From: Pseudomonadota bacterium
GTDB lineage: Bacteria > Bdellovibrionota_B > Oligoflexia > Oligoflexales > CAIYRB01
Reading direction: 5' to 3'
Assembly: GCA_031416315.1 (NCBI GenBank)
Contig: JANOTL010000201.1
Location: forward strand, 15,685-79,684
Length of the DNA: 64,000 nt
Shown: positions 1-64,000 of the stretch, one piece after another
How positions within the stretch are numbered: position 1 is the stretch's first letter
Layout of the letters: the number at the start of each line of letters is the position of its first letter
The notes under the pieces: model-generated
Seen by the model: the letters and a program-made list of their open reading frames with translations, nothing else
Database searches by the model: none
What the model was told of the DNA's origin: nothing
Translations under genes and position numbers: made by a program

Positions 1-884
1 GCCATGATGTTGCCGAGGATCATCGACACCATCGCGAGGAAGGTCAGCCCCGTCGCCCAGGCGTCGTAGACCGGCGCGAGGCCGCTCGCGAAGAGCCGCA
101 TGGTGACGATGAGGATCATGACCTTGACGGTCGTCGCCATGAAAGCCGTGATCCCCGTCGGCGCCGCTTCGTACGTGTCGGGGGCCCAAAGGTGGAACGG
201 CGCCAGCGCCAGCTTGAATCCCAGGCCGGCGAGCGAGAACACGATGCCGAGCCGCACCCAGTGGTGATCGGCGAGCTTCGGCAGGGCTTCGACGATCGTG
301 CTCATGCGCATGCTGCCCGTCGCCGCATAGAGCAGACCGAAGCCGAAGAGAAGGAGAGCTGCGGCGAACGAGCCGAGGACGAAATACTTGATCGCGCCCT
401 CTTGGCTACGGCGGGTCGGGTGCAGGTAGCCGACGAGCGCGTACAAGCCGATCGACGAGAGCTCGAGGCCGACGAAGAGCGTGATCAAATCCTCGCTCGA
501 CACCATGACCAGCATCCCGGCCACGACCATCATAAAAAGAGCTGCGATTTCGCCGCGATAGAACGCTTTGCTGAGGAAGGTTTCGCGGAACAGCAGGCAG
601 ACGACGATCGAGATCACCAGGATCGAGATCTGACCGAACTGCGACAGCGCGCCGGCGAGATAGGCGCCCTCTAGATAGAAAGTCTCAACGCCCGGCATGA
701 GGAAAATCGAGGCTGCCAGGGCGGCCACGAGCGACCCGAGCATCACCACGGTGATCGAGCCGACGCCGCCGACGGACTTGAAGACCGCTTGCAACATGGC
801 GACGATCGAACCGAAGCATAGGATCAGGACCGGCAGCGCGGCGAGGTAAAACTCGCGCGTGAGGGTCGGAAAGCTGAAGTTCAT
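1..884 (-). CDS. nuoN: NADH-quinone oxidoreductase subunit N (partial; C-terminal part lies beyond the window start)
   Basis: Absent from the ORF track because it runs off the edge. My translation from the ATG (complement of 882-884) gives MNFSFPTLTREFYLAALPVLILCFGSIVAML... It is a polytopic protein with LFVGLELSSIGLY and LAPFHLWAPDTYEAAPTG motifs of the ND2/NuoN family. Its start makes an ATGA overlap with the nuoM stop, and it sits last in the nuo order. Confidence 0.85.
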   Translation of the reverse strand, partial: MNFSFPTLTREFYLAALPVLILCFGSIVAMLQAVFKSVGGVGSITVVMLGSLVAALAASIFLMPGVETFYLEGAYLAGALSQFGQISILVISIVVCLLFRETFLSKAFYRGEIAALFMMVVAGMLVMVSSEDLITLFVGLELSSIGLYALVGYLHPTRRSQEGAIKYFVLGSFAAALLLFGFGLLYAATGSMRMSTIVEALPKLADHHWVRLGIVFSLAGLGFKLALAPFHLWAPDTYEAAPTGITAFMATTVKVMILIVTMRLFASGLAPVYDAWATGLTFLAMVSMILGNIM

Positions 885-2461
885 GGGCCGTCCTTCTGCA
901 CCGCGGCGGTGCGCTTCACTTCTGGGACGAGATCGCCCGAGACCGCGACGATGCGGTAGTTGCGGTAGTTCTTCGCCAGGTGCTCGATGGACGCCCGCGA
1001 TTTATCCAGGAAGTAGTTCGGGAAGACGCCCATGACGATCGCGAGGACGGCGAGCGGCACCAGGTAGGCGAACTCGCGCGGGCTGAGGTCTTTAAGCACC
1101 TTGTTCTCGTCCTTGTCCAAGGGACCGAAGAGGATCTTGCGGCAGAGCGTCAGCATGTAGATCGCGCCGAGAAGGACGCCGAGCGAGGCCAGGGCGCCGG
1201 CTAGCGGCGATGACTGGAAGGTTCCGAGAAGAATCAGAAATTCGCCGACGAAGCCGCCCGTTCCGGGCAAGCCGACCGAGCTCAGCGTCGCGATGATCAG
1301 CATGGTCGCAAACCAGGGCATCACCTTGGCGATGCCGCCGAAGTCGGCGAGCATCCGCGTGTGGCGGCGCTCGTAGATCACGCCGACCAAGAAGAAGAGC
1401 GCGCCCGTGCTCACGCCGTGGTTGATCATTTGATAGACGGCGCCGGTGAGCGCCTCCGTGGAGATCGCGGCGCCGCCGCCGACGAGGGCGAGGCAGCCGA
1501 TGACGACGAAGCCCAAGTGCGAGACCGAGGAGTACGCGACCATCTTCTTCGCGTCCTTCTGCATCCACGCCGTGAGGGCGCCGTAGATGATCCCGATCAC
1601 GCCGAGCGTCATCAAGAACGGCGCGAAGGTCGCGACGGCTTGCGGGAAGAGCGGGATGGCGAAGCGCAGGAAGCCGTACGTACCGAGTTTCAGAAGCACG
1701 CCGGCGAGGATGACCGAGCCCGCGGTCGGCGCCTCGGTGTGCGCGTCGGGCAACCAGGTGTGGAACGGGAACATCGGCACTTTGATCGCAAAGGCCAGGG
1801 CGAACGCGGCAAAGAGCCAGAGCTGCGTCTCGTACAAGGGCTGCGTGCGGTAGAGGTCGAGGAGGCTCGTCGACCACTGTCCCGTCTGTTGGTAGTGGAG
1901 GATGTAGAGCGCGATCGCCGCGACCAGCATGAAGAGCGAGCCGACAACCGTATAGATGATGAACTTGGTCGTGGCATAGACGCGGTTCTTGCCGCCCCAG
2001 ATCCCGATGATGAAGTACATCGGGATCAGCATCGCTTCCCAGAAGAGGTAGAAGAACACCATGTCGAAGGCGAGGAGCGAGCCGAGCATCCCGCATTCCA
2101 GCGACATGAAGAGCGCGAGGAAGGCCTTCTGCCGCTTCTCGTCGACGTTCCAGAGGCTGAGCAGGATCAAAGGCGTCAGGATCGTGGTCAGCATCACGAG
2201 CAGGAGGCTCAGGCCGTCGAGGCCCATGATGAACTTGATGCCGAACTGCGGGATCCACTCGTAGGACTCGGTGAACTGCAGGCCCGCCGTCTTGCCGTCG
2301 AAGTTGGCCCAGAGGTGGAGACTCGCGAGAAAGGCGACGATGGCGCCGCCCATCGACACCCAACGTGCCAGCGCGAGGTTCGGGGTCGCGAGCACCACGG
2401 CCGCGGCGACCAAGGGCACGAAGGTCAAGAAGCTCAGGATGTGGCTGTTCAGAAATTCCAT
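881..2461 (-). CDS. nuoM: NADH-quinone oxidoreductase subunit M
   Basis: Track ORF 881..2503. The likely start is the internal MEFLNSHILSF (ATG, complement of 2459-2461). ND4/NuoM antiporter-like motifs are present (FHTWLPDAHTEAPTAGSVILAGVLLKLG). Confidence 0.93.
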   Translation of the reverse strand: MEFLNSHILSFLTFVPLVAAAVVLATPNLALARWVSMGGAIVAFLASLHLWANFDGKTAGLQFTESYEWIPQFGIKFIMGLDGLSLLLVMLTTILTPLILLSLWNVDEKRQKAFLALFMSLECGMLGSLLAFDMVFFYLFWEAMLIPMYFIIGIWGGKNRVYATTKFIIYTVVGSLFMLVAAIALYILHYQQTGQWSTSLLDLYRTQPLYETQLWLFAAFALAFAIKVPMFPFHTWLPDAHTEAPTAGSVILAGVLLKLGTYGFLRFAIPLFPQAVATFAPFLMTLGVIGIIYGALTAWMQKDAKKMVAYSSVSHLGFVVIGCLALVGGGAAISTEALTGAVYQMINHGVSTGALFFLVGVIYERRHTRMLADFGGIAKVMPWFATMLIIATLSSVGLPGTGGFVGEFLILLGTFQSSPLAGALASLGVLLGAIYMLTLCRKILFGPLDKDENKVLKDLSPREFAYLVPLAVLAIVMGVFPNYFLDKSRASIEHLAKNYRNYRIVAVSGDLVPEVKRTAAVQKDGP

Positions 2462-2475
2462 CGCGAACGCACCCT

Positions 2476-4407
2476 TTAGAAGATCAGCACCGTCAACATG
2501 CACAAGAGACCGATCACGAGCACCATCGCGTGACGGTGGATGCTACCCGACATCCGGAAGCTGGCGAGACCGCCAATCAACGTGCAGGCCTGGCCCACGC
2601 CGTTGACGATGCCGTCGATGATCATGACGTCGATCACTTTCCACATGAAGTGCGACATCTCGGCCAGAGGTTTGACGATGTAAGCGTCGTAGATCTCGTC
2701 GATCCAGTACTTGTTCTCGAGCAGCTCGTGGATGCCGCTGAAGCGCTCCGCCATCCGCTTCGCCAGGGGCGAAGGGCCCTTCCCGTAGAGGCTGATCGCG
2801 AACGCCGACGACAGGAACATGCCGAGCACCGAGATGCCCATGAGCAGGAACTCGAGGCTCGCGGGGTACGTCGCCGTCAGGTGAGTCCAGTTCTGCTTCG
2901 CGATCTCCGGCATCTCGACCACCGGGGCTAGGTAGTGATCGAAGAGCTGATGCACGGGGAACGGGATCACGTGCGGCACGTTCAAATAACCGACGAAGAC
3001 GCTGAGGAGCGCGAGGATCGTGAGCGGGCCCCACATGACGACGCTCGTCTCATGCAGGTGCTCGCGCGTGTGGTGGTCCGAGCGGTTCGGCCCGTAGAAG
3101 GTGAGCATCAGGAGGCGCACCATGTAGAAGGCCGTGCAGAGTGCCGCGAGCGCGCCCATCAGCCAGATCACTGGTCCGCCGCCGATCCAGGCCTTCCAGA
3201 GGATCTCGTCTTTCGAGAAGAAGCCGGAGAGGCCCGGGAAGCCGATGATGGCGAGGACGCCGATGAGCATCACGACGTGCGTGATCGGCATGTACTTCTT
3301 CAAGCCGCCCATCTCGCGCATGTCCTGCTTGTGGTGCATCGCGACGATGACCGAGCCGGCGCCCAAGAAGAGCAGAGCCTTGAAGCAGGCGTGCGTGAAG
3401 AGGTGAAACACGCCGCCCGAGAAGGCGCCGACGCCGCAAGCCAAGACCATGTAGCCCAGCTGGCTCACCGTGGAGTACGCGAGGACCTTCTTGATGTCGT
3501 TCTGCACCAGGGCAATCGTCGCGGCGAAGAGGGCGGTTGCAGCGCCTACGGCAGCAACGATCACTTGCGTGTCGGGCGCGAGGTAGTACAGGAAGCTGAG
3601 GCGCGTCATCATGTAGATGCCGGCTGTGACCATCGTCGCGGCATGGATGAGCGCCGACACCGGTGTCGGGCCGGCCATGGCGTCCGGGAGCCACACGTAG
3701 AGCGGCAGCTGCGCCGACTTGCCGCAAGCGCCGATGAAGAGCGCCAACGTGATCCAGGAAACTGCCTCGAGCTGGACCGGCGTCACGCCGTTGCCGAAGA
3801 CCATGTCCTTCAGCTCGGAGAAGGACACCGTGCCGAAGTACTTGTAGGTCAGGAAAATGCCGATCAGGAAGCCGATGTCCCCGATCCTGTTCACCAGGAA
3901 GGCCTTCATCCCGGCCGCGGCGTTCGCGTCGCTCTCGTACCAGTAGCCGATCAGGAGGTAGGAGCAGAGGCCGACGCCCTCCCAGCCGATGAACATGACG
4001 AGCATGTTGTCGCCGAAGACGAGCAGCAACATCATGAACACGAAGAGGTTGAGGTAGGAGAAGAAGCGCCAGGTCTCCTTCTCCTCGTGCATGTAGCCGC
4101 CGGCGTAAATGTGGATCAGAGAGCCGATGCCGGTGACGATCAGCATCATCATTCCCGACAGGCGGTCGAGGATGAAGTGAAAGGGCGCCTCGAAGCTTCC
4201 GGCACGCAACCAGTCCATACCAATGATGATCTGCTGCTTACCGCCGCCAGCCATGAACGGGATGTAGACGGCGAGGGCGCAGAAGAAGGCGCCGATGAGC
4301 GCCGCCGCTCCGATCACGTGCGACAGGGTCTTGGGCACCTTGTTGCGGACGAGGAGCCCGTTCACCAATGCGCCGAGAAGCGGCAGGAAAATGATCATCC
4401 AGAACAT
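2476..4407 (-). CDS. nuoL: NADH-quinone oxidoreductase subunit L
   Basis: 643 aa of the ND5/NuoL family (IGWEGVGLCSYLLIGYW; LPLYVWLPDAMAGPTPVSALIHAATMVTAGIY). The long C-terminal amphipathic region is typical of NuoL. Confidence 0.95.
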   Translation of the reverse strand: MFWMIIFLPLLGALVNGLLVRNKVPKTLSHVIGAAALIGAFFCALAVYIPFMAGGGKQQIIIGMDWLRAGSFEAPFHFILDRLSGMMMLIVTGIGSLIHIYAGGYMHEEKETWRFFSYLNLFVFMMLLLVFGDNMLVMFIGWEGVGLCSYLLIGYWYESDANAAAGMKAFLVNRIGDIGFLIGIFLTYKYFGTVSFSELKDMVFGNGVTPVQLEAVSWITLALFIGACGKSAQLPLYVWLPDAMAGPTPVSALIHAATMVTAGIYMMTRLSFLYYLAPDTQVIVAAVGAATALFAATIALVQNDIKKVLAYSTVSQLGYMVLACGVGAFSGGVFHLFTHACFKALLFLGAGSVIVAMHHKQDMREMGGLKKYMPITHVVMLIGVLAIIGFPGLSGFFSKDEILWKAWIGGGPVIWLMGALAALCTAFYMVRLLMLTFYGPNRSDHHTREHLHETSVVMWGPLTILALLSVFVGYLNVPHVIPFPVHQLFDHYLAPVVEMPEIAKQNWTHLTATYPASLEFLLMGISVLGMFLSSAFAISLYGKGPSPLAKRMAERFSGIHELLENKYWIDEIYDAYIVKPLAEMSHFMWKVIDVMIIDGIVNGVGQACTLIGGLASFRMSGSIHRHAMVLVIGLLCMLTVLIF

Positions 4408-4409
4408 CG

Positions 4410-4712
4410 TCAGCCCCTGAGCATCCGGAGGAAGTTCGTATCGATCCGGCCGTATTTTCGATAGAGCGCGATCACCATGGCGAGCCCGACGGCCGCTTCG
4501 CAGGCCGCGACCGTAATGATGAAGAAGACCATGATCTGTCCGTCGAGGTTGTTCACGGCGCGCGACGCGGCCACGAACACGATGTTGACCGCGTTGAGCA
4601 TGAGCTCGATCGACATCAGCACCATGATCAAGTTGCGCCGGGCCATGATGCCGACGATGCCACAGGTGAACATCACCGTGGCGAGGACGAGGTACATGTC
4701 AACGGGCACCAT
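4410..4712 (-). CDS. nuoK: NADH-quinone oxidoreductase subunit K
   Basis: 100 aa with three predicted TM helices. The ND4L/NuoK pattern is present (LMSIELMLNAVNIVFVA) and the position between nuoJ and nuoL fits. Confidence 0.92.
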   Translation of the reverse strand: MVPVDMYLVLATVMFTCGIVGIMARRNLIMVLMSIELMLNAVNIVFVAASRAVNNLDGQIMVFFIITVAACEAAVGLAMVIALYRKYGRIDTNFLRMLRG

Positions 4713-5271
4713 TGGTGAGGCTCCTCTTGCCGGCGACCGCGCCGTCTTTCGCGGCGGGCTTGTCTTTCTTGGCGATGACGACGCTGGCCACGATCGCGAG
4801 CAGGATCAGGATGGACGCGAGCTCGAAGGGCCACAGATAGCGGGTGAAGAGCACCATGCCGACCGCGAAGGTGTTGCCTCCCGCCTGTTCGATGACCTCT
4901 GGCGTCATGCCGCCGTTCGCCCCGCTCGGCCCGCCCAGGACCATGGTCACGGCGACGCCGATGAAGCCGACGATGGTGACGAGGAGAATCCCGACCTCCG
5001 GCGCGCTGACGCGGAAGCCTTGCATCGTCTCGGGCTCCAGGTTGAGCAGCATGATGACGAACATGAAGAGAACGACGATGGCGCCGGCATAGACCAGCAC
5101 TTGGATCGCAGCGACGAAGTGGGCGTCCATCTGGGCGTAGAGGCCGGCGACGCAGAAGAGGTCGACCACGAGGAAGACCGCGGACGTCACCGGGTTGCGG
5201 CTGGCGACCACCATGATGGAGCAAAGGGTGATCAGGCCTGCGAGGGCATGGAATACGAGGAGCTCGGTCAT
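4699..5271 (-). CDS. nuoJ: NADH-quinone oxidoreductase subunit J
   Basis: The real start is at MTELLVFHALAGLITL (ATG, complement of 5269-5271). The upstream part of the 357-aa track ORF is Arg-rich read-through across nuoH. The protein is a hydrophobic ND6/NuoJ-like protein and overlaps the nuoK start by 14 nt. Confidence 0.88.
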   Translation of the reverse strand: MTELLVFHALAGLITLCSIMVVASRNPVTSAVFLVVDLFCVAGLYAQMDAHFVAAIQVLVYAGAIVVLFMFVIMLLNLEPETMQGFRVSAPEVGILLVTIVGFIGVAVTMVLGGPSGANGGMTPEVIEQAGGNTFAVGMVLFTRYLWPFELASILILLAIVASVVIAKKDKPAAKDGAVAGKRSLTNGAR

Positions 5272-5297
5272 TTTCTCTCGCCTATTTTCCGACGGGG

Positions 5298-6440
5298 CTA
5301 GAACTTCAGGAACGCGACCACGAGCGCAGTGACCAGGATGTTGGCGAGGCCCAAGGGAAGCATGAACTTCCACCCGAGCGACATGAGCTGGTCGTAGCGG
5401 AAGCGGGGCAGCGTCCAACGCACCCACACGTAAAACCACATGAAGAACGCGGCTTTCAACAGCAAGGCGTTGAAGCCGACGAAGGCCGCCAAGGCTTCCG
5501 AGCCGAAGAGCAGGTTGACGAGCTGCTCGTGCGAGATGAAGCCGACCTGCCAGCCCCCGAAGAAGATCGTCGACGCGAGGCACGAGAGGACGAACATCGA
5601 CACGTACTCGCCGAGGAAGATCGCGGCGAACTTCGCGGAGTTGTATTCGGTGTGGAAGCCGGCGACCAGCTCGCTCTCGCCTTCGGCCAGGTCGAAGGGG
5701 GCGCGGTTCGTCTCGGCGAACATGCAGATCAGGAAGATCAGGAAGGACACTGGTGCCTTGATGAAGCCCCACTGCCAGAAGTACGTCTGCTCGATCACGA
5801 TCTCGTTCAGGTCGAGCGTCCCGTAGATCAGCACGATCGGGAGGAGGGACAAGCCGAGCGGGATCTCATAGCTGATCATCTGCGCGGAAGCGCGGAGCGC
5901 GCCGAGGAGCGAGTACTTGTTGTTGCTGGACCAGCCGGCGAGCGTGACCGTGTAGACGCCGAGCGACGAGATCGCGAAGATGAAAAGGAAGCCGACGTCG
6001 AGGCGGATCACGCTGAGCGGGATCTTGGTGCCGAAGGCGGTGATGTCGTTGCCGAAGGGGATGGCGCAAGCGATCATGATCGCTGCGAAAACGGCGAAGA
6101 CCGGCGCCAGGTGGTACATCACTTTGTTCGCGCCGTCGGGCATGACCTCCTGTTTCCAGATCAGCTTCACCGTGTCGGCGAGCGACTGGAAAAGGCCGTA
6201 GAGGCGCGACTTCAGCGGACCGATGTCGATACCGACCCGGTTCGGGCCCTTGCGCCGTTGCATGAAGGCCGGCGCGCGACGCTCGGCCCACACCATGATC
6301 GGCGGCACCTGCAGCACCAGGACGAAGACGAAGAGAAACTTCAGGAACGTAGCGATCAGCTCGATGCCCGCAGGACTCGACAGGTAGTTGATGACGCCGT
6401 TGAGCACGACGGTCGGGTTGAGCTCCGGGAGACCCATCAT
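5298..6440 (-). CDS. nuoH: NADH-quinone oxidoreductase subunit H
   Basis: 380 aa with ND1/NuoH motifs (AERRAPAFMQRRKGPNRVG; AETNRAPFDLAEGESELVAGFHTEYN). Confidence 0.95.
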   Translation of the reverse strand: MMGLPELNPTVVLNGVINYLSSPAGIELIATFLKFLFVFVLVLQVPPIMVWAERRAPAFMQRRKGPNRVGIDIGPLKSRLYGLFQSLADTVKLIWKQEVMPDGANKVMYHLAPVFAVFAAIMIACAIPFGNDITAFGTKIPLSVIRLDVGFLFIFAISSLGVYTVTLAGWSSNNKYSLLGALRASAQMISYEIPLGLSLLPIVLIYGTLDLNEIVIEQTYFWQWGFIKAPVSFLIFLICMFAETNRAPFDLAEGESELVAGFHTEYNSAKFAAIFLGEYVSMFVLSCLASTIFFGGWQVGFISHEQLVNLLFGSEALAAFVGFNALLLKAAFFMWFYVWVRWTLPRFRYDQLMSLGWKFMLPLGLANILVTALVVAFLKF

Positions 6441-6444
6441 AAAT

Positions 6445-6798
6445 TCAGTCCCACTCGAGTGCGCCGCGTTTCACCACGTAGACGTAGCCCGCGACCAGGA
6501 TCAACAGGAAGACGAGGATCTCGACGACGCCGAACCATCCGAGCTGCTTGAAGGTCGTCGCCCAGAGGTAGAGGAAGACCGTCTCGATGTCGAACAGGAT
6601 GAACAGGATGGCGGTGAGATAGAACTTTACCGACATCTTGTCGCGCGAGCCGACGGTCGGAACCCCGCATTCGTAGGGCTCGTATTTGACCTTTTTGTAG
6701 ACCTTCTTCGGCCCGATGAAGGTGGCCATGCCAGAGAGGATCAGGCCGAGGGTGACACCGACGACGAGGGCGAGAATGACGGGAACGTATGGATTCAT
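6445..6798 (-). CDS. nuoA: NADH-quinone oxidoreductase subunit A
   Basis: 117 aa of the ND3/NuoA family (YECG...; FYLTAILFILFDIETVFLYLW). It lies only 4 nt upstream of nuoH. Confidence 0.92.
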   Translation of the reverse strand: MNPYVPVILALVVGVTLGLILSGMATFIGPKKVYKKVKYEPYECGVPTVGSRDKMSVKFYLTAILFILFDIETVFLYLWATTFKQLGWFGVVEILVFLLILVAGYVYVVKRGALEWD

Positions 6799-6813
6799 CG
6801 CCGTTCAGGACCT

Positions 6814-6819
6814 TATAAT
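6814..6819 (+). promoter_or_regulatory. Perfect TATAAT hexamer 6 nt upstream of the gpsA ATG (possible leaderless transcript)
   Basis: The sequence ccTTATAATggacggATG was read directly. No convincing -35 element or Shine-Dalgarno sequence was seen. Confidence 0.35.
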
Positions 6820-6825
6820 GGACGG

Positions 6826-7857
6826 ATGGCGCAGAACCGGCACGGTGAAAAAATTCTAGTCCTGGGTTCCGGCAATTTCGGAACCTGCTTGGCCCAGCAT
6901 CTCGCCGAGAAGGGCTATCACGTCACGCTATGGACGCGCACGGCCGACGTCGCCGAAGCCATCAATACGAACCATAAAAATCCAAAATATCTCAGTACCA
7001 TTAACTTATCCCCGCGGTTGCACGCAACTACCAATATCAACGAGGGGTTGCTGAGCTCCGTGTCCGTCGTCGTGCACGTGACGCCGCTGCAAACGATGCG
7101 CACCGTGCTCGAGCTCGTGAAACCCTTCTGGCGCAAAGAGCTCCTCCTCGTCTGCGCGGCGAAAGGCATCGAGGTCGGCTCGATGAAATTGCCGCGCGAC
7201 ATCATCGCCGACACCCTCGGCGAGGACGTGGCCAAAGCCTCCGTAAGCCTCTCGGGGCCCAGCTTTGCGACCGAGATCGCGGCGCGCCAGCCGACCTGCG
7301 TCGCGGTCGCCAGCCACGACGAGCGCTGCGCTCAGTGGGCGCAGGAGCTCTTCCACGCCGTCCACTTCCGCGTCTACACCAGCGACGACCCGATCGGTCT
7401 CGAGGTGGCCGGCGCCTTGAAGAACGTCGTCGCCATCGCTGCAGGCGCCAGCGTCGGCATCGGCTTCCAGATGAATAGCCGTGCCGCCCTGATCACCCGC
7501 GGACTGGCCGAGATCACCAGGGTCGGCGTCGCCCTTGGCGCGAATCCCCTGACGTTCAAGGGTTTGGGGGGAGTCGGCGACCTGTTTCTGACGTGCACGT
7601 CGGAGAAGAGCCGGAACTTCACCGTCGGCTACCGCTTGGGGAAGGGTGAAGCCCTCGAGCATGTGTTGGCGTCGGTCGGCTCGGTCGCCGAAGGTGTCGC
7701 CACGACCGAGGCTGCTTACAATTTAAGCAACAAGCTGGGGGTCGAGGCGCCGATCATCCAGGAGGCTTACAACGTCTTGTACCGGCAGAAGCCGATCGCG
7801 CAGGCGGTTATGGATTTGCTGACGCGGGAGGCTAAGCCGGAGTTTGAGATCGGTTAA
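6826..7857 (+). CDS. gpsA: NAD(P)H-dependent glycerol-3-phosphate dehydrogenase
   Basis: The in-frame ATG at 6826 gives MAQNRHGEKILVLGSGNFGTCLAQHLA..., a Rossmann GxGxxG N-terminus. The GpsA-type core is present (LSGPSFATEIA, GLEVAGALKNVVAIAAG, GDLFLTCTS). The 5' part of track ORF 6388..7857 is antisense to nuoA and nuoH. Confidence 0.93.
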   Translation: MAQNRHGEKILVLGSGNFGTCLAQHLAEKGYHVTLWTRTADVAEAINTNHKNPKYLSTINLSPRLHATTNINEGLLSSVSVVVHVTPLQTMRTVLELVKPFWRKELLLVCAAKGIEVGSMKLPRDIIADTLGEDVAKASVSLSGPSFATEIAARQPTCVAVASHDERCAQWAQELFHAVHFRVYTSDDPIGLEVAGALKNVVAIAAGASVGIGFQMNSRAALITRGLAEITRVGVALGANPLTFKGLGGVGDLFLTCTSEKSRNFTVGYRLGKGEALEHVLASVGSVAEGVATTEAAYNLSNKLGVEAPIIQEAYNVLYRQKPIAQAVMDLLTREAKPEFEIG

Positions 7858-10800
7858 TGGCCGAGGAAGCGGATCGTGGCGGTGCCAATATAGGTTCCGA
7901 GAGTGCCAGTATTGGCCGCCTGCCGGATCTGAATGTAATCGTTCTGATTTAATTTAATGAGGGTTTCCAAGCGTACTTTCCCGAGGGAAGGGGTCTGCTT
8001 GGAGACAAACCCTGTTGCGTTGTTGTTGAGCGTGAATTCCACCAAGTGGTTCGTCGTGCTACCGGATTGAAATTCAACATCTGCGGTGATCTCGTAATAG
8101 CCCGCCCGTGGAGCCACGAGCCTATCGGTGAAGGAAGCAGTGTTGTGGAAATCGTCAGTGTCGAAGCTTTCGGTCCCGAATAAAATAGGTGATGCCGTCG
8201 ACGTCGCAGCGACGCCCGAGGTCATGCCCACGGACGCGCCGAGGAACTTGCCGAGCTGCACGCCGTCGCTCACGACCTGGCCTTTCACAATCAAAGCCCC
8301 CTCTGCCTGCAGCGCCAGCATGCGAACCGGCGCTCCGACTGTATGTGGACTAGGTACAGTCCCGTTATACCCGCGGGAAAGGCCTGAAAAAGTCGAGCCT
8401 GACACGGTCGAGTAGTAAATCGCTTCGCCGTCGATCATCAAGATTCCGGCCGGAGGAAATCCGGTCCCTGATGCCAACGTCAGTGTGGCGATTGTGCTGT
8501 CCATCGCCACACTCAAAGTGGAGCCATCGGGGGGCGTCGCGCCGACCTTTGCTGTTCCAGCAACGTCAAGCTGCGCTGACGGCGAGGTCGTCCCGATGCC
8601 GACGTTCCCACTGGCCGCCGCAACCATGATGGGCGCGCCGCCTCCATCCTCGACTAGCAATCCGTAGTTCGATCCGCCTTTCACGTGCAGCCGCGCCATC
8701 GCCGAAGGAGCAGAGGTACCGATCCCGACGGCTCCGTTCGAGTCGATGACCATCCGCTCTGTCAGCGACGGGGTGCCGTTGGCTGCCGTGCTAAAACCTA
8801 ACTTCGATCCGGCGCTTCCACTACTGAATGCCTCAGTAGCCGTCGCGGTGATCTCAGCGCCGGTGTTGAAAGCCAAGCTGCCGCGGTACCCTGCGAACGA
8901 ATGACTACCGAGGACGTCGCCGCTTGCCGCCACAGCGCCTGCACTGCGACCTCGACGAAGCATCAAACTCGGCGCAACGGTGTTATCGATGCGCCCAATC
9001 GTCAAATCACCGCCCTCGACGTGCAAACGAGATTCGGGAGCGGTCGTTCCAATGCCGAAGTTGCCCGAACGATCGAGCACGGCCAGCGTCGACGCCGTAT
9101 TCCGAGCATCGACGTCGGTCTCGAACTTCAGCTTCGTGCCCGCGTTTGTGATCCGGAAGTTCTTCAGATCGGCGGCTTGGAACGTGTCGCTGAGAAGCAA
9201 TCCGGTACCAGCAGCGGTATCGCCGGTGATCGCGAAAGCCCCGAGAGGACTTGCCTCAATCGCCCCGTTCCCCGCTAAGACGAGCCGTGCAACGCTGTCC
9301 GTTTTGAGACTGAGCGAGTAGTTGCCCACGGTCCCCATGTACGAGTTGAGGCCGAAGAGAGTGTTAACGCCCGGTTTGCCGTTGAGTTGAGTCTGGATGT
9401 CGCTCGTCACAGCGCCGAGGTAGCCGAACTCGGCAGCGGAGACGGTGCCGTCGCCGATTTTGGTCGCGGCGATCGCTGCGGTCGCCGAAATGTCGTCGTT
9501 CGTGATGGTCAAGTCGAGAATTTTGGCCGTCGTGACCGCGTCGCTAGCAAGCTTCGCCGCCGTGACGTTCGAATCAAGAATCTTCACCGTCGTGACCGCG
9601 TCGCTAGCGAGTTTTGCCGCCGTGACGTTCGCATCAAGAATCTTCACCGTCGTGACCGCGTCGCTAGCGAGCTTCGCCGCCGTGACGTTCGCGTCGAGAA
9701 TCTTCACCGTCGTGACCGCGTCGGAGGCCAAGTCGATGGCGGCAACGCTCGAATCCGTGATTTCGGTGCTTCCGACGACCGCAAGTTCGGCCAAGGCGCC
9801 TAGCCCCAGGCTCGCGCGACCCGTCGCCGGAGTCAGGCCGGTCGCGCCGCCGTCCCACTTGAGCCGATCTGTATGAGCGGTATTCCAGTTCGCCGAGCTG
9901 TTCGTCAAGATGCCGTAAGTATTCGCCGCCGTCCGAACCATGATGCCGTCGGTCCCGAAATCCGCGTCCATCAACGCGCCCGTCGCCGTGACGCTCGACG
10001 TCGTCACGACGTTCGCGATGTCGACGGCCAGCGTGACGTCGCCGCTCAGCGCGCCGCCCGTGATCCCGGTGCCGTTGATGATGCCCGTCACATCGCCCGC
10101 GCCGGCCGGAGTCGCCCAGCTCATCACGCCGGCCGCGTTCGTCGTCAGATACTTGCCGTCCAGCGGCGCCGCGGGAAGTGTATACGAAACGTCAGCGGGC
10201 AAAGCAGCCGGCCCCTGCAGCGAAACGTAGTTCCGCGTCCCGGCCCCGTCATTGTCCCGGAATTTCACCGCGGCATCCGCGACGACTTTCGAGACCGTGA
10301 CCTCACCCGACGCGTCCCGCTGGACGATCGTTCCGACTGCGTTCGAAGTAGTCGCTCCAGCAACCGCAGTCACGGTGTTCGCAACTTCCAAGGCGCTCTT
10401 GCCGCCGACGTTGTCGGCGGTCGTCGCGTTCGCAGCCGTGGTCGCGTTCACCGCGGACGCCACCGCGCCCTGCGACTTGAGCTTGAGAAACCCATTGCTC
10501 CACTCGAAATCGTCAGAATGGATTGGCACGCGTAACGCCAATGGCATCATCGAATAACGCTGGCGCTTATAAGCGAAGCCATTCGTCACGTCCTTAACCT
10601 CGACCCAAACTTCTTGGGCGACGTCCGGGAAGATCAAGGCGAGGTCGAGATCGCTCAGCTCGGTGAAATCGACCTGAAAGAAACCGTCCGGCGTGTTGAT
10701 CTCGCGGACGATGGGGTCCGGCAAGATCGGGGCGCTGCCGGTCGCCGCGCGATAGAAGCGAAACTCCAGCTTCACCGTGCCCGTAAGCGGCTTATCGTCC

Positions 10801-10922
10801 GACTCGCCCAAGCGACCCGCGTAGGACAACGGCACTGGCGCAGCTTGCACGACGCTTCCGAAGAGCATGCCGGCGAGCGCCAACACCAAAACGGTGTGCT
10901 TGCAGCCAAGAGTTCTCGACAT
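7854..10922 (-). CDS. Secreted tail-fibre-like surface fibre/adhesin with a C-terminal C1q/TNF-like head (hypothetical)
   Basis: 1022 aa with a signal peptide (MSRTLGCKHTVLVLALAGMLFGSVVQA/AP). It has four 20-aa tandem repeats (DAVTTVKILDANVTAAKLAS) and three copies of a fibre-type motif (GNFGIGTTAPESRLHVEGG; GAVGIGTSAPSAMARLHVKGG; GNVGIGTTSPSAQLDVAGT). The terminal ~130 aa carry a G-Y-Y-E-I...V pattern reminiscent of C1q/BclA heads. Confidence 0.7.
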   Translation of the reverse strand: MSRTLGCKHTVLVLALAGMLFGSVVQAAPVPLSYAGRLGESDDKPLTGTVKLEFRFYRAATGSAPILPDPIVREINTPDGFFQVDFTELSDLDLALIFPDVAQEVWVEVKDVTNGFAYKRQRYSMMPLALRVPIHSDDFEWSNGFLKLKSQGAVASAVNATTAANATTADNVGGKSALEVANTVTAVAGATTSNAVGTIVQRDASGEVTVSKVVADAAVKFRDNDGAGTRNYVSLQGPAALPADVSYTLPAAPLDGKYLTTNAAGVMSWATPAGAGDVTGIINGTGITGGALSGDVTLAVDIANVVTTSSVTATGALMDADFGTDGIMVRTAANTYGILTNSSANWNTAHTDRLKWDGGATGLTPATGRASLGLGALAELAVVGSTEITDSSVAAIDLASDAVTTVKILDANVTAAKLASDAVTTVKILDANVTAAKLASDAVTTVKILDSNVTAAKLASDAVTTAKILDLTITNDDISATAAIAATKIGDGTVSAAEFGYLGAVTSDIQTQLNGKPGVNTLFGLNSYMGTVGNYSLSLKTDSVARLVLAGNGAIEASPLGAFAITGDTAAGTGLLLSDTFQAADLKNFRITNAGTKLKFETDVDARNTASTLAVLDRSGNFGIGTTAPESRLHVEGGDLTIGRIDNTVAPSLMLRRGRSAGAVAASGDVLGSHSFAGYRGSLAFNTGAEITATATEAFSSGSAGSKLGFSTAANGTPSLTERMVIDSNGAVGIGTSAPSAMARLHVKGGSNYGLLVEDGGGAPIMVAAASGNVGIGTTSPSAQLDVAGTAKVGATPPDGSTLSVAMDSTIATLTLASGTGFPPAGILMIDGEAIYYSTVSGSTFSGLSRGYNGTVPSPHTVGAPVRMLALQAEGALIVKGQVVSDGVQLGKFLGASVGMTSGVAATSTASPILFGTESFDTDDFHNTASFTDRLVAPRAGYYEITADVEFQSGSTTNHLVEFTLNNNATGFVSKQTPSLGKVRLETLIKLNQNDYIQIRQAANTGTLGTYIGTATIRFLGH
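9501..9725. repeat. In-frame tandem repeat, 60-bp unit, about 3.7 copies, inside the fibre gene
   Basis: The units 9531-9590, 9591-9650 and 9651-9710 are near-identical (cgtgaccgcgtcgctagc.ag.tt.gccgccgtgacgttcg..tc.agaatcttcaccgt). Partial copies flank them on both sides. Confidence 0.95.
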
Positions 10923-10941
10923 CGACCTGCTCCTACCTTCG

Positions 10942-11874
10942 TTATTCGCCCGGCGTGACGTATAGCGCCATCCCGGTCGAAATCTGCATCTTCGGACCCT
11001 GTACGCGCCACGGCGTCAGCTGCACGCCAAAGCCTTGGAAACCCTGCAGTCGCGCCGGCTCGCCTTCGCCGTAGCTCAGGAGCGCCGGCCCGCGCATCAT
11101 CGCCCGCACGATTTTCGCCTTCGGAGCCGGCTCGGCGCCCGTCTCGACCTCTTTCGGCGCTTCGGCGACGAGCTTCTCGGTGAATGCCGCCTGAAACGTC
11201 CCGAAGTAGCGCGTGTCGAACGACACTTTGCCATTTTCGATGGTGAGATCAGCGCGCGAGAACATGCCGCTGAACTCGCGTCCGAGCTCCGCTTTGAGGA
11301 CGCGATAGACTACGACAACGCGAGCATAAGGGTCGTCGCCGTCGTCGAGGCGCAGCCCGTTGCCTTCGCTCGGCAGATCCAAGGCCACCGTGAACGGCAC
11401 CGTCGCATCCTGCGAGACCGCGGATTGAATCGAGACCGCGGCGCTTGAGGCAGTGAACGTCGTTTGGATGCCGAGGATCTCGGCCGTGTTGCCGACGGCC
11501 AACTGCACGTCCGCCGGCTCCATGCTGATTTCCGTGTCGATCGCGAGCGCTCCCGGCGGAAACGAGATTTGCGTCCCGGCGATCGAGCTGCCGGCGGCCG
11601 CCGCGACGACCTGCGTCAAATTGCTTGCAGAGCTGACGGCACCCTTCGTCTTCTCGCCCTCGGTCGTCGTTGCGATCGCGACCGGGCTTCCGGCTTCCGG
11701 CGCGGGCTTCGTTGGCTCCGTGACGGCCGGCGCCGTTTCGATGACGGCGGCGTCTTTCGGCGCGCTTCCCGATTGCTTCAGAAACGCCGGACCCTTCATG
11801 CATGCAGTCACCTGCATCGCAGCGATGATCGCAGCGAGCCGGACTACGTTCGGGCTCTTGGTCCTAAACTTCAT
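10942..11874 (-). CDS. Hypothetical lipoprotein, first gene of the fibre operon
   Basis: The start at MKFRTKSPNVVRLAAIIAAMQVTAC gives a lipobox. The 5' 37 codons of the track ORF are unlikely to be coding. GGGAG lies 9 nt upstream of the ATG. The stop is 19 nt before the fibre gene start. Confidence 0.65.
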   Translation of the reverse strand: MKFRTKSPNVVRLAAIIAAMQVTACMKGPAFLKQSGSAPKDAAVIETAPAVTEPTKPAPEAGSPVAIATTTEGEKTKGAVSSASNLTQVVAAAAGSSIAGTQISFPPGALAIDTEISMEPADVQLAVGNTAEILGIQTTFTASSAAVSIQSAVSQDATVPFTVALDLPSEGNGLRLDDGDDPYARVVVVYRVLKAELGREFSGMFSRADLTIENGKVSFDTRYFGTFQAAFTEKLVAEAPKEVETGAEPAPKAKIVRAMMRGPALLSYGEGEPARLQGFQGFGVQLTPWRVQGPKMQISTGMALYVTPGE

Positions 11875-11993
11875 GCTTTGAGAAACTCCCTGATCTTTCG
11901 CTGAGATCGGAAATTCCCAAGGCAGCTTGAGGTCATCCCCTAAAAACCTAGAAATTCGGGGGGGCTTGGCGCGCAAATGAGCCATCGGCGGGA

Positions 11994-12009
11994 TGGCATC
12001 CTGCTTGCA
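11994..12009 (+). promoter_or_regulatory. Sigma-54 (RpoN) type -24/-12 promoter
   Basis: TGGCATcctgcTTGCA matches the consensus TGGCAC-N5-TTGCA in both conserved blocks (one mismatch, T for C in the -24 block) at the exact spacing. It ends 29 nt upstream of the 12039 ATG, which has an AGGAGG Shine-Dalgarno sequence at 12028-12033. Confidence 0.6.
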
Positions 12010-12038
12010 GAGCTACCCCTAAATCCCAGGAGGACCTC

Positions 12039-12239
12039 ATGGACGAGCTCTGGAACAACACCGAGGCGATGCTCACGTTCGACCCGACTTTGAGCGATCA
12101 CGCCGCGGCGGAGCTCGTTTCCAACATGTTTTTCTGCCCACACGTCGAAAGCATCGTCTTCGACCTCGAGATCCTGCTCGAGCTCGTGCGCGAAGTAAGA
12201 CGCCTCCACCCCGTAGCGCCGAACCGACAACTCGATTGA
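12039..12239 (+). CDS. Small acidic hypothetical protein (66 aa)
   Basis: A strong AGGAGG lies 5 nt upstream of the ATG. Third-position GC is high in this frame (gac gag ctc tgg aac aac acc gag gcg...), unlike the overlapping minus-strand 96-aa ORF. Confidence 0.6.
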   Translation: MDELWNNTEAMLTFDPTLSDHAAAELVSNMFFCPHVESIVFDLEILLELVREVRRLHPVAPNRQLD

Positions 12240-12283
12240 TCAGGTCTAAGGGTCAGGAGACTCCTCCGCCGAACGGCCGCCGC

Positions 12284-13147
12284 CTACGACTTCGGCGTCG
12301 CCAGTCCCGCTTCCTGGAGCGCCCCCGGCCACCCTTCCACCGAGAGCTCGGATCCCGCGTGCGAGGCTTGTGAGCGCGTCGCCAAGCGCAGCGCCCGCAT
12401 GACGTCCGCCGCGTCTTCCGCCCGACTCAGGAGGTATGTCAGATGGAGCCATCGCCGCTCGTTCCCTGGAGCTTGAAAGGTCGCTTCTACACTCCGACGG
12501 ACGCCGTCCGGACGCAAGCGCTCGATGGTCGTCGCATGCGGCAGCTGATCGCGCACGCCGCTCACGACGCGCCCGGGCGCCGCCACCGATTTGATCGAGA
12601 GCAAGAGCCCGTCGAGGATCAAGGCCCGCGCTTCGCGCTTCGGATCGCACGGCACCGTCAGATCGAGGCCGTAAGCGCGGCTCATGAGCTCGCCGAGCAC
12701 CATCGGCTTGCCGAAAGCCAAGGCCCCGAGCTTCGAATAAAGCTCCTCCGCCTCCGCCCCGGCTTCGTTCACCTGGCCGAAGATCAAGATATCGTCCTTG
12801 CCGTCTTTCTCAGCGCTCTCCCGCTCAAGCGTGACGCTGTCTGTTCCGTGACGCGCCAGGCGCCACGTTCCCTGCGGTAATGGCACCGCGAAATCGGGCT
12901 GCACCGCGAGCCATTGCATCGGCCCGACGGGCGCTTCGGCATCCGGCGAGCCTTGCGTTCCGGACAGCGGCAGCACCAGCGCCAACCGCGCTTTGTCGTC
13001 CGGCGTGCGCGCGACTTGCGCCTGGATGTCGGCGCGGAGCGCGCACACCGTCGCCTCGCGCCCAGGCACCGTCGCCAGCGAGAAGATCGTGAAAGCCACG
13101 AGGGTCACGACGATCGACAAAAGGGCTAAGCCGATCACCTTCACCAT
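12284..13147 (-). CDS. Hypothetical N-terminally membrane-anchored protein
   Basis: 287 aa with one N-terminal TM helix (MVKVIGLALLSIVVTLVAFTIFSLA). Codon bias looks coding. I do not recognise a family. Confidence 0.6.
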   Translation of the reverse strand: MVKVIGLALLSIVVTLVAFTIFSLATVPGREATVCALRADIQAQVARTPDDKARLALVLPLSGTQGSPDAEAPVGPMQWLAVQPDFAVPLPQGTWRLARHGTDSVTLERESAEKDGKDDILIFGQVNEAGAEAEELYSKLGALAFGKPMVLGELMSRAYGLDLTVPCDPKREARALILDGLLLSIKSVAAPGRVVSGVRDQLPHATTIERLRPDGVRRSVEATFQAPGNERRWLHLTYLLSRAEDAADVMRALRLATRSQASHAGSELSVEGWPGALQEAGLATPKS

Positions 13148-13246
13148 GCTGGTTTCACTCCTCTATCTCCATCAAAACATAGATATGGCGGCGTGACCAT
13201 CGGCGGGGCATATTTCCGAGCACTTGCACCTGAGGATCCTACGCGC

Positions 13247-13708
13247 ATGAACGAGTCCGATTTTTACAAGTCCATCGAGCGGTTCAATCAGATCTATCGC
13301 CTCCCGCTCCCGGAGCGTCCCGAGCTTCTGCCGGTCGAGCGCATCGAGAATTTCCAGGACATCCTCGCCGAAGAAGTCGAAGAAGGTGCCGACATCAGCG
13401 CGAAATACCGCGAGGCCCTCGCCGCCGCGAACGGCGCGCCCGTTCCCGACGACGTCCGCCTCGCCGTTTTGACCGACATGGCCGATTGGCTGGGCGACAT
13501 CGTCGTTTACTGCGCCAGCGAAGCCCGGCGGTGGGGCTTACCGCTCGACCGCGTGCTCAACATCATCATGGACTCGAACTTCTCGAAGCTCGACGCCGAG
13601 GGCCGCCCGATCTACGACGAGCGCGGCAAAGTGATGAAGGGCCCGCACTACTGGAAGCCCGAGCCGAAGATCCGCGAGGTGCTGGCGAGTGAGATCGTCG
13701 AGTCCTGA
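13247..13708 (+). CDS. MazG-like all-alpha nucleoside triphosphate pyrophosphohydrolase family protein
   Basis: The start is at MNESDFYKSIERFNQ. It has an E-x2-E-E motif (ILAEEVEEG) and a D-x2-D motif (DMADWLGDIVVY), typical of the MazG/HisE-like fold. Confidence 0.55.
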   Translation: MNESDFYKSIERFNQIYRLPLPERPELLPVERIENFQDILAEEVEEGADISAKYREALAAANGAPVPDDVRLAVLTDMADWLGDIVVYCASEARRWGLPLDRVLNIIMDSNFSKLDAEGRPIYDERGKVMKGPHYWKPEPKIREVLASEIVES

Positions 13709-13732
13709 GGGGCGAAAAGCTTGGCGCCCCCG

Positions 13733-14737
13733 ATGAACGACCGCAACGCTTGGTTCGGCGCCGTTCTCGCCACCACGCTGATGACCGTCGGCGCCGTCGT
13801 CGCGGCGCTGGGCGGTGGCCACGGCGGCCTTCCGCTCGTCGTCACCGCCCTCGTCCTGATCGGCTACGCCTTCCCGTACTCGGCGCTCACGTTCGGCCCC
13901 GCGGCGGACTCCTTGAAAGACGGCTTCGAGGATCGCTGGCGCAACGTCGCCCTCGGCGGCGTCTTCCTGTTCGCGCTCCACTTGGTCTATGCCGTCGGCA
14001 CCCAGACCTTCTCGCTCTCCGCCGCGGGCCGCCTCTTCGGATTCATCGCCGCGCCGATCGCCCTCGCCTTCGCCGCGCGCAACCGTGCCCGCCCGAGCTG
14101 GCTCGATCTCCTCGCCGTCGCCTGTGTCTGGCTCCCCTTCGACACCGGTCACCTCAAAGGCATCTGGGCCTGGCCCGCGGGCGACGGCGCCTACATTCTT
14201 AATACGGTCCTCGCCATCGACCTCGCGGCCCTCGTCTTCATCGGCGCGCGCGGCATCCGCGACGTCAAGCTCCGGTTTCATCTGAGCGGCGCGGACGCTC
14301 TTTTCGCACTCGGCATGCTCCTCGCGTTCATGGCCGTCGCCATCCCGTTCGGGCTCGCCACCGACTTCGTCCAATTCAACCCGCGCTTGGGCGACGCGGC
14401 GAAGCTGATCGGCACGCCGCTCGGCATCTTCTTCTTCATCGCCGTCCCCGAAGAGCTGCTCTTCCGCGGGCTCGTCCAAAACATCCTTGAGAAACGCCTG
14501 CGCCGCCCAAATCTGGCGCTCGGCCTCACCGCCGTCTTCTTCGGCCTCACCCACTTCAACAACACGCCGTCGCCCGACTGGCGTTACCTCCTTCTCGCCT
14601 CGATCGCCGGAGTCGTGTACGGCCTCACCTACCGCAAGACGAAAAGCCTCCTCGCCCCGGCGCTCGTGCATGCCGCCGTCGACACCATCTGGGTCCTTTT
14701 CCTGATGAATCCTGCAGTCCACGGAGGCGTCCGATGA
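13733..14737 (+). CDS. CPBP family intramembrane glutamic endopeptidase (CAAX protease-like)
   Basis: A polytopic protein with the three CPBP motifs: EELLFRG, FGLTHFNN and HAAVDTIW. The start is ATG 13733 or TTG 13721. Confidence 0.8.
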   Translation: MNDRNAWFGAVLATTLMTVGAVVAALGGGHGGLPLVVTALVLIGYAFPYSALTFGPAADSLKDGFEDRWRNVALGGVFLFALHLVYAVGTQTFSLSAAGRLFGFIAAPIALAFAARNRARPSWLDLLAVACVWLPFDTGHLKGIWAWPAGDGAYILNTVLAIDLAALVFIGARGIRDVKLRFHLSGADALFALGMLLAFMAVAIPFGLATDFVQFNPRLGDAAKLIGTPLGIFFFIAVPEELLFRGLVQNILEKRLRRPNLALGLTAVFFGLTHFNNTPSPDWRYLLLASIAGVVYGLTYRKTKSLLAPALVHAAVDTIWVLFLMNPAVHGGVR

Positions 14738-15861
14738 AACTCGAGACTCTGCTCGTCCACGGCCATAAAAGCGCGTCGTTCGAGGAAAAGGACGTTGCCC
14801 CCGCGCTCCATCTCAGCACCACCTTCGAGCGCGAGCGCGACGGCACTTACCCCGAAGGCTATTCCTACACGCGCCGCGAGAACCCGAACCGCTCGCAGCT
14901 CGAGGCCGCCCTCGCCGCGCTCGAAGGCGGCGCCGGCGCCGCTTGCTTCGCCTCCGGCTCCGCCGCCACCTCGGCCCTGTTCCAGGCGTTAAAATCCGGC
15001 GATCACGTGATCGCACCGAACGACGCGTACTACGGCACCGGCGTCATCATCCGCGACTTCGCGCGTTGGGGGCTCACCGCCGACTTCATCGACATGGCCG
15101 ATCTCACCGCCGTCGAGCGCGCGGTGAAGCCTGGGAAAACCGCGCTCGTCTGGGTCGAGACGCCCTCGAACCCGCAGATGCGCGTCACCGACTTAGCCGT
15201 CGTCGCGAAAATCGCGCACAAAGCCGGCGCGCTCGTCGTCGCCGACAACACCGTCGCGACGCCGATCCTCTGTCGCCCCTTCGCGTTCGACGTCGATTTC
15301 GCGATGCATTCCACGACGAAATACGTCTCGGGCCACTCCGACGTCCTCGGCGGTGCCGTCGTCGCCCGCGAAGCCTCGGCCACTTGGGAAAAGATCCGCG
15401 CGGCTCAGCATTTCGGCGGCGCCGTCGCCTCGCCCTTCGACTGTTGGCTCGCCCTCCGCGGCCTCCGCACCATGGCGCTGCGCGTTCGCGAGCAAAGCCG
15501 AAGCGCCTTGGCCCTCGCCCAGTTCTTGGCCACTCACCGCCACGTCGAGCGCGTCTACTACGCCGGCCTCCCCGAGCACCGCGGCCACGCGCTCGCGGCG
15601 AAGCAGATGACGGCCTTCGGCGGCCTCCTCTCTTTTACCGTGAAGGCGGGCAAGGAGGCCGCGTTCAAAGTCGCCGGCGCCGTGCGTCTTCTCACGCGCG
15701 CCACGAGCTTGGGCGGCATCGAGACCCTGATCGAGCACCGTGCCTCCATGGAAGGCCCCGGCACCAGCACGCCGGAAAACCTCCTGCGCGTCTCCGTCGG
15801 TCTCGAGCATGTCGACGATCTCATTCAGGATCTCGGCCAGGCTTTGGCTTCTCTCGACTAG
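14734..15861 (+). CDS. Cys/Met-metabolism PLP-dependent enzyme (cystathionine gamma-synthase/beta-lyase family)
   Basis: 375 aa containing the PLP-lysine motif HSTTKYVSGHSDVLGG and ETPSNP. Its start makes an ATGA overlap with the upstream CPBP gene. Confidence 0.88.
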   Translation: MKLETLLVHGHKSASFEEKDVAPALHLSTTFERERDGTYPEGYSYTRRENPNRSQLEAALAALEGGAGAACFASGSAATSALFQALKSGDHVIAPNDAYYGTGVIIRDFARWGLTADFIDMADLTAVERAVKPGKTALVWVETPSNPQMRVTDLAVVAKIAHKAGALVVADNTVATPILCRPFAFDVDFAMHSTTKYVSGHSDVLGGAVVAREASATWEKIRAAQHFGGAVASPFDCWLALRGLRTMALRVREQSRSALALAQFLATHRHVERVYYAGLPEHRGHALAAKQMTAFGGLLSFTVKAGKEAAFKVAGAVRLLTRATSLGGIETLIEHRASMEGPGTSTPENLLRVSVGLEHVDDLIQDLGQALASLD

Positions 15862-15922
15862 GCGCCGAAGGCCGCAAAAGCTAGGCAATCCTTGTCCAGC
15901 GCGGCTTTCGCGCCTCTCGGGC

Positions 15923-15942
15923 TATTCTATTAAAGAAGAATA
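15923..15942. promoter_or_regulatory. AT-rich inverted repeat TATTCT-N8-AGAATA upstream of the giant E/R-rich gene
   Basis: Read directly from the sequence. It is an isolated AT-rich island in a GC-rich intergenic region, 23 nt before the ATG at 15965. Its function is unknown. Confidence 0.3.
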
Positions 15943-15964
15943 CCCAGAGCACGAGGCCATTCCG

Positions 15965-18900
15965 ATGAGTAGGGCGAAAGACCCGAAAGATCCCAATGGG
16001 GCGAAGGAGCCGCGGATCGAGATGTTCGCCGATGACGCGGACGATTTCGACGAGAAGGACTTCCTCGCCATCCGCCGCGAGAACCGCAAGGCCGAGGATC
16101 TCCTGAGTCGCGAGCTGGAGAGCCAGCTCCGCGACGCCGAGAGCATCGCCTCAGAGCAGAAGGTCCTCGAGCGTTTCTCCTCCGACCTCGTCCTGCGCGA
16201 GCAAGCCGCGCTGCGCGAGCTCCGCGAGAAGATCCTCGAAGTCGAGGGCAAGACCGCCAAGCCGCGCCTCGCCGAACGCCTCCGCGCCGAAGAGCTCTCC
16301 GCCCAGCACCGCCTCAGAGACCGCATGAACCAGGAGCGCGCCGAATCCGAGCGCCGCGTCGCCCGTCAGATCCAGCTCGAGCGCATCCAGGCGCAAAACC
16401 GCCTCACCGAGCGCATGGCCCAGGAAGAGAAGGCCGCGCGCGAGCGCGAGGCCGCGCAGATCAAGGCGGAAGCCGAGGAATCCGACCGCCGCCGCGCCGA
16501 TAACGCCGACGGCGAGGTCAAGGAGGCCGAAGCCCGCCTTCGCGGCGCGCAGCAAGCGGAGCGCGACGCCGCCGACGGCCGCCTCCGCGCGCAAGTCGCT
16601 CGCGAGCGGCTCGAGATCGAAGAGCGCCTTCGCGAGGTGCTCACCCGCGAGGACAACGAGAGCAAGCGTCGCCTCGCCCGCCAGCTCGCCGACGAAGCCC
16701 AGGCGAAAGAGCGCCGCACGCAGGAAAACGCGGAGCGTGAAGCTGCCGAGTCCCGTCGCCGTCTCACCGAGCGCATGACCGAAGAGCGCCGCCTCGTCGA
16801 GCTTCGCGCCCGCCAGCGTCAGATCGACGAGACCGGGGAGACGACCAAGCGCCTTGCCGCTCAAGCCGCCAAGGAAGACGCTGCCGTCGAACATTGGCGC
16901 AAGGAGCAAGCGCGCCGCGAAGAGATGGAGGCGAAGCAACGCTTAGCCGAGCGCCAACGCAACGAAGAGCTCGCCTCCGAGCGCCGCGTCGAGGACCGCG
17001 TTCGTCTAGAGACCGAAGCCGCCGCCAAACGACGCGTCGTTTACTTCGCCAAAGAGAAAGCCGAATCCGACGATCGCGTCCGGGCACGCCTTGAGATCGA
17101 GGACCGCGAGGCCAAGTCGCGCGACAGCGCTCGCCGCGAGCGCGAGGCCGAAGAGACGCTCCGCCGCGTGGAGGCCCAGCTCGCCGGCGAAGCCGTCGAT
17201 GCCGAGCGCCGTAACGCCCGCCGCCATGAGCTCGAGGCCGAGGGCGCCGCCGCCCGCGCTGCCGACCAAACCAAGAAGGAAGCTCTCGCCGCCGAGGCGC
17301 GTCGCGAAGCCGCGCTCAACACCGAAAAGCGCGAGGCCGATGCGCGCGAGCGCCAACGCCTCGCCGCCGAAGCCCGGGACGCCGACGCCCGCCTCGTCGC
17401 GGCCCAGCTGCTCGAGAAAAAAGCCTCCGAAGAGCGCGTCGCCTTCCGGATGCGCGAAGAAGAGGCGCGGGCCAACGACCGCCGCGACGCTCAACTCGTC
17501 GCCGAGGCCGGGGAAGCGAAAAAACGCTTCACCGCCGTTCTCGCTCGCGAAGAGCGCGAAGCCGAGCTCCGCGAAGCCGCCCGCGTCCCCGCCGAAACTC
17601 AGGAAACCGAGCGCCGCCGCGCCAACGCCCAAGAAGCCGAGCGCCGCTTCGCCGCCGAACGCCAGGCGAAGCGTCTCGACGCCGAGCGCCAAAGCGCCGA
17701 GCGGCGCGTCGCCGCGGCCATCTTGCAAGAGAAGAAGGAAGCCGAGCAGCGCCTGCGCCTCCGCCTCGCCGTCGAAGACCGCGAGGCCGAGCAGCGCCTC
17801 GCCGTCGTCGTCGCGCAGGAGAAGGAAGAAGCCGACAAACGCCTGCGCGACCAGAAGGACCGGGAGATGCGCGACGCGGAGCTTCGCCTCGCCCGCCGCC
17901 TCAAAGCCGAGGCGCGCGCCAACGAAGAGCGCAAGCGCGCCGCCGGCGTCGAGGAGCATGAAGCTTCCGAGTGCCGCGCCGCCACGATGATCGCCCGCGA
18001 GGAGCGCGAAGCGGAAGAGCGCGGCAAGACGCAGCTCGCGCAAGAAGCTCGCGACGCCGCCGAGCGGCTGAAGCTCCGGATGCAGGCCGAAGAAAAGGAC
18101 TCCGCCCAGCGTCGCGACGCGGCCCGCCGCCGCGAGGACGAAGCCGTCCGCGAGCGCGCCGCGAAGGCCAATATCGAGGAAGACCGGCAGGCCGAAGAGC
18201 GCGTAGCGCAGCGCCTCATCGCCGAAACCCGCGAGCTGGAATCGCTGCGCGCCCGCCTCGCCGAGACGGAGGAGCGCTCCGCCGTCGAGCGCCAACGCGT
18301 CCGTCAGGGGAAAGAAGACCGCGAATCCGAGGAGCGCCGTCGCCGCGCCCAAGCCCTCGAAGAAGAGAGCGCCGCCGAGCGCCTGCGCCGCCGCGTTGCC
18401 GACGAGGAAGAGGCCTCGCGCCTTCGCCTCGACGTCCGCCTTCGCGAGGAAGAACGCTACAGCGCCGCGCGGCTGAAACAACAGCTCGCCGAGGAGGAGG
18501 CGGCCGCGAAAAAGCGCCTGACCCAACTCCGCTTGCAAGAGCGCGCCGCCTCCGAAGAACGCACGACCAAGCGCCGCGAGGACGAAGATCTCGCCCGCGA
18601 GCGACGCCTAAAAGCCGGCGCCGAGGCCGAGGCGGAAGAAACCAAGCGCCGCCACCAGGAGCTCTTCGAGACCGAAGAGCGCGAGTCCCGCGAGCGCTAT
18701 GCCGCCGCTTTCCGCGAAGAACGCGAAGAAGCCGACAAACGCCGCAAGGCCCGCCTCAGTGACGAAGCCCAAAAAGCCGCCGATCGCGCGGTTCGCCGCC
18801 AGAAGGACGATCAAGAAGCGTTCAAAAAGCGCCTCACGCTGCAGCTCTCCGTCGAGGAGGAGGAAGCGGCTCGCCGTATGCAGGAGGCCATGGCCGCCGA

Positions 18901-20053
18901 GCAAAGAGAGGTCGACCTCCGCCGCGCCGAGACCGAGCGCGTCTTCGACGAGGACCGCCGCCGTCGCCATGAGCTCACGCTCGAGGCCGAGGCTAAAGCC
19001 GGTAGAGAGCGCATCGCTCGCTTGCAGTCGGAGGAGCTCATCGCCGCCGAGCGCAAGAAGCGCGAGCTACTTCGGCTAGAAGAGGAGGAGGCGAAGATTC
19101 GCCTCGCCAAGGCCATAGAAGACGAGCGCAAAGGCCACGACGACCGCCTCAAGCGCCGGCTCGAAGACGAGGAGCGCGACGCCCAAAAACGCCGTGTCGC
19201 TCGCCTCGAGGTCGAAGGCCTGACCGCGCGCAAGCGCCACGAGGAAGCGCTTTCCCGCGAAGAGTTCGAGTCCCAGCAGCGCATCCAGGATCGTCTCGCC
19301 GACGAGGAAGAGGCCTCGAAGCGCCACGAGGAAGAGCTCGTCGCGCAGGAAGCGATCGCCGCGGAGAAGCGGAAGATGGCGCGCCTAGTCGAGGAGCAAA
19401 AAACGCTCGGCGAGATCGACAAGGTCCGCAAGGCCACGCATCGCAAGCGCGAGGTCGAGCGCATGCAGCTGATCCAGGACCTCGCCCGCCGCGAGCAGGA
19501 AGTCTGGCTCGCCGAAAAAGTGCGCCTCGAGCGCGAGCTCGCGAAAGAGCTCGACGACTCGCAGCGCCAGCACGCCCGCGAGCTGCAGAATGAAGAGCAA
19601 GCGATGCGCCAACGCGTCGCCCAGCGCACCTCGCGCGCGAAAGAGCGCGAAGTTAGCCTGGCCGATCTCGAGCGCGAGCTGGACGAAGCCGATCAGCGGC
19701 GCCGCGAGCAAGCCCAGAAGCTCGCGACTCTCCCGCAGCCCGAGCCGCTAGCGCCGACGGCGGTCCTAGAGCCCACCATCGGCTGCGATCTCGCGCGCGT
19801 CCTCTCCGCCACCTCGCCGAAGATCCTCGCCCAAGAGCTGGCGATGAAGACCGCCGTCGAGGCTTTCGAGCTCCTCGACGACTGCAGCGAGGAAGCGCGC
19901 GGCGTCATCCTGCTCGCCATCAACGAGCCGATGAAAAGCCTCTTCGAAGGCGAGCTCGCGACATCGCCGCGCCTTGCCGCCGCACGGCGCCGCAAGGGGC
20001 CACGCCCGATCGACACCTTCGTCGAAGGGCTCGAACGTCGCTTCACGCGGTGA
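15965..20053 (+). CDS. Giant E/R/A-rich repetitive alpha-helical protein (1362 aa; predicted single alpha-helix or non-heptad coiled coil) with a small C-terminal globular domain
   Basis: The in-frame ATG at 15965 (MSRAKDPKDPNGAKEP...) lies downstream of the metB-like gene. The track ORF start at 15740 overlaps that gene. There is no signal peptide or TM helix. About 1200 aa consist of degenerate AExRLxxxLxxExxE-type repeats. The last ~130 aa are non-repetitive. Confidence 0.85.
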   Translation: MSRAKDPKDPNGAKEPRIEMFADDADDFDEKDFLAIRRENRKAEDLLSRELESQLRDAESIASEQKVLERFSSDLVLREQAALRELREKILEVEGKTAKPRLAERLRAEELSAQHRLRDRMNQERAESERRVARQIQLERIQAQNRLTERMAQEEKAAREREAAQIKAEAEESDRRRADNADGEVKEAEARLRGAQQAERDAADGRLRAQVARERLEIEERLREVLTREDNESKRRLARQLADEAQAKERRTQENAEREAAESRRRLTERMTEERRLVELRARQRQIDETGETTKRLAAQAAKEDAAVEHWRKEQARREEMEAKQRLAERQRNEELASERRVEDRVRLETEAAAKRRVVYFAKEKAESDDRVRARLEIEDREAKSRDSARREREAEETLRRVEAQLAGEAVDAERRNARRHELEAEGAAARAADQTKKEALAAEARREAALNTEKREADARERQRLAAEARDADARLVAAQLLEKKASEERVAFRMREEEARANDRRDAQLVAEAGEAKKRFTAVLAREEREAELREAARVPAETQETERRRANAQEAERRFAAERQAKRLDAERQSAERRVAAAILQEKKEAEQRLRLRLAVEDREAEQRLAVVVAQEKEEADKRLRDQKDREMRDAELRLARRLKAEARANEERKRAAGVEEHEASECRAATMIAREEREAEERGKTQLAQEARDAAERLKLRMQAEEKDSAQRRDAARRREDEAVRERAAKANIEEDRQAEERVAQRLIAETRELESLRARLAETEERSAVERQRVRQGKEDRESEERRRRAQALEEESAAERLRRRVADEEEASRLRLDVRLREEERYSAARLKQQLAEEEAAAKKRLTQLRLQERAASEERTTKRREDEDLARERRLKAGAEAEAEETKRRHQELFETEERESRERYAAAFREEREEADKRRKARLSDEAQKAADRAVRRQKDDQEAFKKRLTLQLSVEEEEAARRMQEAMAAEQREVDLRRAETERVFDEDRRRRHELTLEAEAKAGRERIARLQSEELIAAERKKRELLRLEEEEAKIRLAKAIEDERKGHDDRLKRRLEDEERDAQKRRVARLEVEGLTARKRHEEALSREEFESQQRIQDRLADEEEASKRHEEELVAQEAIAAEKRKMARLVEEQKTLGEIDKVRKATHRKREVERMQLIQDLARREQEVWLAEKVRLERELAKELDDSQRQHARELQNEEQAMRQRVAQRTSRAKEREVSLADLERELDEADQRRREQAQKLATLPQPEPLAPTAVLEPTIGCDLARVLSATSPKILAQELAMKTAVEAFELLDDCSEEARGVILLAINEPMKSLFEGELATSPRLAAARRRKGPRPIDTFVEGLERRFTR

Positions 20054-20910
20054 GCTGGACAGTCGACAAGGAATACCAGTCTCGCCCGCACGCTCGGGGC
20101 GACGCCTGGGTGTTCCGCATCGCCCGCGACGCCGCTTTCTGGGGCCTCTTCGTCGACGAGCAGACGCGCTACAAGACCCGCTTCGAGCCGGGAACCGAAG
20201 CGCATCCTGAGCTCGACGAGATCATCATCTGCCTCGAAGGCCGCTACTGGGTGCGCGTCGGCGACTGGTCCCGCACGCTCTCCCCCGGCGAGGCCGCGCT
20301 CATTCCCCACGGCGTCCAACACGACTCGGGCGTCGCGACCAACCTCGTCGGCATGCACTTCCTCGTACTGCTCTTCCCACGCGCGGCGAACGTCCTGACT
20401 CCCGAGGCTCTCCCGATCCCTCGCGGCGTCGCGCTCCCCCCCGGTGCCCTCTCTTGGTTCCGCGGCGCTTTCCGCCTCCTTCGCGCCACGCCGACGCCAC
20501 TAGGCTTCCTCCCGCTCTCCATCCTGCCCGAGTTCATCACATCCCTTTGCGCGCTCCCGCCTCTTCCCGCCGACACATCGCACCCCGACCCCGTCGTCCA
20601 ACAAATCATCGACCTCCTCGAGCAACCCGAAATCCCTTCGCTCGCGGCACTCGCCGCGCATGTCTCCCTCACGCCTTCGCATTTACAAAAACGTTTCCTG
20701 ACCGCCGTCGGCTGCTCCCCACTCCAGTACGCGCGCGCCTGGCAGCTCGACCGCATCGCGGCGGAGCTCCGCGGCGGCAGCACCCGCCCGCTCGTCGACG
20801 TCGCGACTGACCACGGCTTCAATGACCAAAAGCACTTCCGCCAGCTGTTCAAGCGCCGCTTCGGCCAGGCGCCCGCCTCCTACCGCAAGAACCACCCGCC
20901 CGAAGGCTGA
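20050..20910 (+). CDS. AraC family transcriptional regulator with an N-terminal cupin domain
   Basis: The C-terminal AraC helix-turn-helix is present (SLAALAAHVSLTPSHLQKRFLTAVGCSPLQYARAWQL...DHGFNDQKHFRQLFKRRFGQAPASYRK). The N-terminal cupin is also present (ICLEGRYWVRVGD...ALIPHGVQH). The GTG start overlaps the upstream stop (GTGA). Confidence 0.85.
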   Translation: MSWTVDKEYQSRPHARGDAWVFRIARDAAFWGLFVDEQTRYKTRFEPGTEAHPELDEIIICLEGRYWVRVGDWSRTLSPGEAALIPHGVQHDSGVATNLVGMHFLVLLFPRAANVLTPEALPIPRGVALPPGALSWFRGAFRLLRATPTPLGFLPLSILPEFITSLCALPPLPADTSHPDPVVQQIIDLLEQPEIPSLAALAAHVSLTPSHLQKRFLTAVGCSPLQYARAWQLDRIAAELRGGSTRPLVDVATDHGFNDQKHFRQLFKRRFGQAPASYRKNHPPEG

Positions 20911-20969
20911 GCTGCCGCGCTACGTTCCGCGTGACCGGTAACCACCCCATTCACGAAGGATTATGCGCG

Positions 20970-21299
20970 ATGAGACTCTCCCACCTGCACCTCGGCGTCC
21001 ACGATCTGTCCGCCGCCGTCGCCTGGTTCCGCGCCGTCGCTGGCATCGAAACCACCTATGAAAACGACCATATGGCGAGCTTCGTCCTCGGCGACCAAAG
21101 CCTCGTCCTGGACCGCGCCGAGACCGATTCCGAGGCGACCCTGGCCGTGGAATCTCAGGACGTCGACGCCGATCACGCCGCCTTTCTCACTCGCGGGGGA
21201 GTCGACGCCGGTGCCCCGGAAGATCAGCCTTGGGGCGTGCGCTGTGCTTACATCCGCGGCCCCGGCGCGCTCACCATCGAGCTCGAGACGCCGCTCTAA
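20970..21299 (+). CDS. VOC/glyoxalase-bleomycin resistance family protein
   Basis: MRLSHLHLGVHDLSAAVAWF... is typical of the VOC fold. GAAGGA lies 10 nt upstream of ATG 20970. Confidence 0.7.
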   Translation: MRLSHLHLGVHDLSAAVAWFRAVAGIETTYENDHMASFVLGDQSLVLDRAETDSEATLAVESQDVDADHAAFLTRGGVDAGAPEDQPWGVRCAYIRGPGALTIELETPL

Positions 21300-21415
21300 C
21301 TCACCCAACTATCATCCTCGATCCGCGATGTTACCAAGGATCTTCAGGAACGACCCCTAGAGCACCGAACGTGTTCCCCGTCCCTGAAACTCCCACTCCT
21401 CCCGCGGAGAGCGCC

Positions 21416-21697
21416 ATGCGCGAAGCAACCGGCAAAAACCCGGAAATTTATGAAGTTCTGACGCTGTTCGTCGGCTTCCTCGGCCTGAATCGCCTCTATC
21501 TCGACGATGTCGGCGCCACGCTCGCGCGCCTTCTCTATTTCGCTTGTGCCGTGGCGCTAGGGTTCACCGGCTTAGCCCTGCTCTCGACCCCGGTCTTGGC
21601 CGCTTCCGGCGTGTTCGTGGCGCTCCTTTTCGCGCTCTGGGTCCGTGATTACACGCACCTGCACAGCCAAGTTGCCAAGGCCAACGCGCCCCGGTAA
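21416..21697 (+). CDS. Small TM2-domain-like membrane protein
   Basis: 93 aa with two TM helices. FVGFLGLNRLYLDD resembles the TM2 G-x-H/N-R-F/L-Y-L motif. Confidence 0.45.
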   Translation: MREATGKNPEIYEVLTLFVGFLGLNRLYLDDVGATLARLLYFACAVALGFTGLALLSTPVLAASGVFVALLFALWVRDYTHLHSQVAKANAPR

Positions 21698-21709
21698 CTC
21701 TCTGTCCCG

Positions 21710-22444
21710 ATGCAGCAGATCCTCTCCTTCTACCGCTTTTTCGCCCTCGAGGACCCGCAAGCCAAAGGCGAAGCGCTCCATGCCGCCGCCGTGCGCTTCG
21801 GTCTCCTCGGCACGATCCTCGTCGCCAAGGAAGGCCTCAATTGCGTCTTTTCCGGCGAAGACGCGGCGATCGACGTGATGGCCGTCGCCCTACGCGGCGA
21901 TCCCGATCTCGAAGACGTCGCCATGCGACGCACGCTGGTCCCGGAGAACACCGATAAGGCGCCGCCTTTCAAGAAGCTCGAGATGAAGGTGAAGCGCTGG
22001 ATCATCCGGTTCGCCGACGACGAGGACCCGAGCCTCGACGCGATCTTAGGCGGTGCCCGCCTCTCGCCGGAAGACCTCGACCGTCTCCTCGCGGAAAAGC
22101 GTGACGACCTCGTCCTCGTCGACACGCGCAACGCCTACGAGGTCGAAGCCGGTACCTTCGCGGGCGCCAAACACTTCCCGATCGAGCGCTTTTCGGAGTT
22201 CCCCGAGGCTTTTGCCGCCGAAGCCGATCCCTCGAAGACTTACGTCTTCTTCTGCACCGGCGGCGTCCGCTGCGAAAAAGTCGTGCCCTGGGCGCGAAAG
22301 GCCGGCTTCGCCCACTCCTTCCAGCTCGACGGTGGTATCCTCGGCTACCTCGCGGAGCGCGGCCAGAGTCGCTGGCAAGGCGACTGCTTCGTATTCGACG
22401 GCCGTCGCGCCGTAGGAGCGCTCGATGTCGGAAGAGCTCGCTAG
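21710..22444 (+). CDS. trhO: Rhodanese-domain protein of the UPF0176/YceA family (tRNA uridine(34) hydroxylase TrhO-like)
   Basis: The N-terminus ILSFYRFFALEDPQ...GTILVAKEGLNCVFSG and the rhodanese active-site loop FFCTGGVRCEK are both present. Confidence 0.75.
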   Translation: MQQILSFYRFFALEDPQAKGEALHAAAVRFGLLGTILVAKEGLNCVFSGEDAAIDVMAVALRGDPDLEDVAMRRTLVPENTDKAPPFKKLEMKVKRWIIRFADDEDPSLDAILGGARLSPEDLDRLLAEKRDDLVLVDTRNAYEVEAGTFAGAKHFPIERFSEFPEAFAAEADPSKTYVFFCTGGVRCEKVVPWARKAGFAHSFQLDGGILGYLAERGQSRWQGDCFVFDGRRAVGALDVGRAR

Positions 22445-23162
22445 CCTCATCGCCGGCGCCGATCTGCAAAGAATCGGCGCCTCCGGCTATCTCGTCCTTC
22501 GCGGCGAGGTCCCGACGCACTTCCTGAAGACCGCGCGCGGCGCCGCGATGGAGGTGCTCCGGCGCGAGCACGACGTCCTGCAATTCCTGAACGGCCGCTA
22601 CGCCGCGCCGAAGCCCGAGGCCTTCGACGTGGACGAGCGCAAGAACTCGCTGCTCACGAGCTTTATCGACGGCGCCACCGTCGCCGGCATCGTCGCCTCG
22701 CCGGAGGCGCCGCCCGCGGCCGCCTTCATTCCGCTCTTGATCGACCATCTCAAGCAGATTCACGCGCTCTCGGTGTACGTCGTGCCCTTCCGGCCGACCC
22801 TAGCCGGCCGCATGGCCGTCGCCCGTGAGCGCGCCGCAGGCGGATTCGCCACGCCCGCCCAACTCGAGAGACTCCTGGCGCTGCGGCCGAAGACGCCAGA
22901 AGATCTTGTCTTCACGCACGGCGATTTCAGCCTCACGAACCTGATCCTCGCCGACGAAGACACCTTGGCCGGCGTCGTCGACTGGGGCCGCGCCGGCATC
23001 GCCGACCGGTATCAAGACCTCGCGCTCTTCGTCCGCAGCTTCGCCGATCACACGCACCTTCCGCGCGAGGAGGTGATCCCCCTCGTCGCCAAAGCGTACG
23101 GCCTGGAGACGCTCGATCCGGAGAAGCTCGCGTTCTACGAGCTCTTGGACGAGTTCTTCTGA
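22425..23162 (+). CDS. Aminoglycoside 3'-phosphotransferase (APH(3')) family kinase
   Basis: It has the catalytic loop HGDFSLTNLIL, VVDWGRAGIADRYQDLAL and a C-terminal YELLDEFF, as in APH(3') enzymes. It overlaps the trhO end by 20 nt. Confidence 0.72.
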   Translation: MSEELASLIAGADLQRIGASGYLVLRGEVPTHFLKTARGAAMEVLRREHDVLQFLNGRYAAPKPEAFDVDERKNSLLTSFIDGATVAGIVASPEAPPAAAFIPLLIDHLKQIHALSVYVVPFRPTLAGRMAVARERAAGGFATPAQLERLLALRPKTPEDLVFTHGDFSLTNLILADEDTLAGVVDWGRAGIADRYQDLALFVRSFADHTHLPREEVIPLVAKAYGLETLDPEKLAFYELLDEFF

Positions 23163-24133
23163 GTCTCGGCCGCTTCGTGGAACCGCTTCACGATCACGCC
23201 CACTGGCTCGACCTTCTTCACGCCGTCGACGCTCTTTCCGGCCTGGAAAAAGTCCTTGTAGGCGCTGCCCTTCTGATTCGATTTCCGCAGCTGCAGAACC
23301 GAGCGTAAGCTGTAGAACATCCGCGCGTAGTGCTTCGTCCGCCCGTTGGTCAGCAAGAACTTGGTCAGCCGGTTCGGCTCCGTCCCCATTTTCTTGATGT
23401 AGTCGGTGCGGATCACGGAGACCGGCACGCCCGTGATCTTCACGGTGAGCACGATGTCCTCGCTCTTCGCTTTCAGGATCGCGTCCTTGTAGTCCTGGTG
23501 CGCCGTGCACTCGGTCGTCGCGATGAACCGCGTCCCGAGCTGCACGCCGTCGTAGCCCATCTTCAACGCGTCGACGTAGTCGCCCTCGGCGCCGATCCCG
23601 CCCGCGCAAATCAGCGGCAGATCGTATTTCCTGAGATCGTCGAGGAGACGCTGTGGCGCCACGTTCCCGGCGTGCCCGCCGGCCCGGTTGTTGACGCAGA
23701 TCAGGCCGTCGACGCCGCCGGCGATCGCCTTCTCGGCCCACTTCGCCTCGGTCACGTCGTGGTAGACCTTGCCGCCGGTCTTCTTCACCTTGTCGACGAC
23801 CCAGCGCGGATCGCCGAGCGCCGTGATGAAGAACTTCACGCCCTCTTCGAGCGCGATGTCGAGCCACTGCCGGTTCCGCTCGAGGTAGAGCTCGCTCGAC
23901 TTCTCGATGAGGAGATTCAGTCCGACGGGCTTGCCGCCTGCCAGTTTCTGGATCTTGCGCAGCCCTACGCGGAAGTCGTGCTTGTGCACGAAAACCAGGG
24001 ACACGGGTTGAACGATGCCGATCGCTCCGGCAGCGGAGACCGCGGCGACGAGCTCCGGATTGCTACAGGGGTACATGGCGCCGCCGATGATCGGAATTTC
24101 GCATCCGGCGTCGCGTGTGAGTCTAGTTTCCAT
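23135..24133 (-). CDS. Nitronate monooxygenase / FabK-like NAD(P)H-dependent flavin oxidoreductase
   Basis: A TIM-barrel FMN enzyme pattern is present (IPIIGGAMYPCSNPELVAAVSAAGAIGIV; ICAGGIGAEGDYVDALKMGYDGVQLGTRF). The start is taken at METRL (24133); the alternative is 24169. Confidence 0.75.
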   Translation of the reverse strand: METRLTRDAGCEIPIIGGAMYPCSNPELVAAVSAAGAIGIVQPVSLVFVHKHDFRVGLRKIQKLAGGKPVGLNLLIEKSSELYLERNRQWLDIALEEGVKFFITALGDPRWVVDKVKKTGGKVYHDVTEAKWAEKAIAGGVDGLICVNNRAGGHAGNVAPQRLLDDLRKYDLPLICAGGIGAEGDYVDALKMGYDGVQLGTRFIATTECTAHQDYKDAILKAKSEDIVLTVKITGVPVSVIRTDYIKKMGTEPNRLTKFLLTNGRTKHYARMFYSLRSVLQLRKSNQKGSAYKDFFQAGKSVDGVKKVEPVGVIVKRFHEAAETQKNSSKSS

Positions 24134-24515
24134 GGCCCGGATCCTATCACTTCGGCTGATCGCGGCCACACTGCCCGCGGCCGCCGAAAGGGTCCGGCCT
24201 CGCCTTGCTGACGGTCAGGATGAGGACGACGATACCGGGGAGGCGAGACAATTCGAGGGCCCTACAATTCTGCTTTCGAACTCAGCCGCAGGCCGGGCGG
24301 ATGGCCTCGCGAACAACTCTCATTTCAGTGGGTTACGATTTCGTCGTCCGACGCGGCCCAAGTCCTCGGCACCACATGCGAGGCGTTCTCGCCGCACCGT
24401 CGTGCGAGTTCGTCATGGACAGGCGTTCGGACTTCCGGCCACACTCAGCATCACGCCAAAAACGTTGTGCAGTGATACCTGGAATCAATTCATGCGGTTA
24501 GCGGACGGATAAGCA

Positions 24516-26498
24516 GTGGCACGACCCAAATCGACCTCTACCTCGGCAGCTGCGAAAGCGGCCGAAGGCGACAGCGACTACCTCCAAAAGGTCAAAAAGT
24601 CGGCGAAGACGATCACCACGTCGAGCACGGCCGAATATTTTTCCAAGAACCTGCAACAGGTCGGCTTCTCCTCCCCCGTCAAAGCGGTCCTGACCACTTT
24701 GAAGGAGGCCGTCGACAACTCGCTCGACGCCTGCGAGGACGCCGGCATTCTCCCGGAGCTTTCGCTCATCATCCACCGGCTCGGGCCGGGGACGCTGAAG
24801 AACACCGACAATATCCGGATCAAAGTCGAGGACAACGGCCCCGGCATCGAGGCCGACGATATCCCGAAGGTTTTCGGCGAGTATCTGGCGTCCTCGAAGT
24901 TCGGCCGCGGCCGCTGCTCCCGCGGGCAGCAGGGCATCGGCATCTCGGCCGCGACGACCTGGGCGATGCAGACCACCGCGCGCGGCGCGAAAGTGATCAC
25001 GAAGCAGAAATCGCAGCGCAAGGCGGTCAGCTGCATCATCGACATGGACCTGAAGAACAACAAGGGCATCGTCCGCGACAAGACGATGATCGAGTGGAAA
25101 GAGCCGCACGGCACCGTCGTCGAGTTCACCCTCGACGGGCGCATCCAGCTGAACGGCGAGGGCGGTCTCCTCACGTATATCCGCGGGACGATCCTCCTCA
25201 ACCCGCACATGACCCTGCATTACGACATCACGGACCACCCGAAAACCAGCGTCGAGCGCGTCACGAACACCGTGCCGCTGATCCCTGAGGCCACCGAGCC
25301 GCATCCGCACACGATGAAGCTCGGCGAGTTCATCTCGCACGCGCGCCTCTTCGGCCGGATGAAGACGCGCGACTGGCTGAAGCGCGGCTTCTCCCGCATC
25401 AACGATCGCGCCATCGCCGACATCCAGAAGGACAAGGACAAGTCGAAGCGCATCGAGGACAAGACCCTCGACGCCTTCATCGACACGATCGCCGACGACA
25501 ATTTCAAGGCGGTCTACGCCGCCATCCAGCACGCCACGTTGCTGCCGCCCGCGACCAACACGGTCATGGCCGTCGGCGAGGACGGCCTGGCCCTTTCGAT
25601 CCGCCGCCTGGGCGACGTCGACTACTTTGCCGTCCTGACCCGCAAACCCGCGATCTGCGACTTCAAACCCGTGCAAATCGAGGTGGCCATCGCGCGCCTC
25701 AAAGAGCGTACGGGCGAGGACACGGACAGCCCCGTCCAAGTTCTGCGCTTCGCCAACCGCGTGCCTCTGCAGTTCGACAAAGCGTCCTGCGCCATCGTGA
25801 AATCTTTGACCTCGGTGCAATGGCGCTCCTACGGCCTGCGCCAGCCGAAGGATTCTCTGCCGCTCGGCCCGTATATCGTCGCCGTCTCGGTCGTCTCGCC
25901 CTTCATCAAATTCAAGAACGCCTCGAAAGAGACGATCGACGCCTCCGACGAGCTCGTCGAGGAATTGCGCCGAGCGCTCATGCAAGCCGGCCAGCGCCTG
26001 TCTCGCTACTTGAAGCGCGAGAACAAGGCCGACGTCCTCGAGCAACGCGTGCAGCACATGGAGCAGTTCGGCCCCGTGTTGATCGAGACGCTCGCCCGAA
26101 TCCTCGAAGCCCCCGACGAGCGCAAGCAGCGCGCCACCGAGGGCCTTTCGAAGATTCTCGAGCGCGACACCAAAGGCCTGAAGAAAGATCTGAAGGACGC
26201 CGAAGGCCGGCTCTCAAGCTACCTCGAGCAGAAAAAGCAGCGCCTTTCGGGCTTCTTCAAGACGATCGAGGCGGAGGAAGAAGAGGCCGAGCGCAAGCTG
26301 AAGGCCGGCGACGACGACGAAGACACGATCGATGCCGAGGCCGAAGAGGTCGAGTCCAAGCCAGCGCCGGCGAAGAAGGCCAAGAAAGGCAAGAAGAGCA
26401 AGGCGGCCGCCGCCCCGGCGCCCGCGCCCGCGAAAAAAGCCGCGCCCGCCAAAAATGCCCCGCCCGCGAAAAAAGCCAAAGCCAAGAAGAAGAAGTAA
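24516..26498 (+). CDS. top6B: DNA topoisomerase VI subunit B (type IIB, GHKL ATPase) with a K/A/P-rich C-terminal tail
   Basis: Bergerat-fold boxes EAVDNSLDA (N box), VEDNGPGI (G1) and SRGQQGIGIS (G2) are present, followed by a transducer-length region. The C-terminus is a coiled-coil/acidic stretch then KKAKKGKKSKAAAAPAPAPAKKAAPAKNAPPAKKAKAKKKK. The start codon is GTG. Confidence 0.88.
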   Translation: MARPKSTSTSAAAKAAEGDSDYLQKVKKSAKTITTSSTAEYFSKNLQQVGFSSPVKAVLTTLKEAVDNSLDACEDAGILPELSLIIHRLGPGTLKNTDNIRIKVEDNGPGIEADDIPKVFGEYLASSKFGRGRCSRGQQGIGISAATTWAMQTTARGAKVITKQKSQRKAVSCIIDMDLKNNKGIVRDKTMIEWKEPHGTVVEFTLDGRIQLNGEGGLLTYIRGTILLNPHMTLHYDITDHPKTSVERVTNTVPLIPEATEPHPHTMKLGEFISHARLFGRMKTRDWLKRGFSRINDRAIADIQKDKDKSKRIEDKTLDAFIDTIADDNFKAVYAAIQHATLLPPATNTVMAVGEDGLALSIRRLGDVDYFAVLTRKPAICDFKPVQIEVAIARLKERTGEDTDSPVQVLRFANRVPLQFDKASCAIVKSLTSVQWRSYGLRQPKDSLPLGPYIVAVSVVSPFIKFKNASKETIDASDELVEELRRALMQAGQRLSRYLKRENKADVLEQRVQHMEQFGPVLIETLARILEAPDERKQRATEGLSKILERDTKGLKKDLKDAEGRLSSYLEQKKQRLSGFFKTIEAEEEEAERKLKAGDDDEDTIDAEAEEVESKPAPAKKAKKGKKSKAAAAPAPAPAKKAAPAKNAPPAKKAKAKKKK

Positions 26499-26501
26499 GC
26501 C

Positions 26502-27677
26502 ATGGCCAAAGCCACCACGACCGCCCGCCGCGCCGGGAAAAAAGGCGCCGAGATCATCGGTCTCGGCAAAGAGCTGTGCGAGAAGATGATGGTCGACCTG
26601 GAGAAGGCGAAACGCCCCATCCTCCAGGCCACCAAGTGCTCGCTCGACAACGCCAACTACTCGCCGACGGTCGGCTACCTGACCCCAGGCAACAAGAAGG
26701 TCTCCTCCGAGCTCAACGTCAGCTCGGTGAAGAAGATTACCCGCGCGATTTTCATGCTGGAGCTCCTCCTCCGCAACGTCGAGATCCAGACGATCAATAC
26801 GAAACGGGAGCTCTACTACGTCGCCAAAGGCTACGTGAAGCACGACCCCAAGCTGAAAGCCCTCGATTTCGGCGATCAGGACGAGTCCGACTCCGTCATC
26901 GACTTCATCTGCGAGATGATGGAGGCCTACCGCGAGGAGCTGAACTGCGTCGCCGACGACCGCGGCGGCCAGACCTACTCGAAGAACCTCGTCGTCGTCG
27001 AGACCGAGTCGGACGGCAACGTCGCCACCATCGACTTAGGCTCTCTCGGTACGGCGCCCTTCCAGCCGAAGAACCGGCCGCAGAACCTCGAGCTCAAGAC
27101 CACCGGCAAGCTCGACTTCTGCATCGTCATCGAGTCGCAGGGCACGGCGAACACGCTCGTCGCCAACGGCTTTACCAAGCGCAACAACTGCATCGTCATC
27201 GGCTCAGGGGGCGTCCCCTCCAACGCCGTGCGCGCCTGGCTCCGCCGGATCCAAGATCAGCTGGGCATCCCGCTCTACTTCTTCGGCGACCTCGACGCCT
27301 ATACGATCCAGAACATCTACCGGACGCTCAAGGCCGGCTCCGCCGCCTCCTTGATCCGCAACTCCGAGTTCTGCGCCCCGGAGGTCCGCTTCCTCGGCGT
27401 CCTCCCCGACGACATCAAAAAATACGACCTCGTCGACTACGCCGTGCGCGAGGCCGACATCGGCGAAGCCCGCGCGCTGAAGAAGGCGAAAGACGCGATC
27501 TCCAACGACCCGTTCTTCAAAGACAAGAAGAACAAGGAGCTGAAAGAGATCCTCGACTGGCTCGTGAAGAACAAGCGCCGCTGCGAGCAGCAGGCCTACA
27601 TCTCCGTCGATCCGCGCGATCCGCTCTGCATGGAGAAGATCCTGATCGACAAGATCAAGAAGAAGGACTTCATCTAG
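26502..27677 (+). CDS. top6A: DNA topoisomerase VI subunit A (Spo11 family)
   Basis: KRELYYV at residues 101-107 is the catalytic-tyrosine context. Toprim acidic residues are present (CIVIESQG and FFGDLDAYT). The 391-aa length matches archaeal Top6A. The gene starts 3 nt after the top6B stop. Confidence 0.88.
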   Translation: MAKATTTARRAGKKGAEIIGLGKELCEKMMVDLEKAKRPILQATKCSLDNANYSPTVGYLTPGNKKVSSELNVSSVKKITRAIFMLELLLRNVEIQTINTKRELYYVAKGYVKHDPKLKALDFGDQDESDSVIDFICEMMEAYREELNCVADDRGGQTYSKNLVVVETESDGNVATIDLGSLGTAPFQPKNRPQNLELKTTGKLDFCIVIESQGTANTLVANGFTKRNNCIVIGSGGVPSNAVRAWLRRIQDQLGIPLYFFGDLDAYTIQNIYRTLKAGSAASLIRNSEFCAPEVRFLGVLPDDIKKYDLVDYAVREADIGEARALKKAKDAISNDPFFKDKKNKELKEILDWLVKNKRRCEQQAYISVDPRDPLCMEKILIDKIKKKDFI

Positions 27678-27687
27678 GACTTAGACC

Positions 27688-30600
27688 GTGCCCTCCGTCC
27701 GCGGCCTCCCCTCACTCGTGTCCGGTGCCCTAGCGGCTCTCGCGGCCGGACGAAGGGTGCAGGTCGCCGGCGTGTCGGAATCCTTGGCCGAGCTCGTCGT
27801 CCTCACCCTCGCCCGCCGTGCCGCTCGCAAGAAGCTCGTTCTGGTTCTGCCGCACCCGAAGGAGCTTACGCCTTGGACCCAGTTCCTCGAGCACACGCTG
27901 CCCGAGGTCGTCCCAGAGGCCCGTTCCGCGATCCTTCCGTTTTTCTCGCTCTACGGCAACGACCGCTTCATCAACCCGAGCCTCGCCCGCAAGCAGCGCC
28001 TCTATGCGATCGCGGCCTTGGCCGACCCCACGCGCCCGGCCGTGATTGCGACGACGCTCCCGGCCCTCGCGCAAGCCACGCTGGCTCCGAGCGAGCTCGT
28101 ACCCCATCTCTTCACGGTGAAAACCGGCCAAGAGCTCGACCCCGACCGTTTCATCGCGGTCCTCGAGGACTTAGGCTACGCGCCGCACGCCTCGGTCGAG
28201 GAAGAAGGTCAATACGCGCTCCGCGGCGGCATCGTCGACGTCTTCCCCGTGAATCGCGACCTGCCGCTCCGAATCGAGTTCCTCGGCGACGACGTCGCCT
28301 CCATGCGCGAGTTTGTCCTCGCCGACCAGAAATCGCGCACGACGCTGGCCGAAGCGACCATCGCCCCCGCCTACGAGGCCCTGACCCCCGCCTCGAGCCG
28401 CAAGGGCGACGCGCAAAAGCTCTACGAGATCCTGATGGAGCTGAAGGACCTCCATCCCGCCGACCGCGACGGCATGGTCTCCGCCTTCCTCCAGGGCGCG
28501 CGCTTCGCCGGCTTCGACATGTTCTCGCCGCTTTTCCGCGCGGCGCCCGCCTGCGCGCTCGACTACCTCGATGCCGGAGACTCCCTCCTCGTCTTCCCGA
28601 AGGGCCTCGAAGCGTGCACGGAGCACTACACGGATTTTCAGGCCGCGCTCGCCGAAGCCTTCGTCCGCGACGTCGAGAAGGGGCGCCCGACGCTTCCCAC
28701 CGACCGCCACTTTCCGTCACCCGCCGCCCTCGCCGAAAAGCTCGCGCCGCTCCGCGCCGTCGTCGAGTTCGGCAACCCTTTCGCCTCCCCCGAAGCCGAG
28801 CTCTTCCGCGTCGAAGGCCGCCTCACGCTCGACGGCGCCCCCAACGTCGCTTCCGTCGGCGCCGAGCTCTTCGAGAAATGGGCGAGCGCCATCCAGAAGC
28901 TCGCCGTGGAGAATTCCGGCAGCGTCATCCTGCTCGCGCACCACGACGAGCAGATGGACCGCATCAAGAACCTCCTCGGCCACCGTAGCCTGAACGCCGA
29001 GCGCACGCCGAGCCTTCTCGCGGCCTTCGTCGACCAAAAGCTGACCCCCGGCGCCATCCTCATCGGCAAAGGCGACCTCGCCTCGCACGCTTTCGTCGAG
29101 GGCGAAGGCGGCCAGGCCACCCTCGTCCTGCCGGAGCACGCGCTTTTCGGCGCCCGCCCGCGCAAGGCGAAGCCGGCGTCGCAGAAGCTGCAGAACTACC
29201 TGTCTTCCTTCGCCGACCTCAAGGCCGGCGACCTCATCGTGCACGTCCAGCACGGCATCGGCCGCTATCAGGGCATGTCGACCCTCACGGTCGCCGGCGT
29301 CGCGAGCGATTTCCTGATCCTGGAATACGCCTCGGGCGACAAAGTCTACCTCCCCGTCGACCGTTTGAACCTCCTTCAGCGCTACAACGTCGGCTCGGAA
29401 GGCGCCGGCTCGCACGCGCTCGACAAGATTGGCGGCCCCGGCTGGGAGAAGCGGAAATCCCGGGTCAAAGGCGCGGTCAAGGACATGGCCGACGAGCTCA
29501 TCAAGATTCAGGCGAAGCGCGCCTTGGCCAAAGGCTTCGCCTTCCACGCCACCGACGATGAGTACGTCAAGTTCGAGGCCGCGTTCCCGTACGAAGAGAC
29601 GGAGGACCAGACCCGCGCGCTCACCGACGTCGACGCCGACCTCCTTTCGGGCCGACCCATGGACCGCCTCGTTTGCGGCGACGTCGGCTTCGGCAAGACG
29701 GAGATCGCGCTCCGCGCCGCCATGCGTGCGGTCCTCGAAGGCTACCAAGTCCTCGTCCTCGTCCCGACCACCGTCCTTTGCTACCAACACTATCGGACCT
29801 TCCAGACGCGCCTCGACCCCTTCGGCGTCCGCGTCGCCCAGGTCAACCGCTTCGTCTCCTCCGTAGAGCTCGCCGAGGCGGTGAAAGGCCTCGAGGAAGG
29901 CCGCGTCGACGTCTTGATCGGCACCCATCGCATCCTTTCGAACGACATCAAGCCCAAGCGCCTCGGCCTCCTCGTCATCGACGAAGAGCAGCGTTTCGGC
30001 GTCGCCCACAAAGAGAAGCTGAAACAGGTCCGCGCCGGCGCCCACGTCCTCACGCTCACGGCGACGCCGATCCCGCGCACGTTGCACATGGCGATGGTCG
30101 GCCTCCGGGACATCTCGATCATCGCCACGCCGCCGCACGACCGCCTCTCGGTGAAGACTTACATCTCCCGCTTCGACGAAGCGCTGATCAAGGAAGCGAT
30201 CGAGAACGAGGTGCGCCGCGGCGGCCAGGTCTTCTTCGTCCACAACCGCGTCGAGGACATCGAGGAAATCCGCCTCTTCCTCAAGACCCTCGTCCCCCAC
30301 CTGGAGATCCGCGTCGGCCACGGTCAGATGCGCGAGCACCAGCTCGAGAAGGTCATCGTCGACTTCCTCGAGCAAAAGTTCCCGATCCTGCTTTGCACGA
30401 CGATCATCGAATCCGGCATCGACATGCCGAACGTCAACACGCTCATCGTCGACCGCGCCGACCGCTACGGCCTGGCGCAGCTCTACCAGCTTCGCGGCCG
30501 CGTCGGCCGCTCGAACGTCCAGGCTTACGCCTATTTCCTCACGCCGGTCGAAGAGCGCCTGAGCGAAGAAGGCAAAAAACGTCTCGACGTCCTCGCCGCC

Positions 30601-31251
30601 TACCAGGATCTCGGCGCCGGCTTCCAGATCGCGAGCCACGACCTCGAGCTCCGCGGCTCCGGCAACCTGCTCGGCGGCGAGCAGTCGGGACACGCCGCCG
30701 CGGTCGGCCTCGAGCTGTACACGCAGCTCCTCGACGGCGCCATCGCCGCCCTCCGCGGCGAAGCGGTCGAGGAGATCGTCGACCCGGAGATCAAGCTCCC
30801 GGTCTCCGCCCTCATCCCTCCGACCTACATCGCGGAAGAGCGCCAACGCCTCGTCCTCTACAAGCAGCTCTTCGCCGCCGAGTCGACCGAGACCTTGAGT
30901 CGCCTGAAGCTCGACGTCGAGGACCGCTACGGCAAGGCGCCGCCGGAGCTCGCCCTCCTGCTCAAGGTCGCGCGCCTGAAACAGCAGCTCCGCCAGATCC
31001 GCGTCCAGCGGCTCGCGGCCTCGAACGACGCCTTCGAGCTCCGCTTCGCCAAGCTCGCCGAGACGCAGATCGACTCGCTCATCCAGATCGTAGCCAAGCA
31101 ACCGGACCGTTACCGCCTGTCGCCGGACTATCGCCTCTATCTGAAGCTGAAAGTCCCCGGCCGCGTCACCCTCGAGTCCCAGGACGAGATGCTCAACCAG
31201 CTCATTTCGCTCGTCGACCCGCTCGTGGAAAAGTTAGCGACGGGGTCCTAG
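27688..31251 (+). CDS. mfd: Transcription-repair coupling factor
   Basis: 1187 aa with an SF2 helicase core (GDVGFGKTEIALRAA, DEEQRFGV, TLTATPIPRTL, QLRGRVGRS), a UvrB-homology N-terminus and a TRCF C-terminal domain. Confidence 0.95.
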   Translation: MPSVRGLPSLVSGALAALAAGRRVQVAGVSESLAELVVLTLARRAARKKLVLVLPHPKELTPWTQFLEHTLPEVVPEARSAILPFFSLYGNDRFINPSLARKQRLYAIAALADPTRPAVIATTLPALAQATLAPSELVPHLFTVKTGQELDPDRFIAVLEDLGYAPHASVEEEGQYALRGGIVDVFPVNRDLPLRIEFLGDDVASMREFVLADQKSRTTLAEATIAPAYEALTPASSRKGDAQKLYEILMELKDLHPADRDGMVSAFLQGARFAGFDMFSPLFRAAPACALDYLDAGDSLLVFPKGLEACTEHYTDFQAALAEAFVRDVEKGRPTLPTDRHFPSPAALAEKLAPLRAVVEFGNPFASPEAELFRVEGRLTLDGAPNVASVGAELFEKWASAIQKLAVENSGSVILLAHHDEQMDRIKNLLGHRSLNAERTPSLLAAFVDQKLTPGAILIGKGDLASHAFVEGEGGQATLVLPEHALFGARPRKAKPASQKLQNYLSSFADLKAGDLIVHVQHGIGRYQGMSTLTVAGVASDFLILEYASGDKVYLPVDRLNLLQRYNVGSEGAGSHALDKIGGPGWEKRKSRVKGAVKDMADELIKIQAKRALAKGFAFHATDDEYVKFEAAFPYEETEDQTRALTDVDADLLSGRPMDRLVCGDVGFGKTEIALRAAMRAVLEGYQVLVLVPTTVLCYQHYRTFQTRLDPFGVRVAQVNRFVSSVELAEAVKGLEEGRVDVLIGTHRILSNDIKPKRLGLLVIDEEQRFGVAHKEKLKQVRAGAHVLTLTATPIPRTLHMAMVGLRDISIIATPPHDRLSVKTYISRFDEALIKEAIENEVRRGGQVFFVHNRVEDIEEIRLFLKTLVPHLEIRVGHGQMREHQLEKVIVDFLEQKFPILLCTTIIESGIDMPNVNTLIVDRADRYGLAQLYQLRGRVGRSNVQAYAYFLTPVEERLSEEGKKRLDVLAAYQDLGAGFQIASHDLELRGSGNLLGGEQSGHAAAVGLELYTQLLDGAIAALRGEAVEEIVDPEIKLPVSALIPPTYIAEERQRLVLYKQLFAAESTETLSRLKLDVEDRYGKAPPELALLLKVARLKQQLRQIRVQRLAASNDAFELRFAKLAETQIDSLIQIVAKQPDRYRLSPDYRLYLKLKVPGRVTLESQDEMLNQLISLVDPLVEKLATGS

Positions 31252-32163
31252 CATCGCCTCGACCGCAGCCAGCCGCGCGGCGAAATCGTTCTTCTGGTGC
31301 ACCTTCACGTCCTGTTTCTCCAGCTCGGAGAACCGCTTCGCATCGCGCAAGTACTGCGCCGCCGCCGCCGCCTTCGTCTTCATCGCGGCGGTCTCCGCCG
31401 CAAGTCCGAGCGTGTCGAGCGTCCCGATCGCGAGGGCCCACGCCTCGAGGTTGAACAGCGAATAATGCAGGGGCCGCGTCCGCTCCAGCTCCTCAGGCTG
31501 CGCCCCGTCCGGCGCGAACTGCGTCCTTTCCAGCCGCGCCAGCTCCGGCAGCAGCGCTTTCGCCTCGCCCCGCGCCTCCGCCGCCGTCCGCGTCGCGCGC
31601 AGGAGCGTCAACCGCGTCGCGTAGTAAAACGTCGCGTGGTTGTTGTCGCGCGCCGCCTCTCGCTTCCCGGCCACGGAATTCTTCAGCCACCCATCGAGCT
31701 GCACGAGCCAAGCCTTGAACCCCGGGCTCACGGCATGCGCCGTATCGGCCGCATGAACGACGCGGATGATTTCCCGCACCTCGATGATGCCGATGCCGTC
31801 GTCGGGCTTGTTCGGCTTATACTGCGCGTACGTGAAATCCGGCTTCAACGCCGTGGGCGCGGCGCCGAACCAAGCTTCGAGCAAGGTCTCGAAGTCGGCC
31901 TTGCACTTCTCCCCGCACGCCGCGAGCTTCTCCAGCCGCTTCACCGTCTTCTGGAGGAGGCCCTTGTGCCCGACGCTGTTGGCGTCTTTCCGCCGCACTC
32001 CGTCCGTCACGTATGGCGGCACGGAGAAGTAGAGCCGCGGATCGCCGCTCGGCGCCAACTCCTTAGCGTCCTGCGGCATGGGCAATTCGGATGAGACCTC
32101 GGGCGCCGTCGTCACGCAGCCGGCCACGAAAAACACTGCAAAAATCGCGGTCTTCATACTCAT
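31234..32163 (-). CDS. Alginate-lyase-like (polysaccharide lyase) lipoprotein
   Basis: The start at MSMKTAIFAVFFVAGC gives a lipobox. RDNNHATFYY resembles the NNHSYW motif of the alginate lyase family. It overlaps the mfd end convergently by 18 nt. Confidence 0.45.
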   Translation of the reverse strand: MSMKTAIFAVFFVAGCVTTAPEVSSELPMPQDAKELAPSGDPRLYFSVPPYVTDGVRRKDANSVGHKGLLQKTVKRLEKLAACGEKCKADFETLLEAWFGAAPTALKPDFTYAQYKPNKPDDGIGIIEVREIIRVVHAADTAHAVSPGFKAWLVQLDGWLKNSVAGKREAARDNNHATFYYATRLTLLRATRTAAEARGEAKALLPELARLERTQFAPDGAQPEELERTRPLHYSLFNLEAWALAIGTLDTLGLAAETAAMKTKAAAAAQYLRDAKRFSELEKQDVKVHQKNDFAARLAAVEAMLGPRR

Positions 32164-32190
32164 CCGCGCACCATATGCTAAAATCGGAGC

Positions 32191-33213
32191 ATGCTCAAAT
32201 TCGTATATTTTGCCTTCTGCGCGCTGTTCTTCGGCGCCGGCGTCTACGTCTGGAAAGTGAAGAATACCGGCGCCGCGCAGGTCGCCCCGGACGATCCCGT
32301 CGCGGCGGCCCCGCCCGCCGAGGATTTCCGTCAAACCGGCGCCTTGGTCGAAATTGCCGGCACCCAGATCACCCAGGAAGATGTGAACTGGGAATACGAC
32401 CTCGTCACCTCCGGCGTCGTCGGCAACGAAGAGCTCACCCCGATCCCCGACCTAGGCCCTCGTCTCACCGAAGAGCTGAAGCCGCTTCGCAAGGCGATCG
32501 TCGCCAACATCATCGAGCGCAAGCTCCTCTACGCCTTCGTCCAGCAGGACAAGTCGTTCGTGTTCGACGAGCCGAGCCGCTACGAGAGCTGCATGAAGGA
32601 ATGGCAGGAGACGATCAAGGCCGACCAGATCGGCGCCCAATCCTTCGCCTCCAAGGAAGGCCGCAATCGCCTCCGCGCCCGTCTCTGCGAACGCTCCGTC
32701 CTTGAGCAGTACCTCGACGAAAAGCTGTTTGCCGACGTGACCGCAAGCCCGGACGAAGCGCTCGAGTACTATAAGAACCATCGCGCCGAGTACAGCGTCT
32801 CCGAGCGCGTCGTCATCCGCCAGGTCCTCCTCGGCAGCGACGCCGACGCGAAGCGCGTGCGCGCCCAGATCAATACGCAGAACTTCGCCGACCTCGCGCG
32901 CTCCAAGTCGATCGCGCCGGAGGGCGTCGACGGCGGCAAGCTCGGCCCTTTCACCAAGTCCGCGATCCCCGCGATCTTCGAGATGGCCTTCAGCATGAAG
33001 AAGGGCGAGATCAGCCCGATCCTGAAATCGCCGTACGGCTACCACATCATGACGCTCGTCGAAAAGCTCCCGCGCTCCGAGCTTTCCTTCGACCAGGTGA
33101 AGAACAAGATCACCAAGGTCCTGCGCCGGAAGCAGCAGGAAGAGCGCTACCAGAAGTGGGTCGACAAGGCCCTGGCCTCGATCGCCGTGAGCTCCCCGAA
33201 ACCGCTGTGGTGA
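32191..33213 (+). CDS. Parvulin-type peptidyl-prolyl cis-trans isomerase (PpiC/PrsA-like), N-terminally anchored
   Basis: It has an N-terminal TM helix and a C-terminal parvulin domain (VVIRQVLL...GGKLGPFTKSAIPAIFEMAFSMKKGEISPILKSPYGYHIMTLVEK). Confidence 0.8.
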   Translation: MLKFVYFAFCALFFGAGVYVWKVKNTGAAQVAPDDPVAAAPPAEDFRQTGALVEIAGTQITQEDVNWEYDLVTSGVVGNEELTPIPDLGPRLTEELKPLRKAIVANIIERKLLYAFVQQDKSFVFDEPSRYESCMKEWQETIKADQIGAQSFASKEGRNRLRARLCERSVLEQYLDEKLFADVTASPDEALEYYKNHRAEYSVSERVVIRQVLLGSDADAKRVRAQINTQNFADLARSKSIAPEGVDGGKLGPFTKSAIPAIFEMAFSMKKGEISPILKSPYGYHIMTLVEKLPRSELSFDQVKNKITKVLRRKQQEERYQKWVDKALASIAVSSPKPLW

Positions 33214-33218
33214 ACCCG

Positions 33219-34613
33219 ATGCGTCATTTTCCCGCGTTTCTCGCCCTCGCCCTCGTCCTGCTCTCGGGCGCATGCCGCACGCCCGAAGGCCCCGCGAAGC
33301 TCCGCGCCGAGTTCGGCGACGGCGGCATCCCGGTCGATTGGGGCAATGTCGCCGTCGCCTCGGTTCCGAGCTCTCCCGAAGCTTCGGTCGCCAATGCCGC
33401 CGCGCGCCGCTTGAACCAGGCCGCCACGCTCGCCAAGCTCGTCGACGGTTGGCCGGCGGGCTTCGCGACGCAGGACGCCATCGTCGCCGTGCCGCTCACG
33501 CTCCTCGAGGAGCCGCAAAATCAGCCCTTCGGTGACGGCCAGGCGAACGGCAGCATTGCCTGGCCCGGCTGGCCCGCTGGCGCCGAAGACGTCCCGGTCA
33601 TCGCCTACGCAGCCACCTCGAGCAGCGGGCGCATCCTCGTCGTCGAGGCCGCGCAGGAGCTCATGGACCTCGTGCTCCCCGCGGACGGCGCCGTCACCGT
33701 CGAGCTCGGCGACGAGGCCCACGTCGTTACCGCCGCGATGACCTTCGACGCCGAGCGCAAAGTTTTCCGCACCCTATTCTCCGACGTTGCCGCGCTCGCG
33801 GCGAAAGACGCCTTCCCGACGAGCTTCGCTGCGCTCCCCGATTGGAGCTACGCCGCGCTGATGCCCGACTCTTGGGGCAAGCTCCGCGTCCGTTTCGCCC
33901 GCGGCAGCGCCAAGGACGAGCGCGCCTGGCCCCTCCTCTTCCGTTTCCCCGCCGGCAAGACCGGCGCCATCCTCGCCTCGCTCAGCGAGGACCAACGTAA
34001 ACACAAACATTTGAGCAACGTCGCCTCCTGGCCTTTTACCGCCACCACGACCGCGACCCCCTACGAGCAGCTGAAGACCTGGCAAGCCGCCGCCGGCGAC
34101 TCCGTCGCGCACTTCTACCCGGGCGCCGCCGGTGTCCACCACGAGCACGCCGGCCACATGACCGCCTCCGGCGGCGTCGACACTTTCGTCGTCGAGAAAG
34201 CTGCCGACGCCCCTAAGCTCCAGGTTCTTTACACCTGCTTCGACGGCAGGAACCCCGAGAAGGAGGCCAACTGGGCCGTCCCGTCCGGCGCCGGCTGGCA
34301 CGTCATCGGTGAGAAGCCGAACAACGACTCCGAGCCGCAGACCTACGGCGAGTCCATCGTCCACAACCTCGAGAGCGCCGGAATCTTCGCCGGCTGGGGC
34401 GTCCGCAGTCCGATCGCCCTGACGGGCGAGGCGCCCTTCGGCGCGCGCGACGTCGCCACGTTCCGCGTGCTTCGCCCAGGCGAGACCTTCACCACGGCGC
34501 AAAATCACTTCCACTGGTACGCCATCGACGCGAAAGACCGCGTCTGCGCGACCATCTGGAAGCACTTCTGCCCGCTCACCTCCGATATGAGCCTCGGCTG
34601 CGCGAGCCACTAG
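33219..34613 (+). CDS. Hypothetical lipoprotein (464 aa)
   Basis: The start at MRHFPAFLALALVLLSGAC gives a lipobox. Codon bias looks coding. I do not recognise a family. Confidence 0.6.
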   Translation: MRHFPAFLALALVLLSGACRTPEGPAKLRAEFGDGGIPVDWGNVAVASVPSSPEASVANAAARRLNQAATLAKLVDGWPAGFATQDAIVAVPLTLLEEPQNQPFGDGQANGSIAWPGWPAGAEDVPVIAYAATSSSGRILVVEAAQELMDLVLPADGAVTVELGDEAHVVTAAMTFDAERKVFRTLFSDVAALAAKDAFPTSFAALPDWSYAALMPDSWGKLRVRFARGSAKDERAWPLLFRFPAGKTGAILASLSEDQRKHKHLSNVASWPFTATTTATPYEQLKTWQAAAGDSVAHFYPGAAGVHHEHAGHMTASGGVDTFVVEKAADAPKLQVLYTCFDGRNPEKEANWAVPSGAGWHVIGEKPNNDSEPQTYGESIVHNLESAGIFAGWGVRSPIALTGEAPFGARDVATFRVLRPGETFTTAQNHFHWYAIDAKDRVCATIWKHFCPLTSDMSLGCASH

Positions 34614-34675
34614 CGCTCGCTCCCTCCCCCCTTTTCCTCTATGATTCTCGGGAACCATTCCGCCCCGGGGTCCCG

Positions 34676-35638
34676 ATGCTACGCACCCTTCTCCTAGCCG
34701 CCTTCGCGCTCGCCGCTCCCGCAGCCGCCGCGCAATCCGCCGAGACGCTGATCGACCGCATCGTCGCCGTCTCCGACGGGGTCCCCATCCTCTTCACGGA
34801 CGTCCAGGAGAAGGTCGCCAACGGCCCGCTCGTCGTCGTCTCCGACTACCCCGCCGACGAGCAGTCCCCCGAGTTCGAGCGCGCCCTCCAAGATTCGATC
34901 AACTTCGAGCTCATCATGGCGAAAGCCCGCGAGCTCGAGATCGACGTCCGCGACGACGAGGTCGAGGCCGAGATCACGTCCTTCCTCGAGCGCGGCGGCC
35001 TCAACCGCGAAGGCCTGCAGAAGCACCTGGACAGCCGCGGCATCCGCTTCGAGGACTACCGCAACGACTTCAAGGACCAGATGATCCTCCGCCGCTTCCA
35101 AGGCCGCGTGATCACCCCGCTGGTCAAGATCACCGACAAAGACGTCGAGACTTACTACCTGAAAAAATCGGGCGCGACCTCCGACCTCGTCGAGCTCACG
35201 CTGCGCCAGATCTTGATCCAGGTCACCGCCACCGCCGCCGCCGAGGTCATCGAGGCCAAACGCCGCCTCGCCCAGGAAGTGCACCAAAAGCTCGTGGACG
35301 GCATGCCGTTCGTCGACGCCGTGAAGATCTATTCCGACGACTCCGCCGCGCGCGAAGGCGGCGGCCTGATGAAGGGCATCCGCCTCAAGGACCTGAACGC
35401 GCAGATTCGCGCCGAGGTGGAGAATTTGGACGTCAACCAGTTCACCCCGCCGGTCCGCACCGCGATGGGCTTTCACCTCTTCTACCTCGAAGAGAAGCAG
35501 TTCTCCGGCAGCCAGGAATTCCAAGCCCAGAAAAAGCAGCTCGAGTTCGAGCTGCGCGGCGTCGAGCTCGCGAACCAAACGCGGCGCTGGCTGACGGAGC
35601 AGCGCCAGAAGTCCAAGGTCGAGGTCATCCCGGAATGA
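34676..35638 (+). CDS. SurA-like periplasmic chaperone / parvulin PPIase
   Basis: It has a signal peptide (MLRTLLLAAFALAAPAAAAQS), a SurA-N-like region (IDRIVAVSDGVPILFTDV) and one parvulin domain (LRQILIQV...GGGLMKGIRLKDL...FTPPVRTAMGFHLFYLEEK). Confidence 0.75.
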   Translation: MLRTLLLAAFALAAPAAAAQSAETLIDRIVAVSDGVPILFTDVQEKVANGPLVVVSDYPADEQSPEFERALQDSINFELIMAKARELEIDVRDDEVEAEITSFLERGGLNREGLQKHLDSRGIRFEDYRNDFKDQMILRRFQGRVITPLVKITDKDVETYYLKKSGATSDLVELTLRQILIQVTATAAAEVIEAKRRLAQEVHQKLVDGMPFVDAVKIYSDDSAAREGGGLMKGIRLKDLNAQIRAEVENLDVNQFTPPVRTAMGFHLFYLEEKQFSGSQEFQAQKKQLEFELRGVELANQTRRWLTEQRQKSKVEVIPE

Positions 35639-35650
35639 CGAGCCCCTGGC

Positions 35651-36430
35651 TCACTCGGCCAGGTCCCCGGTCTCGAGATAGAAGCTAGTCAGCGCCTGGA
35701 GCTTCACCGCGAGGTTCGCGCCATTCGGCGTCGTGAGCACTGCTTCATGGTCCGTCCCTTCGGCGAGCGCGTGCTCTGCGTTGTTCTGCACGCCAGAAAA
35801 TGCCACCAAGGATCCGGCTCGAATCGCAACCGCCGTCGCTTCATCCGGGATGCCTTCGGCTAGCCGAATGCTCACCACGTGGTCGAAATCCGGCGCCTTC
35901 TGAATCATGTGCGCCGCGAAGAGCTGATGCGCGTCACCGAACACGATGTAGCGCGATTCGGGCAAGGCACCCGCCATCGGATCGAATTTCTTTTGGAACA
36001 CGACCCGCTTCACATTGACCGTGACGTTGGTCAGAAACGGCGAGCCGCCCCGCTCGAAATGTCCGCGCACCAAGGTCGCCTTGAACGACGTCCTCACGCC
36101 GCTGAAGAGCTCAGGCAGCGAGAGCTTCTCCGGCACCAGCGTGTAGACCTTCTCCCCGGTCACGTGCCGGTCCTCGACGTAAGTCGCTAACGGGTCCGCA
36201 CCCGGCTTGACGAAATCGACCTCGAGCAGGACCTGGTAATCATGCGGCTGGTGAAACATCGGCAGGTGAGAGAGGTACACGGGACCATCGCCGAAAATGA
36301 GCATGCCGTGCGTGCTCGGCTGATCGAGAGCGGCATGGTGCTGCTCCTTGACGCTCGCCACTGGCTCCTCGGTCGTCCTGCAACCTCCCAACCCAACTGC
36401 CAAAACTGCGGTCCAAAGCCAGACTTTCAT
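35651..36430 (-). CDS. Hypothetical lipoprotein
   Basis: MKVWLWTAVLAVGLGGC gives a lipobox. The protein is 259 aa and I do not recognise a family. Confidence 0.6.
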   Translation of the reverse strand: MKVWLWTAVLAVGLGGCRTTEEPVASVKEQHHAALDQPSTHGMLIFGDGPVYLSHLPMFHQPHDYQVLLEVDFVKPGADPLATYVEDRHVTGEKVYTLVPEKLSLPELFSGVRTSFKATLVRGHFERGGSPFLTNVTVNVKRVVFQKKFDPMAGALPESRYIVFGDAHQLFAAHMIQKAPDFDHVVSIRLAEGIPDEATAVAIRAGSLVAFSGVQNNAEHALAEGTDHEAVLTTPNGANLAVKLQALTSFYLETGDLAE

Positions 36431-36570
36431 AGATACGACCCATCTTCTATATGTAGGAACGGGATTCTACCACCGCCCGAGTTATCGGCGGAAATCATCA
36501 ATCGATAAAATCGAATGTTCTGATCGTAGCTCCAAAATAACTAATACCAAGAAACTTCCCGCGAATCCCG

Positions 36571-36599
36571 TTGACACTCCCCCACCCCTGACATATTCA
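36571..36599 (+). promoter_or_regulatory. Candidate sigma-70 promoter of the S10 operon (TTGACA-N17-TATTCA)
   Basis: A perfect -35 hexamer at 36571-36576 is followed by a 17-nt spacer and an imperfect -10 at 36594-36599. This would leave a leader of about 175 nt before rpsJ. Confidence 0.4.
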
Positions 36600-36781
36600 C
36601 GACTCCCTCAGGTAAGCCTGCATCCGTGCATGCCTCTACCGGCCCGCAAGACGCCGTATGGTGTCACACGTGAGTTCTCGTCCAAGAGCGCTCAATCACG
36701 TGATCAAGCCTTCCCTGAGCTTTCTCCAAATACTCCCGTCTATTGCCGAACCGAATTTCCTTTCAAAGGAACTTAGGACCT

Positions 36782-37093
36782 ATGGAAAGCCAGAAGATCC
36801 GCATCCGTCTGCGTGGGTACGATTACCGACTGCTCGATCAATCGGCAGCCGACATCGTCGAGCGCGCGAAACGTACGGGCGCCCGCGTCGCCGGTCCGAT
36901 TCCGCTGCCCACCGCCATCAACCGCTACACGGTTCTGCGCAGCCCCCACGTCGACAAGAAATCGCGCGAGCAGTTCGAGGTTCGGACCCACAAACGGGTG
37001 ATCGACATTCTCGAGCCGAAACAGCAGACGATCGACGCGTTGATGAAGCTGGACCTCGCGTCCGGCGTCGACGTCGAAATCAAGCTGTACTGA
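36782..37093 (+). CDS. rpsJ: 30S ribosomal protein S10
   Basis: [44 protein letters not shown]... It is the first gene of the conserved S10 cluster. Confidence 0.97.
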
Positions 37094-37143
37094 ACTCTGC
37101 GCAACTCCTCCGGACCTAAACCAGAAAGCGACAGGTTGCACGT

Positions 37144-37812
37144 ATGACGACAACCGCAATCATTGCCAAGAAGATCGGTATGACCCGCATGGTCGACGCC
37201 GAAGGCCGTGTTACGGCCGTTACCCTGCTCGAAGTCACGACCCAAAAGGTCACGAAGATCCTCACGCCCGAGCGTGACGGCTATCACGGCTTCCAGGTCG
37301 GCTATTACGAGAAATCCGAGAAGCACCTGCGTAAGCCGGACATGAGCCGTCTGCGCAAAGTCGAAGTTCAAGAGAACTTCACCCGCTTCAAAGAATTCCG
37401 CCTCGACGGCGCCGCCACGGTCGCCCTCGGCGCTGCGATCGAAGTCGGCCTCTTCGAAGGCGTCAAAGCCGTCGACGTGACCGGCATCAGCAAGGGCCAC
37501 GGCTTCGCCGGCGCCCACGTCCGCTGGAACTCGGCCGTCGGCCGGATGTCCCACGGCTCGCGCTTCCACCGCAGCCCGGGCTCGCTCGGCATGCGCGCCA
37601 CCCCTGGTCGCGTCATGAAGAACCGCCACCAGCCGGGTCACCACGGCGCGGCGCAAGTCACCGTGCAGAACCTCGACGTCCTCGACATCGACAAAGAAAA
37701 CCACGTCATCGCCCTGCGCGGCTCGATCCCGGGCCATCGCGACGGTTATCTGATCTTGAAGCCCTCGATTAAGATCAAGACCAAAAAAGGCCCCCCGGGC
37801 ATCAAGAAGTAA
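37144..37812 (+). CDS. rplC: 50S ribosomal protein L3
   Basis: [26 protein letters not shown] and [12 protein letters not shown]-type motifs are present, and the gene order fits. Confidence 0.97.
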
Positions 37813-37869
37813 GCTGCGCGGCGCACTGATCACGGGCTTGAACGAAGGTTCCCAAAGAAGGTCTTCAAC

Positions 37870-38496
37870 ATGGAACTCCAGGTTTACAACATCGAGGGCA
37901 AAGCCCTCCGCAAGATTACGGTGCCGGAGTCTATCTACGGCGTCGAGATGAACGGCGGCATCCTGCACACCGTCGTCAAGGCTTACCTGGCGAACCGTCG
38001 CCAAGGCACGCACGCCACGAAGACCAAGTCCTTCGTCTCCGGCGGCGGCAAGAAGCCCTTCAAGCAAAAGGGCACCGGCGGCGCCCGCCAGGGCTCGACG
38101 CGCAACCCGCACATGCCCGGCGGCGGTGAAGCCCACGGCCCGCAACCGCGCGACTACCGCCAAGCCACGAACAAGAAGATGCGCCAGCTCGCGCTGAAAG
38201 TCGCTCTCTCGGACAAGGCCCGCCACGGCAAGCTCTTCGTCGTCGACGACTTCGGCATCGCCAAGCCCTCGACCAAGCACGTCATCAAAGTCATCGCCAG
38301 CCTGAAGGCCAACAAGGCCCTCCTCGCCGACGAGCGCAAGGACGACCTGCTCTACAAGTCGACCCGCAACATCCACGGCGCCGAGGCGCTTCTGCCGGCC
38401 GAGCTCAACGCAGAGAACGTTCTGCGCTACGAGAGCCTGATCGTCAGCGAAACCGCCCTCAACGCCCTCAAGCAACGCCTGGAGGGAGCTGAATGA
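37870..38496 (+). CDS. rplD: 50S ribosomal protein L4
   Basis: [29 protein letters not shown] is present, and the gene order fits. Confidence 0.97.
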
Positions 38497-38780
38497 ATCC
38501 GTACAACGTCCTCGTTCGCCCCCTGCTCTCTGAAAAGAGCAACCGGGCCCGCGAAAACGAAAACAAGTACTCGTTCACGATCCGTCCCGACGCGACCAAA
38601 GCCGACGTGAAATCGGCCGTCGAGAAGATGTTCGACGTCAAGGTCGAGTGCGTGAAGACGATGGTCACCCGCGGCAAGATCAAGCGCCGCGGCAACACCG
38701 AATACAAAGCTCCGAACGTCAAAAAAGCTGTCGTGACCTTGGCCGAAGGCGCCAAAATCCCGCTGTTCGAGGACCTCTGA
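38493..38780 (+). CDS. rplW: 50S ribosomal protein L23
   Basis: [41 protein letters not shown]. Its start makes an ATGA overlap with rplD. Confidence 0.96.
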
Positions 38781-38781
38781 G

Positions 38782-39618
38782 ATGCCAGTCAAGCAGTATA
38801 AGCCGACGTCCCCTGCCCGCCGTGCAATGTCCGTCGTCGACTATAGCGACCTGGACAAGGTCAAGCCGCCGCGCGCGCTGATCAAGGCCAAGCAAGAGCA
38901 TGCCGGTCGTAACAACACCGGTCGCATCTCGGTCCGCCACCAAGGCGGCGGCGTGCGCCAGAAGTACCGCATGATCGACTGGAAACGCGACAAGCGCGAC
39001 ATTCCGGGCAAGGTCGAGACGATCGAATACGATCCGAACCGTACCGCGTTCATCGCGCTCGTGCTCTACGCCGACGGCGAGCGCCGTTACATGCTCGCTC
39101 CAGACAAGCTGGTCAGAGGCCAGGAAGTCATCGCCGGCTCGAAAGTCGACATCAAAGTCGGCAACGCCATGCCCCTGAGCTCGGTGCCGTACGGCGTCGA
39201 CCTCCACAACGTCGAGATGAACATCGGCCGCGGCGCGCAGCTCGTGCGCTCCGCCGGTGGATTCTGCCAGCTCGTCGGCCGCGCCGACGGTTGGGCCCAG
39301 CTGAAGCTGCCCTCGGGCGAGTTCCGCCGCGTCCCCGAGAGCTGCTACGCGACGGTCGGCAAGGTCTCCAACGGTGACCACGCCAACGTCAAGATCGGCT
39401 CCGCCGGTCGCGCCCGTCACATGGGCACCCGCCCGACGGTCCGCGGCGTCGTGATGAACCCCGTCGATCACCCGCACGGTGGTGGTGAAGGCAAGACCTC
39501 GGGTGGCCGCCATCCTTGCTCGCCTTGGGCCGTTCCGACCAAGGGCTATAAGACCCGGAAGAACAAGCGCACCGACAAGGACATCATCCGTCGTCGCGCG
39601 AACAAGAAAAGCACTTAA
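38782..39618 (+). CDS. rplB: 50S ribosomal protein L2
   Basis: MPVKQYKPTSPARR...GRNNTGRISVRHQGGG...RGVVMNPVDHPHGGGEG. Confidence 0.98.
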   Translation: MPVKQYKPTSPARRAMSVVDYSDLDKVKPPRALIKAKQEHAGRNNTGRISVRHQGGGVRQKYRMIDWKRDKRDIPGKVETIEYDPNRTAFIALVLYADGERRYMLAPDKLVRGQEVIAGSKVDIKVGNAMPLSSVPYGVDLHNVEMNIGRGAQLVRSAGGFCQLVGRADGWAQLKLPSGEFRRVPESCYATVGKVSNGDHANVKIGSAGRARHMGTRPTVRGVVMNPVDHPHGGGEGKTSGGRHPCSPWAVPTKGYKTRKNKRTDKDIIRRRANKKST

Positions 39619-39649
39619 TTCATAGTTCGATATCTATAGGGAGTCGCCT

Positions 39650-39934
39650 GTGGCTCGTTCGATCAAAAAAGGTCCGTTCCTCGACCAATACCTGCTCAAA
39701 AAAGCAGAAGTGGCGCGTCAGGACAAAAAACCGATCAAAACCTGGTCCCGTCGCTCGACGATCATCCCGGACTTTGTCGGCTTGACCTTCGCAGTGCACA
39801 ATGGCAAGAAGTTCGTTCCTGTTTACGTGACAGAAAATATGGTCGGCCACAAACTTGGCGAGTTCTCCCCGACGCGTACCTTCTTGGGGCACGCCGGTGA
39901 TCGCAAAGTCAAAAAAGCACCGGGCGCCGCCTAA
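39650..39934 (+). CDS. rpsS: 30S ribosomal protein S19
   Basis: [18 protein letters not shown]...[33 protein letters not shown]. The start codon is GTG. Confidence 0.97.
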
Positions 39935-39957
39935 GTTGAAAGAGTCGGAGACCAGCC

Positions 39958-40296
39958 ATGTCTGAGGCTTCTCGAGCAGTATTGCGAAATCTGAGGGTTG
40001 CGCCGCGCAAGATGCGGCTCGTTGTCGAATTGGTCAAGGGTAAGCCCGTCCAATACGCCCTCGACCTTCTCAAAGTGACCAACAAGCGGGGCGCGCCGAT
40101 CATTGCCAAAATGATCACCTCGGCGATCGCCAACGCGAAAGAGAAGTCGACCGTCGACGTCGACCGCCTCATCGTGGCGGAAGGCTTCGTCGACGGCGGG
40201 ACCTCTTTCAAGCGCTGGCTACCGCGTGCGCAAGGTCGTGCGACTCCGCTGTTGAAGCGGACCTCGCACGTGACGATCAAACTCAAAGAAGTTTAA
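39958..40296 (+). CDS. rplV: 50S ribosomal protein L22
   Basis: LRNLRVAPRKMRLVVELVKGKPVQYALDLL...RAQGRATPLLKRTSHVTI. Confidence 0.97.
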   Translation: MSEASRAVLRNLRVAPRKMRLVVELVKGKPVQYALDLLKVTNKRGAPIIAKMITSAIANAKEKSTVDVDRLIVAEGFVDGGTSFKRWLPRAQGRATPLLKRTSHVTIKLKEV

Positions 40297-40321
40297 TTCT
40301 TCGTAGAGCAGGGGTGAGACC

Positions 40322-40969
40322 TTGGGACAGAAAGTAAATCCGATCGGCTTCCGTCTGGGCACGACCCGCACGTGGTCCTCGCGCTGGTTCGCCGGCAAGC
40401 GTGACTACGCGGCGTATCTCCAAGAAGACGTCCGCATCCGGAAGTACATCTCGAAGAAGTTCGACGCCGCCGGGGTCTCCAAAGTGGAGATCGAGCGCGC
40501 CGCGAAGAACCTCACGGTGAACATCCATTCGAGCCGTCCCGGCATCATCATCGGCAAAAAAGGCGCCGGCGCCGAGACGCTCAAAGAAGAGCTGGTCAAG
40601 ATCTGCAAGATCAAGTCGGGCGAGCCGGTCCTCAACGTCTTCGAGATCAAGAAGCCGGATCAAGAAGGCAAACTCATCGCCGACTCGATCAAGCAGCAGC
40701 TCGAGCGTCGGGTTTCCTTCCGCCGCGCGATGAAGAAAGCCATCAGCCAGACGATCAAAGCTGGCGCCAAAGGCGTCAAGATCCAGTGCTCGGGTCGTCT
40801 CGGCGGCGCCGATATGACTCGTACCGAGCGCTACATGGAAGGCCGCGTGCCGCTCCACACTCTCCGTGCCGACATCGACTACGCGACCTCCGAAGCCTTG
40901 ACGACCTACGGTCTCATCGGAATCCGCGTTTGGGTGTTCAAGGGTGAAGTGTTCGAGCGCGTGAACTGA
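40322..40969 (+). CDS. rpsC: 30S ribosomal protein S3
   Basis: MGQKVNPIGFRLGTTRTWSSRWFA... contains the KH domain. The start codon is TTG. Confidence 0.97.
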   Translation: MGQKVNPIGFRLGTTRTWSSRWFAGKRDYAAYLQEDVRIRKYISKKFDAAGVSKVEIERAAKNLTVNIHSSRPGIIIGKKGAGAETLKEELVKICKIKSGEPVLNVFEIKKPDQEGKLIADSIKQQLERRVSFRRAMKKAISQTIKAGAKGVKIQCSGRLGGADMTRTERYMEGRVPLHTLRADIDYATSEALTTYGLIGIRVWVFKGEVFERVN

Positions 40970-40980
40970 GGAGCTGAGTC

Positions 40981-41403
40981 ATGCTTTCCCCTAAAAAGAT
41001 GAAATATCGCAAGGGCATGAAGGGCCGCATCAGTGGCCTTGCGAAAAAAGGCAGCACCCTCACCGGCGGCGAGTTCGGGATCATGGCCGCGGAATGCGGT
41101 CGGATCACGGCGCGCCAGATCGAAGCCGCCCGTGTCGCCATGACCCGTCATATCAAGCGCGGCGGTCAGGTCGTCATCCGTTGCTTCCCGCATTGGCCGG
41201 TCTCCAAGAAGCCGCTCGAAGTTCGAATGGGCGCCGGCAAAGGCTCCGTCGACCATTACGAAGCGCGCCTGCGCGCCGGCCACATCATCTACGAGATGAC
41301 GGGCGTGGACAAAGAAACGGCGAAACAAGCGCTCACGCTCGCCGCTTCCAAGCTTCCGATCAAGACGAAGCTGATCATGAAAGGCACGGACCCCTGGGTC
41401 TGA
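40981..41403 (+). CDS. rplP: 50S ribosomal protein L16
   Basis: MLSPKKMKYRKGMKGRISG...ITARQIEAARVAMTRHIKRGG. Confidence 0.97.
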   Translation: MLSPKKMKYRKGMKGRISGLAKKGSTLTGGEFGIMAAECGRITARQIEAARVAMTRHIKRGGQVVIRCFPHWPVSKKPLEVRMGAGKGSVDHYEARLRAGHIIYEMTGVDKETAKQALTLAASKLPIKTKLIMKGTDPWV

Positions 41404-41418
41404 TGAAAAGGTTCAAGC

Positions 41419-41805
41419 ATGGAACTCCATAAGAGCAACACCGAAGACCTTCGGAAATTCGAGTCGGGCAAACTCCGTGAGACTGCGACGGAAGTGCTCA
41501 AAGAGCTCGCGAAGATCCGCATGGACATCTACACCGCCCGGAACCTGCACATCGGCAAGATCCGCGGCCTGAAGAAGACCCTCGCGCGCGTCCTGACGAT
41601 CCAGGCGGAAAAGCTGAAGGCCGAAGGCCCGAAGCCGAAAGTCGCGAAGGCAGCTCCGGCCGCGAAAGCGCCCAAAGCCGCCAAAGCCCCGAAGGCCGAC
41701 GCCGCCCCGAAAGCGGACAAAGCGAAGGCCGCCAAGCCCGCCGCTGCCGCCCCGAAGGCCGCGAAAGCCGACAAGAAGCCGACCAAAGCGAAGACCAAGG
41801 CCTGA
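41419..41805 (+). CDS. rpmC: 50S ribosomal protein L29 with a K/A/P-rich C-terminal extension
   Basis: The L29 core covers the first ~63 aa (LRETATEVLKELAKIRMDIYTARNLHIGKIRGLKKTLARVLT). About 65 aa of AKP-rich tail follow. The position between rplP and rpsQ fits. Confidence 0.9.
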   Translation: MELHKSNTEDLRKFESGKLRETATEVLKELAKIRMDIYTARNLHIGKIRGLKKTLARVLTIQAEKLKAEGPKPKVAKAAPAAKAPKAAKAPKADAAPKADKAKAAKPAAAAPKAAKADKKPTKAKTKA

Positions 41806-41815
41806 GGAATAAAGC

Positions 41816-42085
41816 GTGAGCCACCAAACTACCGTCAAAAAGACCCGGCCGATCCGCTGCACCGTCACGAGCGACAAGATGGACAAGTCGCGTGTCGGTA
41901 TGGTCGAGCGCCTCGTGAAGCACCCGCGCTACGGCAAGGTCCGTAAGCGCCGCACGAAGATCATGTTCCACGACGAAGGGAACACCACCCACCTGGGTGA
42001 CATCGTGCTGATCGAGCCTTCGCGCCCGATGAGCGCCCGTAAGAAGTACAAGCTGCTGCAGCTCGTCCTGAAGGCGAAGGAATAA
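41816..42085 (+). CDS. rpsQ: 30S ribosomal protein S17
   Basis: [43 protein letters not shown]. The start codon is GTG. Confidence 0.96.
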
Positions 42086-42090
42086 TAGCG

Positions 42091-42462
42091 ATGATTCAGA
42101 TGGAAACGGTGCTAACGAGCGCCGACAACTCGGGCGCTCGTCGCGTCAAGTGCTTCAAGGTCATCGGCGGTAGCAAGAAGCGCTACGCGTCCGTCGGCGA
42201 CATCATCGTCGTCGCGATCAAAGAAGCGCATGCGAACAGCAAAGTGAAGAAGGGCACCGTCCACAAGGCGGTCGTCGTTCGCACTGCGAAGGACATCCAG
42301 CGCGAAGACGGCTCGGTGATCCGGTTCGACGAGAACGCCTGCGTTCTGATCAAGGGCAAAGAGAATGAGCCGGTCGGCACCCGTATCTTCGGGCCGGTCG
42401 CGCGTGAAGTCCGCAACAAAGGTTTCGTCCGGATCGCCTCGTTGGCGCCGGAAGTGCTCTAA
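42091..42462 (+). CDS. rplN: 50S ribosomal protein L14
   Basis: [46 protein letters not shown]... Confidence 0.98.
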
Positions 42463-42473
42463 GGGAGTCGTCC

Positions 42474-43025
42474 GTGACGAAGTACGTACCAACACTGAAA
42501 AAGACCTATCTGGCGAGCGTCAAAGGCATCGGCACGGATCTCGGCATCACCAACGTGATGAAGATTCCGAAGCTGACCAAGATCGTCGTCAACATCGGCC
42601 AAGGCGATGCCACCCAGAACATCAAAATTCTGGAAGGCGCCGTCACCGATTTGACCGCGATCACGGGGCAAAGGCCGGTCATGACGCGCTCCAAGAAATC
42701 CATCGCGTCGTTCAAGCTGCGCCAAGGCCAGCCCATCGGCACGTGCGTGACCCTCCGTGGCGACCGCATGTATGAGTTCCTGGATCGCTTCATCAACATC
42801 GCCGTCCCCCGCATCCGCGACTTTCGCGGCTTGTCGGCCAAGGGTTTCGATGGTCGCGGCAACTACAACTGCGGCGTGAAAGAGCAGATCATCTTCCCCG
42901 AGATCGACTACGACAAGGTCGACAAGGTCCGGGGCATGGGCATCACCATCTGCACGACGGCCGAAACGGACGTCGAGGCGAAGGCGCTGCTCGACAAATT
43001 CAACTTTCCGTTCCGCAAGAACTAA
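42474..43025 (+). CDS. rplE: 50S ribosomal protein L5
   Basis: [20 protein letters not shown]...[27 protein letters not shown]. The GTG start lies 11 nt after the rplN stop, with no rplX between them. Confidence 0.97.
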
Positions 43026-43035
43026 GGAAGACGGC

Positions 43036-43305
43036 ATGGCACGCCTCGCAAGCATCAATAAGTGCAACGCGGTCACTCGCAAGATCACCATTAAGAAAGA
43101 AGCTCTTCGCAAAGAATGCAAAGAGAAGAAGCTTAAATGGCGTGATGTGAAGGACAAGCTTCAGTTCTCCACCAAAGTCTACACGCGCTGTGGATGCTGT
43201 GGCCGCTCGAAAGCCGTCTACCGTAAGTTCGGCATCTGCCGTATCTGCTTCCGCCTCATGGCGCTCAAGGGACTTCTCCCCGGCGTTCGCAAAGCATCTT
43301 GGTAA
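43036..43305 (+). CDS. rpsN: 30S ribosomal protein S14 (zinc-ribbon Cys-containing form, 89 aa)
   Basis: [11 protein letters not shown]...[39 protein letters not shown]. It carries CxxC...CxxC. Confidence 0.95.
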
Positions 43306-43319
43306 GTTGAGGAAACACG

Positions 43320-43718
43320 ATGAACGTTAATGATCCCATCGCGGACCTCCTGACTCGGATCCGCAACGCACAAAAGGCCGGTCACGAAGTCGTGAGCGTT
43401 CCTGCTTCGAAAATGAAGATCGGCATCACGCATCTTCTGAAAGAAGAAGGCTTCATTCGCGCCTATAAGTGCATCCGCGACGACCGGCAGGGCATCCTGA
43501 AGATCGCGCTGAAGTACAACGACGAAGGCAAGGGCACGATCCTCGGCATCGACCGCAAGAGCTCGCCCAGCTGCCGCGTCTACATCACGCACGACCAGAT
43601 CCCGTACGTGAAGAACGGCTTCGGCCTCGGTATCCTCTCGACCTCGAAAGGTCTGATGACCGATCGCCAGGCGCGCACCGAAAAAGTCGGCGGCGAGTAC
43701 CTTCTCTCGGTTTATTGA
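43320..43718 (+). CDS. rpsH: 30S ribosomal protein S8
   Basis: MNVNDPIADLLTRIRNAQKAGHEVVSVPASKMKIGITHLLKEEGFI. Confidence 0.97.
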   Translation: MNVNDPIADLLTRIRNAQKAGHEVVSVPASKMKIGITHLLKEEGFIRAYKCIRDDRQGILKIALKYNDEGKGTILGIDRKSSPSCRVYITHDQIPYVKNGFGLGILSTSKGLMTDRQARTEKVGGEYLLSVY

Positions 43719-43753
43719 TCTCTCGATTCCGTCTCGCTTAGTGGAGCGATGTC

Positions 43754-44296
43754 ATGTCCCGGATTGGAAAACGAATCATCGAGCTGCCGAAAGGCGTCAC
43801 CCTCACCGTCAGTGGCCGTAAGGTCTCGGTGAAGGGCGCGAAGGCGACGCTCGAGCGCGAGCTTCATAAAGACATCGACGTCAAAGTCGAAGGCACGAAC
43901 GTCACCGTCGTCCCGAAGACTGAGGCGCCGGAATCGGGTCGTTACCACGGCCTGACCCGCACCCTCATCAACAACATGGTCCTCGGTGTCTCGACCGGCT
44001 TCAGCAAGAAGCTGAAGCTCGTCGGCGTCGGTTACCGTGCCGCCGCTCAGGGCAAGGGCCTGGCCCTCACCCTCGGCTTCTCGCACCCGGTGAACTTCGA
44101 TGCGCCTGCCGGCATCGAGCTCAAGGTCGACGGTCAAACGAGCATCACCGTCTCGGGCGCCGACAAAGAGCTGGTCGGCCGCGTCGCGGCTACCATCCGC
44201 GGGTTCCGTCCGCCTGAGCCGTACCACGGCAAAGGCGTGCGCTACGAAGAAGAAGTGATCCAGACCAAAGTCGGCAAAGCTGCCGGTAAGAAGTAA
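43754..44296 (+). CDS. rplF: 50S ribosomal protein L6
   Basis: MSRIGKRIIELPKGVTLTVSGRKVSVKGAKATLE...VGVGYRA...RPPEPYHGKGVRY. Confidence 0.97.
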   Translation: MSRIGKRIIELPKGVTLTVSGRKVSVKGAKATLERELHKDIDVKVEGTNVTVVPKTEAPESGRYHGLTRTLINNMVLGVSTGFSKKLKLVGVGYRAAAQGKGLALTLGFSHPVNFDAPAGIELKVDGQTSITVSGADKELVGRVAATIRGFRPPEPYHGKGVRYEEEVIQTKVGKAAGKK

Positions 44297-44308
44297 GGAA
44301 CCAGGGTC

Positions 44309-44665
44309 ATGGCCAAGACTGCGAAAAAAGCGGTACTCCGCGAGCGCCGCGCGATGCGCGGACGCAAGCGCATTACCGGAACGACCGAGCGTCCCCGCCT
44401 GTCGGTGTACCGTTCGGACAGCCACATCTCCGCGCAGATCATCGACGACACCACTGGCGTCACCCTCGCGCAGATCAGCTCGTTCGAGAAGGGCAACCAC
44501 CGCCGTGCCAGCATCCCGGTCTGCGCGGAGCTCGGCAAGAAGCTCGCTGAGCGTTGCAAGGCGAAGAATATCGGCAAGATCGTGTTCGACAAGAACGGCT
44601 TCACCTACCACGGCCGCGTGAAAGCGCTGGCAGATGGTGCGCGTGAAGGCGGTCTCGAATTCTGA
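44309..44665 (+). CDS. rplR: 50S ribosomal protein L18
   Basis: RKRITGTTERPRLSVYRSDSHISAQIIDD...FDKNGFTYHGRVKALADGAREGGLEF. Confidence 0.97.
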   Translation: MAKTAKKAVLRERRAMRGRKRITGTTERPRLSVYRSDSHISAQIIDDTTGVTLAQISSFEKGNHRRASIPVCAELGKKLAERCKAKNIGKIVFDKNGFTYHGRVKALADGAREGGLEF

Positions 44666-44676
44666 AAGGACTCCTC

Positions 44677-45543
44677 GTGGCTGAGAACGACGTCAAAGAA
44701 GGTCAAGATAAGCCCGCCGATGCGGCTCCCGAAGCTGCGCCTGCTCAGGCAGCTCCTGCGGCGGCACCTGCACAGGCGGCGCCTGCTCAACCTGCTCAAC
44801 AGCAGCAAGGCGGCGGCGGCGGCGGCGGCGGCTACGGCGGTCAACGCGGCGGCGGCGGCGGCGGAGGCCCACGTGGTCCCGGCGGCGGCGGTCAGCGCGG
44901 TCCCGGCGGCCCTCGCGGTCCCGGCGGCCCTCGCGACGGTCGCGGCGGTGGTCGTGACCAAGACGGCGAAGGCGATGGTCTCCAAGACCGCGTCGTTCAC
45001 ATCGCCCGCGTCGCGAAGGTCGTCAAAGGCGGCCGTCGCTTCAGCTTCTCGGCCCTGGTCATCGTCGGCGACGGTAAAGCGCGCGTCGGCTTCGGTCTCG
45101 GGAAAGCCGGCGAAGTTCCGGACGCGATCCGCAAGGCGTCCGAGCAAGCTAAGAAGAACCTGGTCACGATCCCCTCGGTGGACGGAACCATTCCGTTCAA
45201 CGTAGTCGGCACCTACGGCGCCTGCAAAGTCGTCATGAACCCCGCCCAAAAGGGTAAGGGGATCATCGCCGGCGGCGCCGTCCGCATCCTGACCGAGCTC
45301 GCGGGCATCCGCGACATCGTTTGCAAAGTGCACGGCACGAAGAACCCGGGATCGGTCGTGCGCGCCACGATCCAAGGTCTCCTCCAGCTGCAGACGATCG
45401 AGACCTACGCGACCAACAGGGGCACGGATCCGACGACGGCGCAGCAAAAGCGCCACGTCAAGACCACCAAGGCCGCTCCGGCCGTCGGTGCGACCGCTCC
45501 GGCGACGCCTGCGAAGCCGGCCGCCGCAAAACCTAAGAAGTAA
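44677..45543 (+). CDS. rpsE: 30S ribosomal protein S5 with a ~100-aa A/P/Q then Gly/Arg-rich N-terminal extension and a basic C-terminal tail
   Basis: The S5 core runs from [32 protein letters not shown]... to ...[16 protein letters not shown]. The N-terminal extension contains [50 protein letters not shown]. The start codon is GTG. Confidence 0.93.
44809..44832. repeat. (GGC)8 trinucleotide microsatellite inside the rpsE 5' extension
   Basis: Read directly from the sequence. A second, shorter (GGC)5 run follows at about 44848-44862. Confidence 0.95.
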
Positions 45544-45555
45544 CGGGTTATCACC

Positions 45556-45738
45556 ATGGCTACCATCATCGTGAAGCAAACGAAGAGCCTGATCAGCGAG
45601 CCTGAGAAGATTCGCCTGGTCGTCAAAGGCCTCGGTCTGCACCACATCGGTCACACCAAGACCCACAAAGACAACAACTGCATCCGCGGCATGATCAACA
45701 AGGTCAAGCATCTCGTTAAGTACGAGCTGAAGGCCTGA
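45556..45738 (+). CDS. rpmD: 50S ribosomal protein L30
   Basis: MATIIVKQTKSLISEPEKIRLVVKGLGLHHIGHTKTHKDNNCIRGMINKVKHLV. Confidence 0.95.
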   Translation: MATIIVKQTKSLISEPEKIRLVVKGLGLHHIGHTKTHKDNNCIRGMINKVKHLVKYELKA

Positions 45739-45755
45739 GCATTTAGGGTAGTCCC

Positions 45756-46298
45756 ATGGCTGACAAGAAGACCAAAGAAGCGGCTCCCAAGGCCGTCAAC
45801 AAGAAGAAAAAGACCGAAGCGAAGACGGAAGCGACGGGCATGAAGTCCCTCGCCAACCTCTCGCCGAACCCGGGCTCGCACCGGACGCGGAAGCGTCTCG
45901 GCCGCGGCATCGGCTCCGGTCTCGGCAAGACTGCAGGGCGTGGCCACAAGGGCCAGCGCGCTCGTAAGTCCGGCAACGTCCGTGCCGGCTTCGAAGGCGG
46001 CCAGATGAAGCTCTACATGCGCCTCCCGAAGCGCGGCTTCACGAACCTCTTCCGCACCGAGTACAACGTCATCAACCTCGACCAACTCGCGAAGATCTTT
46101 CCGGCCGGCGCCAAAGTCGACCACAAGACTCTGGATGAGAAAGGTCTCCTCCGTTTCGGCGACCGTCCCGTCAAGCTCTTGGGTCGCGGCACTCTCAGCC
46201 ACAAGCTGGAAGTTTCCGTCCACCGCGCCAGCGACTCCGCGAAATCGGCAGTTGAAAAGGCCGGCGGAACCCTTAAGATCATTGACAAATTGATCTAA
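45756..46298 (+). CDS. rplO: 50S ribosomal protein L15 with a Lys-rich N-terminal extension
   Basis: The core is [38 protein letters not shown]-like. It is preceded by [28 protein letters not shown]. Confidence 0.95.
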   Translation: [180 protein letters not shown]

Positions 46299-46323
46299 GG
46301 TCTCGAACTGAGGAGTACGGCGC

Positions 46324-47649
46324 GTGGGGCAACGCATCTCGAAGCTACCTGAAGGGACTCTCAACCACCTTCAGAAAAAGATCTTGTTCACGCTGGGCTT
46401 CCTCGCGTTGTATCGCATCGGCGTGCACGTTCCGATCCCCGGGGTGAACACGGCCGCGCTCGCTGATTTCTTCAAGAATCAGGGCGCGAACCTGTTCGGC
46501 ATGTTCAACATGTTCTCCGGCGGTGCGCTCGAGCGCTTCAGCGTTTGCGCACTCGGCGTCATGCCATACATCTCCGCCTCCATCATCGCGCAACTCCTCA
46601 CGGTCGTAGTTCCTCACCTCGAGCAGCTTTCGAAAGAGGGCGACGCGGGCCGCAAGAAGATCACGCAATACACGCGTTACGGCGCCGTGATCCTCGCCGT
46701 CGTGCAGGGCACCATGATCGCCAACACGCTCGAGCTTTCGGCGCCGACGGGACAGAGCCTGGTGCTCGACCCGAGCCTCACCTGGAAGATCGTCACGGTC
46801 CTCTCGCTGACGGCCGGAACGGCCTTCATCATGTGGCTCGGCGAACAGATCACCGAGCGCGGTGTCGGCAACGGCATGTCTCTCGTCATCTTCGCCGGCA
46901 TCGTCGCGAGCCTTCCGCAGGTCATCACCGGAACTTATTCGCAGGTCAACAACCAAGAGATGGGGATGCCCCAGGTTCTGTTGATCGTCGGTGTCTGTCT
47001 CGCCGTGACCGCGGGCGTCGTGTTCATCGAGCAAGGCGCTCGTCAGGTTCCCGTGCAATACGCCAAGCGACAAGTCGGTCGTAAAGTGTACGGCGGCCAG
47101 AACTCGCACCTTCCCATTCGCGTCAATTCGGCCGGTGTCATTCCGCCGATCTTCGCGTCCTCGCTTCTCCAGTTTCCCGTGACCATCCAGGGCTTCTGGC
47201 CGGAGACCCCGGTCGGCGTCGCGCTGAACCTGCTCTTCGTGCCGGGCGGCTGGTTCTACAACCTCGTGTATATCGCCATGATCGTCTTCTTCGCATTCTT
47301 CTACACGTCGATCACGTTCAAAGCGGACGATATCGCGGAGAACCTGAAGAAGCACGGCGGCTTCATCCCCGGCATCCGTCCAGGCGCTCGGACCGCCGAG
47401 TTCCTGCAGAAGGTCGTCAGTCGCTTGACCCTGACCGGCGCGCTCTACCTCGCGGCCCTCTGCGTTCTTCCTTCAGTTCTAACCTCTCGCTTCAACGTCC
47501 AGTTCTACTTCGGCGGCACTTCGCTGCTGATCGTGGTCGGCGTCGCGCTCGAGACTTTCCGCCAGATCGACGCCCATCGCCAGTCGCTGCGGTATGACGC
47601 GTTCCTGAAAGGCACCAGCATCCGTCCGAGGAGTGGGAGCAGAGCATGA
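46324..47649 (+). CDS. secY: Preprotein translocase subunit SecY
   Basis: 441 aa with 10 TM helices. LGFLALYRIGVHVPIPGVN, GALERFSVCALGVMPYISASII and GMSLVIFAGIV are present. Confidence 0.97.
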   Translation: MGQRISKLPEGTLNHLQKKILFTLGFLALYRIGVHVPIPGVNTAALADFFKNQGANLFGMFNMFSGGALERFSVCALGVMPYISASIIAQLLTVVVPHLEQLSKEGDAGRKKITQYTRYGAVILAVVQGTMIANTLELSAPTGQSLVLDPSLTWKIVTVLSLTAGTAFIMWLGEQITERGVGNGMSLVIFAGIVASLPQVITGTYSQVNNQEMGMPQVLLIVGVCLAVTAGVVFIEQGARQVPVQYAKRQVGRKVYGGQNSHLPIRVNSAGVIPPIFASSLLQFPVTIQGFWPETPVGVALNLLFVPGGWFYNLVYIAMIVFFAFFYTSITFKADDIAENLKKHGGFIPGIRPGARTAEFLQKVVSRLTLTGALYLAALCVLPSVLTSRFNVQFYFGGTSLLIVVGVALETFRQIDAHRQSLRYDAFLKGTSIRPRSGSRA

Positions 47650-48281
47650 TCGTCGTTCTCACCGGGGCACCGGGTGCCGGCAAAGGCACCCAAGCCGATC
47701 TCCTCGCAGAGCGCGGTGGCTTCCGCAAGCTCTCGACCGGTGACGCGTTGCGCAAGCACGTCAAAGCCGGGACGGACATCGGCAAAGTGGCCGGCAAGAT
47801 CATGGAGCGAGGCGAGCTCGTTCCCGACGACGTCCTTTTCGAGATTCTGAAGGCCGAGCTCGGCGCGGGCAAGGGTACGGTCCTCCTGGACGGCTACCCC
47901 CGCAACGTGTCCCAAGCCACGACCTTGGACGGCCTCAAGGCCACGTTTCCGATCACCTCGGTCGTTCACCTGGACGTGCCTCGGGAGGAGCTGATCTCGC
48001 GCCTGTCCGGGCGCCGGGTCTGCGCGAGCTGCGGTTCGACTTACCATGTCAAATCAGGCCCTTCCAAGACTGAGGGCGTTTGTGACAAGTGCGGCGGTCA
48101 GCTCCAGCAAAGGGCCGACGACAATCCGGAAAGCGTCGCGGTCCGCCTCGACGTTTACGAAAAGAACACCCGACCCATCCTCGACTTCTACGAGAAAAAG
48201 GGCCTCTACCGGAAGGTACCCGGTGTTGGCTCGACCGAAGAGATCTTCCGGAGATTGAAAGAGGTCATCGGTACCGTCTGA
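47646..48281 (+). CDS. adk: Adenylate kinase (zinc-lid type)
   Basis: It has the P-loop GAPGAGKGTQA and a lid with CASCGSTYH...CDKCGG. Its start makes an ATGA overlap with secY. Confidence 0.96.
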   Translation: MIVVLTGAPGAGKGTQADLLAERGGFRKLSTGDALRKHVKAGTDIGKVAGKIMERGELVPDDVLFEILKAELGAGKGTVLLDGYPRNVSQATTLDGLKATFPITSVVHLDVPREELISRLSGRRVCASCGSTYHVKSGPSKTEGVCDKCGGQLQQRADDNPESVAVRLDVYEKNTRPILDFYEKKGLYRKVPGVGSTEEIFRRLKEVIGTV

Positions 48282-48338
48282 AACTTGCCCAGGTCAAGGA
48301 CTTGGGGTAGGGTTGCGCACTTCGAAACGTGGGGATTC

Positions 48339-48557
48339 ATGGCCAAGGAAGATGTCATTGAGGTCGAGGGGACGGTAAAAGAGCCTCTTCCGAACGCAAT
48401 GTTCAAAGTAATGCTCGAGAATGGCCATGAAGTGCTCGCTCATATCAGTGGAAAAATGCGGATGCACTTCATTCGCATCCTGCCCGGAGACAAAGTGAAG
48501 CTCGAGATCTCGCCCTACGATTTGAGTCGTGGGCGGATCGTTTACCGGTCCAAGTGA
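48339..48557 (+). CDS. infA: Translation initiation factor IF-1
   Basis: [70 protein letters not shown]. The track ORF starts too early, at 48285. Confidence 0.97.
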
Positions 48558-48573
48558 AGACAAGGGACGACGT

Positions 48574-48687
48574 ATGAAAGTTCGCGCTAGTGTCAAACCG
48601 ATGTGTGAGAAGTGCAAGGTCATCCGCAGGGCCGGTGTCGTCCGCGTGATCTGCGAAGTGAAAAAACACAAGCAGCGTCAAGGCTGA
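48574..48687 (+). CDS. rpmJ: 50S ribosomal protein L36
   Basis: Absent from the ORF track because it is shorter than 60 aa. My translation gives [37 protein letters not shown]. The position between infA and rpsM is canonical. Confidence 0.95.
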
Positions 48688-48703
48688 GTTGGAGATCTGA
48701 TTC

Positions 48704-49084
48704 ATGGCTCGTATTGCAGGTGTCGACCTTCCGGGTAAGAAGCGCATTGATATCGCTCTCCAGCATATCTACGGCGTCGGTAAACACGTCGCGGCACGCA
48801 TCGTCGAAACGGCGAAGCTCAATCCGCTGATGAAGGCCGACGATCTCGACCCGACCCAGGTCAACGAGATTCGTAAAGCGCTCGATACGTTCACCGTCGA
48901 AGGCGACCTTCGTCGCGAGATCGCGCTGAACATCAAGCGTCTGGTCGACCTCGGCTGCTACCGCGGCTATCGCCATCGCAAAGGTCTTCCGGTGCGCGGC
49001 CAGCGCTCCAAGACGAACGCTCGTACCCGTAAGGGTCCGCGCAAGACCGTCGCCGGCAAGAAAAAAGCTCCGACCGCTAAATAA
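48704..49084 (+). CDS. rpsM: 30S ribosomal protein S13
   Basis: [26 protein letters not shown]...[28 protein letters not shown]. Confidence 0.97.
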
Positions 49085-49117
49085 GACTGAAGTCGATAAC
49101 TCGATAGGACTCGCGGC

Positions 49118-49501
49118 ATGAAAGCACCTGTCAAAAAGAAGAAGGTCAAGCGTAACGTCCCCCAGGGCGTGGCGCACATTAAAGCGACCTTCAACAACAC
49201 GATCATCACCTTCACCGACGTCAACGGCGACGTCGTGTCGTGGTCGACTTCCGGCGCCAAAGGCTTCAAGGGCTCGCGTAAAAGCACGCCCTTCGCAGCT
49301 CAGGTCGCAGCGGAAGAGGCCGCGCGCAAGGCGATGGACTCCGGCATGCGCACCTGCGTGGTGCTCATCAACGGACCGGGCGCTGGTCGCGAGAGCGCCG
49401 TGCGCGCGATTGCCTCTACGGGCATGAAGGTCACCTTGCTGAAAGACGTTACCCCGATTCCGCATAACGGATGCCGCGCTCCCAAGCGCCGTCGCGTCTG
49501 A
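49118..49501 (+). CDS. rpsK: 30S ribosomal protein S11
   Basis: [46 protein letters not shown]...[15 protein letters not shown]. Confidence 0.97.
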
Positions 49502-49556
49502 TTCGAGCGGGATGATCACCTTACTATTTTTTTGAGATCCACCGGAGGATTAGGCG

Positions 49557-50183
49557 TTGGCTAGATATTCAGGTCCCGTGTGCAGGCACTGCCGCCGTGA
49601 AGGGATGAAACTGTACCTCAAGGGCGAGCGTTGCATGACGGACCGTTGCGCGATCGAGCGCCGTCCGACGCCCCCCGGTCAGCACGGCGCGAAGCGCGGC
49701 AAAGTGTCCGAGTTCGGCACGCAGCTGCGCGAGAAGCAAAAGGTGAAGCGCGTCTACGGCATGATGGAGAAGCAGTTCCGTCTGTTCTTCCGTCGCGCCG
49801 CTCTTGAGCGCGGCGTCACGTCCGACATCTTCTTCCGTAAGCTCGAGCTCCGTCTCGACAACGTCGTCTTCCGCATGGGTTTTGCCCGCAGCCGTAACGA
49901 AGGCCGTCAGGTCGTTCGTCACAACCACATCTTGGTCAACGGCAAGCGTTGCAACATTCCGAGCGCGCAGATGAAGGTCGGAGACGAAGTCTCCGTCATC
50001 GAAGCGAGCAAAAAGGGCGTCACCACCGTCGCGTCGGCCGACGTGTTCGCGAAGCGCGCCGCGCTGCCGTGGATGCAAGTCGATCACGCGAAGTCGACCG
50101 GCAAAGTCATCGCCAACCCGACGCGCGACGACATCCATCTGCCGGTCAAAGAGCGCCTGATCGTCGAGCTCTACTCGAAGTAA
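49557..50183 (+). CDS. rpsD: 30S ribosomal protein S4
   Basis: [26 protein letters not shown]...[36 protein letters not shown]. The start codon is TTG. Confidence 0.97.
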   Translation: [208 protein letters not shown]

Positions 50184-50206
50184 ATCGGACTTAGGGAGTC
50201 GAACAT

Positions 50207-51217
<1,011 letters not shown>

Positions 51218-51226
51218 GGGTTCGTC

Positions 51227-51709
51227 ATGCGCCATCTTCACGGTTACAGAAAACTCGGACGCATCTCGTCGCACCGTCGCGCGATGCTCCGGAACATGAC
51301 CACTTCGCTGCTTATGCACGAGCGCATCGAGACCACGGTCGAGAAGGCGAAAGAGCTGCGTCGCGTCGCGGAAAAGATGATCACCCTCGGCAAGCGCGGC
51401 GACCTGCACGCGCGTCGCCAGGCGGCGTCCTACCTTTTCGACGACTCGGTCGTACAGAAAGTCTTCTCGGAGATCGCCGGTCGCTTCAAAGACCGCAAGG
51501 GTGGTTACACCCGGATCATCAAGAAGGGCTTCCGCTTCGGTGACGGCGCCGATCTCGCCTTCCTCGAGCTCGTCGACTATCAAGAAGTGAAAGCGGCCAA
51601 GGACAAGGCCGACGGCAAGGCTGTCAAAGCCGATCCGGCGCCCAAGAAGGCCGCAGCGCCGAAAGCCCCGAAGGCCGAGAAGGCTCCGAAGGCTAAGAAA
51701 GAGGCCTGA
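51227..51709 (+). CDS. rplQ: 50S ribosomal protein L17 with a K/A/P-rich C-terminal tail
   Basis: [56 protein letters not shown]. The tail is [39 protein letters not shown]. Confidence 0.96.
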
Positions 51710-51754
51710 GTCGTCGATGCGCTGCCTCGGCAAGCGCCTCGATCGATCGATCAA

Positions 51755-51781
51755 CCCCGCGACATCGCGGGGTTTTTCTTT
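51755..51781 (+). terminator. Rho-independent terminator after the alpha operon
   Basis: The 7-bp GC stem CCCCGCG-ACAT-CGCGGGG is followed by TTTTTCTTT, 45 nt after the rplQ stop. Confidence 0.8.
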
Positions 51782-51823
51782 CGTGCTACAATCATGGCAG
51801 ACCCCAAAGACAAAGGAGCCGGC

Positions 51824-52246
51824 ATGCGATCCTGCGCAGCGCTTTCTGGACTTTTCGCTCTTGCCCTCTCTCTCACCTCGTCCGGCTGCATGAAGCTGGC
51901 GGAGGCGGAAGCGTTGGTCGATCGACGCCTCTTCAATCAGGTTGGCGGCACGCTCTTCTCGACGCCGGACCTCTTTTCGATGAAAGAGATCCATCTCGAC
52001 GCGAGCCGAACCAAGGGCAAGGAGTTGATCCTCGAGGGTGCCGTCGCGGAAGCGAGCGAGCACGGCACTTACCTCGTTCTAAAGGACGAAGCGGCGCGCC
52101 TTCTCGTGGTGCTCACGGACATTGCAGGCTCGACGACGACGCTCGCGAAGAACGGGGCGCAGAAGGTAAAGGTCTGGGGTACGCTTGAGACCGGAAAGAA
52201 GGGCCTCCCCTTTCTGAAAGCGAAAGCTCTCACTCTGGTCCCTTGA
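51824..52246 (+). CDS. Hypothetical lipoprotein
   Basis: ATG 51824 has an AAGGAG Shine-Dalgarno sequence. MRSCAALSGLFALALSLTSSGC gives a lipobox. I do not recognise a family. Confidence 0.6.
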   Translation: MRSCAALSGLFALALSLTSSGCMKLAEAEALVDRRLFNQVGGTLFSTPDLFSMKEIHLDASRTKGKELILEGAVAEASEHGTYLVLKDEAARLLVVLTDIAGSTTTLAKNGAQKVKVWGTLETGKKGLPFLKAKALTLVP

Positions 52247-53334
52247 TGACGCTCTTCTGGTACATCCTGCGCGACTACATCAAGTACGTGGTCGGCACGA
52301 TCGTGCTCACGGTGTTCCTTTTCGTCTTGTTCGACTTCATCCACAAGACGACCTCTTACTTCGCGAAGCACAATCCTCCCGGCGAGCTGATCTTTCGCTA
52401 CTACGTGTTCCAGATCCCAGGGCAGATCGTGCAAGCACTGCCGATTGCCGGGCTTTTGGCCTCGGTCATCTGCATGATCCTGCTGTCGCGTACGAACGAG
52501 ATCACGGCGATGCGGGCGGCGGGGATGGGGCCCTTTCGGATCGGTTTGCCCTTGGCCGTCGGCGGCCTGATCCTTAGCGCTTTGTCGTTCGTGGTCGGCG
52601 AATGGTTCGTGCCGCGATTCGCCCAGAAGGTGCATTACATCCAACAGGTGCAGATCGAGAAAGAGAAGGACGATGAGGTCGTCGGCGGCGCGCGGTGGCT
52701 GCGCGCCGGCTCGCAGCTGGTGAACTTCCGCGACTACGACGCGATCTCTCAGACGCTGACCGGGCTGCGGATGATCGACGTGCGGGCGAACTTTCGCGCG
52801 GAGCGCATGATCGAGTCGGACGTCGCGGTGTACAAGGCCGACACCAAAGCTTGGCTCATGCAAAAGACGCGGACGTCGTACTTCAAGCGGAACGGGACGC
52901 TCGATCGGATCGAGGACACCGGGGATATTCCCGTGACTCTGCCGGTCGAGCCGAAGAAGCTGAAGAAGGACCGTCGCCGGCCCCAGGAGCTGAAGTTCCG
53001 GGAGCTGGGTGACGTGGTCGCGCGCGGAGAGCAGTCGGGTATCGACATCCTTCCGTACAAGATCGATTACCACGGGAAGTTCGCGTACCCCTTCGCAGCC
53101 TTCGTCGTCAGCCTGATCGGCCTAAAGTTCGGCTACAAGAGCGAGCGGGCGACCGAGACGGCCAAGGGCATCTTGTTCGCCTTCGCCATCGGCTTCGGCT
53201 ATTGGTTCGTGTTGTCGGCGTCGCGGGCGCTCGGCTTGCGCGGCGACGTGCATCCGTTCATCTCGGCTTGGATGGCCAACGTCGTGACGCTCAGCGTGAT
53301 TCTCGGCGTCATTTGGGGAGCGAAGAAGGCATGA
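52246..53334 (+). CDS. LPS export ABC transporter permease, LptF/LptG (YjgP/YjgQ) family
   Basis: MTLFWYILRDYIKYVVGTIVLTVFLFVLFDFI... is the typical N-terminus. It has 6 TM helices and a periplasmic domain in the middle. The ATG overlaps the upstream TGA. Confidence 0.82.
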   Translation: MTLFWYILRDYIKYVVGTIVLTVFLFVLFDFIHKTTSYFAKHNPPGELIFRYYVFQIPGQIVQALPIAGLLASVICMILLSRTNEITAMRAAGMGPFRIGLPLAVGGLILSALSFVVGEWFVPRFAQKVHYIQQVQIEKEKDDEVVGGARWLRAGSQLVNFRDYDAISQTLTGLRMIDVRANFRAERMIESDVAVYKADTKAWLMQKTRTSYFKRNGTLDRIEDTGDIPVTLPVEPKKLKKDRRRPQELKFRELGDVVARGEQSGIDILPYKIDYHGKFAYPFAAFVVSLIGLKFGYKSERATETAKGILFAFAIGFGYWFVLSASRALGLRGDVHPFISAWMANVVTLSVILGVIWGAKKA

Positions 53335-54225
53335 TCAAGGAAGCAGCTCGGTCTTTGAAGAAGCGCGGCTGAGGAGCTTGGGGCAGCGCTTGCGGAGCTC
53401 GGCGACGGCAGCCTGGTGGAGCGCCGTGTAGAAGGGCTGGCGGAAGTGGTGGAGGTGCACGGGGATCTCGACCGGGGTCAAGCCGCGGACGATCTTCAGG
53501 CGCTCGTCGGCAGCCGCGAGGTGGCGAGGAATGACGGCGCGGCCGAGACCGAGGGCAACGCCGTCCATGATGCCGTAGATCTCGTCGAGGTAGCCTCGGC
53601 GGAACGACTTCGGCGTCTTGCCTTGTGCGGCGAGGAATTTCAGCGTCGTCTGATCTTCGGGATCGTGGTCGAGGTACACGGGCTCCGCTTCCCCTTCGTG
53701 CGCGCGACTGGCGACGAGGACGTTTTCCTCGGCTCCGAGCCCGTAGGACTCGACGTCGGCGCGGACGAGGGGTTCGTCGAGGACGATGAAGTCGGCTTCG
53801 CCGCGAAGCAAGTAGCCGGGAAGGGCGCGCGTCTCCGCTTCGAAGAAGTAGGGGGTGACGTTGGGATTGGTCCGTAAGAGAGGTGCCAAGGCCGGTACGA
53901 CGACGCTGCGAAGGACCGTGGAGTAGGCGGCCACTCTAAGCGAGCCGCCTAGCCCTGGCTGACCGTCACCTTTCATTTCGAGGAGAAGCTCGTCTTCTAA
54001 TTGACTGCGAGCTTGGCAATAGCGCAGCAGGCGTTCACCCGCGGCCGTGATCTTCACGCCGCGTGGATGACGGATGAATAGCGTCAGATTCAGCTCGTCT
54101 TCGAGGTTCTGAATGCGCTGCGTCAGCGCCGACTGCGTCAGGTGGATCTCTGCCGCCGCGCGCGAAAAGTTGAGCGTGCGCGCGAGCACTTGAAAGGCGT
54201 CGAGTTGCAGGCTCGGAAGGCTCAT
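53335..54225 (-). CDS. LysR family transcriptional regulator
   Basis: The N-terminal helix-turn-helix is LDAFQVLARTLNFSRAAAEIHLTQSALTQRIQNLEDEL. The protein is 296 aa. Confidence 0.88.
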   Translation of the reverse strand: MSLPSLQLDAFQVLARTLNFSRAAAEIHLTQSALTQRIQNLEDELNLTLFIRHPRGVKITAAGERLLRYCQARSQLEDELLLEMKGDGQPGLGGSLRVAAYSTVLRSVVVPALAPLLRTNPNVTPYFFEAETRALPGYLLRGEADFIVLDEPLVRADVESYGLGAEENVLVASRAHEGEAEPVYLDHDPEDQTTLKFLAAQGKTPKSFRRGYLDEIYGIMDGVALGLGRAVIPRHLAAADERLKIVRGLTPVEIPVHLHHFRQPFYTALHQAAVAELRKRCPKLLSRASSKTELLP

Positions 54226-54278
54226 GTTAAGTCTTCAATATGCGGAGTATTTGTGTCCCAACACAAGGAGACAGAGCG

Positions 54279-54791
54279 ATGTTGCGCACTTTACTTCAAG
54301 TTGTCGTGTGCGCAGGCGTGCTTTCCCACGTGGCGGCGTGCACGGGAGACGGCGGTGGCGGGGCCGCCGAGCCCGTGAAGCAGGCGGCGGACGAGAAGAA
54401 TCCGTCGATCCCGGACGTGCCGGGCGACTCGGGTGAGGCGAAAGAGAAGCCGGCCGGGACCGGGCAGGCAGGCAGCGCCGAAGCCGTGCCGCCGTTGACC
54501 GAAACCAGTCAGCCGAACGCGGAGGCCGCGAAGAAGGCCCCCGAGACCTCAAAGGACAAGACGCGCACGCCGAAGGTCGATGTGGGCTCGGCGGCGGAGC
54601 CGATTGCCATCAAGTCCGGCGAGGCGACCGTGAAGACGGGGCTGCTCAACGTGCGTAGCGGCCCGGGAATGAAGAGTCCGGTGACCAAGTCCTTGAAAAA
54701 GGGCGAGAAGGTCACGGTCAAGGAATGTAAGGGCCGTTGGTGCCAAATCGGCGAGAACGAATACGTGGGCGGCAGATTCCTGCAGCAATAA
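54279..54791 (+). CDS. SH3b-domain lipoprotein
   Basis: ATG 54279 has an AAGGAG Shine-Dalgarno sequence. VLSHVAAC gives a lipobox. The C-terminal bacterial SH3 domain is VKTGLLNVRSGPGMKSPVTKSLKKGEKVTVKECKGRWCQI. Confidence 0.7.
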   Translation: MLRTLLQVVVCAGVLSHVAACTGDGGGGAAEPVKQAADEKNPSIPDVPGDSGEAKEKPAGTGQAGSAEAVPPLTETSQPNAEAAKKAPETSKDKTRTPKVDVGSAAEPIAIKSGEATVKTGLLNVRSGPGMKSPVTKSLKKGEKVTVKECKGRWCQIGENEYVGGRFLQQ

Positions 54792-54847
54792 TTCACCGCC
54801 CAAGCGTTTGATTTCATAGGGTGTTTGTCCTCCGCTCTCAAGAACGA

Positions 54848-54883
54848 CCAAGAGCCTCCGAACATGGAGAAGTAGGCTCTTGG
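54848..54883 (+). promoter_or_regulatory. 9-bp stem hairpin whose 3' arm overlaps the Shine-Dalgarno sequence of the HD-GYP gene
   Basis: CCAAGAGCC-N18-GGCTCTTGG is directly followed by AGGA. GGAGGA sits at 54882-54887 and the GTG start at 54894. No U-tract follows, so it is not a classical terminator. Confidence 0.4.
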
Positions 54884-54893
54884 AGGAACCCCC

Positions 54894-55865
54894 GTGTCGA
54901 ACGCCCAGCTAGCCATGCCCGCGAAGCCGACGAAGGACTTCTCCTTCTTCAAGGTCGACACCCTGGTCGACAACTCGGTGACGGACTTCGATCTCTTCCT
55001 GAGCATCGAGGATCACTTCATCCTCTACAGCGGCAACGGCTACAAGTGGAACCGCGACGAGCTCCACGAGCTCCTGAGGCACGGCCACCAGAGCTTCTAC
55101 ATCCGTCACAACGACCTCACGCGCGCCAACATGTACCAGGCGATGGTGAAGCTGCCGGCGATCGAGAAATCGATGGCGCCCCCGGAGCGGATCCAGTCGA
55201 TCGAGCAGATCGGCGCAAAGTTCGTGAAGTGCCTTTACGAGGGCGAGCTGACTCCGGCCTGCGTGAAGAAGGCCGAGTCCATCGCCGGGTCGCTGGTGGA
55301 CTGCATCGCTGAAGACCAGCATTGCGTCGCCTTCTTGAGCGGCCTTGCCGACCACGACTACTACACCTACTACCATAGCGTTCGCGTAGCCTCGTATGCG
55401 GTGGCGATTGCGATCGCGATGGGCCTACGCGACCACAAGCTGCTGAACGACATCGCGCTCGGCGGCATCTTCCACGACGTCGGCAAGAAGCAGGTCCCGC
55501 TGTCGGTCCTCAACAAATCCGGCCCGTTGACGGAGCTGGAGTGGAAGCTGATGCGCGCCCACCCGACCGAAGGCTCGCAGATGGTCACCGACACGATCCT
55601 CGCTCATGTGCCGAAGGAGATCATTCTTCACCATCACGAGAAGCGGAACGGTAAAGGCTACCCTCACGGCCTCGACGCCAACAGCTTGATGACCGAGGTC
55701 CAGATCGCGACCTTGGCCGACATCTTCGACGCGCTCACGTCGTCGCGCTCCTACCAGCAGCGCCGGTCGAAGTTCGAGGCGCTCGACTTCATCAAGCAGA
55801 AGCTGCTGAAAGAGGAAGTGTGTCCGGAGGCCTTCAAGGCCTTGATTCTCTGTCTCGCCGAGTAA
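54894..55865 (+). CDS. HD-GYP domain phosphohydrolase (putative c-di-GMP phosphodiesterase)
   Basis: HSVRVASYAVAIA, GGIFHDVGK and HHHEKRNGKGYPHGL (the HD-GYP signature) are present. The N-terminal ~150 aa are of unknown function. Confidence 0.82.
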   Translation: MSNAQLAMPAKPTKDFSFFKVDTLVDNSVTDFDLFLSIEDHFILYSGNGYKWNRDELHELLRHGHQSFYIRHNDLTRANMYQAMVKLPAIEKSMAPPERIQSIEQIGAKFVKCLYEGELTPACVKKAESIAGSLVDCIAEDQHCVAFLSGLADHDYYTYYHSVRVASYAVAIAIAMGLRDHKLLNDIALGGIFHDVGKKQVPLSVLNKSGPLTELEWKLMRAHPTEGSQMVTDTILAHVPKEIILHHHEKRNGKGYPHGLDANSLMTEVQIATLADIFDALTSSRSYQQRRSKFEALDFIKQKLLKEEVCPEAFKALILCLAE

Positions 55866-55889
55866 GGCTCGAACGGCTACAATGCCCGG

Positions 55890-57950
55890 ATGCATCGACG
55901 CCTTACCGGCGCGGCGCTCCTCGTCGTAGCTTCGATGGGCGGGGTGCCGCTCGCGCTCAGCCCCAAGTCCGAATTCCTCGGGCGCGACGTGTCGTCGCTC
56001 GCTGGCAGCATCATGGGCTTTTACCCCGAGGTCGCGGCGCTCGAGACGGCGAAGGTCCTCGGGCTCGCGTTCGCTCTCGCCTACGTCGTGCTTTGGTCGA
56101 TGGTGGCCGCACGGCGCATTCTTCGCAGGCGACGCTGGCCAGCTTTGACTTCTACACTGATGGTGGCGTCACCAATCTTGGCCTATGGGGCCTGGCTTGG
56201 CGCGACCGTGATCTCGTTTCCAGCGCTATTCGAGGAGTCACTTCCGGCCTCAGTGCAGCGCCTCGTCTTCCAGGCAGCATTCCGGGTCCAGCCGAGTTGG
56301 CTGTTCGCGGCGGCGGCGGGCTTGGCGCTCGTGCCGGCCTCGATCGTCGGGCTCGGCGCCTTGGTATCTCGGCCGCGTAAGCGAGCGGTGCTGGTGCCGA
56401 CGATCATCGGAGTCACGGCGTCGGCCCTTCTCGTGGCGATGAGCTGGTCGGATCCTGGTGCCCGCTCGGGCGCGGATGCGCGGCCCGACGTGCTGTTCAT
56501 CGCGGTCGATTCCTTGCGCTTTGACCGGCTGCAAAGGCCCGAGGTGCTGCCACGGCTCCGGGAGCTCCTCGAAGATCCGCAAACCGTGGCGATGAACGAT
56601 CACTGGGTCGGGATCCCACGGACCTTTCCCTCGTGGGTCGAAATGATCCAGGGACGGCCTGCGGCGACGACCGGGATCCGCCACATGTTTCCGGGCTTCG
56701 GGCCCCGCGAGAAGGAATTCGGCGGTTTGGTGACGGCGTATCGCGACGCGGGCTATCGGACGGTGGCCGTGTCGGATTTCGCCGGCGACGTGTTCCCGCG
56801 TTTCGAGGCGGGCTTCTCCGAGGTGATGGCGCCCCACCTCAGCTTGAAGACGATGATCCGGATGATGGTGAATCGCGCGTTTCCGCTGCTCATGCCGCTC
56901 GTAACGAGCGATCTCGGTCAGGAGATTTTCCCGGCACTGCGCGAGAGCCCGGCCTACGCCGACCCCCATTGGCTCGCGAGACGGGCCGAGCGCAGCTTCG
57001 GCGGTCCGGAGCCTTTGTTCCTCACCCTGTTTTTTTCGACCGCGCACTTTCCTTATGCGGCGCCGCACCCTTATTACAAGGAATTCGCCGACCGGAGCTA
57101 CGACGGCGCGTACCTTTTTCAGAAGAATCCGGAAATGGGGCTACGGCCTGAAGGTGCGGCGCGCGAAGCGGACGTGAAGCAGGTGCGAGCGCTCTACGAC
57201 GGTGCGCTGCGCTCAGTAGACGCAGAGATCGGGCGACTCGTCGACTTTCTCAAGGCGAGCGGGCGCTGGGACTCGACGTTGATTGTGGTCACCGCCGATC
57301 ACGGCGAGGACCTGTACGAGGACGGAATGCTCCAGGGGCATGGCGAGCACCTGCGCGGGAGAAACGTGCTCAAGGTGCCATTCGTGCTGAAGCTGCCGAA
57401 GGTGACGACGCCGGTCGTCAAGCGCATCGGCTTCACAACGCGCGCGATCGACGTCGCCGGGACCGTGTTGGGGACCTCCGGGCTTTCGCGCGCGGGAATC
57501 GGCGAGGGCAGCGACCTGACGCCCTGGATCCTCGGGGAAAGGCAAGACGACCCGGCGCACCTCGCGTACGCAGAGACCGAGATCTGGTTCGCTCGCGGCG
57601 GCGACGGCTTCTTCCAAGAAAAGCGCCTCGACTATCCGGGGATCTCTGGGCTTTTGTCCTTCGACCAAGGGTACACCGGCGAAATCGTGCTGAATCCGGC
57701 CTATGAGGAGGCTTTGATCACGGCGAAGCATCGGATGATCGCCGATGCGCGGTGGAAACTGATCTACATGCCGACGGCGCACGGCGTCGAGTACGAGCTC
57801 TACGATCGAAAGGCCGACCCGGACGAGCGGCAGAATCTCGTCGCGTCGGAGCCAGAGCGCGCCGCGATCATGCGCGAGAAGCTCTTCTCGTGGATCACCG
57901 AGCACGAGCGTGGGCGCAGGCTCGTCGACGGCTACGTGGTGCCCCGATGA
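55890..57950 (+). CDS. Membrane-anchored sulfatase-fold (alkaline phosphatase superfamily) protein, Thr in the nucleophile position
   Basis: A multi-TM N-terminal region is followed by VLFIAVDSLRFDRL and PRTFPSWVEMIQGR. The latter aligns by eye with the sulfatase C-x-P-x-R site but has T and W instead. TADHGEDL is also present. Confidence 0.75.
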   Translation: MHRRLTGAALLVVASMGGVPLALSPKSEFLGRDVSSLAGSIMGFYPEVAALETAKVLGLAFALAYVVLWSMVAARRILRRRRWPALTSTLMVASPILAYGAWLGATVISFPALFEESLPASVQRLVFQAAFRVQPSWLFAAAAGLALVPASIVGLGALVSRPRKRAVLVPTIIGVTASALLVAMSWSDPGARSGADARPDVLFIAVDSLRFDRLQRPEVLPRLRELLEDPQTVAMNDHWVGIPRTFPSWVEMIQGRPAATTGIRHMFPGFGPREKEFGGLVTAYRDAGYRTVAVSDFAGDVFPRFEAGFSEVMAPHLSLKTMIRMMVNRAFPLLMPLVTSDLGQEIFPALRESPAYADPHWLARRAERSFGGPEPLFLTLFFSTAHFPYAAPHPYYKEFADRSYDGAYLFQKNPEMGLRPEGAAREADVKQVRALYDGALRSVDAEIGRLVDFLKASGRWDSTLIVVTADHGEDLYEDGMLQGHGEHLRGRNVLKVPFVLKLPKVTTPVVKRIGFTTRAIDVAGTVLGTSGLSRAGIGEGSDLTPWILGERQDDPAHLAYAETEIWFARGGDGFFQEKRLDYPGISGLLSFDQGYTGEIVLNPAYEEALITAKHRMIADARWKLIYMPTAHGVEYELYDRKADPDERQNLVASEPERAAIMREKLFSWITEHERGRRLVDGYVVPR

Positions 57951-60313
57951 GAAGATTCTTCGCCTGGCTCGGTTGCGGTCTTGCGGCGTCGATCGCGGCA
58001 TCGATCGTCTGGTACGCGACGGTCGTGCACCCGAACGACGCGCGGATCGAAGGTGCCGACCTCGACCGGCTCGCCGCCTTTTCGAAGCATTACGTGCGAG
58101 CCGCGTCGATCTTTTCGAACGGTCTACGGCATCGAATCGATGCCGATGCGTCGAGGGTCGCCGAGGCGCGCGCGGCTTTGACCGCGGTCTTGCCCGAATA
58201 CGCCGTCATGCGCTCGCGCCGGTTCACGAGTCCGCATCAGGTTTACGTCCCGGTCGGGACTTATCCGAGCCGGCTCGAGGCGGAGGACGGGCTCTTCATT
58301 CCGGCAGGAACGACCTTGACCGTGGAGCCGGCCTTGGCGGGGCCCGCCTCGATCCGGTTCCGCGCGGTGGCGCCGGGGCTTCCGGCGAAGCTTTCGGTCG
58401 CGATCGGCGGGCGGATCGTCGCGACGGCGAAGCTCGCAGGGACACCGCCGGCGACGACGGAGTCGCGCGACTTTTGGAACTGGCAGTTCCTTCGCTTTCT
58501 CGACGTCGATCGTGCGGTGCGCGTGCCGCGGTGGGAGAGTTTGCGCGCCGACGCCGAGATCGTGCCGACGGACGTGCTGGAGGTCGCGTGCGCGACGGAG
58601 GGCCCGGGTTGCGTCATAAGCGACGTGTCGTTCTTGAAGCCGGCGCCCGTCGGAAAGAGCCTCATCGTGATCCTAGTCGACACCCTGCGCGCCGACGCCT
58701 TGGCGTCTGCGCACGCACCGAGCTTGCGGGCCTTGGCGGCGGGCGGCACCTCGTTCGTGAACGCAATGGCGGCGGGAAACATGACGAGCCCCTCGACGAA
58801 CGCGCTGCTCTCGTGCCGTAAGCCGAGCGACCTCGGGAAGGTGGGATTCGCCTATGGCTTGAGCGTCGCCGATCGCGAAAACCACTATGCGACGCAGCCG
58901 CCGAGCTTTCCGGCGCGGTTCGCGGCGGCCGATTACGACACGATGATGATCGGCAACGTATCGGTGATCTCCGAGGTTTACGGGGCGGGGATCGACCACG
59001 GATTTCGAAGGCAAATGGCGTTCGAGCGCGAGGCCTACGATACACCCGACGTGACACGTGCGGCGGTAGAATGGCTGGCGGAGAACGGCGATCGACCGTT
59101 CTTCCTCTACCTGCATTACAACGGGCCGCATTCGCCCTACCGCGCGCCTTGGCGAGACGTCCGCGCGACCTTCCCGGGTTTTGGCGTTTTTCATGACTAT
59201 CCGTCGATCGTGCGCTGGCTCTATCAGTCGGAAGTCTCGTATACGGATCGCTACGTCGCGCAGGTCCTCGAGGCCGTTGAGAAGCTCGGGCTGGCGGAGT
59301 CTGCGACCGTGGTGCTGACCGCCGACCACGGGGATCAGCATTCGACGCGGAAGTTCGTGGGGAACGAAGCGGCGCCGCCGTTTTCGGGCACTTACTTCGA
59401 CCATGGCGCGACGCTTTACGACGACGAGATACGCGTCCCATTCGTCGTGCGGCGCCCGGGCGCGCCCGGGGGCCAAAGGATCGAGGATCGCGTCTCGGGC
59501 CTGGACATCGGGCCGACTCTGCTCGAGTCGTTCGGACTGCCGGGGGCCGACGTTTGCTCGGGCACCTCGCTCGCGACGGCGGTGGTCGGCGGGACGATGT
59601 CGGAGCTCGCGCGAAATCGCGTCTTCGGTTCCGAAGGCTTTCAAGGCCGCGCCGTTTACTTCGACGGCGGCACGAAGAAGTTGATCGCCTTGCAGGCTCC
59701 GACCGACAAGCGCGTCTTCGCGCCGGGCACGTACCTCGGGGAGCGGCGCCTCTATTTCCGCGAGCGGCAGCTGTTCGACCTGGCCCAGGATCCGGAGGAG
59801 AAGCGGGATCTCTCCGACTCGGAGCCGGCGCTTCTCGCGCGCGCGGAGGGCGTTCTGCGCGAATACTACGGTATCAAGGACGCGCTGGAGCTGGTCGTCG
59901 AGACCGGCGCGGCGAAGGCGGATTTCAGCGCGCGCTTTCCGGCAGGGACGGTGGTGACCACCGACGAGACCGTCGCGATCGTCGCGGGGCAAGGCGGCAC
60001 GATCGTGCGCGGGAAGGGCTTGGCTCGGGTCGCGCTGCGTCTCGAGCGCTGGAACGGCGAAGGCGCCGAGATTGAGATCGGCGGGGTCCGTGTGCCGCTG
60101 CTTAAGACCTCGGCGCGACTGCCGCTGACCGTAGCGCCGGGCGATCTGCCGCGCGAGCGCGGTGGACTCGCGTTCCTCCTGGCGCCTGGCACGCGCATCG
60201 CCGCGTACTTGCGGCGGGTCGAGGAGGATGGCCGGAAGGACCGAAGAATCGTCGCGGGCAACCCGCGCTTCGAAAAGGTCTTGCGCGAGTGGGGATATCT
60301 CAGCGATCGCTAA
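57947..60313 (+). CDS. Second sulfatase-fold protein with an N-terminal anchor and a long C-terminal extension
   Basis: The start MRRFFAWLGCGLAASIAASIVWY makes an ATGA overlap with the upstream stop. LIVILVDTLRADAL, NMTSPSTNALLS (Thr in the nucleophile position) and LTADHGDQH are present. The 5' part of track ORF 57752.. lies in the upstream gene. Confidence 0.75.
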   Translation: MRRFFAWLGCGLAASIAASIVWYATVVHPNDARIEGADLDRLAAFSKHYVRAASIFSNGLRHRIDADASRVAEARAALTAVLPEYAVMRSRRFTSPHQVYVPVGTYPSRLEAEDGLFIPAGTTLTVEPALAGPASIRFRAVAPGLPAKLSVAIGGRIVATAKLAGTPPATTESRDFWNWQFLRFLDVDRAVRVPRWESLRADAEIVPTDVLEVACATEGPGCVISDVSFLKPAPVGKSLIVILVDTLRADALASAHAPSLRALAAGGTSFVNAMAAGNMTSPSTNALLSCRKPSDLGKVGFAYGLSVADRENHYATQPPSFPARFAAADYDTMMIGNVSVISEVYGAGIDHGFRRQMAFEREAYDTPDVTRAAVEWLAENGDRPFFLYLHYNGPHSPYRAPWRDVRATFPGFGVFHDYPSIVRWLYQSEVSYTDRYVAQVLEAVEKLGLAESATVVLTADHGDQHSTRKFVGNEAAPPFSGTYFDHGATLYDDEIRVPFVVRRPGAPGGQRIEDRVSGLDIGPTLLESFGLPGADVCSGTSLATAVVGGTMSELARNRVFGSEGFQGRAVYFDGGTKKLIALQAPTDKRVFAPGTYLGERRLYFRERQLFDLAQDPEEKRDLSDSEPALLARAEGVLREYYGIKDALELVVETGAAKADFSARFPAGTVVTTDETVAIVAGQGGTIVRGKGLARVALRLERWNGEGAEIEIGGVRVPLLKTSARLPLTVAPGDLPRERGGLAFLLAPGTRIAAYLRRVEEDGRKDRRIVAGNPRFEKVLREWGYLSDR

Positions 60314-61383
60314 TCGGCGCATGGACGCTGCTTACGGTCCTGAGCGGCAGGACCGAGGCTGCGCCGTGGCTGCATCTCGGCTCCTGCGTATTGGCGAAGG
60401 ATCCGCAGACGGAGCTCGACGCCACGCCGGGATTCTCGGCGTGCGCGCGCGGTCGCGCCGGGGCCGAGATCACGGCGACTTTCGGGAACGCGAACGACAA
60501 CCATTGGATTCAGCACGCCGACGGCTCCCTGGGGCTCTATTACTCCGACTGGCTCGGATTGCTCGGGCGCGCGCAATTCCGCGAGACGCGCGGGCTCGGG
60601 CGGGCTCCGGGCTCCCCGGATCGCCTCGTGGCGCCTGAATATTTCCTGGTTCAGCTCGGCAATCCCGCGCTCGACCGCTTTCGCGTCGAGGTAGGGCGCG
60701 TCGACGTGCCCTTCGGCGTGGGTCTTTCGGAGGCCTCGGCTTCGTACCGCTCTTATGAAGACCACCGCTTTTGGGACGGGCCGCAGTACGGCGTGACGCT
60801 CACGGTCGACAACAAAGTAAACACGCGTTTTGACGTGGGTTACGCCACCGACGACTTCAGCCGATTGACGAAGGCGCAGCTCGAGGCCCCGACGGCGCCC
60901 CCGGAGGCGCCCGTTGCGCCGGGAATCGGGTCGACCGATTTGCGGTCCAGGGGCGGCGCCAAATCCGGCGCGAGCGCGCGGCTCGCGCATGACGTGTCGG
61001 CGCTAGACGGCTCGCGGCTCATCGTCTCCGGTTATGGCGAGAACCACGGCGAGCGTCGTATGGGTTTCGCATTCGTGAACGTCAGTCGTCGTGACGACCT
61101 GACGCTCTTCGAGTTCGCACGGCGCCAGGTGCGGCCGGACGGGCAAGCTCAGGCTTTTTCGCAGGTGCTGCGGCTCGCGTATTTGAGCGCCTGGCGCGAC
61201 GAGGGGCGATTCGTCGGACAATTCGACGACGAGCGCTTCCGGTTCCGGGCCGGCACCTTCGGCCGCGAGGTCCGGCTTTTCGGCCACGCGGTGCTCTCCC
61301 TGCACGTCTCCTACCGCAAATCGGAGACCGGCGACGAGATGAAGCGCTGGCAGTTTACGTCGGGCGTGGAGGCGCGCCTATGA
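60289..61383 (+). CDS. Hypothetical secreted protein, possibly an outer-membrane beta-barrel
   Basis: Third-position GC is high throughout. The N-terminus looks like a signal peptide (SLIGAWTLLTVLSG). The C-terminal half has alternating-hydrophobic strands. The start codon (GTG 60289) is uncertain. Confidence 0.55.
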   Translation: MGISQRSLIGAWTLLTVLSGRTEAAPWLHLGSCVLAKDPQTELDATPGFSACARGRAGAEITATFGNANDNHWIQHADGSLGLYYSDWLGLLGRAQFRETRGLGRAPGSPDRLVAPEYFLVQLGNPALDRFRVEVGRVDVPFGVGLSEASASYRSYEDHRFWDGPQYGVTLTVDNKVNTRFDVGYATDDFSRLTKAQLEAPTAPPEAPVAPGIGSTDLRSRGGAKSGASARLAHDVSALDGSRLIVSGYGENHGERRMGFAFVNVSRRDDLTLFEFARRQVRPDGQAQAFSQVLRLAYLSAWRDEGRFVGQFDDERFRFRAGTFGREVRLFGHAVLSLHVSYRKSETGDEMKRWQFTSGVEARL

Positions 61384-64000
61384 AGCTTCTCGCATTGACC
61401 CTGGGCTTGTTCGCGGCGACGGCGTTCGCGCAGGACGGCGCCGAGCCGGAGACGCGCGATAGGCACTACGGCGAAGCCGTAGAGCGCGACGGCTCGGTCA
61501 TCATCGACTACAAGCCGTCGACCGAAGAAGAGACGCTCGACGAGCCGACGTACCTGCAGCCGATCGAGCAGCTTCTCGCCAATCCCGCCCTGATCACGAG
61601 CCTCGCGTCGAACGCCGACGCCATCAATCGGTCGGTCGAGTCGGTCATGGACTCCTTGTTTTACAGCCTGCTCGATAACGAGCGCGCGTTCAAGCTGACC
61701 GAGCACTCGTGGATCTTGGGGAGCATGAAACGCGACGTCTACAGCGCCCCGAGCGGCTCGTACGTCGTCGTCGACCGCGTGGCTTTGGGGCCGCGGTACG
61801 CGCGGGAGTTGACGCGCGTGCACGGCATGCCGATCTCCCTCGGCATCGACGGCACCGTCGAGGTGGCACAGATCTATCTCCGCAACGACGGGATGCGGCT
61901 GGCGCAGCAGGATGCGTTGCCGACGTGGCGGCGTTGGCTCAACAACTGGTTCGGCCTGGTGCCCTTGCTCTCGGTCGGCCTCCCGCCGTCCTTCAACCAG
62001 AACGAGATGTACGATCCGCTGCGCCAGATCGAGACTCCCTTCGTCTTCCCGCTCGACGCGGGGTCGTTCTACGACATGGCGATCGGCTCGATTCGCAGCT
62101 ACTCCGTCTCCGGCGGCGTGCAGGTGCCGGTCGACTTCGGCGGCATCCTCGACCGTTCTTCGCGCGATCTCTTGCTGAAGATCGGCAATCTGTCGGCCAC
62201 GGTGCCTTACGCGGTGTTCAAGCGCGGTGACTACCGAATCAACGTGCTGCGCCGCGGCGAGCATTCCGCCTGGGTCGGCTTGAAAGAGACGTCGCGCGCC
62301 GGCCATATCGTCAGTCCCTTCGTCGGGAGCCAATATTTTCTGCTGAAAGGCGCGCTTGCCGCGACGTTCTTCGGCTGGCACTGGGTGTGGCCGGGGATCT
62401 CCGTCGGGGTCCTGCCGGTGAACCTGGCGTTGGAGCAAGCTTTCGCGAAGCTTTACGACCAGGTCTACGAGTACGACCTGCGCAAGCTCCCCGCGCGCGA
62501 GGCCTACGAGAACGCCGTTCGCGGCGACTTCCTCCCGTCGCGCGAGCGCTACCTTGACGCGAAGGAAAAGGGCGAGGATACCGGCGTCACCTTTCACTTC
62601 ACCCGCACGCAGCAGCGACTCGAGGAGATCGTCCGCAACGGACCCAACTTCGTCGTCTTCAAACGCGAGCGCCAGGGCGAGCTCAACGACTCGGAGATCG
62701 AGATCACCGACGTCGACGGCAAGTTCTACGTGCTCGAGACCTCGCGCGAGACCAACGACAAGATCGCGGACGTGCTGGTCGGCGAGGAAGAGCGGCGCAT
62801 CCAGCAAGCCGTGGCGATGAAAGTGCGCCGCGTCCTCGAAGAGAACCCTCAGGACAAGGACCCCGACTTTTCCTACGTGTTCGACGCCGGTCCGGATCCG
62901 ATCGGGCTCGCGGTCAATCTGTCGATCCAGGATCGTTACATCGACGTCGGCGAATATGACGACTACATCGCAGATTTGCGCTTCTTCTCGAAGCTTCCGC
63001 TCGAGGACGTGCCGAGCTTGCCGCTCAAGGACCGGGAGCTCGAGAACGCGTGGCGTCGGCGCCAATTCTACGCCGAGCCGACGCAGAACATCGCGGTGCC
63101 GCACGTGCCGGCGACCCACCTCGGGCGCTTCGGGGCGCAGACCTCGATGCATTTCTCCACGGCTGCCATCAACCGCATCCTGGAGCAGCCGCTTGGCGAG
63201 AAGTGGCGCGCCTTCGCTAAGGCATTCGGGGCTGACGAGGTGGCATGGTCGAGCGCCGACAAGCGGGCCAGCATGGGGCACTCCGCGCAGTGGTTCAAGG
63301 CGTTCCTCCTGTTCCCCTTGCGACTTTTCAACGTCCGCGTCGCTGCGGCCGATGCCATCAAGGAGACGGAGCGCGCCATCGGCGCGATGGAGCGCGTGCG
63401 CCTCCTCGAAAGTCCGCGCGCGAAGCTCGACGAATTCCGCATCCTTCTCGACACCGACCACCCGGAGCGCCTGGTGCGGGCGCTCCTCGAGCTCGCCGAG
63501 CTCGACTCGGTGCCGCGCCGCGTCAGCTTCTCGGTGCAACCGAAGGGCGCGGCCCGGCAGGCGATTCGGGACGCATTTCGCAAGCTCGACGGCATGATCT
63601 TCACCGGCGGCGGCGATTTCCCCGAGCCGACGCGCTATGCGCGCTCGAAGAAGAAGCTCGCGAACTTCTACCTCGACCAGCCGCGCGACGCCGACTCGAA
63701 GCCGAACGTGGCGCGCGTCCTCGTCGGAACGAAGCCGATCCCGGAATCCGTGCGTAATCTCTCGGTCGATCCTGAAGACGGCGAGGAGGCCGGGCTCGAT
63801 CGCACACAAGAGTATGTGCATCTCACGATCAGCGTCTCGCAGGTGCCGCCGCGCTCGGGCGTGAAGCTTTACGTGCGCGTCGATCAGGCGGGCAAGATCA
63901 AGATCGGCAAGCTCGCGCTCGCGGAGAAAGTGCTCGAGCTCCCATCCCCGGACGAAGCGCAGACGGAGGTCATCCAGGCGAAGGACGGCAGCATGCATTC
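61380..64000 (+). CDS. Large secreted hypothetical protein (partial, more than 870 aa; continues past the window end)
   Basis: Absent from the ORF track because there is no stop codon in the window. My codon-by-codon reading from ATG 61380 (ATGA overlap with the upstream stop) stays open to 64000 with GC-rich third positions. The signal peptide is MKLLALTLGLFAATAFA/QD. The 895-aa minus-strand track ORF is its antisense shadow. Confidence 0.8.
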   Translation, partial: MKLLALTLGLFAATAFAQDGAEPETRDRHYGEAVERDGSVIIDYKPSTEEETLDEPTYLQPIEQLLANPALITSLASNADAINRSVESVMDSLFYSLLDNERAFKLTEHSWILGSMKRDVYSAPSGSYVVVDRVALGPRYARELTRVHGMPISLGIDGTVEVAQIYLRNDGMRLAQQDALPTWRRWLNNWFGLVPLLSVGLPPSFNQNEMYDPLRQIETPFVFPLDAGSFYDMAIGSIRSYSVSGGVQVPVDFGGILDRSSRDLLLKIGNLSATVPYAVFKRGDYRINVLRRGEHSAWVGLKETSRAGHIVSPFVGSQYFLLKGALAATFFGWHWVWPGISVGVLPVNLALEQAFAKLYDQVYEYDLRKLPAREAYENAVRGDFLPSRERYLDAKEKGEDTGVTFHFTRTQQRLEEIVRNGPNFVVFKRERQGELNDSEIEITDVDGKFYVLETSRETNDKIADVLVGEEERRIQQAVAMKVRRVLEENPQDKDPDFSYVFDAGPDPIGLAVNLSIQDRYIDVGEYDDYIADLRFFSKLPLEDVPSLPLKDRELENAWRRRQFYAEPTQNIAVPHVPATHLGRFGAQTSMHFSTAAINRILEQPLGEKWRAFAKAFGADEVAWSSADKRASMGHSAQWFKAFLLFPLRLFNVRVAAADAIKETERAIGAMERVRLLESPRAKLDEFRILLDTDHPERLVRALLELAELDSVPRRVSFSVQPKGAARQAIRDAFRKLDGMIFTGGGDFPEPTRYARSKKKLANFYLDQPRDADSKPNVARVLVGTKPIPESVRNLSVDPEDGEEAGLDRTQEYVHLTISVSQVPPRSGVKLYVRVDQAGKIKIGKLALAEKVLELPSPDEAQTEVIQAKDGSMH

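Follow-up and report, generated by a model that had tools for sequence, protein, structure and literature searches.

The gene at 15965-20053 of the window (the whole 64,000-nucleotide stretch of DNA analysed) encodes a protein of 1362 amino acids, in which 1050 consecutive residues form 70 contiguous 15-residue (pentadecad) repeats in one unbroken register, with zero indels. From the gene, its repeat, the periodicity and charge banding of the array and the rarity of the repeat, all of which are observed directly, we infer the helicity, oligomeric state, handedness and function of the protein. The reading favoured here, to which we give roughly even chances, is that of a cytoplasmic structural rod, in which an in-register right-handed pentadecad coiled coil of two or more strands would serve as strut, tether or ruler or build a filament.

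The gene and its 15-residue repeat

The features of the region are as follows.

15953-15956, + strand: ribosome-binding site (Shine-Dalgarno) GAGG, 8 nt 5' of the ATG, read directly from the sequence
15965-20053, + strand: complete rod gene including the stop codon, with ATG at 15965 and stop at 20051-20053, encoding 1362 aa
15965-16234, + strand: non-repeat N-terminal region, aa 1-90, an acidic/aromatic stretch FADDADDFDEKDFL followed by degenerate helical units
16235-19384, + strand: array of 70 in-phase pentadecad repeats, aa 91-1140, from autocorrelation and the stacked sequence
19385-19729, + strand: degenerate helical segment, aa 1141-1255, where the stack loses the E4/R11 signature and AF2 predicts helices
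19730-19774, + strand: Pro-rich linker LPQPEPLAPTAVLEP, aa 1256-1270, with Pro at 1257, 1259, 1261, 1264 and 1270
19775-20050, + strand: small C-terminal domain, aa 1271-1362, predicted by AF2 to be all-helical (pLDDT 59), with no family
20050-20910, + strand: downstream AraC-family regulator (Pfam HTH_18, HTH_AraC, Cupin_2)

The 1362-aa open reading frame of the initial annotation is real. It runs from ATG to stop behind a ribosome-binding site, its synonymous codon choice is that of the neighbouring genes, and an independent Logan assembly (L001) matches it at 99.95% identity over 14686-18642, with two conservative substitutions and zero indels. The frame continues for 4.1 kb without a break while every other frame is broken, and the antisense and shifted-frame ORFs over the gene are shorter fragments rich in L/G/A/F, S/R or P/S. 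Alternative in-frame starts at 15740 and 15809 both lie within the upstream gene for a PLP enzyme.

The protein as a whole consists of 19.3% E, 18.4% R, 16.8% A and 9% L, with about 5.6% each of K, Q and D, and its net charge is approximately zero. The dominance of these seven residues had been recognised initially and is borne out, their sum being 0.78-0.87 of each 100-aa interval from residue 101 to 1200; the peptide given as an example, AERLRAEELSAQHRLRDRMNQERAESERRVARQ, is residues 103-135. Their motifs had also been described as endlessly varied. Instead, they obey a strict 15-residue period, with the consensus L1-x-x-E4-x-x-E7-A8-x-x-R11-L12-x-x-R15. Identity at lag 15 is 0.276 versus 0.135 in shuffles (z = 14), and autocorrelation peaks occur at each multiple of 15 (lags 15, 30, ... 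105), with no peak at lag 7 or 14. Glu occupies position 4 in 68 of the 70 units and Arg position 11 in 66, while Ala or Ser is found at position 8 in 53. Positions 1 and 12 carry L, M, V or I, being hydrophobic in 45/70 and 36/70 units, respectively, and position 5 varies among E, A and R.

An 8-unit DNA pattern has 34 matches within the array and none in shuffles, and no super-repeat was found in the array. Between units, identity is only 28% for amino acids and 45% for nucleotides. Because the units are so dissimilar in DNA, the array is old and held by selection, and the retention of E4 and R11 reflects position-specific selection and not recent amplification.

Outside the array, the proposed acidic N-terminus of about 60 residues was confirmed by a net charge of -6 for aa 1-60. 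The highest 19-residue Kyte-Doolittle mean in the full protein is only 1.03, and the protein therefore lacks a TM segment or signal peptide. The full-length sequence also matched no Pfam (E<=0.01) or NCBIfam family, and the protein has no known domain. The N- and C-terminal regions gave no Pfam match even at E<=10, no PADLOC (anti-phage defence) or PHROGs (phage) family matched the protein, and tblastn found no match among 72,556 records of plasmids or 50,697 of phages. The Pro-rich linker has an AF2 pLDDT below 50. Beyond it, the C-terminal domain matched no PDB entry at E<=10 by sequence or profile. A resemblance of the C-terminus to FliG or MgtE_N, suggested by eye, found no support: no FliG_N/M/C or MgtE_N was found at Pfam E<=10, a search in which HMMER filters drop weak matches, and the PDB sequence and profile searches returned nothing relevant. 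A fragment from another metagenome (P0004) is 72% identical to the C-terminus over a 150-aa alignment, in frame to the stop, and 70% identical to the degenerate segment over the shared part. The C-terminus of a further protein (P0006) aligns weakly but collinearly with the C-terminal domain.

Apolar seam, charge bands and the proposed rod

The apolar seam of L1, A8 and L12 recurs every 3.75 residues (15/4). The hydrophobic moment of the array is 52.9 at 96° (= 360 x 4/15); away from this peak it is at most 6 at 94°, 98° and 100° (3.9 at 100°), and the heptad angle of 102.9° gives 8.2. This last value, with the lack of a lag-7 or lag-14 peak, is at odds with a canonical heptad coiled coil. As expected of a pentadecad, the apolar positions repeat after 15 residues and four turns (3.75 residues per turn). 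The core is not apolar at all of the four or five positions a, d/e, h and l; position 4 (d) is the near-invariant Glu, which leaves apolar or small residues at just three positions of the seam. Supercoils become right-handed once the periodicity exceeds 3.63 residues per turn, 15/4 being the pentadecad (PMC8016460), and quindecads have a right-handed pitch of ~200 Å (PMC3639240).

The array is 51% charged, 15% hydrophobic and 18% Ala, with 1.6% G+P, and AF2 predicts ~90% helix for the monomer at low confidence (pLDDT 57-59). At i/i+4, oppositely charged pairs are overrepresented whether the acid comes first (z = 5.5) or the base (z = 4.9), and pairs of like sign are underrepresented (z = -7.8); no enrichment is seen at i+3. 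The invariant residues find such i/i+4 partners in E7-R11 and R15-E4'. In a one-dimensional charge correlation, which ignores azimuth, charges of the same sign coincide when the shift is a multiple of 15 (+0.14 to +0.20) and charges are complementary at shifts of 7-8 mod 15 (-0.09 to -0.12), to 600 residues. The best antiparallel correlation, likewise one-dimensional and blind to azimuth, is -0.15 and places E4 facing R11. The resulting charge banding has a period of 2.25 nm and is coherent over the whole array.

In the proposed rod, residues 91-1140 would form one essentially continuous alpha-helix of 70 in-phase, four-turn pentadecads, ~155-175 nm long. For a seam recurring every 3.75 residues to stay buried, the helices would have to wind right-handed round each other, most likely as two strands or possibly more, with L1, A8 and L12 as the narrow apolar seam. 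On one flank of this seam, E4 and R11 would give bands of negative and positive charge that alternate with a period of 2.25 nm, complementary if the chains were antiparallel (E4 opposite R11) or parallel with a half-repeat stagger. Such an E-R zipper may hold chains, or adjacent rods, in register with each other, and a register fixed in this way would account for the absence of indels from all 1050 residues. With the acidic N-terminal peptide at one end and the small helical C-terminal domain at the other, the rod would then keep the two a set, long distance apart, whether as strut, tether or ruler; in addition or instead, rods might associate side by side into a filament.

Some observations weigh against a coiled coil. 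With only ~3/15 positions apolar and Glu in one of the four seam positions, the core is thin for a stable coiled coil. In addition, a monomeric helix would also be stabilised by such a composition and by the ion pairs at i/i+4. Dimeric coiled coils can accommodate polar side chains at core positions (PMC13580157).

The main rival is a monomeric ER/K-type single alpha-helix (SAH), held by intrahelical salt bridges only, in which case it would connect the N- and C-terminal modules as a semi-flexible spacer or a spring of constant force. The high charge, Ala content and low hydrophobicity of the array suit this explanation, as do the dense i/i+4 pairs, in which the invariant residues take part, and SAHs are documented as spacers and springs (PMC4183817, PMC5378345). 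However, a SAH requires neither a fixed register nor an apolar seam, and the array has both, with a moment that peaks at exactly 96° and stays coherent over 1050 residues without indels. Known SAHs are from tens to ~200 residues long, in comparison with 1050 in the array. The charged fraction is also well under that of designed or natural SAHs, such as AEEEXXX repeats (PMC5347031). On balance, a monomeric helix of this kind is unlikely. The initial proposal of a long, cytoplasmic, non-enzymatic helical rod was supported by the scarcity of G+P, the ion pairs and the AF2 helix. Between the SAH and the coiled coil that it had both allowed, the 3.75-residue seam, the E4/R11 signature and the lack of indels argue against a plain SAH and point to a rod of the right-handed pentadecad type. 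The roles suggested initially, as cytoskeletal element, spacer or ruler, or scaffold, are plausible candidates.

Relatives, gene context and further alternatives

Only five of 1.84 billion protein representatives matched the repeat profile, and all five have the L1-E4-A8-R11-L12 signature. Relatives are very few and the family is very sparsely distributed. One match, a bacterial protein of 1021 aa, is laid out similarly. In another, P0008, TM helices are combined with 11 repeats and a Methyltransf_24 domain. Its gene stands directly after Wzm/Wzt-like genes in an O-antigen-type polysaccharide cluster; given this setting, a role as rigid spacer is plausible for its repeats by analogy. The eukaryotic match (P0005) matches neither Pfam TPH nor any other family.

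The neighbours of the rod gene are housekeeping genes and the AraC regulator, a context that offers no functional clue, and no cytoskeletal, envelope-polymer or polysaccharide genes adjoin it. The longest ORF of the regulator starts at GTG and overlaps the rod-gene stop by 4 nt (GTGA), and no terminator-like site lies between the two genes on the + strand. Because of this overlap, the two may be co-transcribed.

Alternatively, the 2.25-nm E/R lattice might be read by a periodic partner, such as a cytoskeletal filament or cell-envelope polymer, alongside which the protein would lie as a ruler or side-binder. Tropomyosin and nebulin lie along actin in this manner, and filamentous MIPs along tubulin. 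A strict register over 70 units with two invariant charges per unit would suit repeated equivalent contacts. The setting of P0008, with its repeats between membrane anchor and methyltransferase, points the same way, the WbdD coiled coil being an established ruler in O-antigen synthesis (PMC5082667, PMC3482155). Nevertheless, no candidate was found for a partner whose own repeat would measure 2.25 nm or be commensurate with it, and no gene for a cytoskeletal or envelope polymer adjoins the rod gene, which makes this alternative improbable. As for nucleic acids, the near-zero net charge argues against their binding.

It is very improbable that the protein is a polyampholyte scaffold, mostly disordered or transiently helical, that drives condensates. 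Its low-complexity, charge-balanced composition and the low AF2 confidence throughout would agree with this, but condensate scaffolds need no position-specific conservation or exact 15-residue phase, and a sequence of E, R, A, L, K and Q in which G, P, S and N are nearly absent has a strong tendency to form helices. Finally, a non-functional or spurious low-complexity ORF in GC-rich DNA is scarcely credible: long ORFs are common in such DNA, the codon-registered antisense frame has similar GC1/2/3 values and the exact protein was not found in a collection of 15 billion proteins with three start-codon choices, but against this stand the unbroken frame with its ribosome-binding site and neighbour-like codons, position-specific conservation despite 45% nucleotide identity between units, the in-frame C-terminal match of ~70% identity from another metagenome and the indel-free second assembly.

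Right-handed coiled coils are described in the literature as extremely rare, and known examples span few repeats. If the coiled-coil reading is true, a natural, identical-phase pentadecad array of 1050 residues with a defined E/R signature would offer a clean model of the way in which 15/4 periodicity, polar core positions and charge zippers determine supercoil handedness, stiffness and register, as well as a source of long, rigid, designable spacers for protein engineering. The few bacterial rod proteins would also be joined by a new kind, a very long cytoplasmic strut or filament. A bolder version, which is possible but rather doubtful, holds that no natural right-handed coiled coil seen so far is longer or more regular than this one of ~160 nm, whose chains a Glu4-Arg11 interchain zipper would keep in register in place of a full hydrophobic core, that it represents a new type of bacterial cytoskeletal filament or long-range tether, and that its L-x-x-E-x-x-x-A-x-x-R-L unit is a distinct module for building rods, found again, by descent or convergence, in one or more eukaryotes as well as a few bacteria. 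With no Pfam or NCBIfam family and no entry in a large protein collection, rod-like proteins of this sort escape standard resources. The significance is limited by the sparseness of the family and because no link to a cellular process has yet been made.

Comparison with known systems

Trichohyalin/TPH proteins share a very high content of E, R, K and Q and a predicted long helix with the rod protein. However, their repeats are irregular and lack the L1-E4-A8-R11-L12 phase, and the Trichohyalin/TPH profile (Pfam PF13868) does not match the rod protein. The initial annotation had likened the protein to trichohyalin and to myosin SAHs.

The likeness to WbdD-type rulers arises through P0008 and concerns the repeat module only. 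The coil of WbdD is a heptad-based trimer, and the rod protein, unlike WbdD, has no membrane anchor, enzyme domain or nearby polysaccharide genes. In WbdD, the coiled coil measures chain length in ABC-transporter-dependent O-antigen synthesis (PMC5082667, PMC3482155).

Like the rod protein, Scy of Streptomyces is bacterial, cytoplasmic, longer than 1000 aa, almost entirely rod and built on a very regular non-heptad period. Scy and FilP are reportedly long cytoskeletal rods with a 51-residue repeat. At 51/14 = 3.64, Scy would be nearly straight, whereas the 15/4 = 3.75 of the rod protein is strongly right-handed. Composition and signature differ from those of the Scy/FilP family (discussed in PMC9858780), no sequence similarity was found, and the rod protein has neither a DivIVA-like motif nor an Actinobacteria context.

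The ER/K SAH domains (myosin VI/X, INCENP, caldesmon, CAF-1 KER) are likewise rich in E, R, K and A, have abundant i/i+4 ion pairs and lack Gly and Pro; like the rod protein, they suggest a role as spacer. In contrast to these domains, which have no fixed repeat unit, the rod protein combines an apolar seam, invariant E4 and R11 and a strict 15-residue phase with a charged fraction of 51% and ~5-10x the length.

The VASP tetramerisation domain is said to be a right-handed pentadecad coiled coil. It and the C-terminal half of the A/V-ATPase peripheral stalk share with the rod protein the 15-residue period at 3.75 residues per turn, and pentadecad coiled coils also have apolar residues at a/h/l-type positions. 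The helices of the A/V-ATPase stalks are similarly rich in Ala, Glu, Arg and Lys, and the stalks serve as struts, either rigid or elastic (PMC3639240, PMC8016460). A profile search of the PDB with the repeat matched no chain, so that these systems have no detectable sequence similarity to the rod protein, which has no homologue with a solved structure. VASP has a fuller hydrophobic a/d/e/h/l core, while the rod protein has an invariant Glu at d. Overall, known pentadecads comprise ~3-6 repeats (45 aa in VASP; 14-16 nm in the stalks), compared with 70 repeats and ~157 nm in the rod protein.

The 15-residue array and its charges

The 1362-aa protein encoded at 15965-20053 (+) had initially been described as consisting of endlessly varied repeats. 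Instead, its autocorrelation peaks sharply at 15, 30, 45 and so on up to 105, and nowhere else. When residues 91-1140 are written in rows of 15, they form 70 units in one register, with no insertions or deletions.

Occupancy of the unit positions among the 70 units (consensus L1-x-x-E4-x-x-E7-A8-x-x-R11-L12-x-x-R15)
Position 1: L, M, V, I or F in 45
Position 4: E in 68
Position 7: E or A
Position 8: A or S in 53
Position 11: R in 66
Position 12: hydrophobic in 36
Position 15: R, Q or A

The identity at lag 15 is 0.276, compared with 0.135 ± 0.010 in shuffled sequences (z = 14), and a DNA pattern with E4 and R11 across eight successive units has 34 matches in the rod gene and none in shuffles. 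Identity between units is merely 28% for the protein and 45% for the DNA, and Tandem Repeats Finder detects almost nothing in the array. A search for a super-repeat longer than 15 residues found no convincing lag (best z = 3.2 among 35 lags). Together, the low unit identity and the lack of a higher-order repeat argue that the array is old, and that selection rather than recent amplification holds its key positions and phase.

On a helical wheel of 96°, E4, R11 and R15 lie on one flank of the apolar seam of L1, A8 and L12. Summed over the units, position 4 has a net charge of -69 and position 11 one of +67. Acidic residues prevail at positions 2-9 and basic ones at positions 10-15, so that alternating charge bands would recur every 2.25 nm along the rod. 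In a linear charge correlation, which ignores azimuth, parallel shifts of n x 15 bring like charges together (+0.14 to +0.20), half-repeat shifts are complementary (-0.09 to -0.12, visible even at a shift of 600 residues), and the best antiparallel arrangement (-0.15) places E4 opposite R11. Based on this linear analysis, an E-R zipper between chains or rods would set the register, which may explain why the phase has never slipped.

Helix geometry and assembly

The apolar residues L1, A8 and L12 have a 4-3/4-4-4 spacing, which amounts to four turns in 15 residues. Calculated over all 1050 residues, the hydrophobic moment reaches 52.9 for an angle of 96° (360 x 4/15); it does not exceed 6 at 94°, 98° and 100°, and at the heptad angle of 102.9° it is 8.2. 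A ratio of 15/4, or 3.75 residues per turn, is the pentadecad (quindecad) periodicity, and values above 3.63 lead to right-handed supercoiling (PMC8016460). The long helical rod proposed in the initial annotation is supported by the low G+P content, the i/i+4 charge pairs and monomer AlphaFold 2 models that are about 90% helical at low confidence (pLDDT 57-59). Both the single-sequence model of residues 163-1362 (pLDDT 57) and the model of the C-terminal 150 aa from a two-sequence alignment (pLDDT 59) have too low a quality for a fold search. With a rise of 0.15 nm per residue, the predicted length is about 157 nm for the regular array and about 175 nm for the entire helical part.

The leading interpretation, which we hold with about even confidence, is that several chains wind into a right-handed pentadecad coiled coil, with an E-R zipper fixing the register, and that the protein would serve as a strut or tether of great length or as the subunit of a filament. 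The repeat region also shares features with ER/K single alpha-helices (SAHs). Charged residues account for 51% of it and G+P for only 1.6%; at i/i+4, opposite charges are enriched both ways (z about 5), with a strong deficit of same-sign pairs (z = -7.8). The analogy once drawn with SAHs and trichohyalin holds for the charge pairs and low G+P content but fails for the strict pentadecad register and the apolar seam, and a monomeric SAH is an unlikely alternative to the coiled coil. The same regular array could be a ruler that binds sideways to a periodic partner, a reading that we regard as improbable beside a zippered coiled coil. A disordered polyampholyte scaffold is highly improbable.

The gene and its surroundings

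The location of the ORF proved correct: it begins with the ATG at 15965 and ends with the stop codon at 20051-20053. The ATG is preceded, at a distance of 8 nt, by a GAGG motif, and two further in-frame starts upstream both fall within the preceding gene. The protein contains 19% E, 18% R, 17% A and 9% L. Other features already remarked upon were borne out, namely the E/R/A-rich make-up (E+R+A+K+Q+L+D = 0.78-0.87 in each 100-residue segment of residues 101-1200; the peptide quoted at the time is residues 103-135), the lack of a hydrophobic stretch (maximum 19-residue Kyte-Doolittle mean of 1.03) and the acidic N-terminus (net charge of -6 over residues 1-60). The protein has no matches in Pfam, NCBIfam, PADLOC or PHROGs.

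Synonymous codon choice in the gene shows no discernible difference from that of the adjoining genes, and the remaining reading frames are interrupted and of implausible composition. An independent Logan assembly of a public run (L001) covers 14686-18642 at 99.95% identity without indels, and its two differences from the rod gene, S112T and V541I, are both conservative. Because the independent assembly agrees without an indel and the codon and frame evidence concurs, the gene is real and its repetitive part is not an assembly artefact, leaving a negligible probability for a spurious ORF.

Selected features of the window
7854-10922 (-): 1022-aa protein whose N-terminus carries a hydrophobic, signal-like segment; repeats within the protein (ASDAVTTVKILDANVTAAKL x3); matches to tail-fibre families of PHROGs (E as low as 1e-20), no Pfam match
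10942-11985 and 12284-13147 (-): the next ORFs after the 1022-aa protein gene, without family
13538-14722 (-): 394-aa E/D/G/R-rich ORF antisense to the protease gene, probably a spurious shadow ORF of GC-rich DNA
13721-14737 (+): CPBP-family protease
15965-20053 (+): rod gene
24516-27677 (+): adjacent topoisomerase VI subunits B (Topo-VIb_trans, HATPase_c) and A (TP6A_N, Toprim), directly upstream of Mfd
27688-31251: Mfd

The rod gene is preceded by the CPBP-family protease and a Cys/Met-metabolism PLP enzyme. Its stop overlaps by 4 nt the earliest start that an AraC-family regulator could use, with no terminator-like site on the + strand between the two, and the regulator is followed by a glyoxalase-fold protein, TrhO and an APH-type kinase. 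Elsewhere, the window consists of chromosomal housekeeping genes, among them nuo, topoisomerase VI A and B, Mfd, a sulfatase and an alginate lyase. Topoisomerase VI occurs mainly in archaea and eukaryotes and is seldom found in bacteria. Synteny was examined at 80 loci surrounding homologues of the PLP enzyme encoded upstream. The closest of these homologues, from Verrucomicrobiota MAGs, have only 57% identity, and none of the 80 loci contains an E/R-rich or 15-periodic ORF. There are also no paralogues of the N- or C-terminal region elsewhere in the window. With housekeeping surroundings, no comparable gene at these loci and no paralogue of the termini, the context provides no functional clue.

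Termini, relatives and known rods

Regions of the rod protein
Residues 1-90: acidic and aromatic N-terminus, FADDADDFDEKDFL; no match in any search
Residues 91-1140: regular array
Residues 1141-1255: degenerate helical stretch
Between this stretch and the C-terminal domain: Pro-rich linker
After the linker: helical C-terminal domain of about 90 aa

The C-terminal domain has no match in Pfam or the PDB, and no search supports the idea, formed by eye, that it is FliG/MgtE_N-like. When the last 222 aa were searched against a word index of 5.8 billion proteins, only P0004 was returned, and the target itself was missing. This 148-aa metagenomic fragment, with 70% identity by BLASTP and 72% over the 150-aa alignment A1, keeps the frame through the stop and is the sole clear relative of the domain in the searchable collections. 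The C-terminal alignment was also used to scan GTDB genomes and metagenome contigs, where no relatives turned up.

An exhaustive HMMER search of 1.84 billion cluster representatives with a five-unit repeat profile gave merely five matches, all of which contain the L1-E4-A8-R11-L12 unit.

Matches to the repeat profile
P0005 (L203 5001-17565, CM056742.1, GCA_029851415.1, 192-Mb chromosome): 900 aa, multi-exon eukaryotic gene; about 17 or more L-E-A-R-L pentadecads in a K-rich version, no Pfam family
P0006 (L082 1-6610, Logan SRR24948433_554849, 6.6-kb contig, 50% GC): 1021-aa bacterial protein; about 20 good units; the middle is less regular and the C-terminus helical
P0007 and P0009: two short fragments
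P0008 (L204 5001-6485, metagenome contig Ga0370204_100091): 494 aa; N-terminal TM helices, 11 near-identical LASEREQAEQRLKQA pentadecads and a Methyltransf_24 domain

The C-termini of P0006 and the target match weakly but collinearly (BLASTP E = 0.004), and hhalign aligns the two domains over 78 columns at 23% identity and 15% probability, which is only suggestive of homology. The P0006 gene overlaps the stop of the ORF upstream, which encodes a membrane-anchored protein of 241 aa, and is flanked by two small helical ORFs without a Pfam family, with a response regulator nearby; no counterparts of these neighbours were found in the window. P0008 lies in a polysaccharide cluster, with Wzm/Wzt-like ABC transporter genes directly upstream and glycosyltransferases downstream. 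The coiled coil of WbdD is an established molecular ruler in such a Wzm/Wzt-type setting (PMC5082667, PMC3482155), and P0008 resembles a chain-length terminator or ruler of the WbdD style, with the pentadecad repeat as its building unit. Since the unit occurs in proteins of differing layout and context, it looks like a rod-building module, whether by descent or convergence.

The target is missing from a 15-billion-protein collection, with three start choices tried, but both flanking genes are present there, from the same 82.9-kb NCBI contig. The word index returned nothing for the C-terminus of P0006, not even P0006 itself, and nothing for the 24-row repeat alignment A3, again without P0005 or P0006. 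The index thus seems to lack such proteins, and its silence is weak evidence of rarity; proteins that are charged and highly repetitive may be under-represented in these resources or systematically absent from them. Searches of plasmids and phages by tblastn gave nothing. Metagenomes were scanned for six E4...R11 units in a row by means of a degenerate DNA pattern, and none of the matches listed has the L-E-A-R-L signature. They were rejected as relatives, being unrelated repeats (for instance RPxEV-type pentapeptides and near-identical tandem repeats). Many unrelated ORFs among the matches listed, at L083-L202, consist of tandem R-P-x-E-V-type pentapeptides (e.g., L187, L192, L114 and L130), which fit the 45-nt pattern through a chance of periodicity.

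The relevance of the rod protein is moderate to high for structural biology and is limited biologically by its sparse distribution and lack of a functional handle. Examples of pentadecads in the coiled-coil literature include the VASP tetramerisation domain, part of the A/V-ATPase peripheral stalk, and short segments within trimeric autotransporter stalks. The rod protein would be a variant of the known coiled-coil rods of this periodicity, among which its length, regularity and charged signature are unusual.

Follow-up and report, generated by a model that had tools for sequence, protein, structure and literature searches.

The window, i.e. the whole stretch of 64,000 nucleotides of bacterial DNA analysed here, contains an intact two-gene topoisomerase VI (topo VI). 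Since topo VI has already been published for Bdellovibrio, the basic finding is known. It is probable that both genes code for a working A2B2 enzyme that would act as decatenase beside gyrase in the niche of topo IV and that belongs to the old, vertically kept core of the phylum Bdellovibrionota. Modestly new are a non-basic loop replacing the archaeal KGRR motif and an acidic/lysine-rich tail in the B subunit, both of them clade-specific. What topo VI does in bacteria is treated as an open question by Allen & Maxwell (2024, PMC11302465). To this question the window adds a conserved vertical core pair in Bdellovibrionota that extends to Oligoflexia-like lineages, with a conservation above that of the adjacent mfd gene, one functional loop that differs from the archaeal enzymes and a charged disordered tail. 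Due to these features the phylum is a reasonable place for probing bacterial topo VI function, and the clade could reveal whether a KGRR-type sensor is dispensable. Current knowledge is not overturned by these findings. Within the phylum, B. bacteriovorus is genetically tractable.

Gene layout and genomic context

The gene top6B (24516..26498, plus strand) starts with GTG and codes for a B subunit of 660 amino acids that comprises ATPase, H2TH and transducer domains and a C-terminal extension. It is followed by top6A (26502..27677, plus strand), which starts with ATG and codes for the DNA-cleaving A subunit of 391 amino acids, a member of the Spo11 family. According to both the list of open reading frames and the sequence the spacer is exactly 3 nt long (junction AAG TAA gcc ATG). 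The original prediction of two reading frames 3 nt apart with full motif sets was correct, and every motif quoted there is found in the translations, namely KEAVDNSLDA (aa 63-72), VEDNGPGI (aa 104-111) and SRGQQGIGIS (aa 135-144) in Top6B as well as KRELYYV (aa 101-107), VIESQG (aa 209-214) and FFGDLDAYT (aa 260-268) in Top6A.

The ORF layout and the sequence place an intergenic region (24170..24515) between the divergent nitronate monooxygenase (NMO) gene on the minus strand and top6B. This region presumably harbours the top6B promoter; a sigma-70 consensus match was not found in 24170..24515. Only 10 nt downstream of top6A starts mfd (27688..31251, plus strand), a neighbour outside the enzyme that codes for the transcription-repair coupling factor with the Pfam domains TRCF, CarD_TRCF_RID, UvrB_inter, DEAD and Helicase_C. 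From top6B to mfd no terminator-like site was found on the plus strand, and mfd is probably co-transcribed with top6B-top6A.

Besides NMO and mfd the neighbourhood includes SurA-type PPIases, and farther along the window a run of small reading frames resembles a ribosomal-protein cluster. The surroundings had been described as housekeeping-like and not as an island, and this description holds: the neighbours are of core type, the 64-kb window contains no tRNA, and GC3 is in the host range with 0.87 for top6B and 0.92 for top6A (0.65-0.93 in the other reading frames of the window). Neither mobile-element genes nor a compositional break were found around the gene pair. Genes of gyrase or topo IV are absent from the 64-kb window.

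Domains and family membership of the two subunits

Top6B reaches 475.2 bits with the NCBIfam topo VI-B equivalog model NF003218, above its cut-off of 274, and 359.8 bits with TIGR01052, slightly below the cut-off of 380.7. In Pfam it matches Topo-VIb_trans (6e-42) and HATPase_c (1e-9), and among solved structures M. mazei topo VI-B (PDB 2q2e_B) is matched at 1.7e-75 over aa 30-531, and S. shibatae topo VI-B (2zbk_B) likewise gives a full-length match. Matches of this strength are far outside what chance would produce. The best 16 Foldseek matches of its AF2 model are all topo VI-B, on which the model superposes along the whole chain with TM values of 0.62-0.73 (normalised by target length). 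The GHKL/Bergerat ATPase domain (24678..25205, plus strand; approximately aa 55-230) contains E64 and N68 of the N-box, the G1 box D106-N-G-P-G110 and the ATP lid S135-RGQQGIGIS144. None of these elements varies among 120 homologues, and they align to the ATP-binding site of the M. mazei enzyme including its E44 and N48. It is followed by a H2TH (helix-two-turn-helix) domain (25299..25535, plus strand; approximately aa 262-340), which is modelled as helical bundle (H269-339) and in the alignments corresponds to the H2TH regions of M. mazei (2q2e_B) and S. shibatae (2zbk_B). The location of such a domain between GHKL and transducer is specific for type IIB enzymes and was used here as family criterion. 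A region of transducer length had been postulated for the B subunit and corresponds to Pfam Topo-VIb_trans (PF09239, 6e-42, aa 345-509). Transducer and stalk helix together (25548..26105, plus strand; aa 345-530, stalk helix 478-530 in the model) include the WKxY-type motif W436-R-S-Y439 and the switch lysine K471. W436, Y439 and K471 are invariant in the 120 homologues, and K471 aligns to the SK motif of M. mazei and S. shibatae. Position 437 is occupied by R in 107 and by K in 13 of these 120 sequences, i.e. the WKxY motif of G-segment binding is preserved.

For Top6A the Pfam matches are TOP6A-Spo11_Toprim (5e-38) and TP6A_N (1e-11), the best solved-structure match is M. jannaschii topo VI-A (PDB 1d3y, 1e-34), and the fold search with the AF2 model gives topo VI-A for the best 8 matches and then Spo11. 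The best NCBIfam model is NF003335, whose score of 375.9 bits stays under the cut-off of 424; all remaining topo VI-A sub-models give lower scores. Such a shortfall is more in line with a divergent clade than with another family. The winged-helix (5Y-CAP) domain (26730..26945, plus strand; PF04406, aa 77-148) contains the catalytic Y106 (codon 26817-26819) and its partner arginine R102. Its motif K101-R-E-x-Y-Y106 is invariant in 120 homologues (including R102, Y105 and Y106) and aligns to REAYY of M. jannaschii, the second tyrosine (Y106) being presumably equivalent to M. jannaschii Tyr103. The Toprim domain (27117..27611, plus strand; PF21180, aa 206-370, 5e-38) holds the metal-binding residues E211 (27132-27134), D263 (27288-27290) and D265 (27294-27296), again invariant in 120 homologues. 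Its DxD is intact, in contrast with the DxN described for topo VI-like complexes (PMC11302465). Both subunits share their domain order with M. mazei topo VI (PDB 2Q2E; 2026 cryo-EM complexes 9O0G/9O8P) together with the ATP-binding residues, the switch lysine, the WKxY-type motif (WKQY in M. mazei, WRSY here), the catalytic tyrosine and the acidic Toprim residues.

Of the checks proposed with the original prediction, the profile searches agree with it: the Topo-VIb_trans, TP6A_N and Toprim profiles all match (6e-42, 1e-11 and 5e-38). Structure prediction of each subunit returns topo VI-B and topo VI-A/Spo11 as top folds. As counter-evidence it had named loss of the catalytic Tyr, Glu and Asp, which turned out to be invariant across 120 homologues, and placement in another GHKL+Toprim family, against which profile, sequence and predicted-fold comparisons all lead to topo VI. 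That the pair represents such a different system is extremely improbable, be it topo VIII/Mini-A of an integrated element, a defence nuclease of the JetD-like or MORC-associated kind, or an enzyme that makes breaks like Spo11. Toprim or GHKL folds are common to all these families, and the Toprim domain of JetD is related to Top6A. Nevertheless, the likeness to Wadjet JetD consists of a weak local match of the Toprim domain to one JetD model (23 bits, E 7e-6) with no similarity over full length, while with the topo VI profiles 376-475 bits are reached over full length. JetD was rejected also because its structure is missing among the significant fold matches of the Top6A model; moreover, a JetABC operon context is absent (the neighbours are NMO and mfd) and Top6B has no PADLOC match. 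Topo VIII and Mini-A, known from plasmids and integrated elements, belong to the same type IIB fold family and have GHKL and Toprim/5Y-CAP modules in common with the proteins of the window. In topo VIII the B and A parts are fused into one polypeptide, and Mini-A occurs without a B partner. Of their hallmarks (plasmid or integrated element, B-A fusion, or an A-like protein without B) none is found in top6B-top6A. Topo VIII/Mini-A was rejected, with topo VIII compared by its description only, as the subunits are encoded by two separate chromosomal genes like in topo VI, topo VI equivalog models give the best match, and mobile-element genes, tRNA and a compositional break are lacking. Also the MORC-type protein SMCHD1, MutL and GyrB were rejected, as their matches in the Top6B fold search are at least 20 orders of magnitude weaker than those of topo VI-B. 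A Spo11-like break-maker is contradicted by the fully intact ATPase, in contrast with meiotic Top6B-like proteins. Judged from the sequence, a functional bacterial type IIB topoisomerase, as originally proposed, is the best reading, with full-length subunits, intact catalytic residues, core context and strong conservation.

Conservation in Bdellovibrionota and probable cellular role

A genome scan detected close relatives in 284 species-level genomes, and in all 80 fetched loci top6B lies directly upstream of top6A. In these loci Top6A is 65-83% identical to the protein of the window, whereas Mfd reaches only 47-64% in the same genome pairs, so that Top6A is more conserved than the product of the neighbouring housekeeping gene. 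The sporadic distribution originally ascribed to bacterial topo VI thus does not apply to this lineage: top6BA is an old and vertically kept core feature of Bdellovibrionota and not a recent acquisition. In a library clustered at 50% identity the clade is reduced to one full-length representative, and no more than 33-36% identity is shared with the next full-length relative, a sign of a clade that is deep and separate. Many relatives from Bdellovibrionales/Pseudobdellovibrionaceae show B-then-A order and 65-72% Top6A identity to the window. B. bacteriovorus from the same phylum has the same two-gene enzyme (Bd2864/Bd2865; Pseudobdellovibrionaceae entry, PMC11302465); compared by published description, the lineage of the window differs in being Oligoflexia-like and of high GC content (~63%), and its flanks with NMO, mfd and SurA-type PPIases are common only to its closest relatives. 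Adjacency to mfd is retained in only about 14 closest of the 80 fetched loci, and no neighbour gene conserved phylum-wide beside top6B-top6A was found.

Identity of Top6A to the archaeal enzymes is low, with only ~31-33% to M. jannaschii (1D3Y) or the Methanococcales type, so the Bdellovibrionota clade appears deeply separated, and with only ~20-23% to M. mazei in the structural alignment. Outside the clade the nearest representative, P0251, shares 52% identity with the M. jannaschii fragment, in line with a bacterial topo VI cluster that has been placed near Methanococcales (PMC11302465). Bacterial topo VI clusters inside the archaeal tree and this implies ancient horizontal transfer (PMC11302465), but it is very improbable that the pair found here came from archaea recently, or is decaying, and has no function in its host. 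In 3 of 80 relatives top6B is split over two reading frames, yet these three originate from metagenome assemblies and assembly errors are the simpler explanation. Besides, both reading frames of the window are intact with host-like GC3, none of the catalytic residues varies among 120 homologues and the synteny with core genes has been kept. With the nearest non-clade relative at only 33-36% identity any transfer must predate the radiation of the phylum.

Enzymes of the topo VI family are characterised by ATP- and Mg2+-dependent strand passage, seen as decatenation and relaxation, and by double-strand breaks with 2-nt overhangs. The A2B2 pairing is predicted from the separate but adjacent A and B genes with B-then-A order in 80 of 80 loci. 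If the mechanism of the archaeal enzyme is taken over, two Top6B GHKL domains would dimerise on ATP and trap the transported DNA duplex, and the signal would pass via the transducer with its switch lysine K471 and the stalk to the Top6A dimer. There, Tyr106 of both Top6A chains would cut the gate duplex, using Mg2+ bound by E211, D263 and D265 of the Toprim domain. The trapped duplex would pass through and the break would be resealed. In the cell such an enzyme may serve beside gyrase as dedicated decatenase and as relaxase of positive supercoils and precatenanes.

Most likely this topo VI is an A2B2 decatenase that fills the niche of topo IV. Topo VI is described as preferential decatenase (PMC8837201), and the M. 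mazei enzyme is reported to complement an E. coli parE(ts) mutant, cited as unpublished data in PMC11302465. B. bacteriovorus is reported to possess topo VI and gyrase without ParC/ParE (Allen & Maxwell 2024, PMC11302465), in conflict with a review that labels Bd0005 as “Top IV” (PMC11318664). The original statement that the role alongside or instead of topo IV is unknown overstated the novelty in view of this published gene set (PMC11302465, PMC11318664). Absence of topo IV from the genome of the window would follow by analogy from one published species that belongs to a different class of the phylum. An alternative, which is unlikely, is a genome that also has topo IV and in which an active topo VI would be redundant or specialised for a narrower task. 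Such a task could be to resolve several chromosome copies during filamentous or polyploid growth stages, or could concern transcription-coupled topology beside mfd. The label of Bd0005 (PMC11318664) and the probable co-transcription with mfd in the closest relatives would fit this alternative. On the other hand, the bacteria with three topoisomerases are all Pseudomonadota or Terrabacteria and none belongs to Bdellovibrionota (PMC11302465), and B. bacteriovorus is missing from the inspected parts of the ParC alignment. Also the adjacency to mfd is lost beyond the ~14 closest loci with no phylum-wide neighbour, and the fact that conservation exceeds that of mfd speaks for an essential and not an auxiliary role.

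A non-basic loop and a charged tail in Top6B

At the structural position of the basic KGRR loop, the T-segment sensor of archaeal enzymes, Top6B has the non-basic sequence DGRIQLNGEGG (aa 207-217; 25134..25166, plus strand). It aligns to KGRR186-189 of M. mazei and PKAKSR of S. shibatae, and all of 120 homologues have DGRIQLNGE[A/G]G here. With one Arg, one Asp and one Glu this loop is not of the basic KGRR type, which is a functional motif of archaeal enzymes and not a formal criterion of the topo VI family. In the model it belongs to a strand-loop-helix element (E199-208, H218-228). The KGRR loop of M. mazei is needed for strand passage and T-segment sensing (PMC5922973). As it is not conserved in the clade, T-segment sensing must differ or the activity could be altered.

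The second difference concerns the C-terminus, where the Ig-like domain of M. mazei Top6B is predicted to be replaced by a long helix and a disordered acidic/basic tail. The extra helix after the stalk (26115..26270, plus strand; aa 534-585 of helix 534-597 in the AF2 model) is partly conserved among relatives, with L544, L548, L559 and A562 invariant. It is followed in the translation by an acidic low-complexity stretch (26271..26357, plus strand; aa 586-614: AEEEEAERKLKAGDDDEDTIDAEAEEVES), similar to stretches in most Top6B relatives, and by a basic tail rich in Lys, Ala and Pro (26358..26498, plus strand; aa 615-660, then the stop codon). The last 40 residues contain 16 Lys and no acidic residue, and pLDDT of the model is below 50 for aa 599-660. 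Most Top6B relatives end in such a disordered tail, first acidic and then lysine-rich.

The tail may represent extra DNA-binding capacity outside the catalytic core, like RHL1 and BIN4 of plants, where topo VI likewise occurs beside other type II enzymes. These accessories are proteins of their own and restricted to eukaryotes that have topo VI (PMC11302465), whereas the basic segment of the window is a tail fused to Top6B. We tentatively consider, as a rather doubtful extension, that an ancestral topo VI acts as sole decatenase throughout Bdellovibrionota and that T-segment sensing in its Top6B was re-wired by the non-basic loop together with a histone-H1-like tail. Speculatively, this tail would supply DNA affinity or recognition of crossings, loosely like the plant accessories or the C-terminal region of eukaryotic topo II. 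Polyploid filamentous growth stages are known in Bdellovibrionota, and a link of the re-wired sensing with these stages is equally speculative. The sequence of the tail itself is not conserved, but its basic character is widespread: at least 10 K/R are present within the last 40 residues in 89 of 120 Top6B homologues.

Gene pair and family assignment

Topoisomerase VI (topo VI) is encoded in the window by two intact plus strand genes, top6B (24516..26498, 660 aa, GTG start) and top6A (26502..27677, 391 aa, ATG start), that are separated by a spacer of only 3 nt (junction AAG TAA gcc ATG). This is the arrangement described in the original prediction and all motifs quoted there are found in the translations, namely KEAVDNSLDA (aa 63-72), VEDNGPGI (104-111) and SRGQQGIGIS (135-144) in Top6B as well as KRELYYV (aa 101-107), VIESQG (209-214) and FFGDLDAYT (260-268) in Top6A.

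The family membership of both subunits is clear. Top6B matches the Pfam profiles HATPase_c and Topo-VIb_trans (6e-42) and scores 475 bits with the NCBIfam topo VI-B equivalog NF003218 (cut-off 274). Top6A matches TP6A_N and TOP6A-Spo11_Toprim (5e-38); its best topo VI-A model, NF003335, gives 376 bits, which is under the cut-off of 424 but far above all other NCBIfam models. Among solved structures Top6B (aa 30-531) matches the Methanosarcina mazei subunit with 1.7e-75 and the S. shibatae subunit with about 1e-51, and the best match of Top6A is M. jannaschii Top6A (1e-34), followed by M. mazei and S. shibatae (~1e-20). When the Top6B structure predicted with AlphaFold2 (mean pLDDT 70.6) is compared with PDB folds, the first 16 places are all taken by topo VI-B chains (E 1e-34 to 1e-25), and the ATPases of GyrB, MutL, topo II, SMCHD1 and Hsp90 reach only E 5e-9 or worse. 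With the Top6A model (pLDDT 77.1) eight topo VI-A chains and then yeast Spo11 are retrieved, and beyond these no PDB fold match occurs at E <= 0.001. PADLOC reports for Top6A a local JetD match of 23 bits, restricted to the Toprim domain, and none for Top6B, and on this result a defence system is rejected. Topo VIII/Mini-A, MORC-associated and JetD-like proteins, named beforehand as possible refuting families, are therefore not supported by the profile, structure, fold and PADLOC comparisons.

For each subunit 120 homologues were aligned together with archaeal reference fragments. In Top6B no variation is seen among these homologues at E64, N68, D106, the DNGPG box, the switch lysine K471 or anywhere in the ATP lid, and the WKxY motif appears as W[R/K]xY (WRSY in the window). 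Top6A shows the same strictness for R102, Y105, Y106, E211, D263 and D265, so the expected conservation of the catalytic Tyr, Glu and Asp is confirmed. Its DxD motif is intact and does not take the DxN form reported from meiotic topo VI-like complexes. Both genes are evidently under purifying selection.

Genomic surroundings and descent

The gene pair is located in a core context. It is preceded by genes for complex I subunits, gpsA, an AraC-type regulator, a glyoxalase-family protein, a UPF0176/rhodanese protein, an APH-type kinase and a nitronate monooxygenase (NMO), and followed by mfd, two SurA-type PPIases and then a dense run of small ORFs. With values of 0.87 (top6B) and 0.92 (top6A), GC3 of the pair does not stand out within the window, where neither tRNA genes, Rfam families nor mobile-element genes were detected; a housekeeping location outside any obvious island had been proposed and is upheld by these data. 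The mfd gene starts 10 nt past top6A (27678-27687 between them). A promoter and terminator scan returned neither a sigma-70-like site nor a plus strand terminator, and this absence of a terminator-like site together with the short gap makes co-transcription of top6A and mfd likely.

The order NMO (minus strand), top6B, top6A, mfd, PPIase and SurA-like PPIase is common to the window and the closest loci, whose labels place the window in an Oligoflexia-like member of Bdellovibrionota. From top6B to SurA it persists in some 14 of the most closely related loci (a subset of L001-L026) and is not found elsewhere in the phylum, and clustering of flanking ORFs over 80 loci revealed no phylum-wide conserved neighbour (best family 12/80).

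A scan with Top6A over one genome per species detected a close relative in 284 genomes. The best 80 of these are almost all metagenome-assembled and labelled as Oligoflexia, Oligoflexales, Pseudobacteriovorax (taxonomically Bdellovibrionota, class Oligoflexia), Bacteriovoracia/Bacteriovoracaceae, Bdellovibrionales, Bdellovibrionota or, with an old label, Deltaproteobacteria. In these best 80 Top6A is 65-83% identical to the window protein, and top6B lies immediately 5' of top6A on the same strand in every locus. Top6A is better conserved than Mfd in the compared genome pairs (82 vs 64% in locus L001, 71 vs 49% in L007 and 69 vs 55% in L018).

When the library is clustered at 50% identity, the whole clade is covered by a single full-length representative that is 52-54% identical, and the next full-length relative, P0251, is only 33-36% identical to the window Top6A and 52% to the M. 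jannaschii fragment. Judged from these sequences the Bdellovibrionota clade is deep, tight and well separated, a pattern that fits one ancient acquisition of topo VI with subsequent vertical descent. A recent transfer or island origin is rejected in view of GC3, synteny and clade depth. Topo VI had been called sporadic in Bacteria, where it is listed in 17 families including Pseudobdellovibrionaceae with Bdellovibrio bacteriovorus (Allen & Maxwell 2024, PMC11302465). In Bdellovibrionota it is not sporadic, since the relatives in 284 genomes are evidence of a phylum-wide enzyme.

Some peculiarities were seen among the relatives. In three of the 80 loci top6B is split over two reading frames (L053 8012-9803, L071 8064-9709, L079 8169-9876), one of them being CP064976.1 with the label "complete genome"; the splits are probably frameshifts introduced by sequencing or assembly, the alternative being real pseudogenes. 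Distant Top6A-like matches lie within far longer proteins of 746-1061 aa (P0296, P0297, P0301, P0305, P0310, P0322, P0333, P0352, P0360 and P0374), some with two matched stretches or a match in the C-terminal third, which could represent fused or duplicated type IIB architectures.

Elsewhere in the window about 25 small plus strand ORFs are densely packed at about 36700-51700, ~9 kb downstream of top6A, and by layout look like a ribosomal-protein (S10/spc/alpha) cluster. An ORF of 1437 aa (15740-20053, plus strand) has no Pfam match and an extreme content of Glu, Arg and Ala; it resembles a single very long repeat protein of the charged coiled-coil or single-alpha-helix type, with its true start probably downstream around Met76 (MSRAKDPKDP). 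GC reaches its maximum for the window in this region (0.68-0.70), and the AT skew there is strong (+0.4). Two further plus strand ORFs, 33156-34613 (485 aa) and 60289-61383 (364 aa), have coding-like GC3 and no Pfam family, and the latter is also lacking for 4477-5301, 10942-11985 and 12284-13147.

Proposed place of topo VI beside gyrase

Bacterial topo VI was published earlier, therefore this kind of finding is already known and its presence in a Bdellovibrionota genome will not surprise a specialist; the window adds an Oligoflexia-like member and the evidence of phylum-wide occurrence. The bacterial enzymes form two clusters within the tree of the archaeal ones, and one cluster lies close to Methanococcales (PMC11302465). 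According to the same survey gyrase is present in all topo VI bacteria and ParC/ParE only in members of Pseudomonadota and Terrabacteria, B. bacteriovorus has gyrase and topo VI without ParC/ParE and is missing from the examined portions of the ParC alignment, and topo VI is rationalised as specialised decatenase of bacteria that lack topo IV. Complementation of an E. coli parE(ts) mutant by M. mazei topo VI is mentioned there as unpublished data. As characterised by McKie et al. (PMC8837201), topo VI preferentially decatenates DNA. A review of the B. bacteriovorus chromosome (PMC11318664) names Bd2864 topo VI and labels Bd0005 "Top IV" and Bd2865 "Top II", in conflict with PMC11302465; by its adjacency to Bd2864, Bd2865 is probably Top6B.

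The reading as a functional bacterial type IIB topoisomerase is supported by intact genes, family membership and invariant catalytic residues, from which activity is predicted. We consider it quite probable that a vertically inherited A2B2 enzyme would act beside gyrase as decatenase and relaxase of the Bdellovibrionota cell and would fill the niche of topo IV. The 64-kb window contains no gyrase or topo IV genes, and topo IV is presumably absent from its source genome. A redundant or specialised topo VI working alongside topo IV, as the coexistence with ParC/ParE in other phyla and the label of Bd0005 would allow, is rather unlikely. The pair shares its GHKL and Toprim domains with other systems, but the profile and fold tests contradict its membership in one of these, which is extremely improbable; very improbable, too, is a non-functional gene pair from recent transfer, which conservation, GC3 and synteny contradict.

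Loop and C-terminal tail of Top6B

Strand passage by M. mazei topo VI is abolished by mutation of KGRR186-189, a basic loop of Top6B that lines the cavity for the T-segment (PMC5922973); S. shibatae Top6B has PKAKSR at the equivalent position. In the alignment this strand-loop-helix position is occupied in the window protein by DGRIQLNGEGG (aa 207-217), and DGRIQLNGE[A/G]G is invariant in 120/120 homologues. This means that the loop is strongly constrained in the clade yet not basic.

A second difference concerns the C-terminus. In the AlphaFold2 model the stalk helix (478-530) is followed by a second long helix (534-597) where M. mazei Top6B has an Ig-like domain, and residues 599-660 have pLDDT below 50. 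An acidic stretch (aa 586-614) precedes a Lys/Ala/Pro-rich tail (aa 615-660). At least 30 residues past the conserved core occur in 113 of 120 homologues and at least 10 K/R within the last 40 residues in 89; a net basic tail is absent in 27, and the tail sequence is unconserved. The searched literature, which excluded subscription journals, makes no mention of a lysine-rich Top6B tail or of the KGRR loop in bacterial topo VI. One may speculate that the tail makes up for the lack of a basic loop, and both features are small, testable leads. P0251, the nearest Top6A representative outside the clade, bears a Lys/Arg/Ala-rich N-terminal extension (MAKKKATRKAATRGAKPAVTGTKRAPAKL), so that in this different lineage a basic low-complexity tail is carried by the A subunit.
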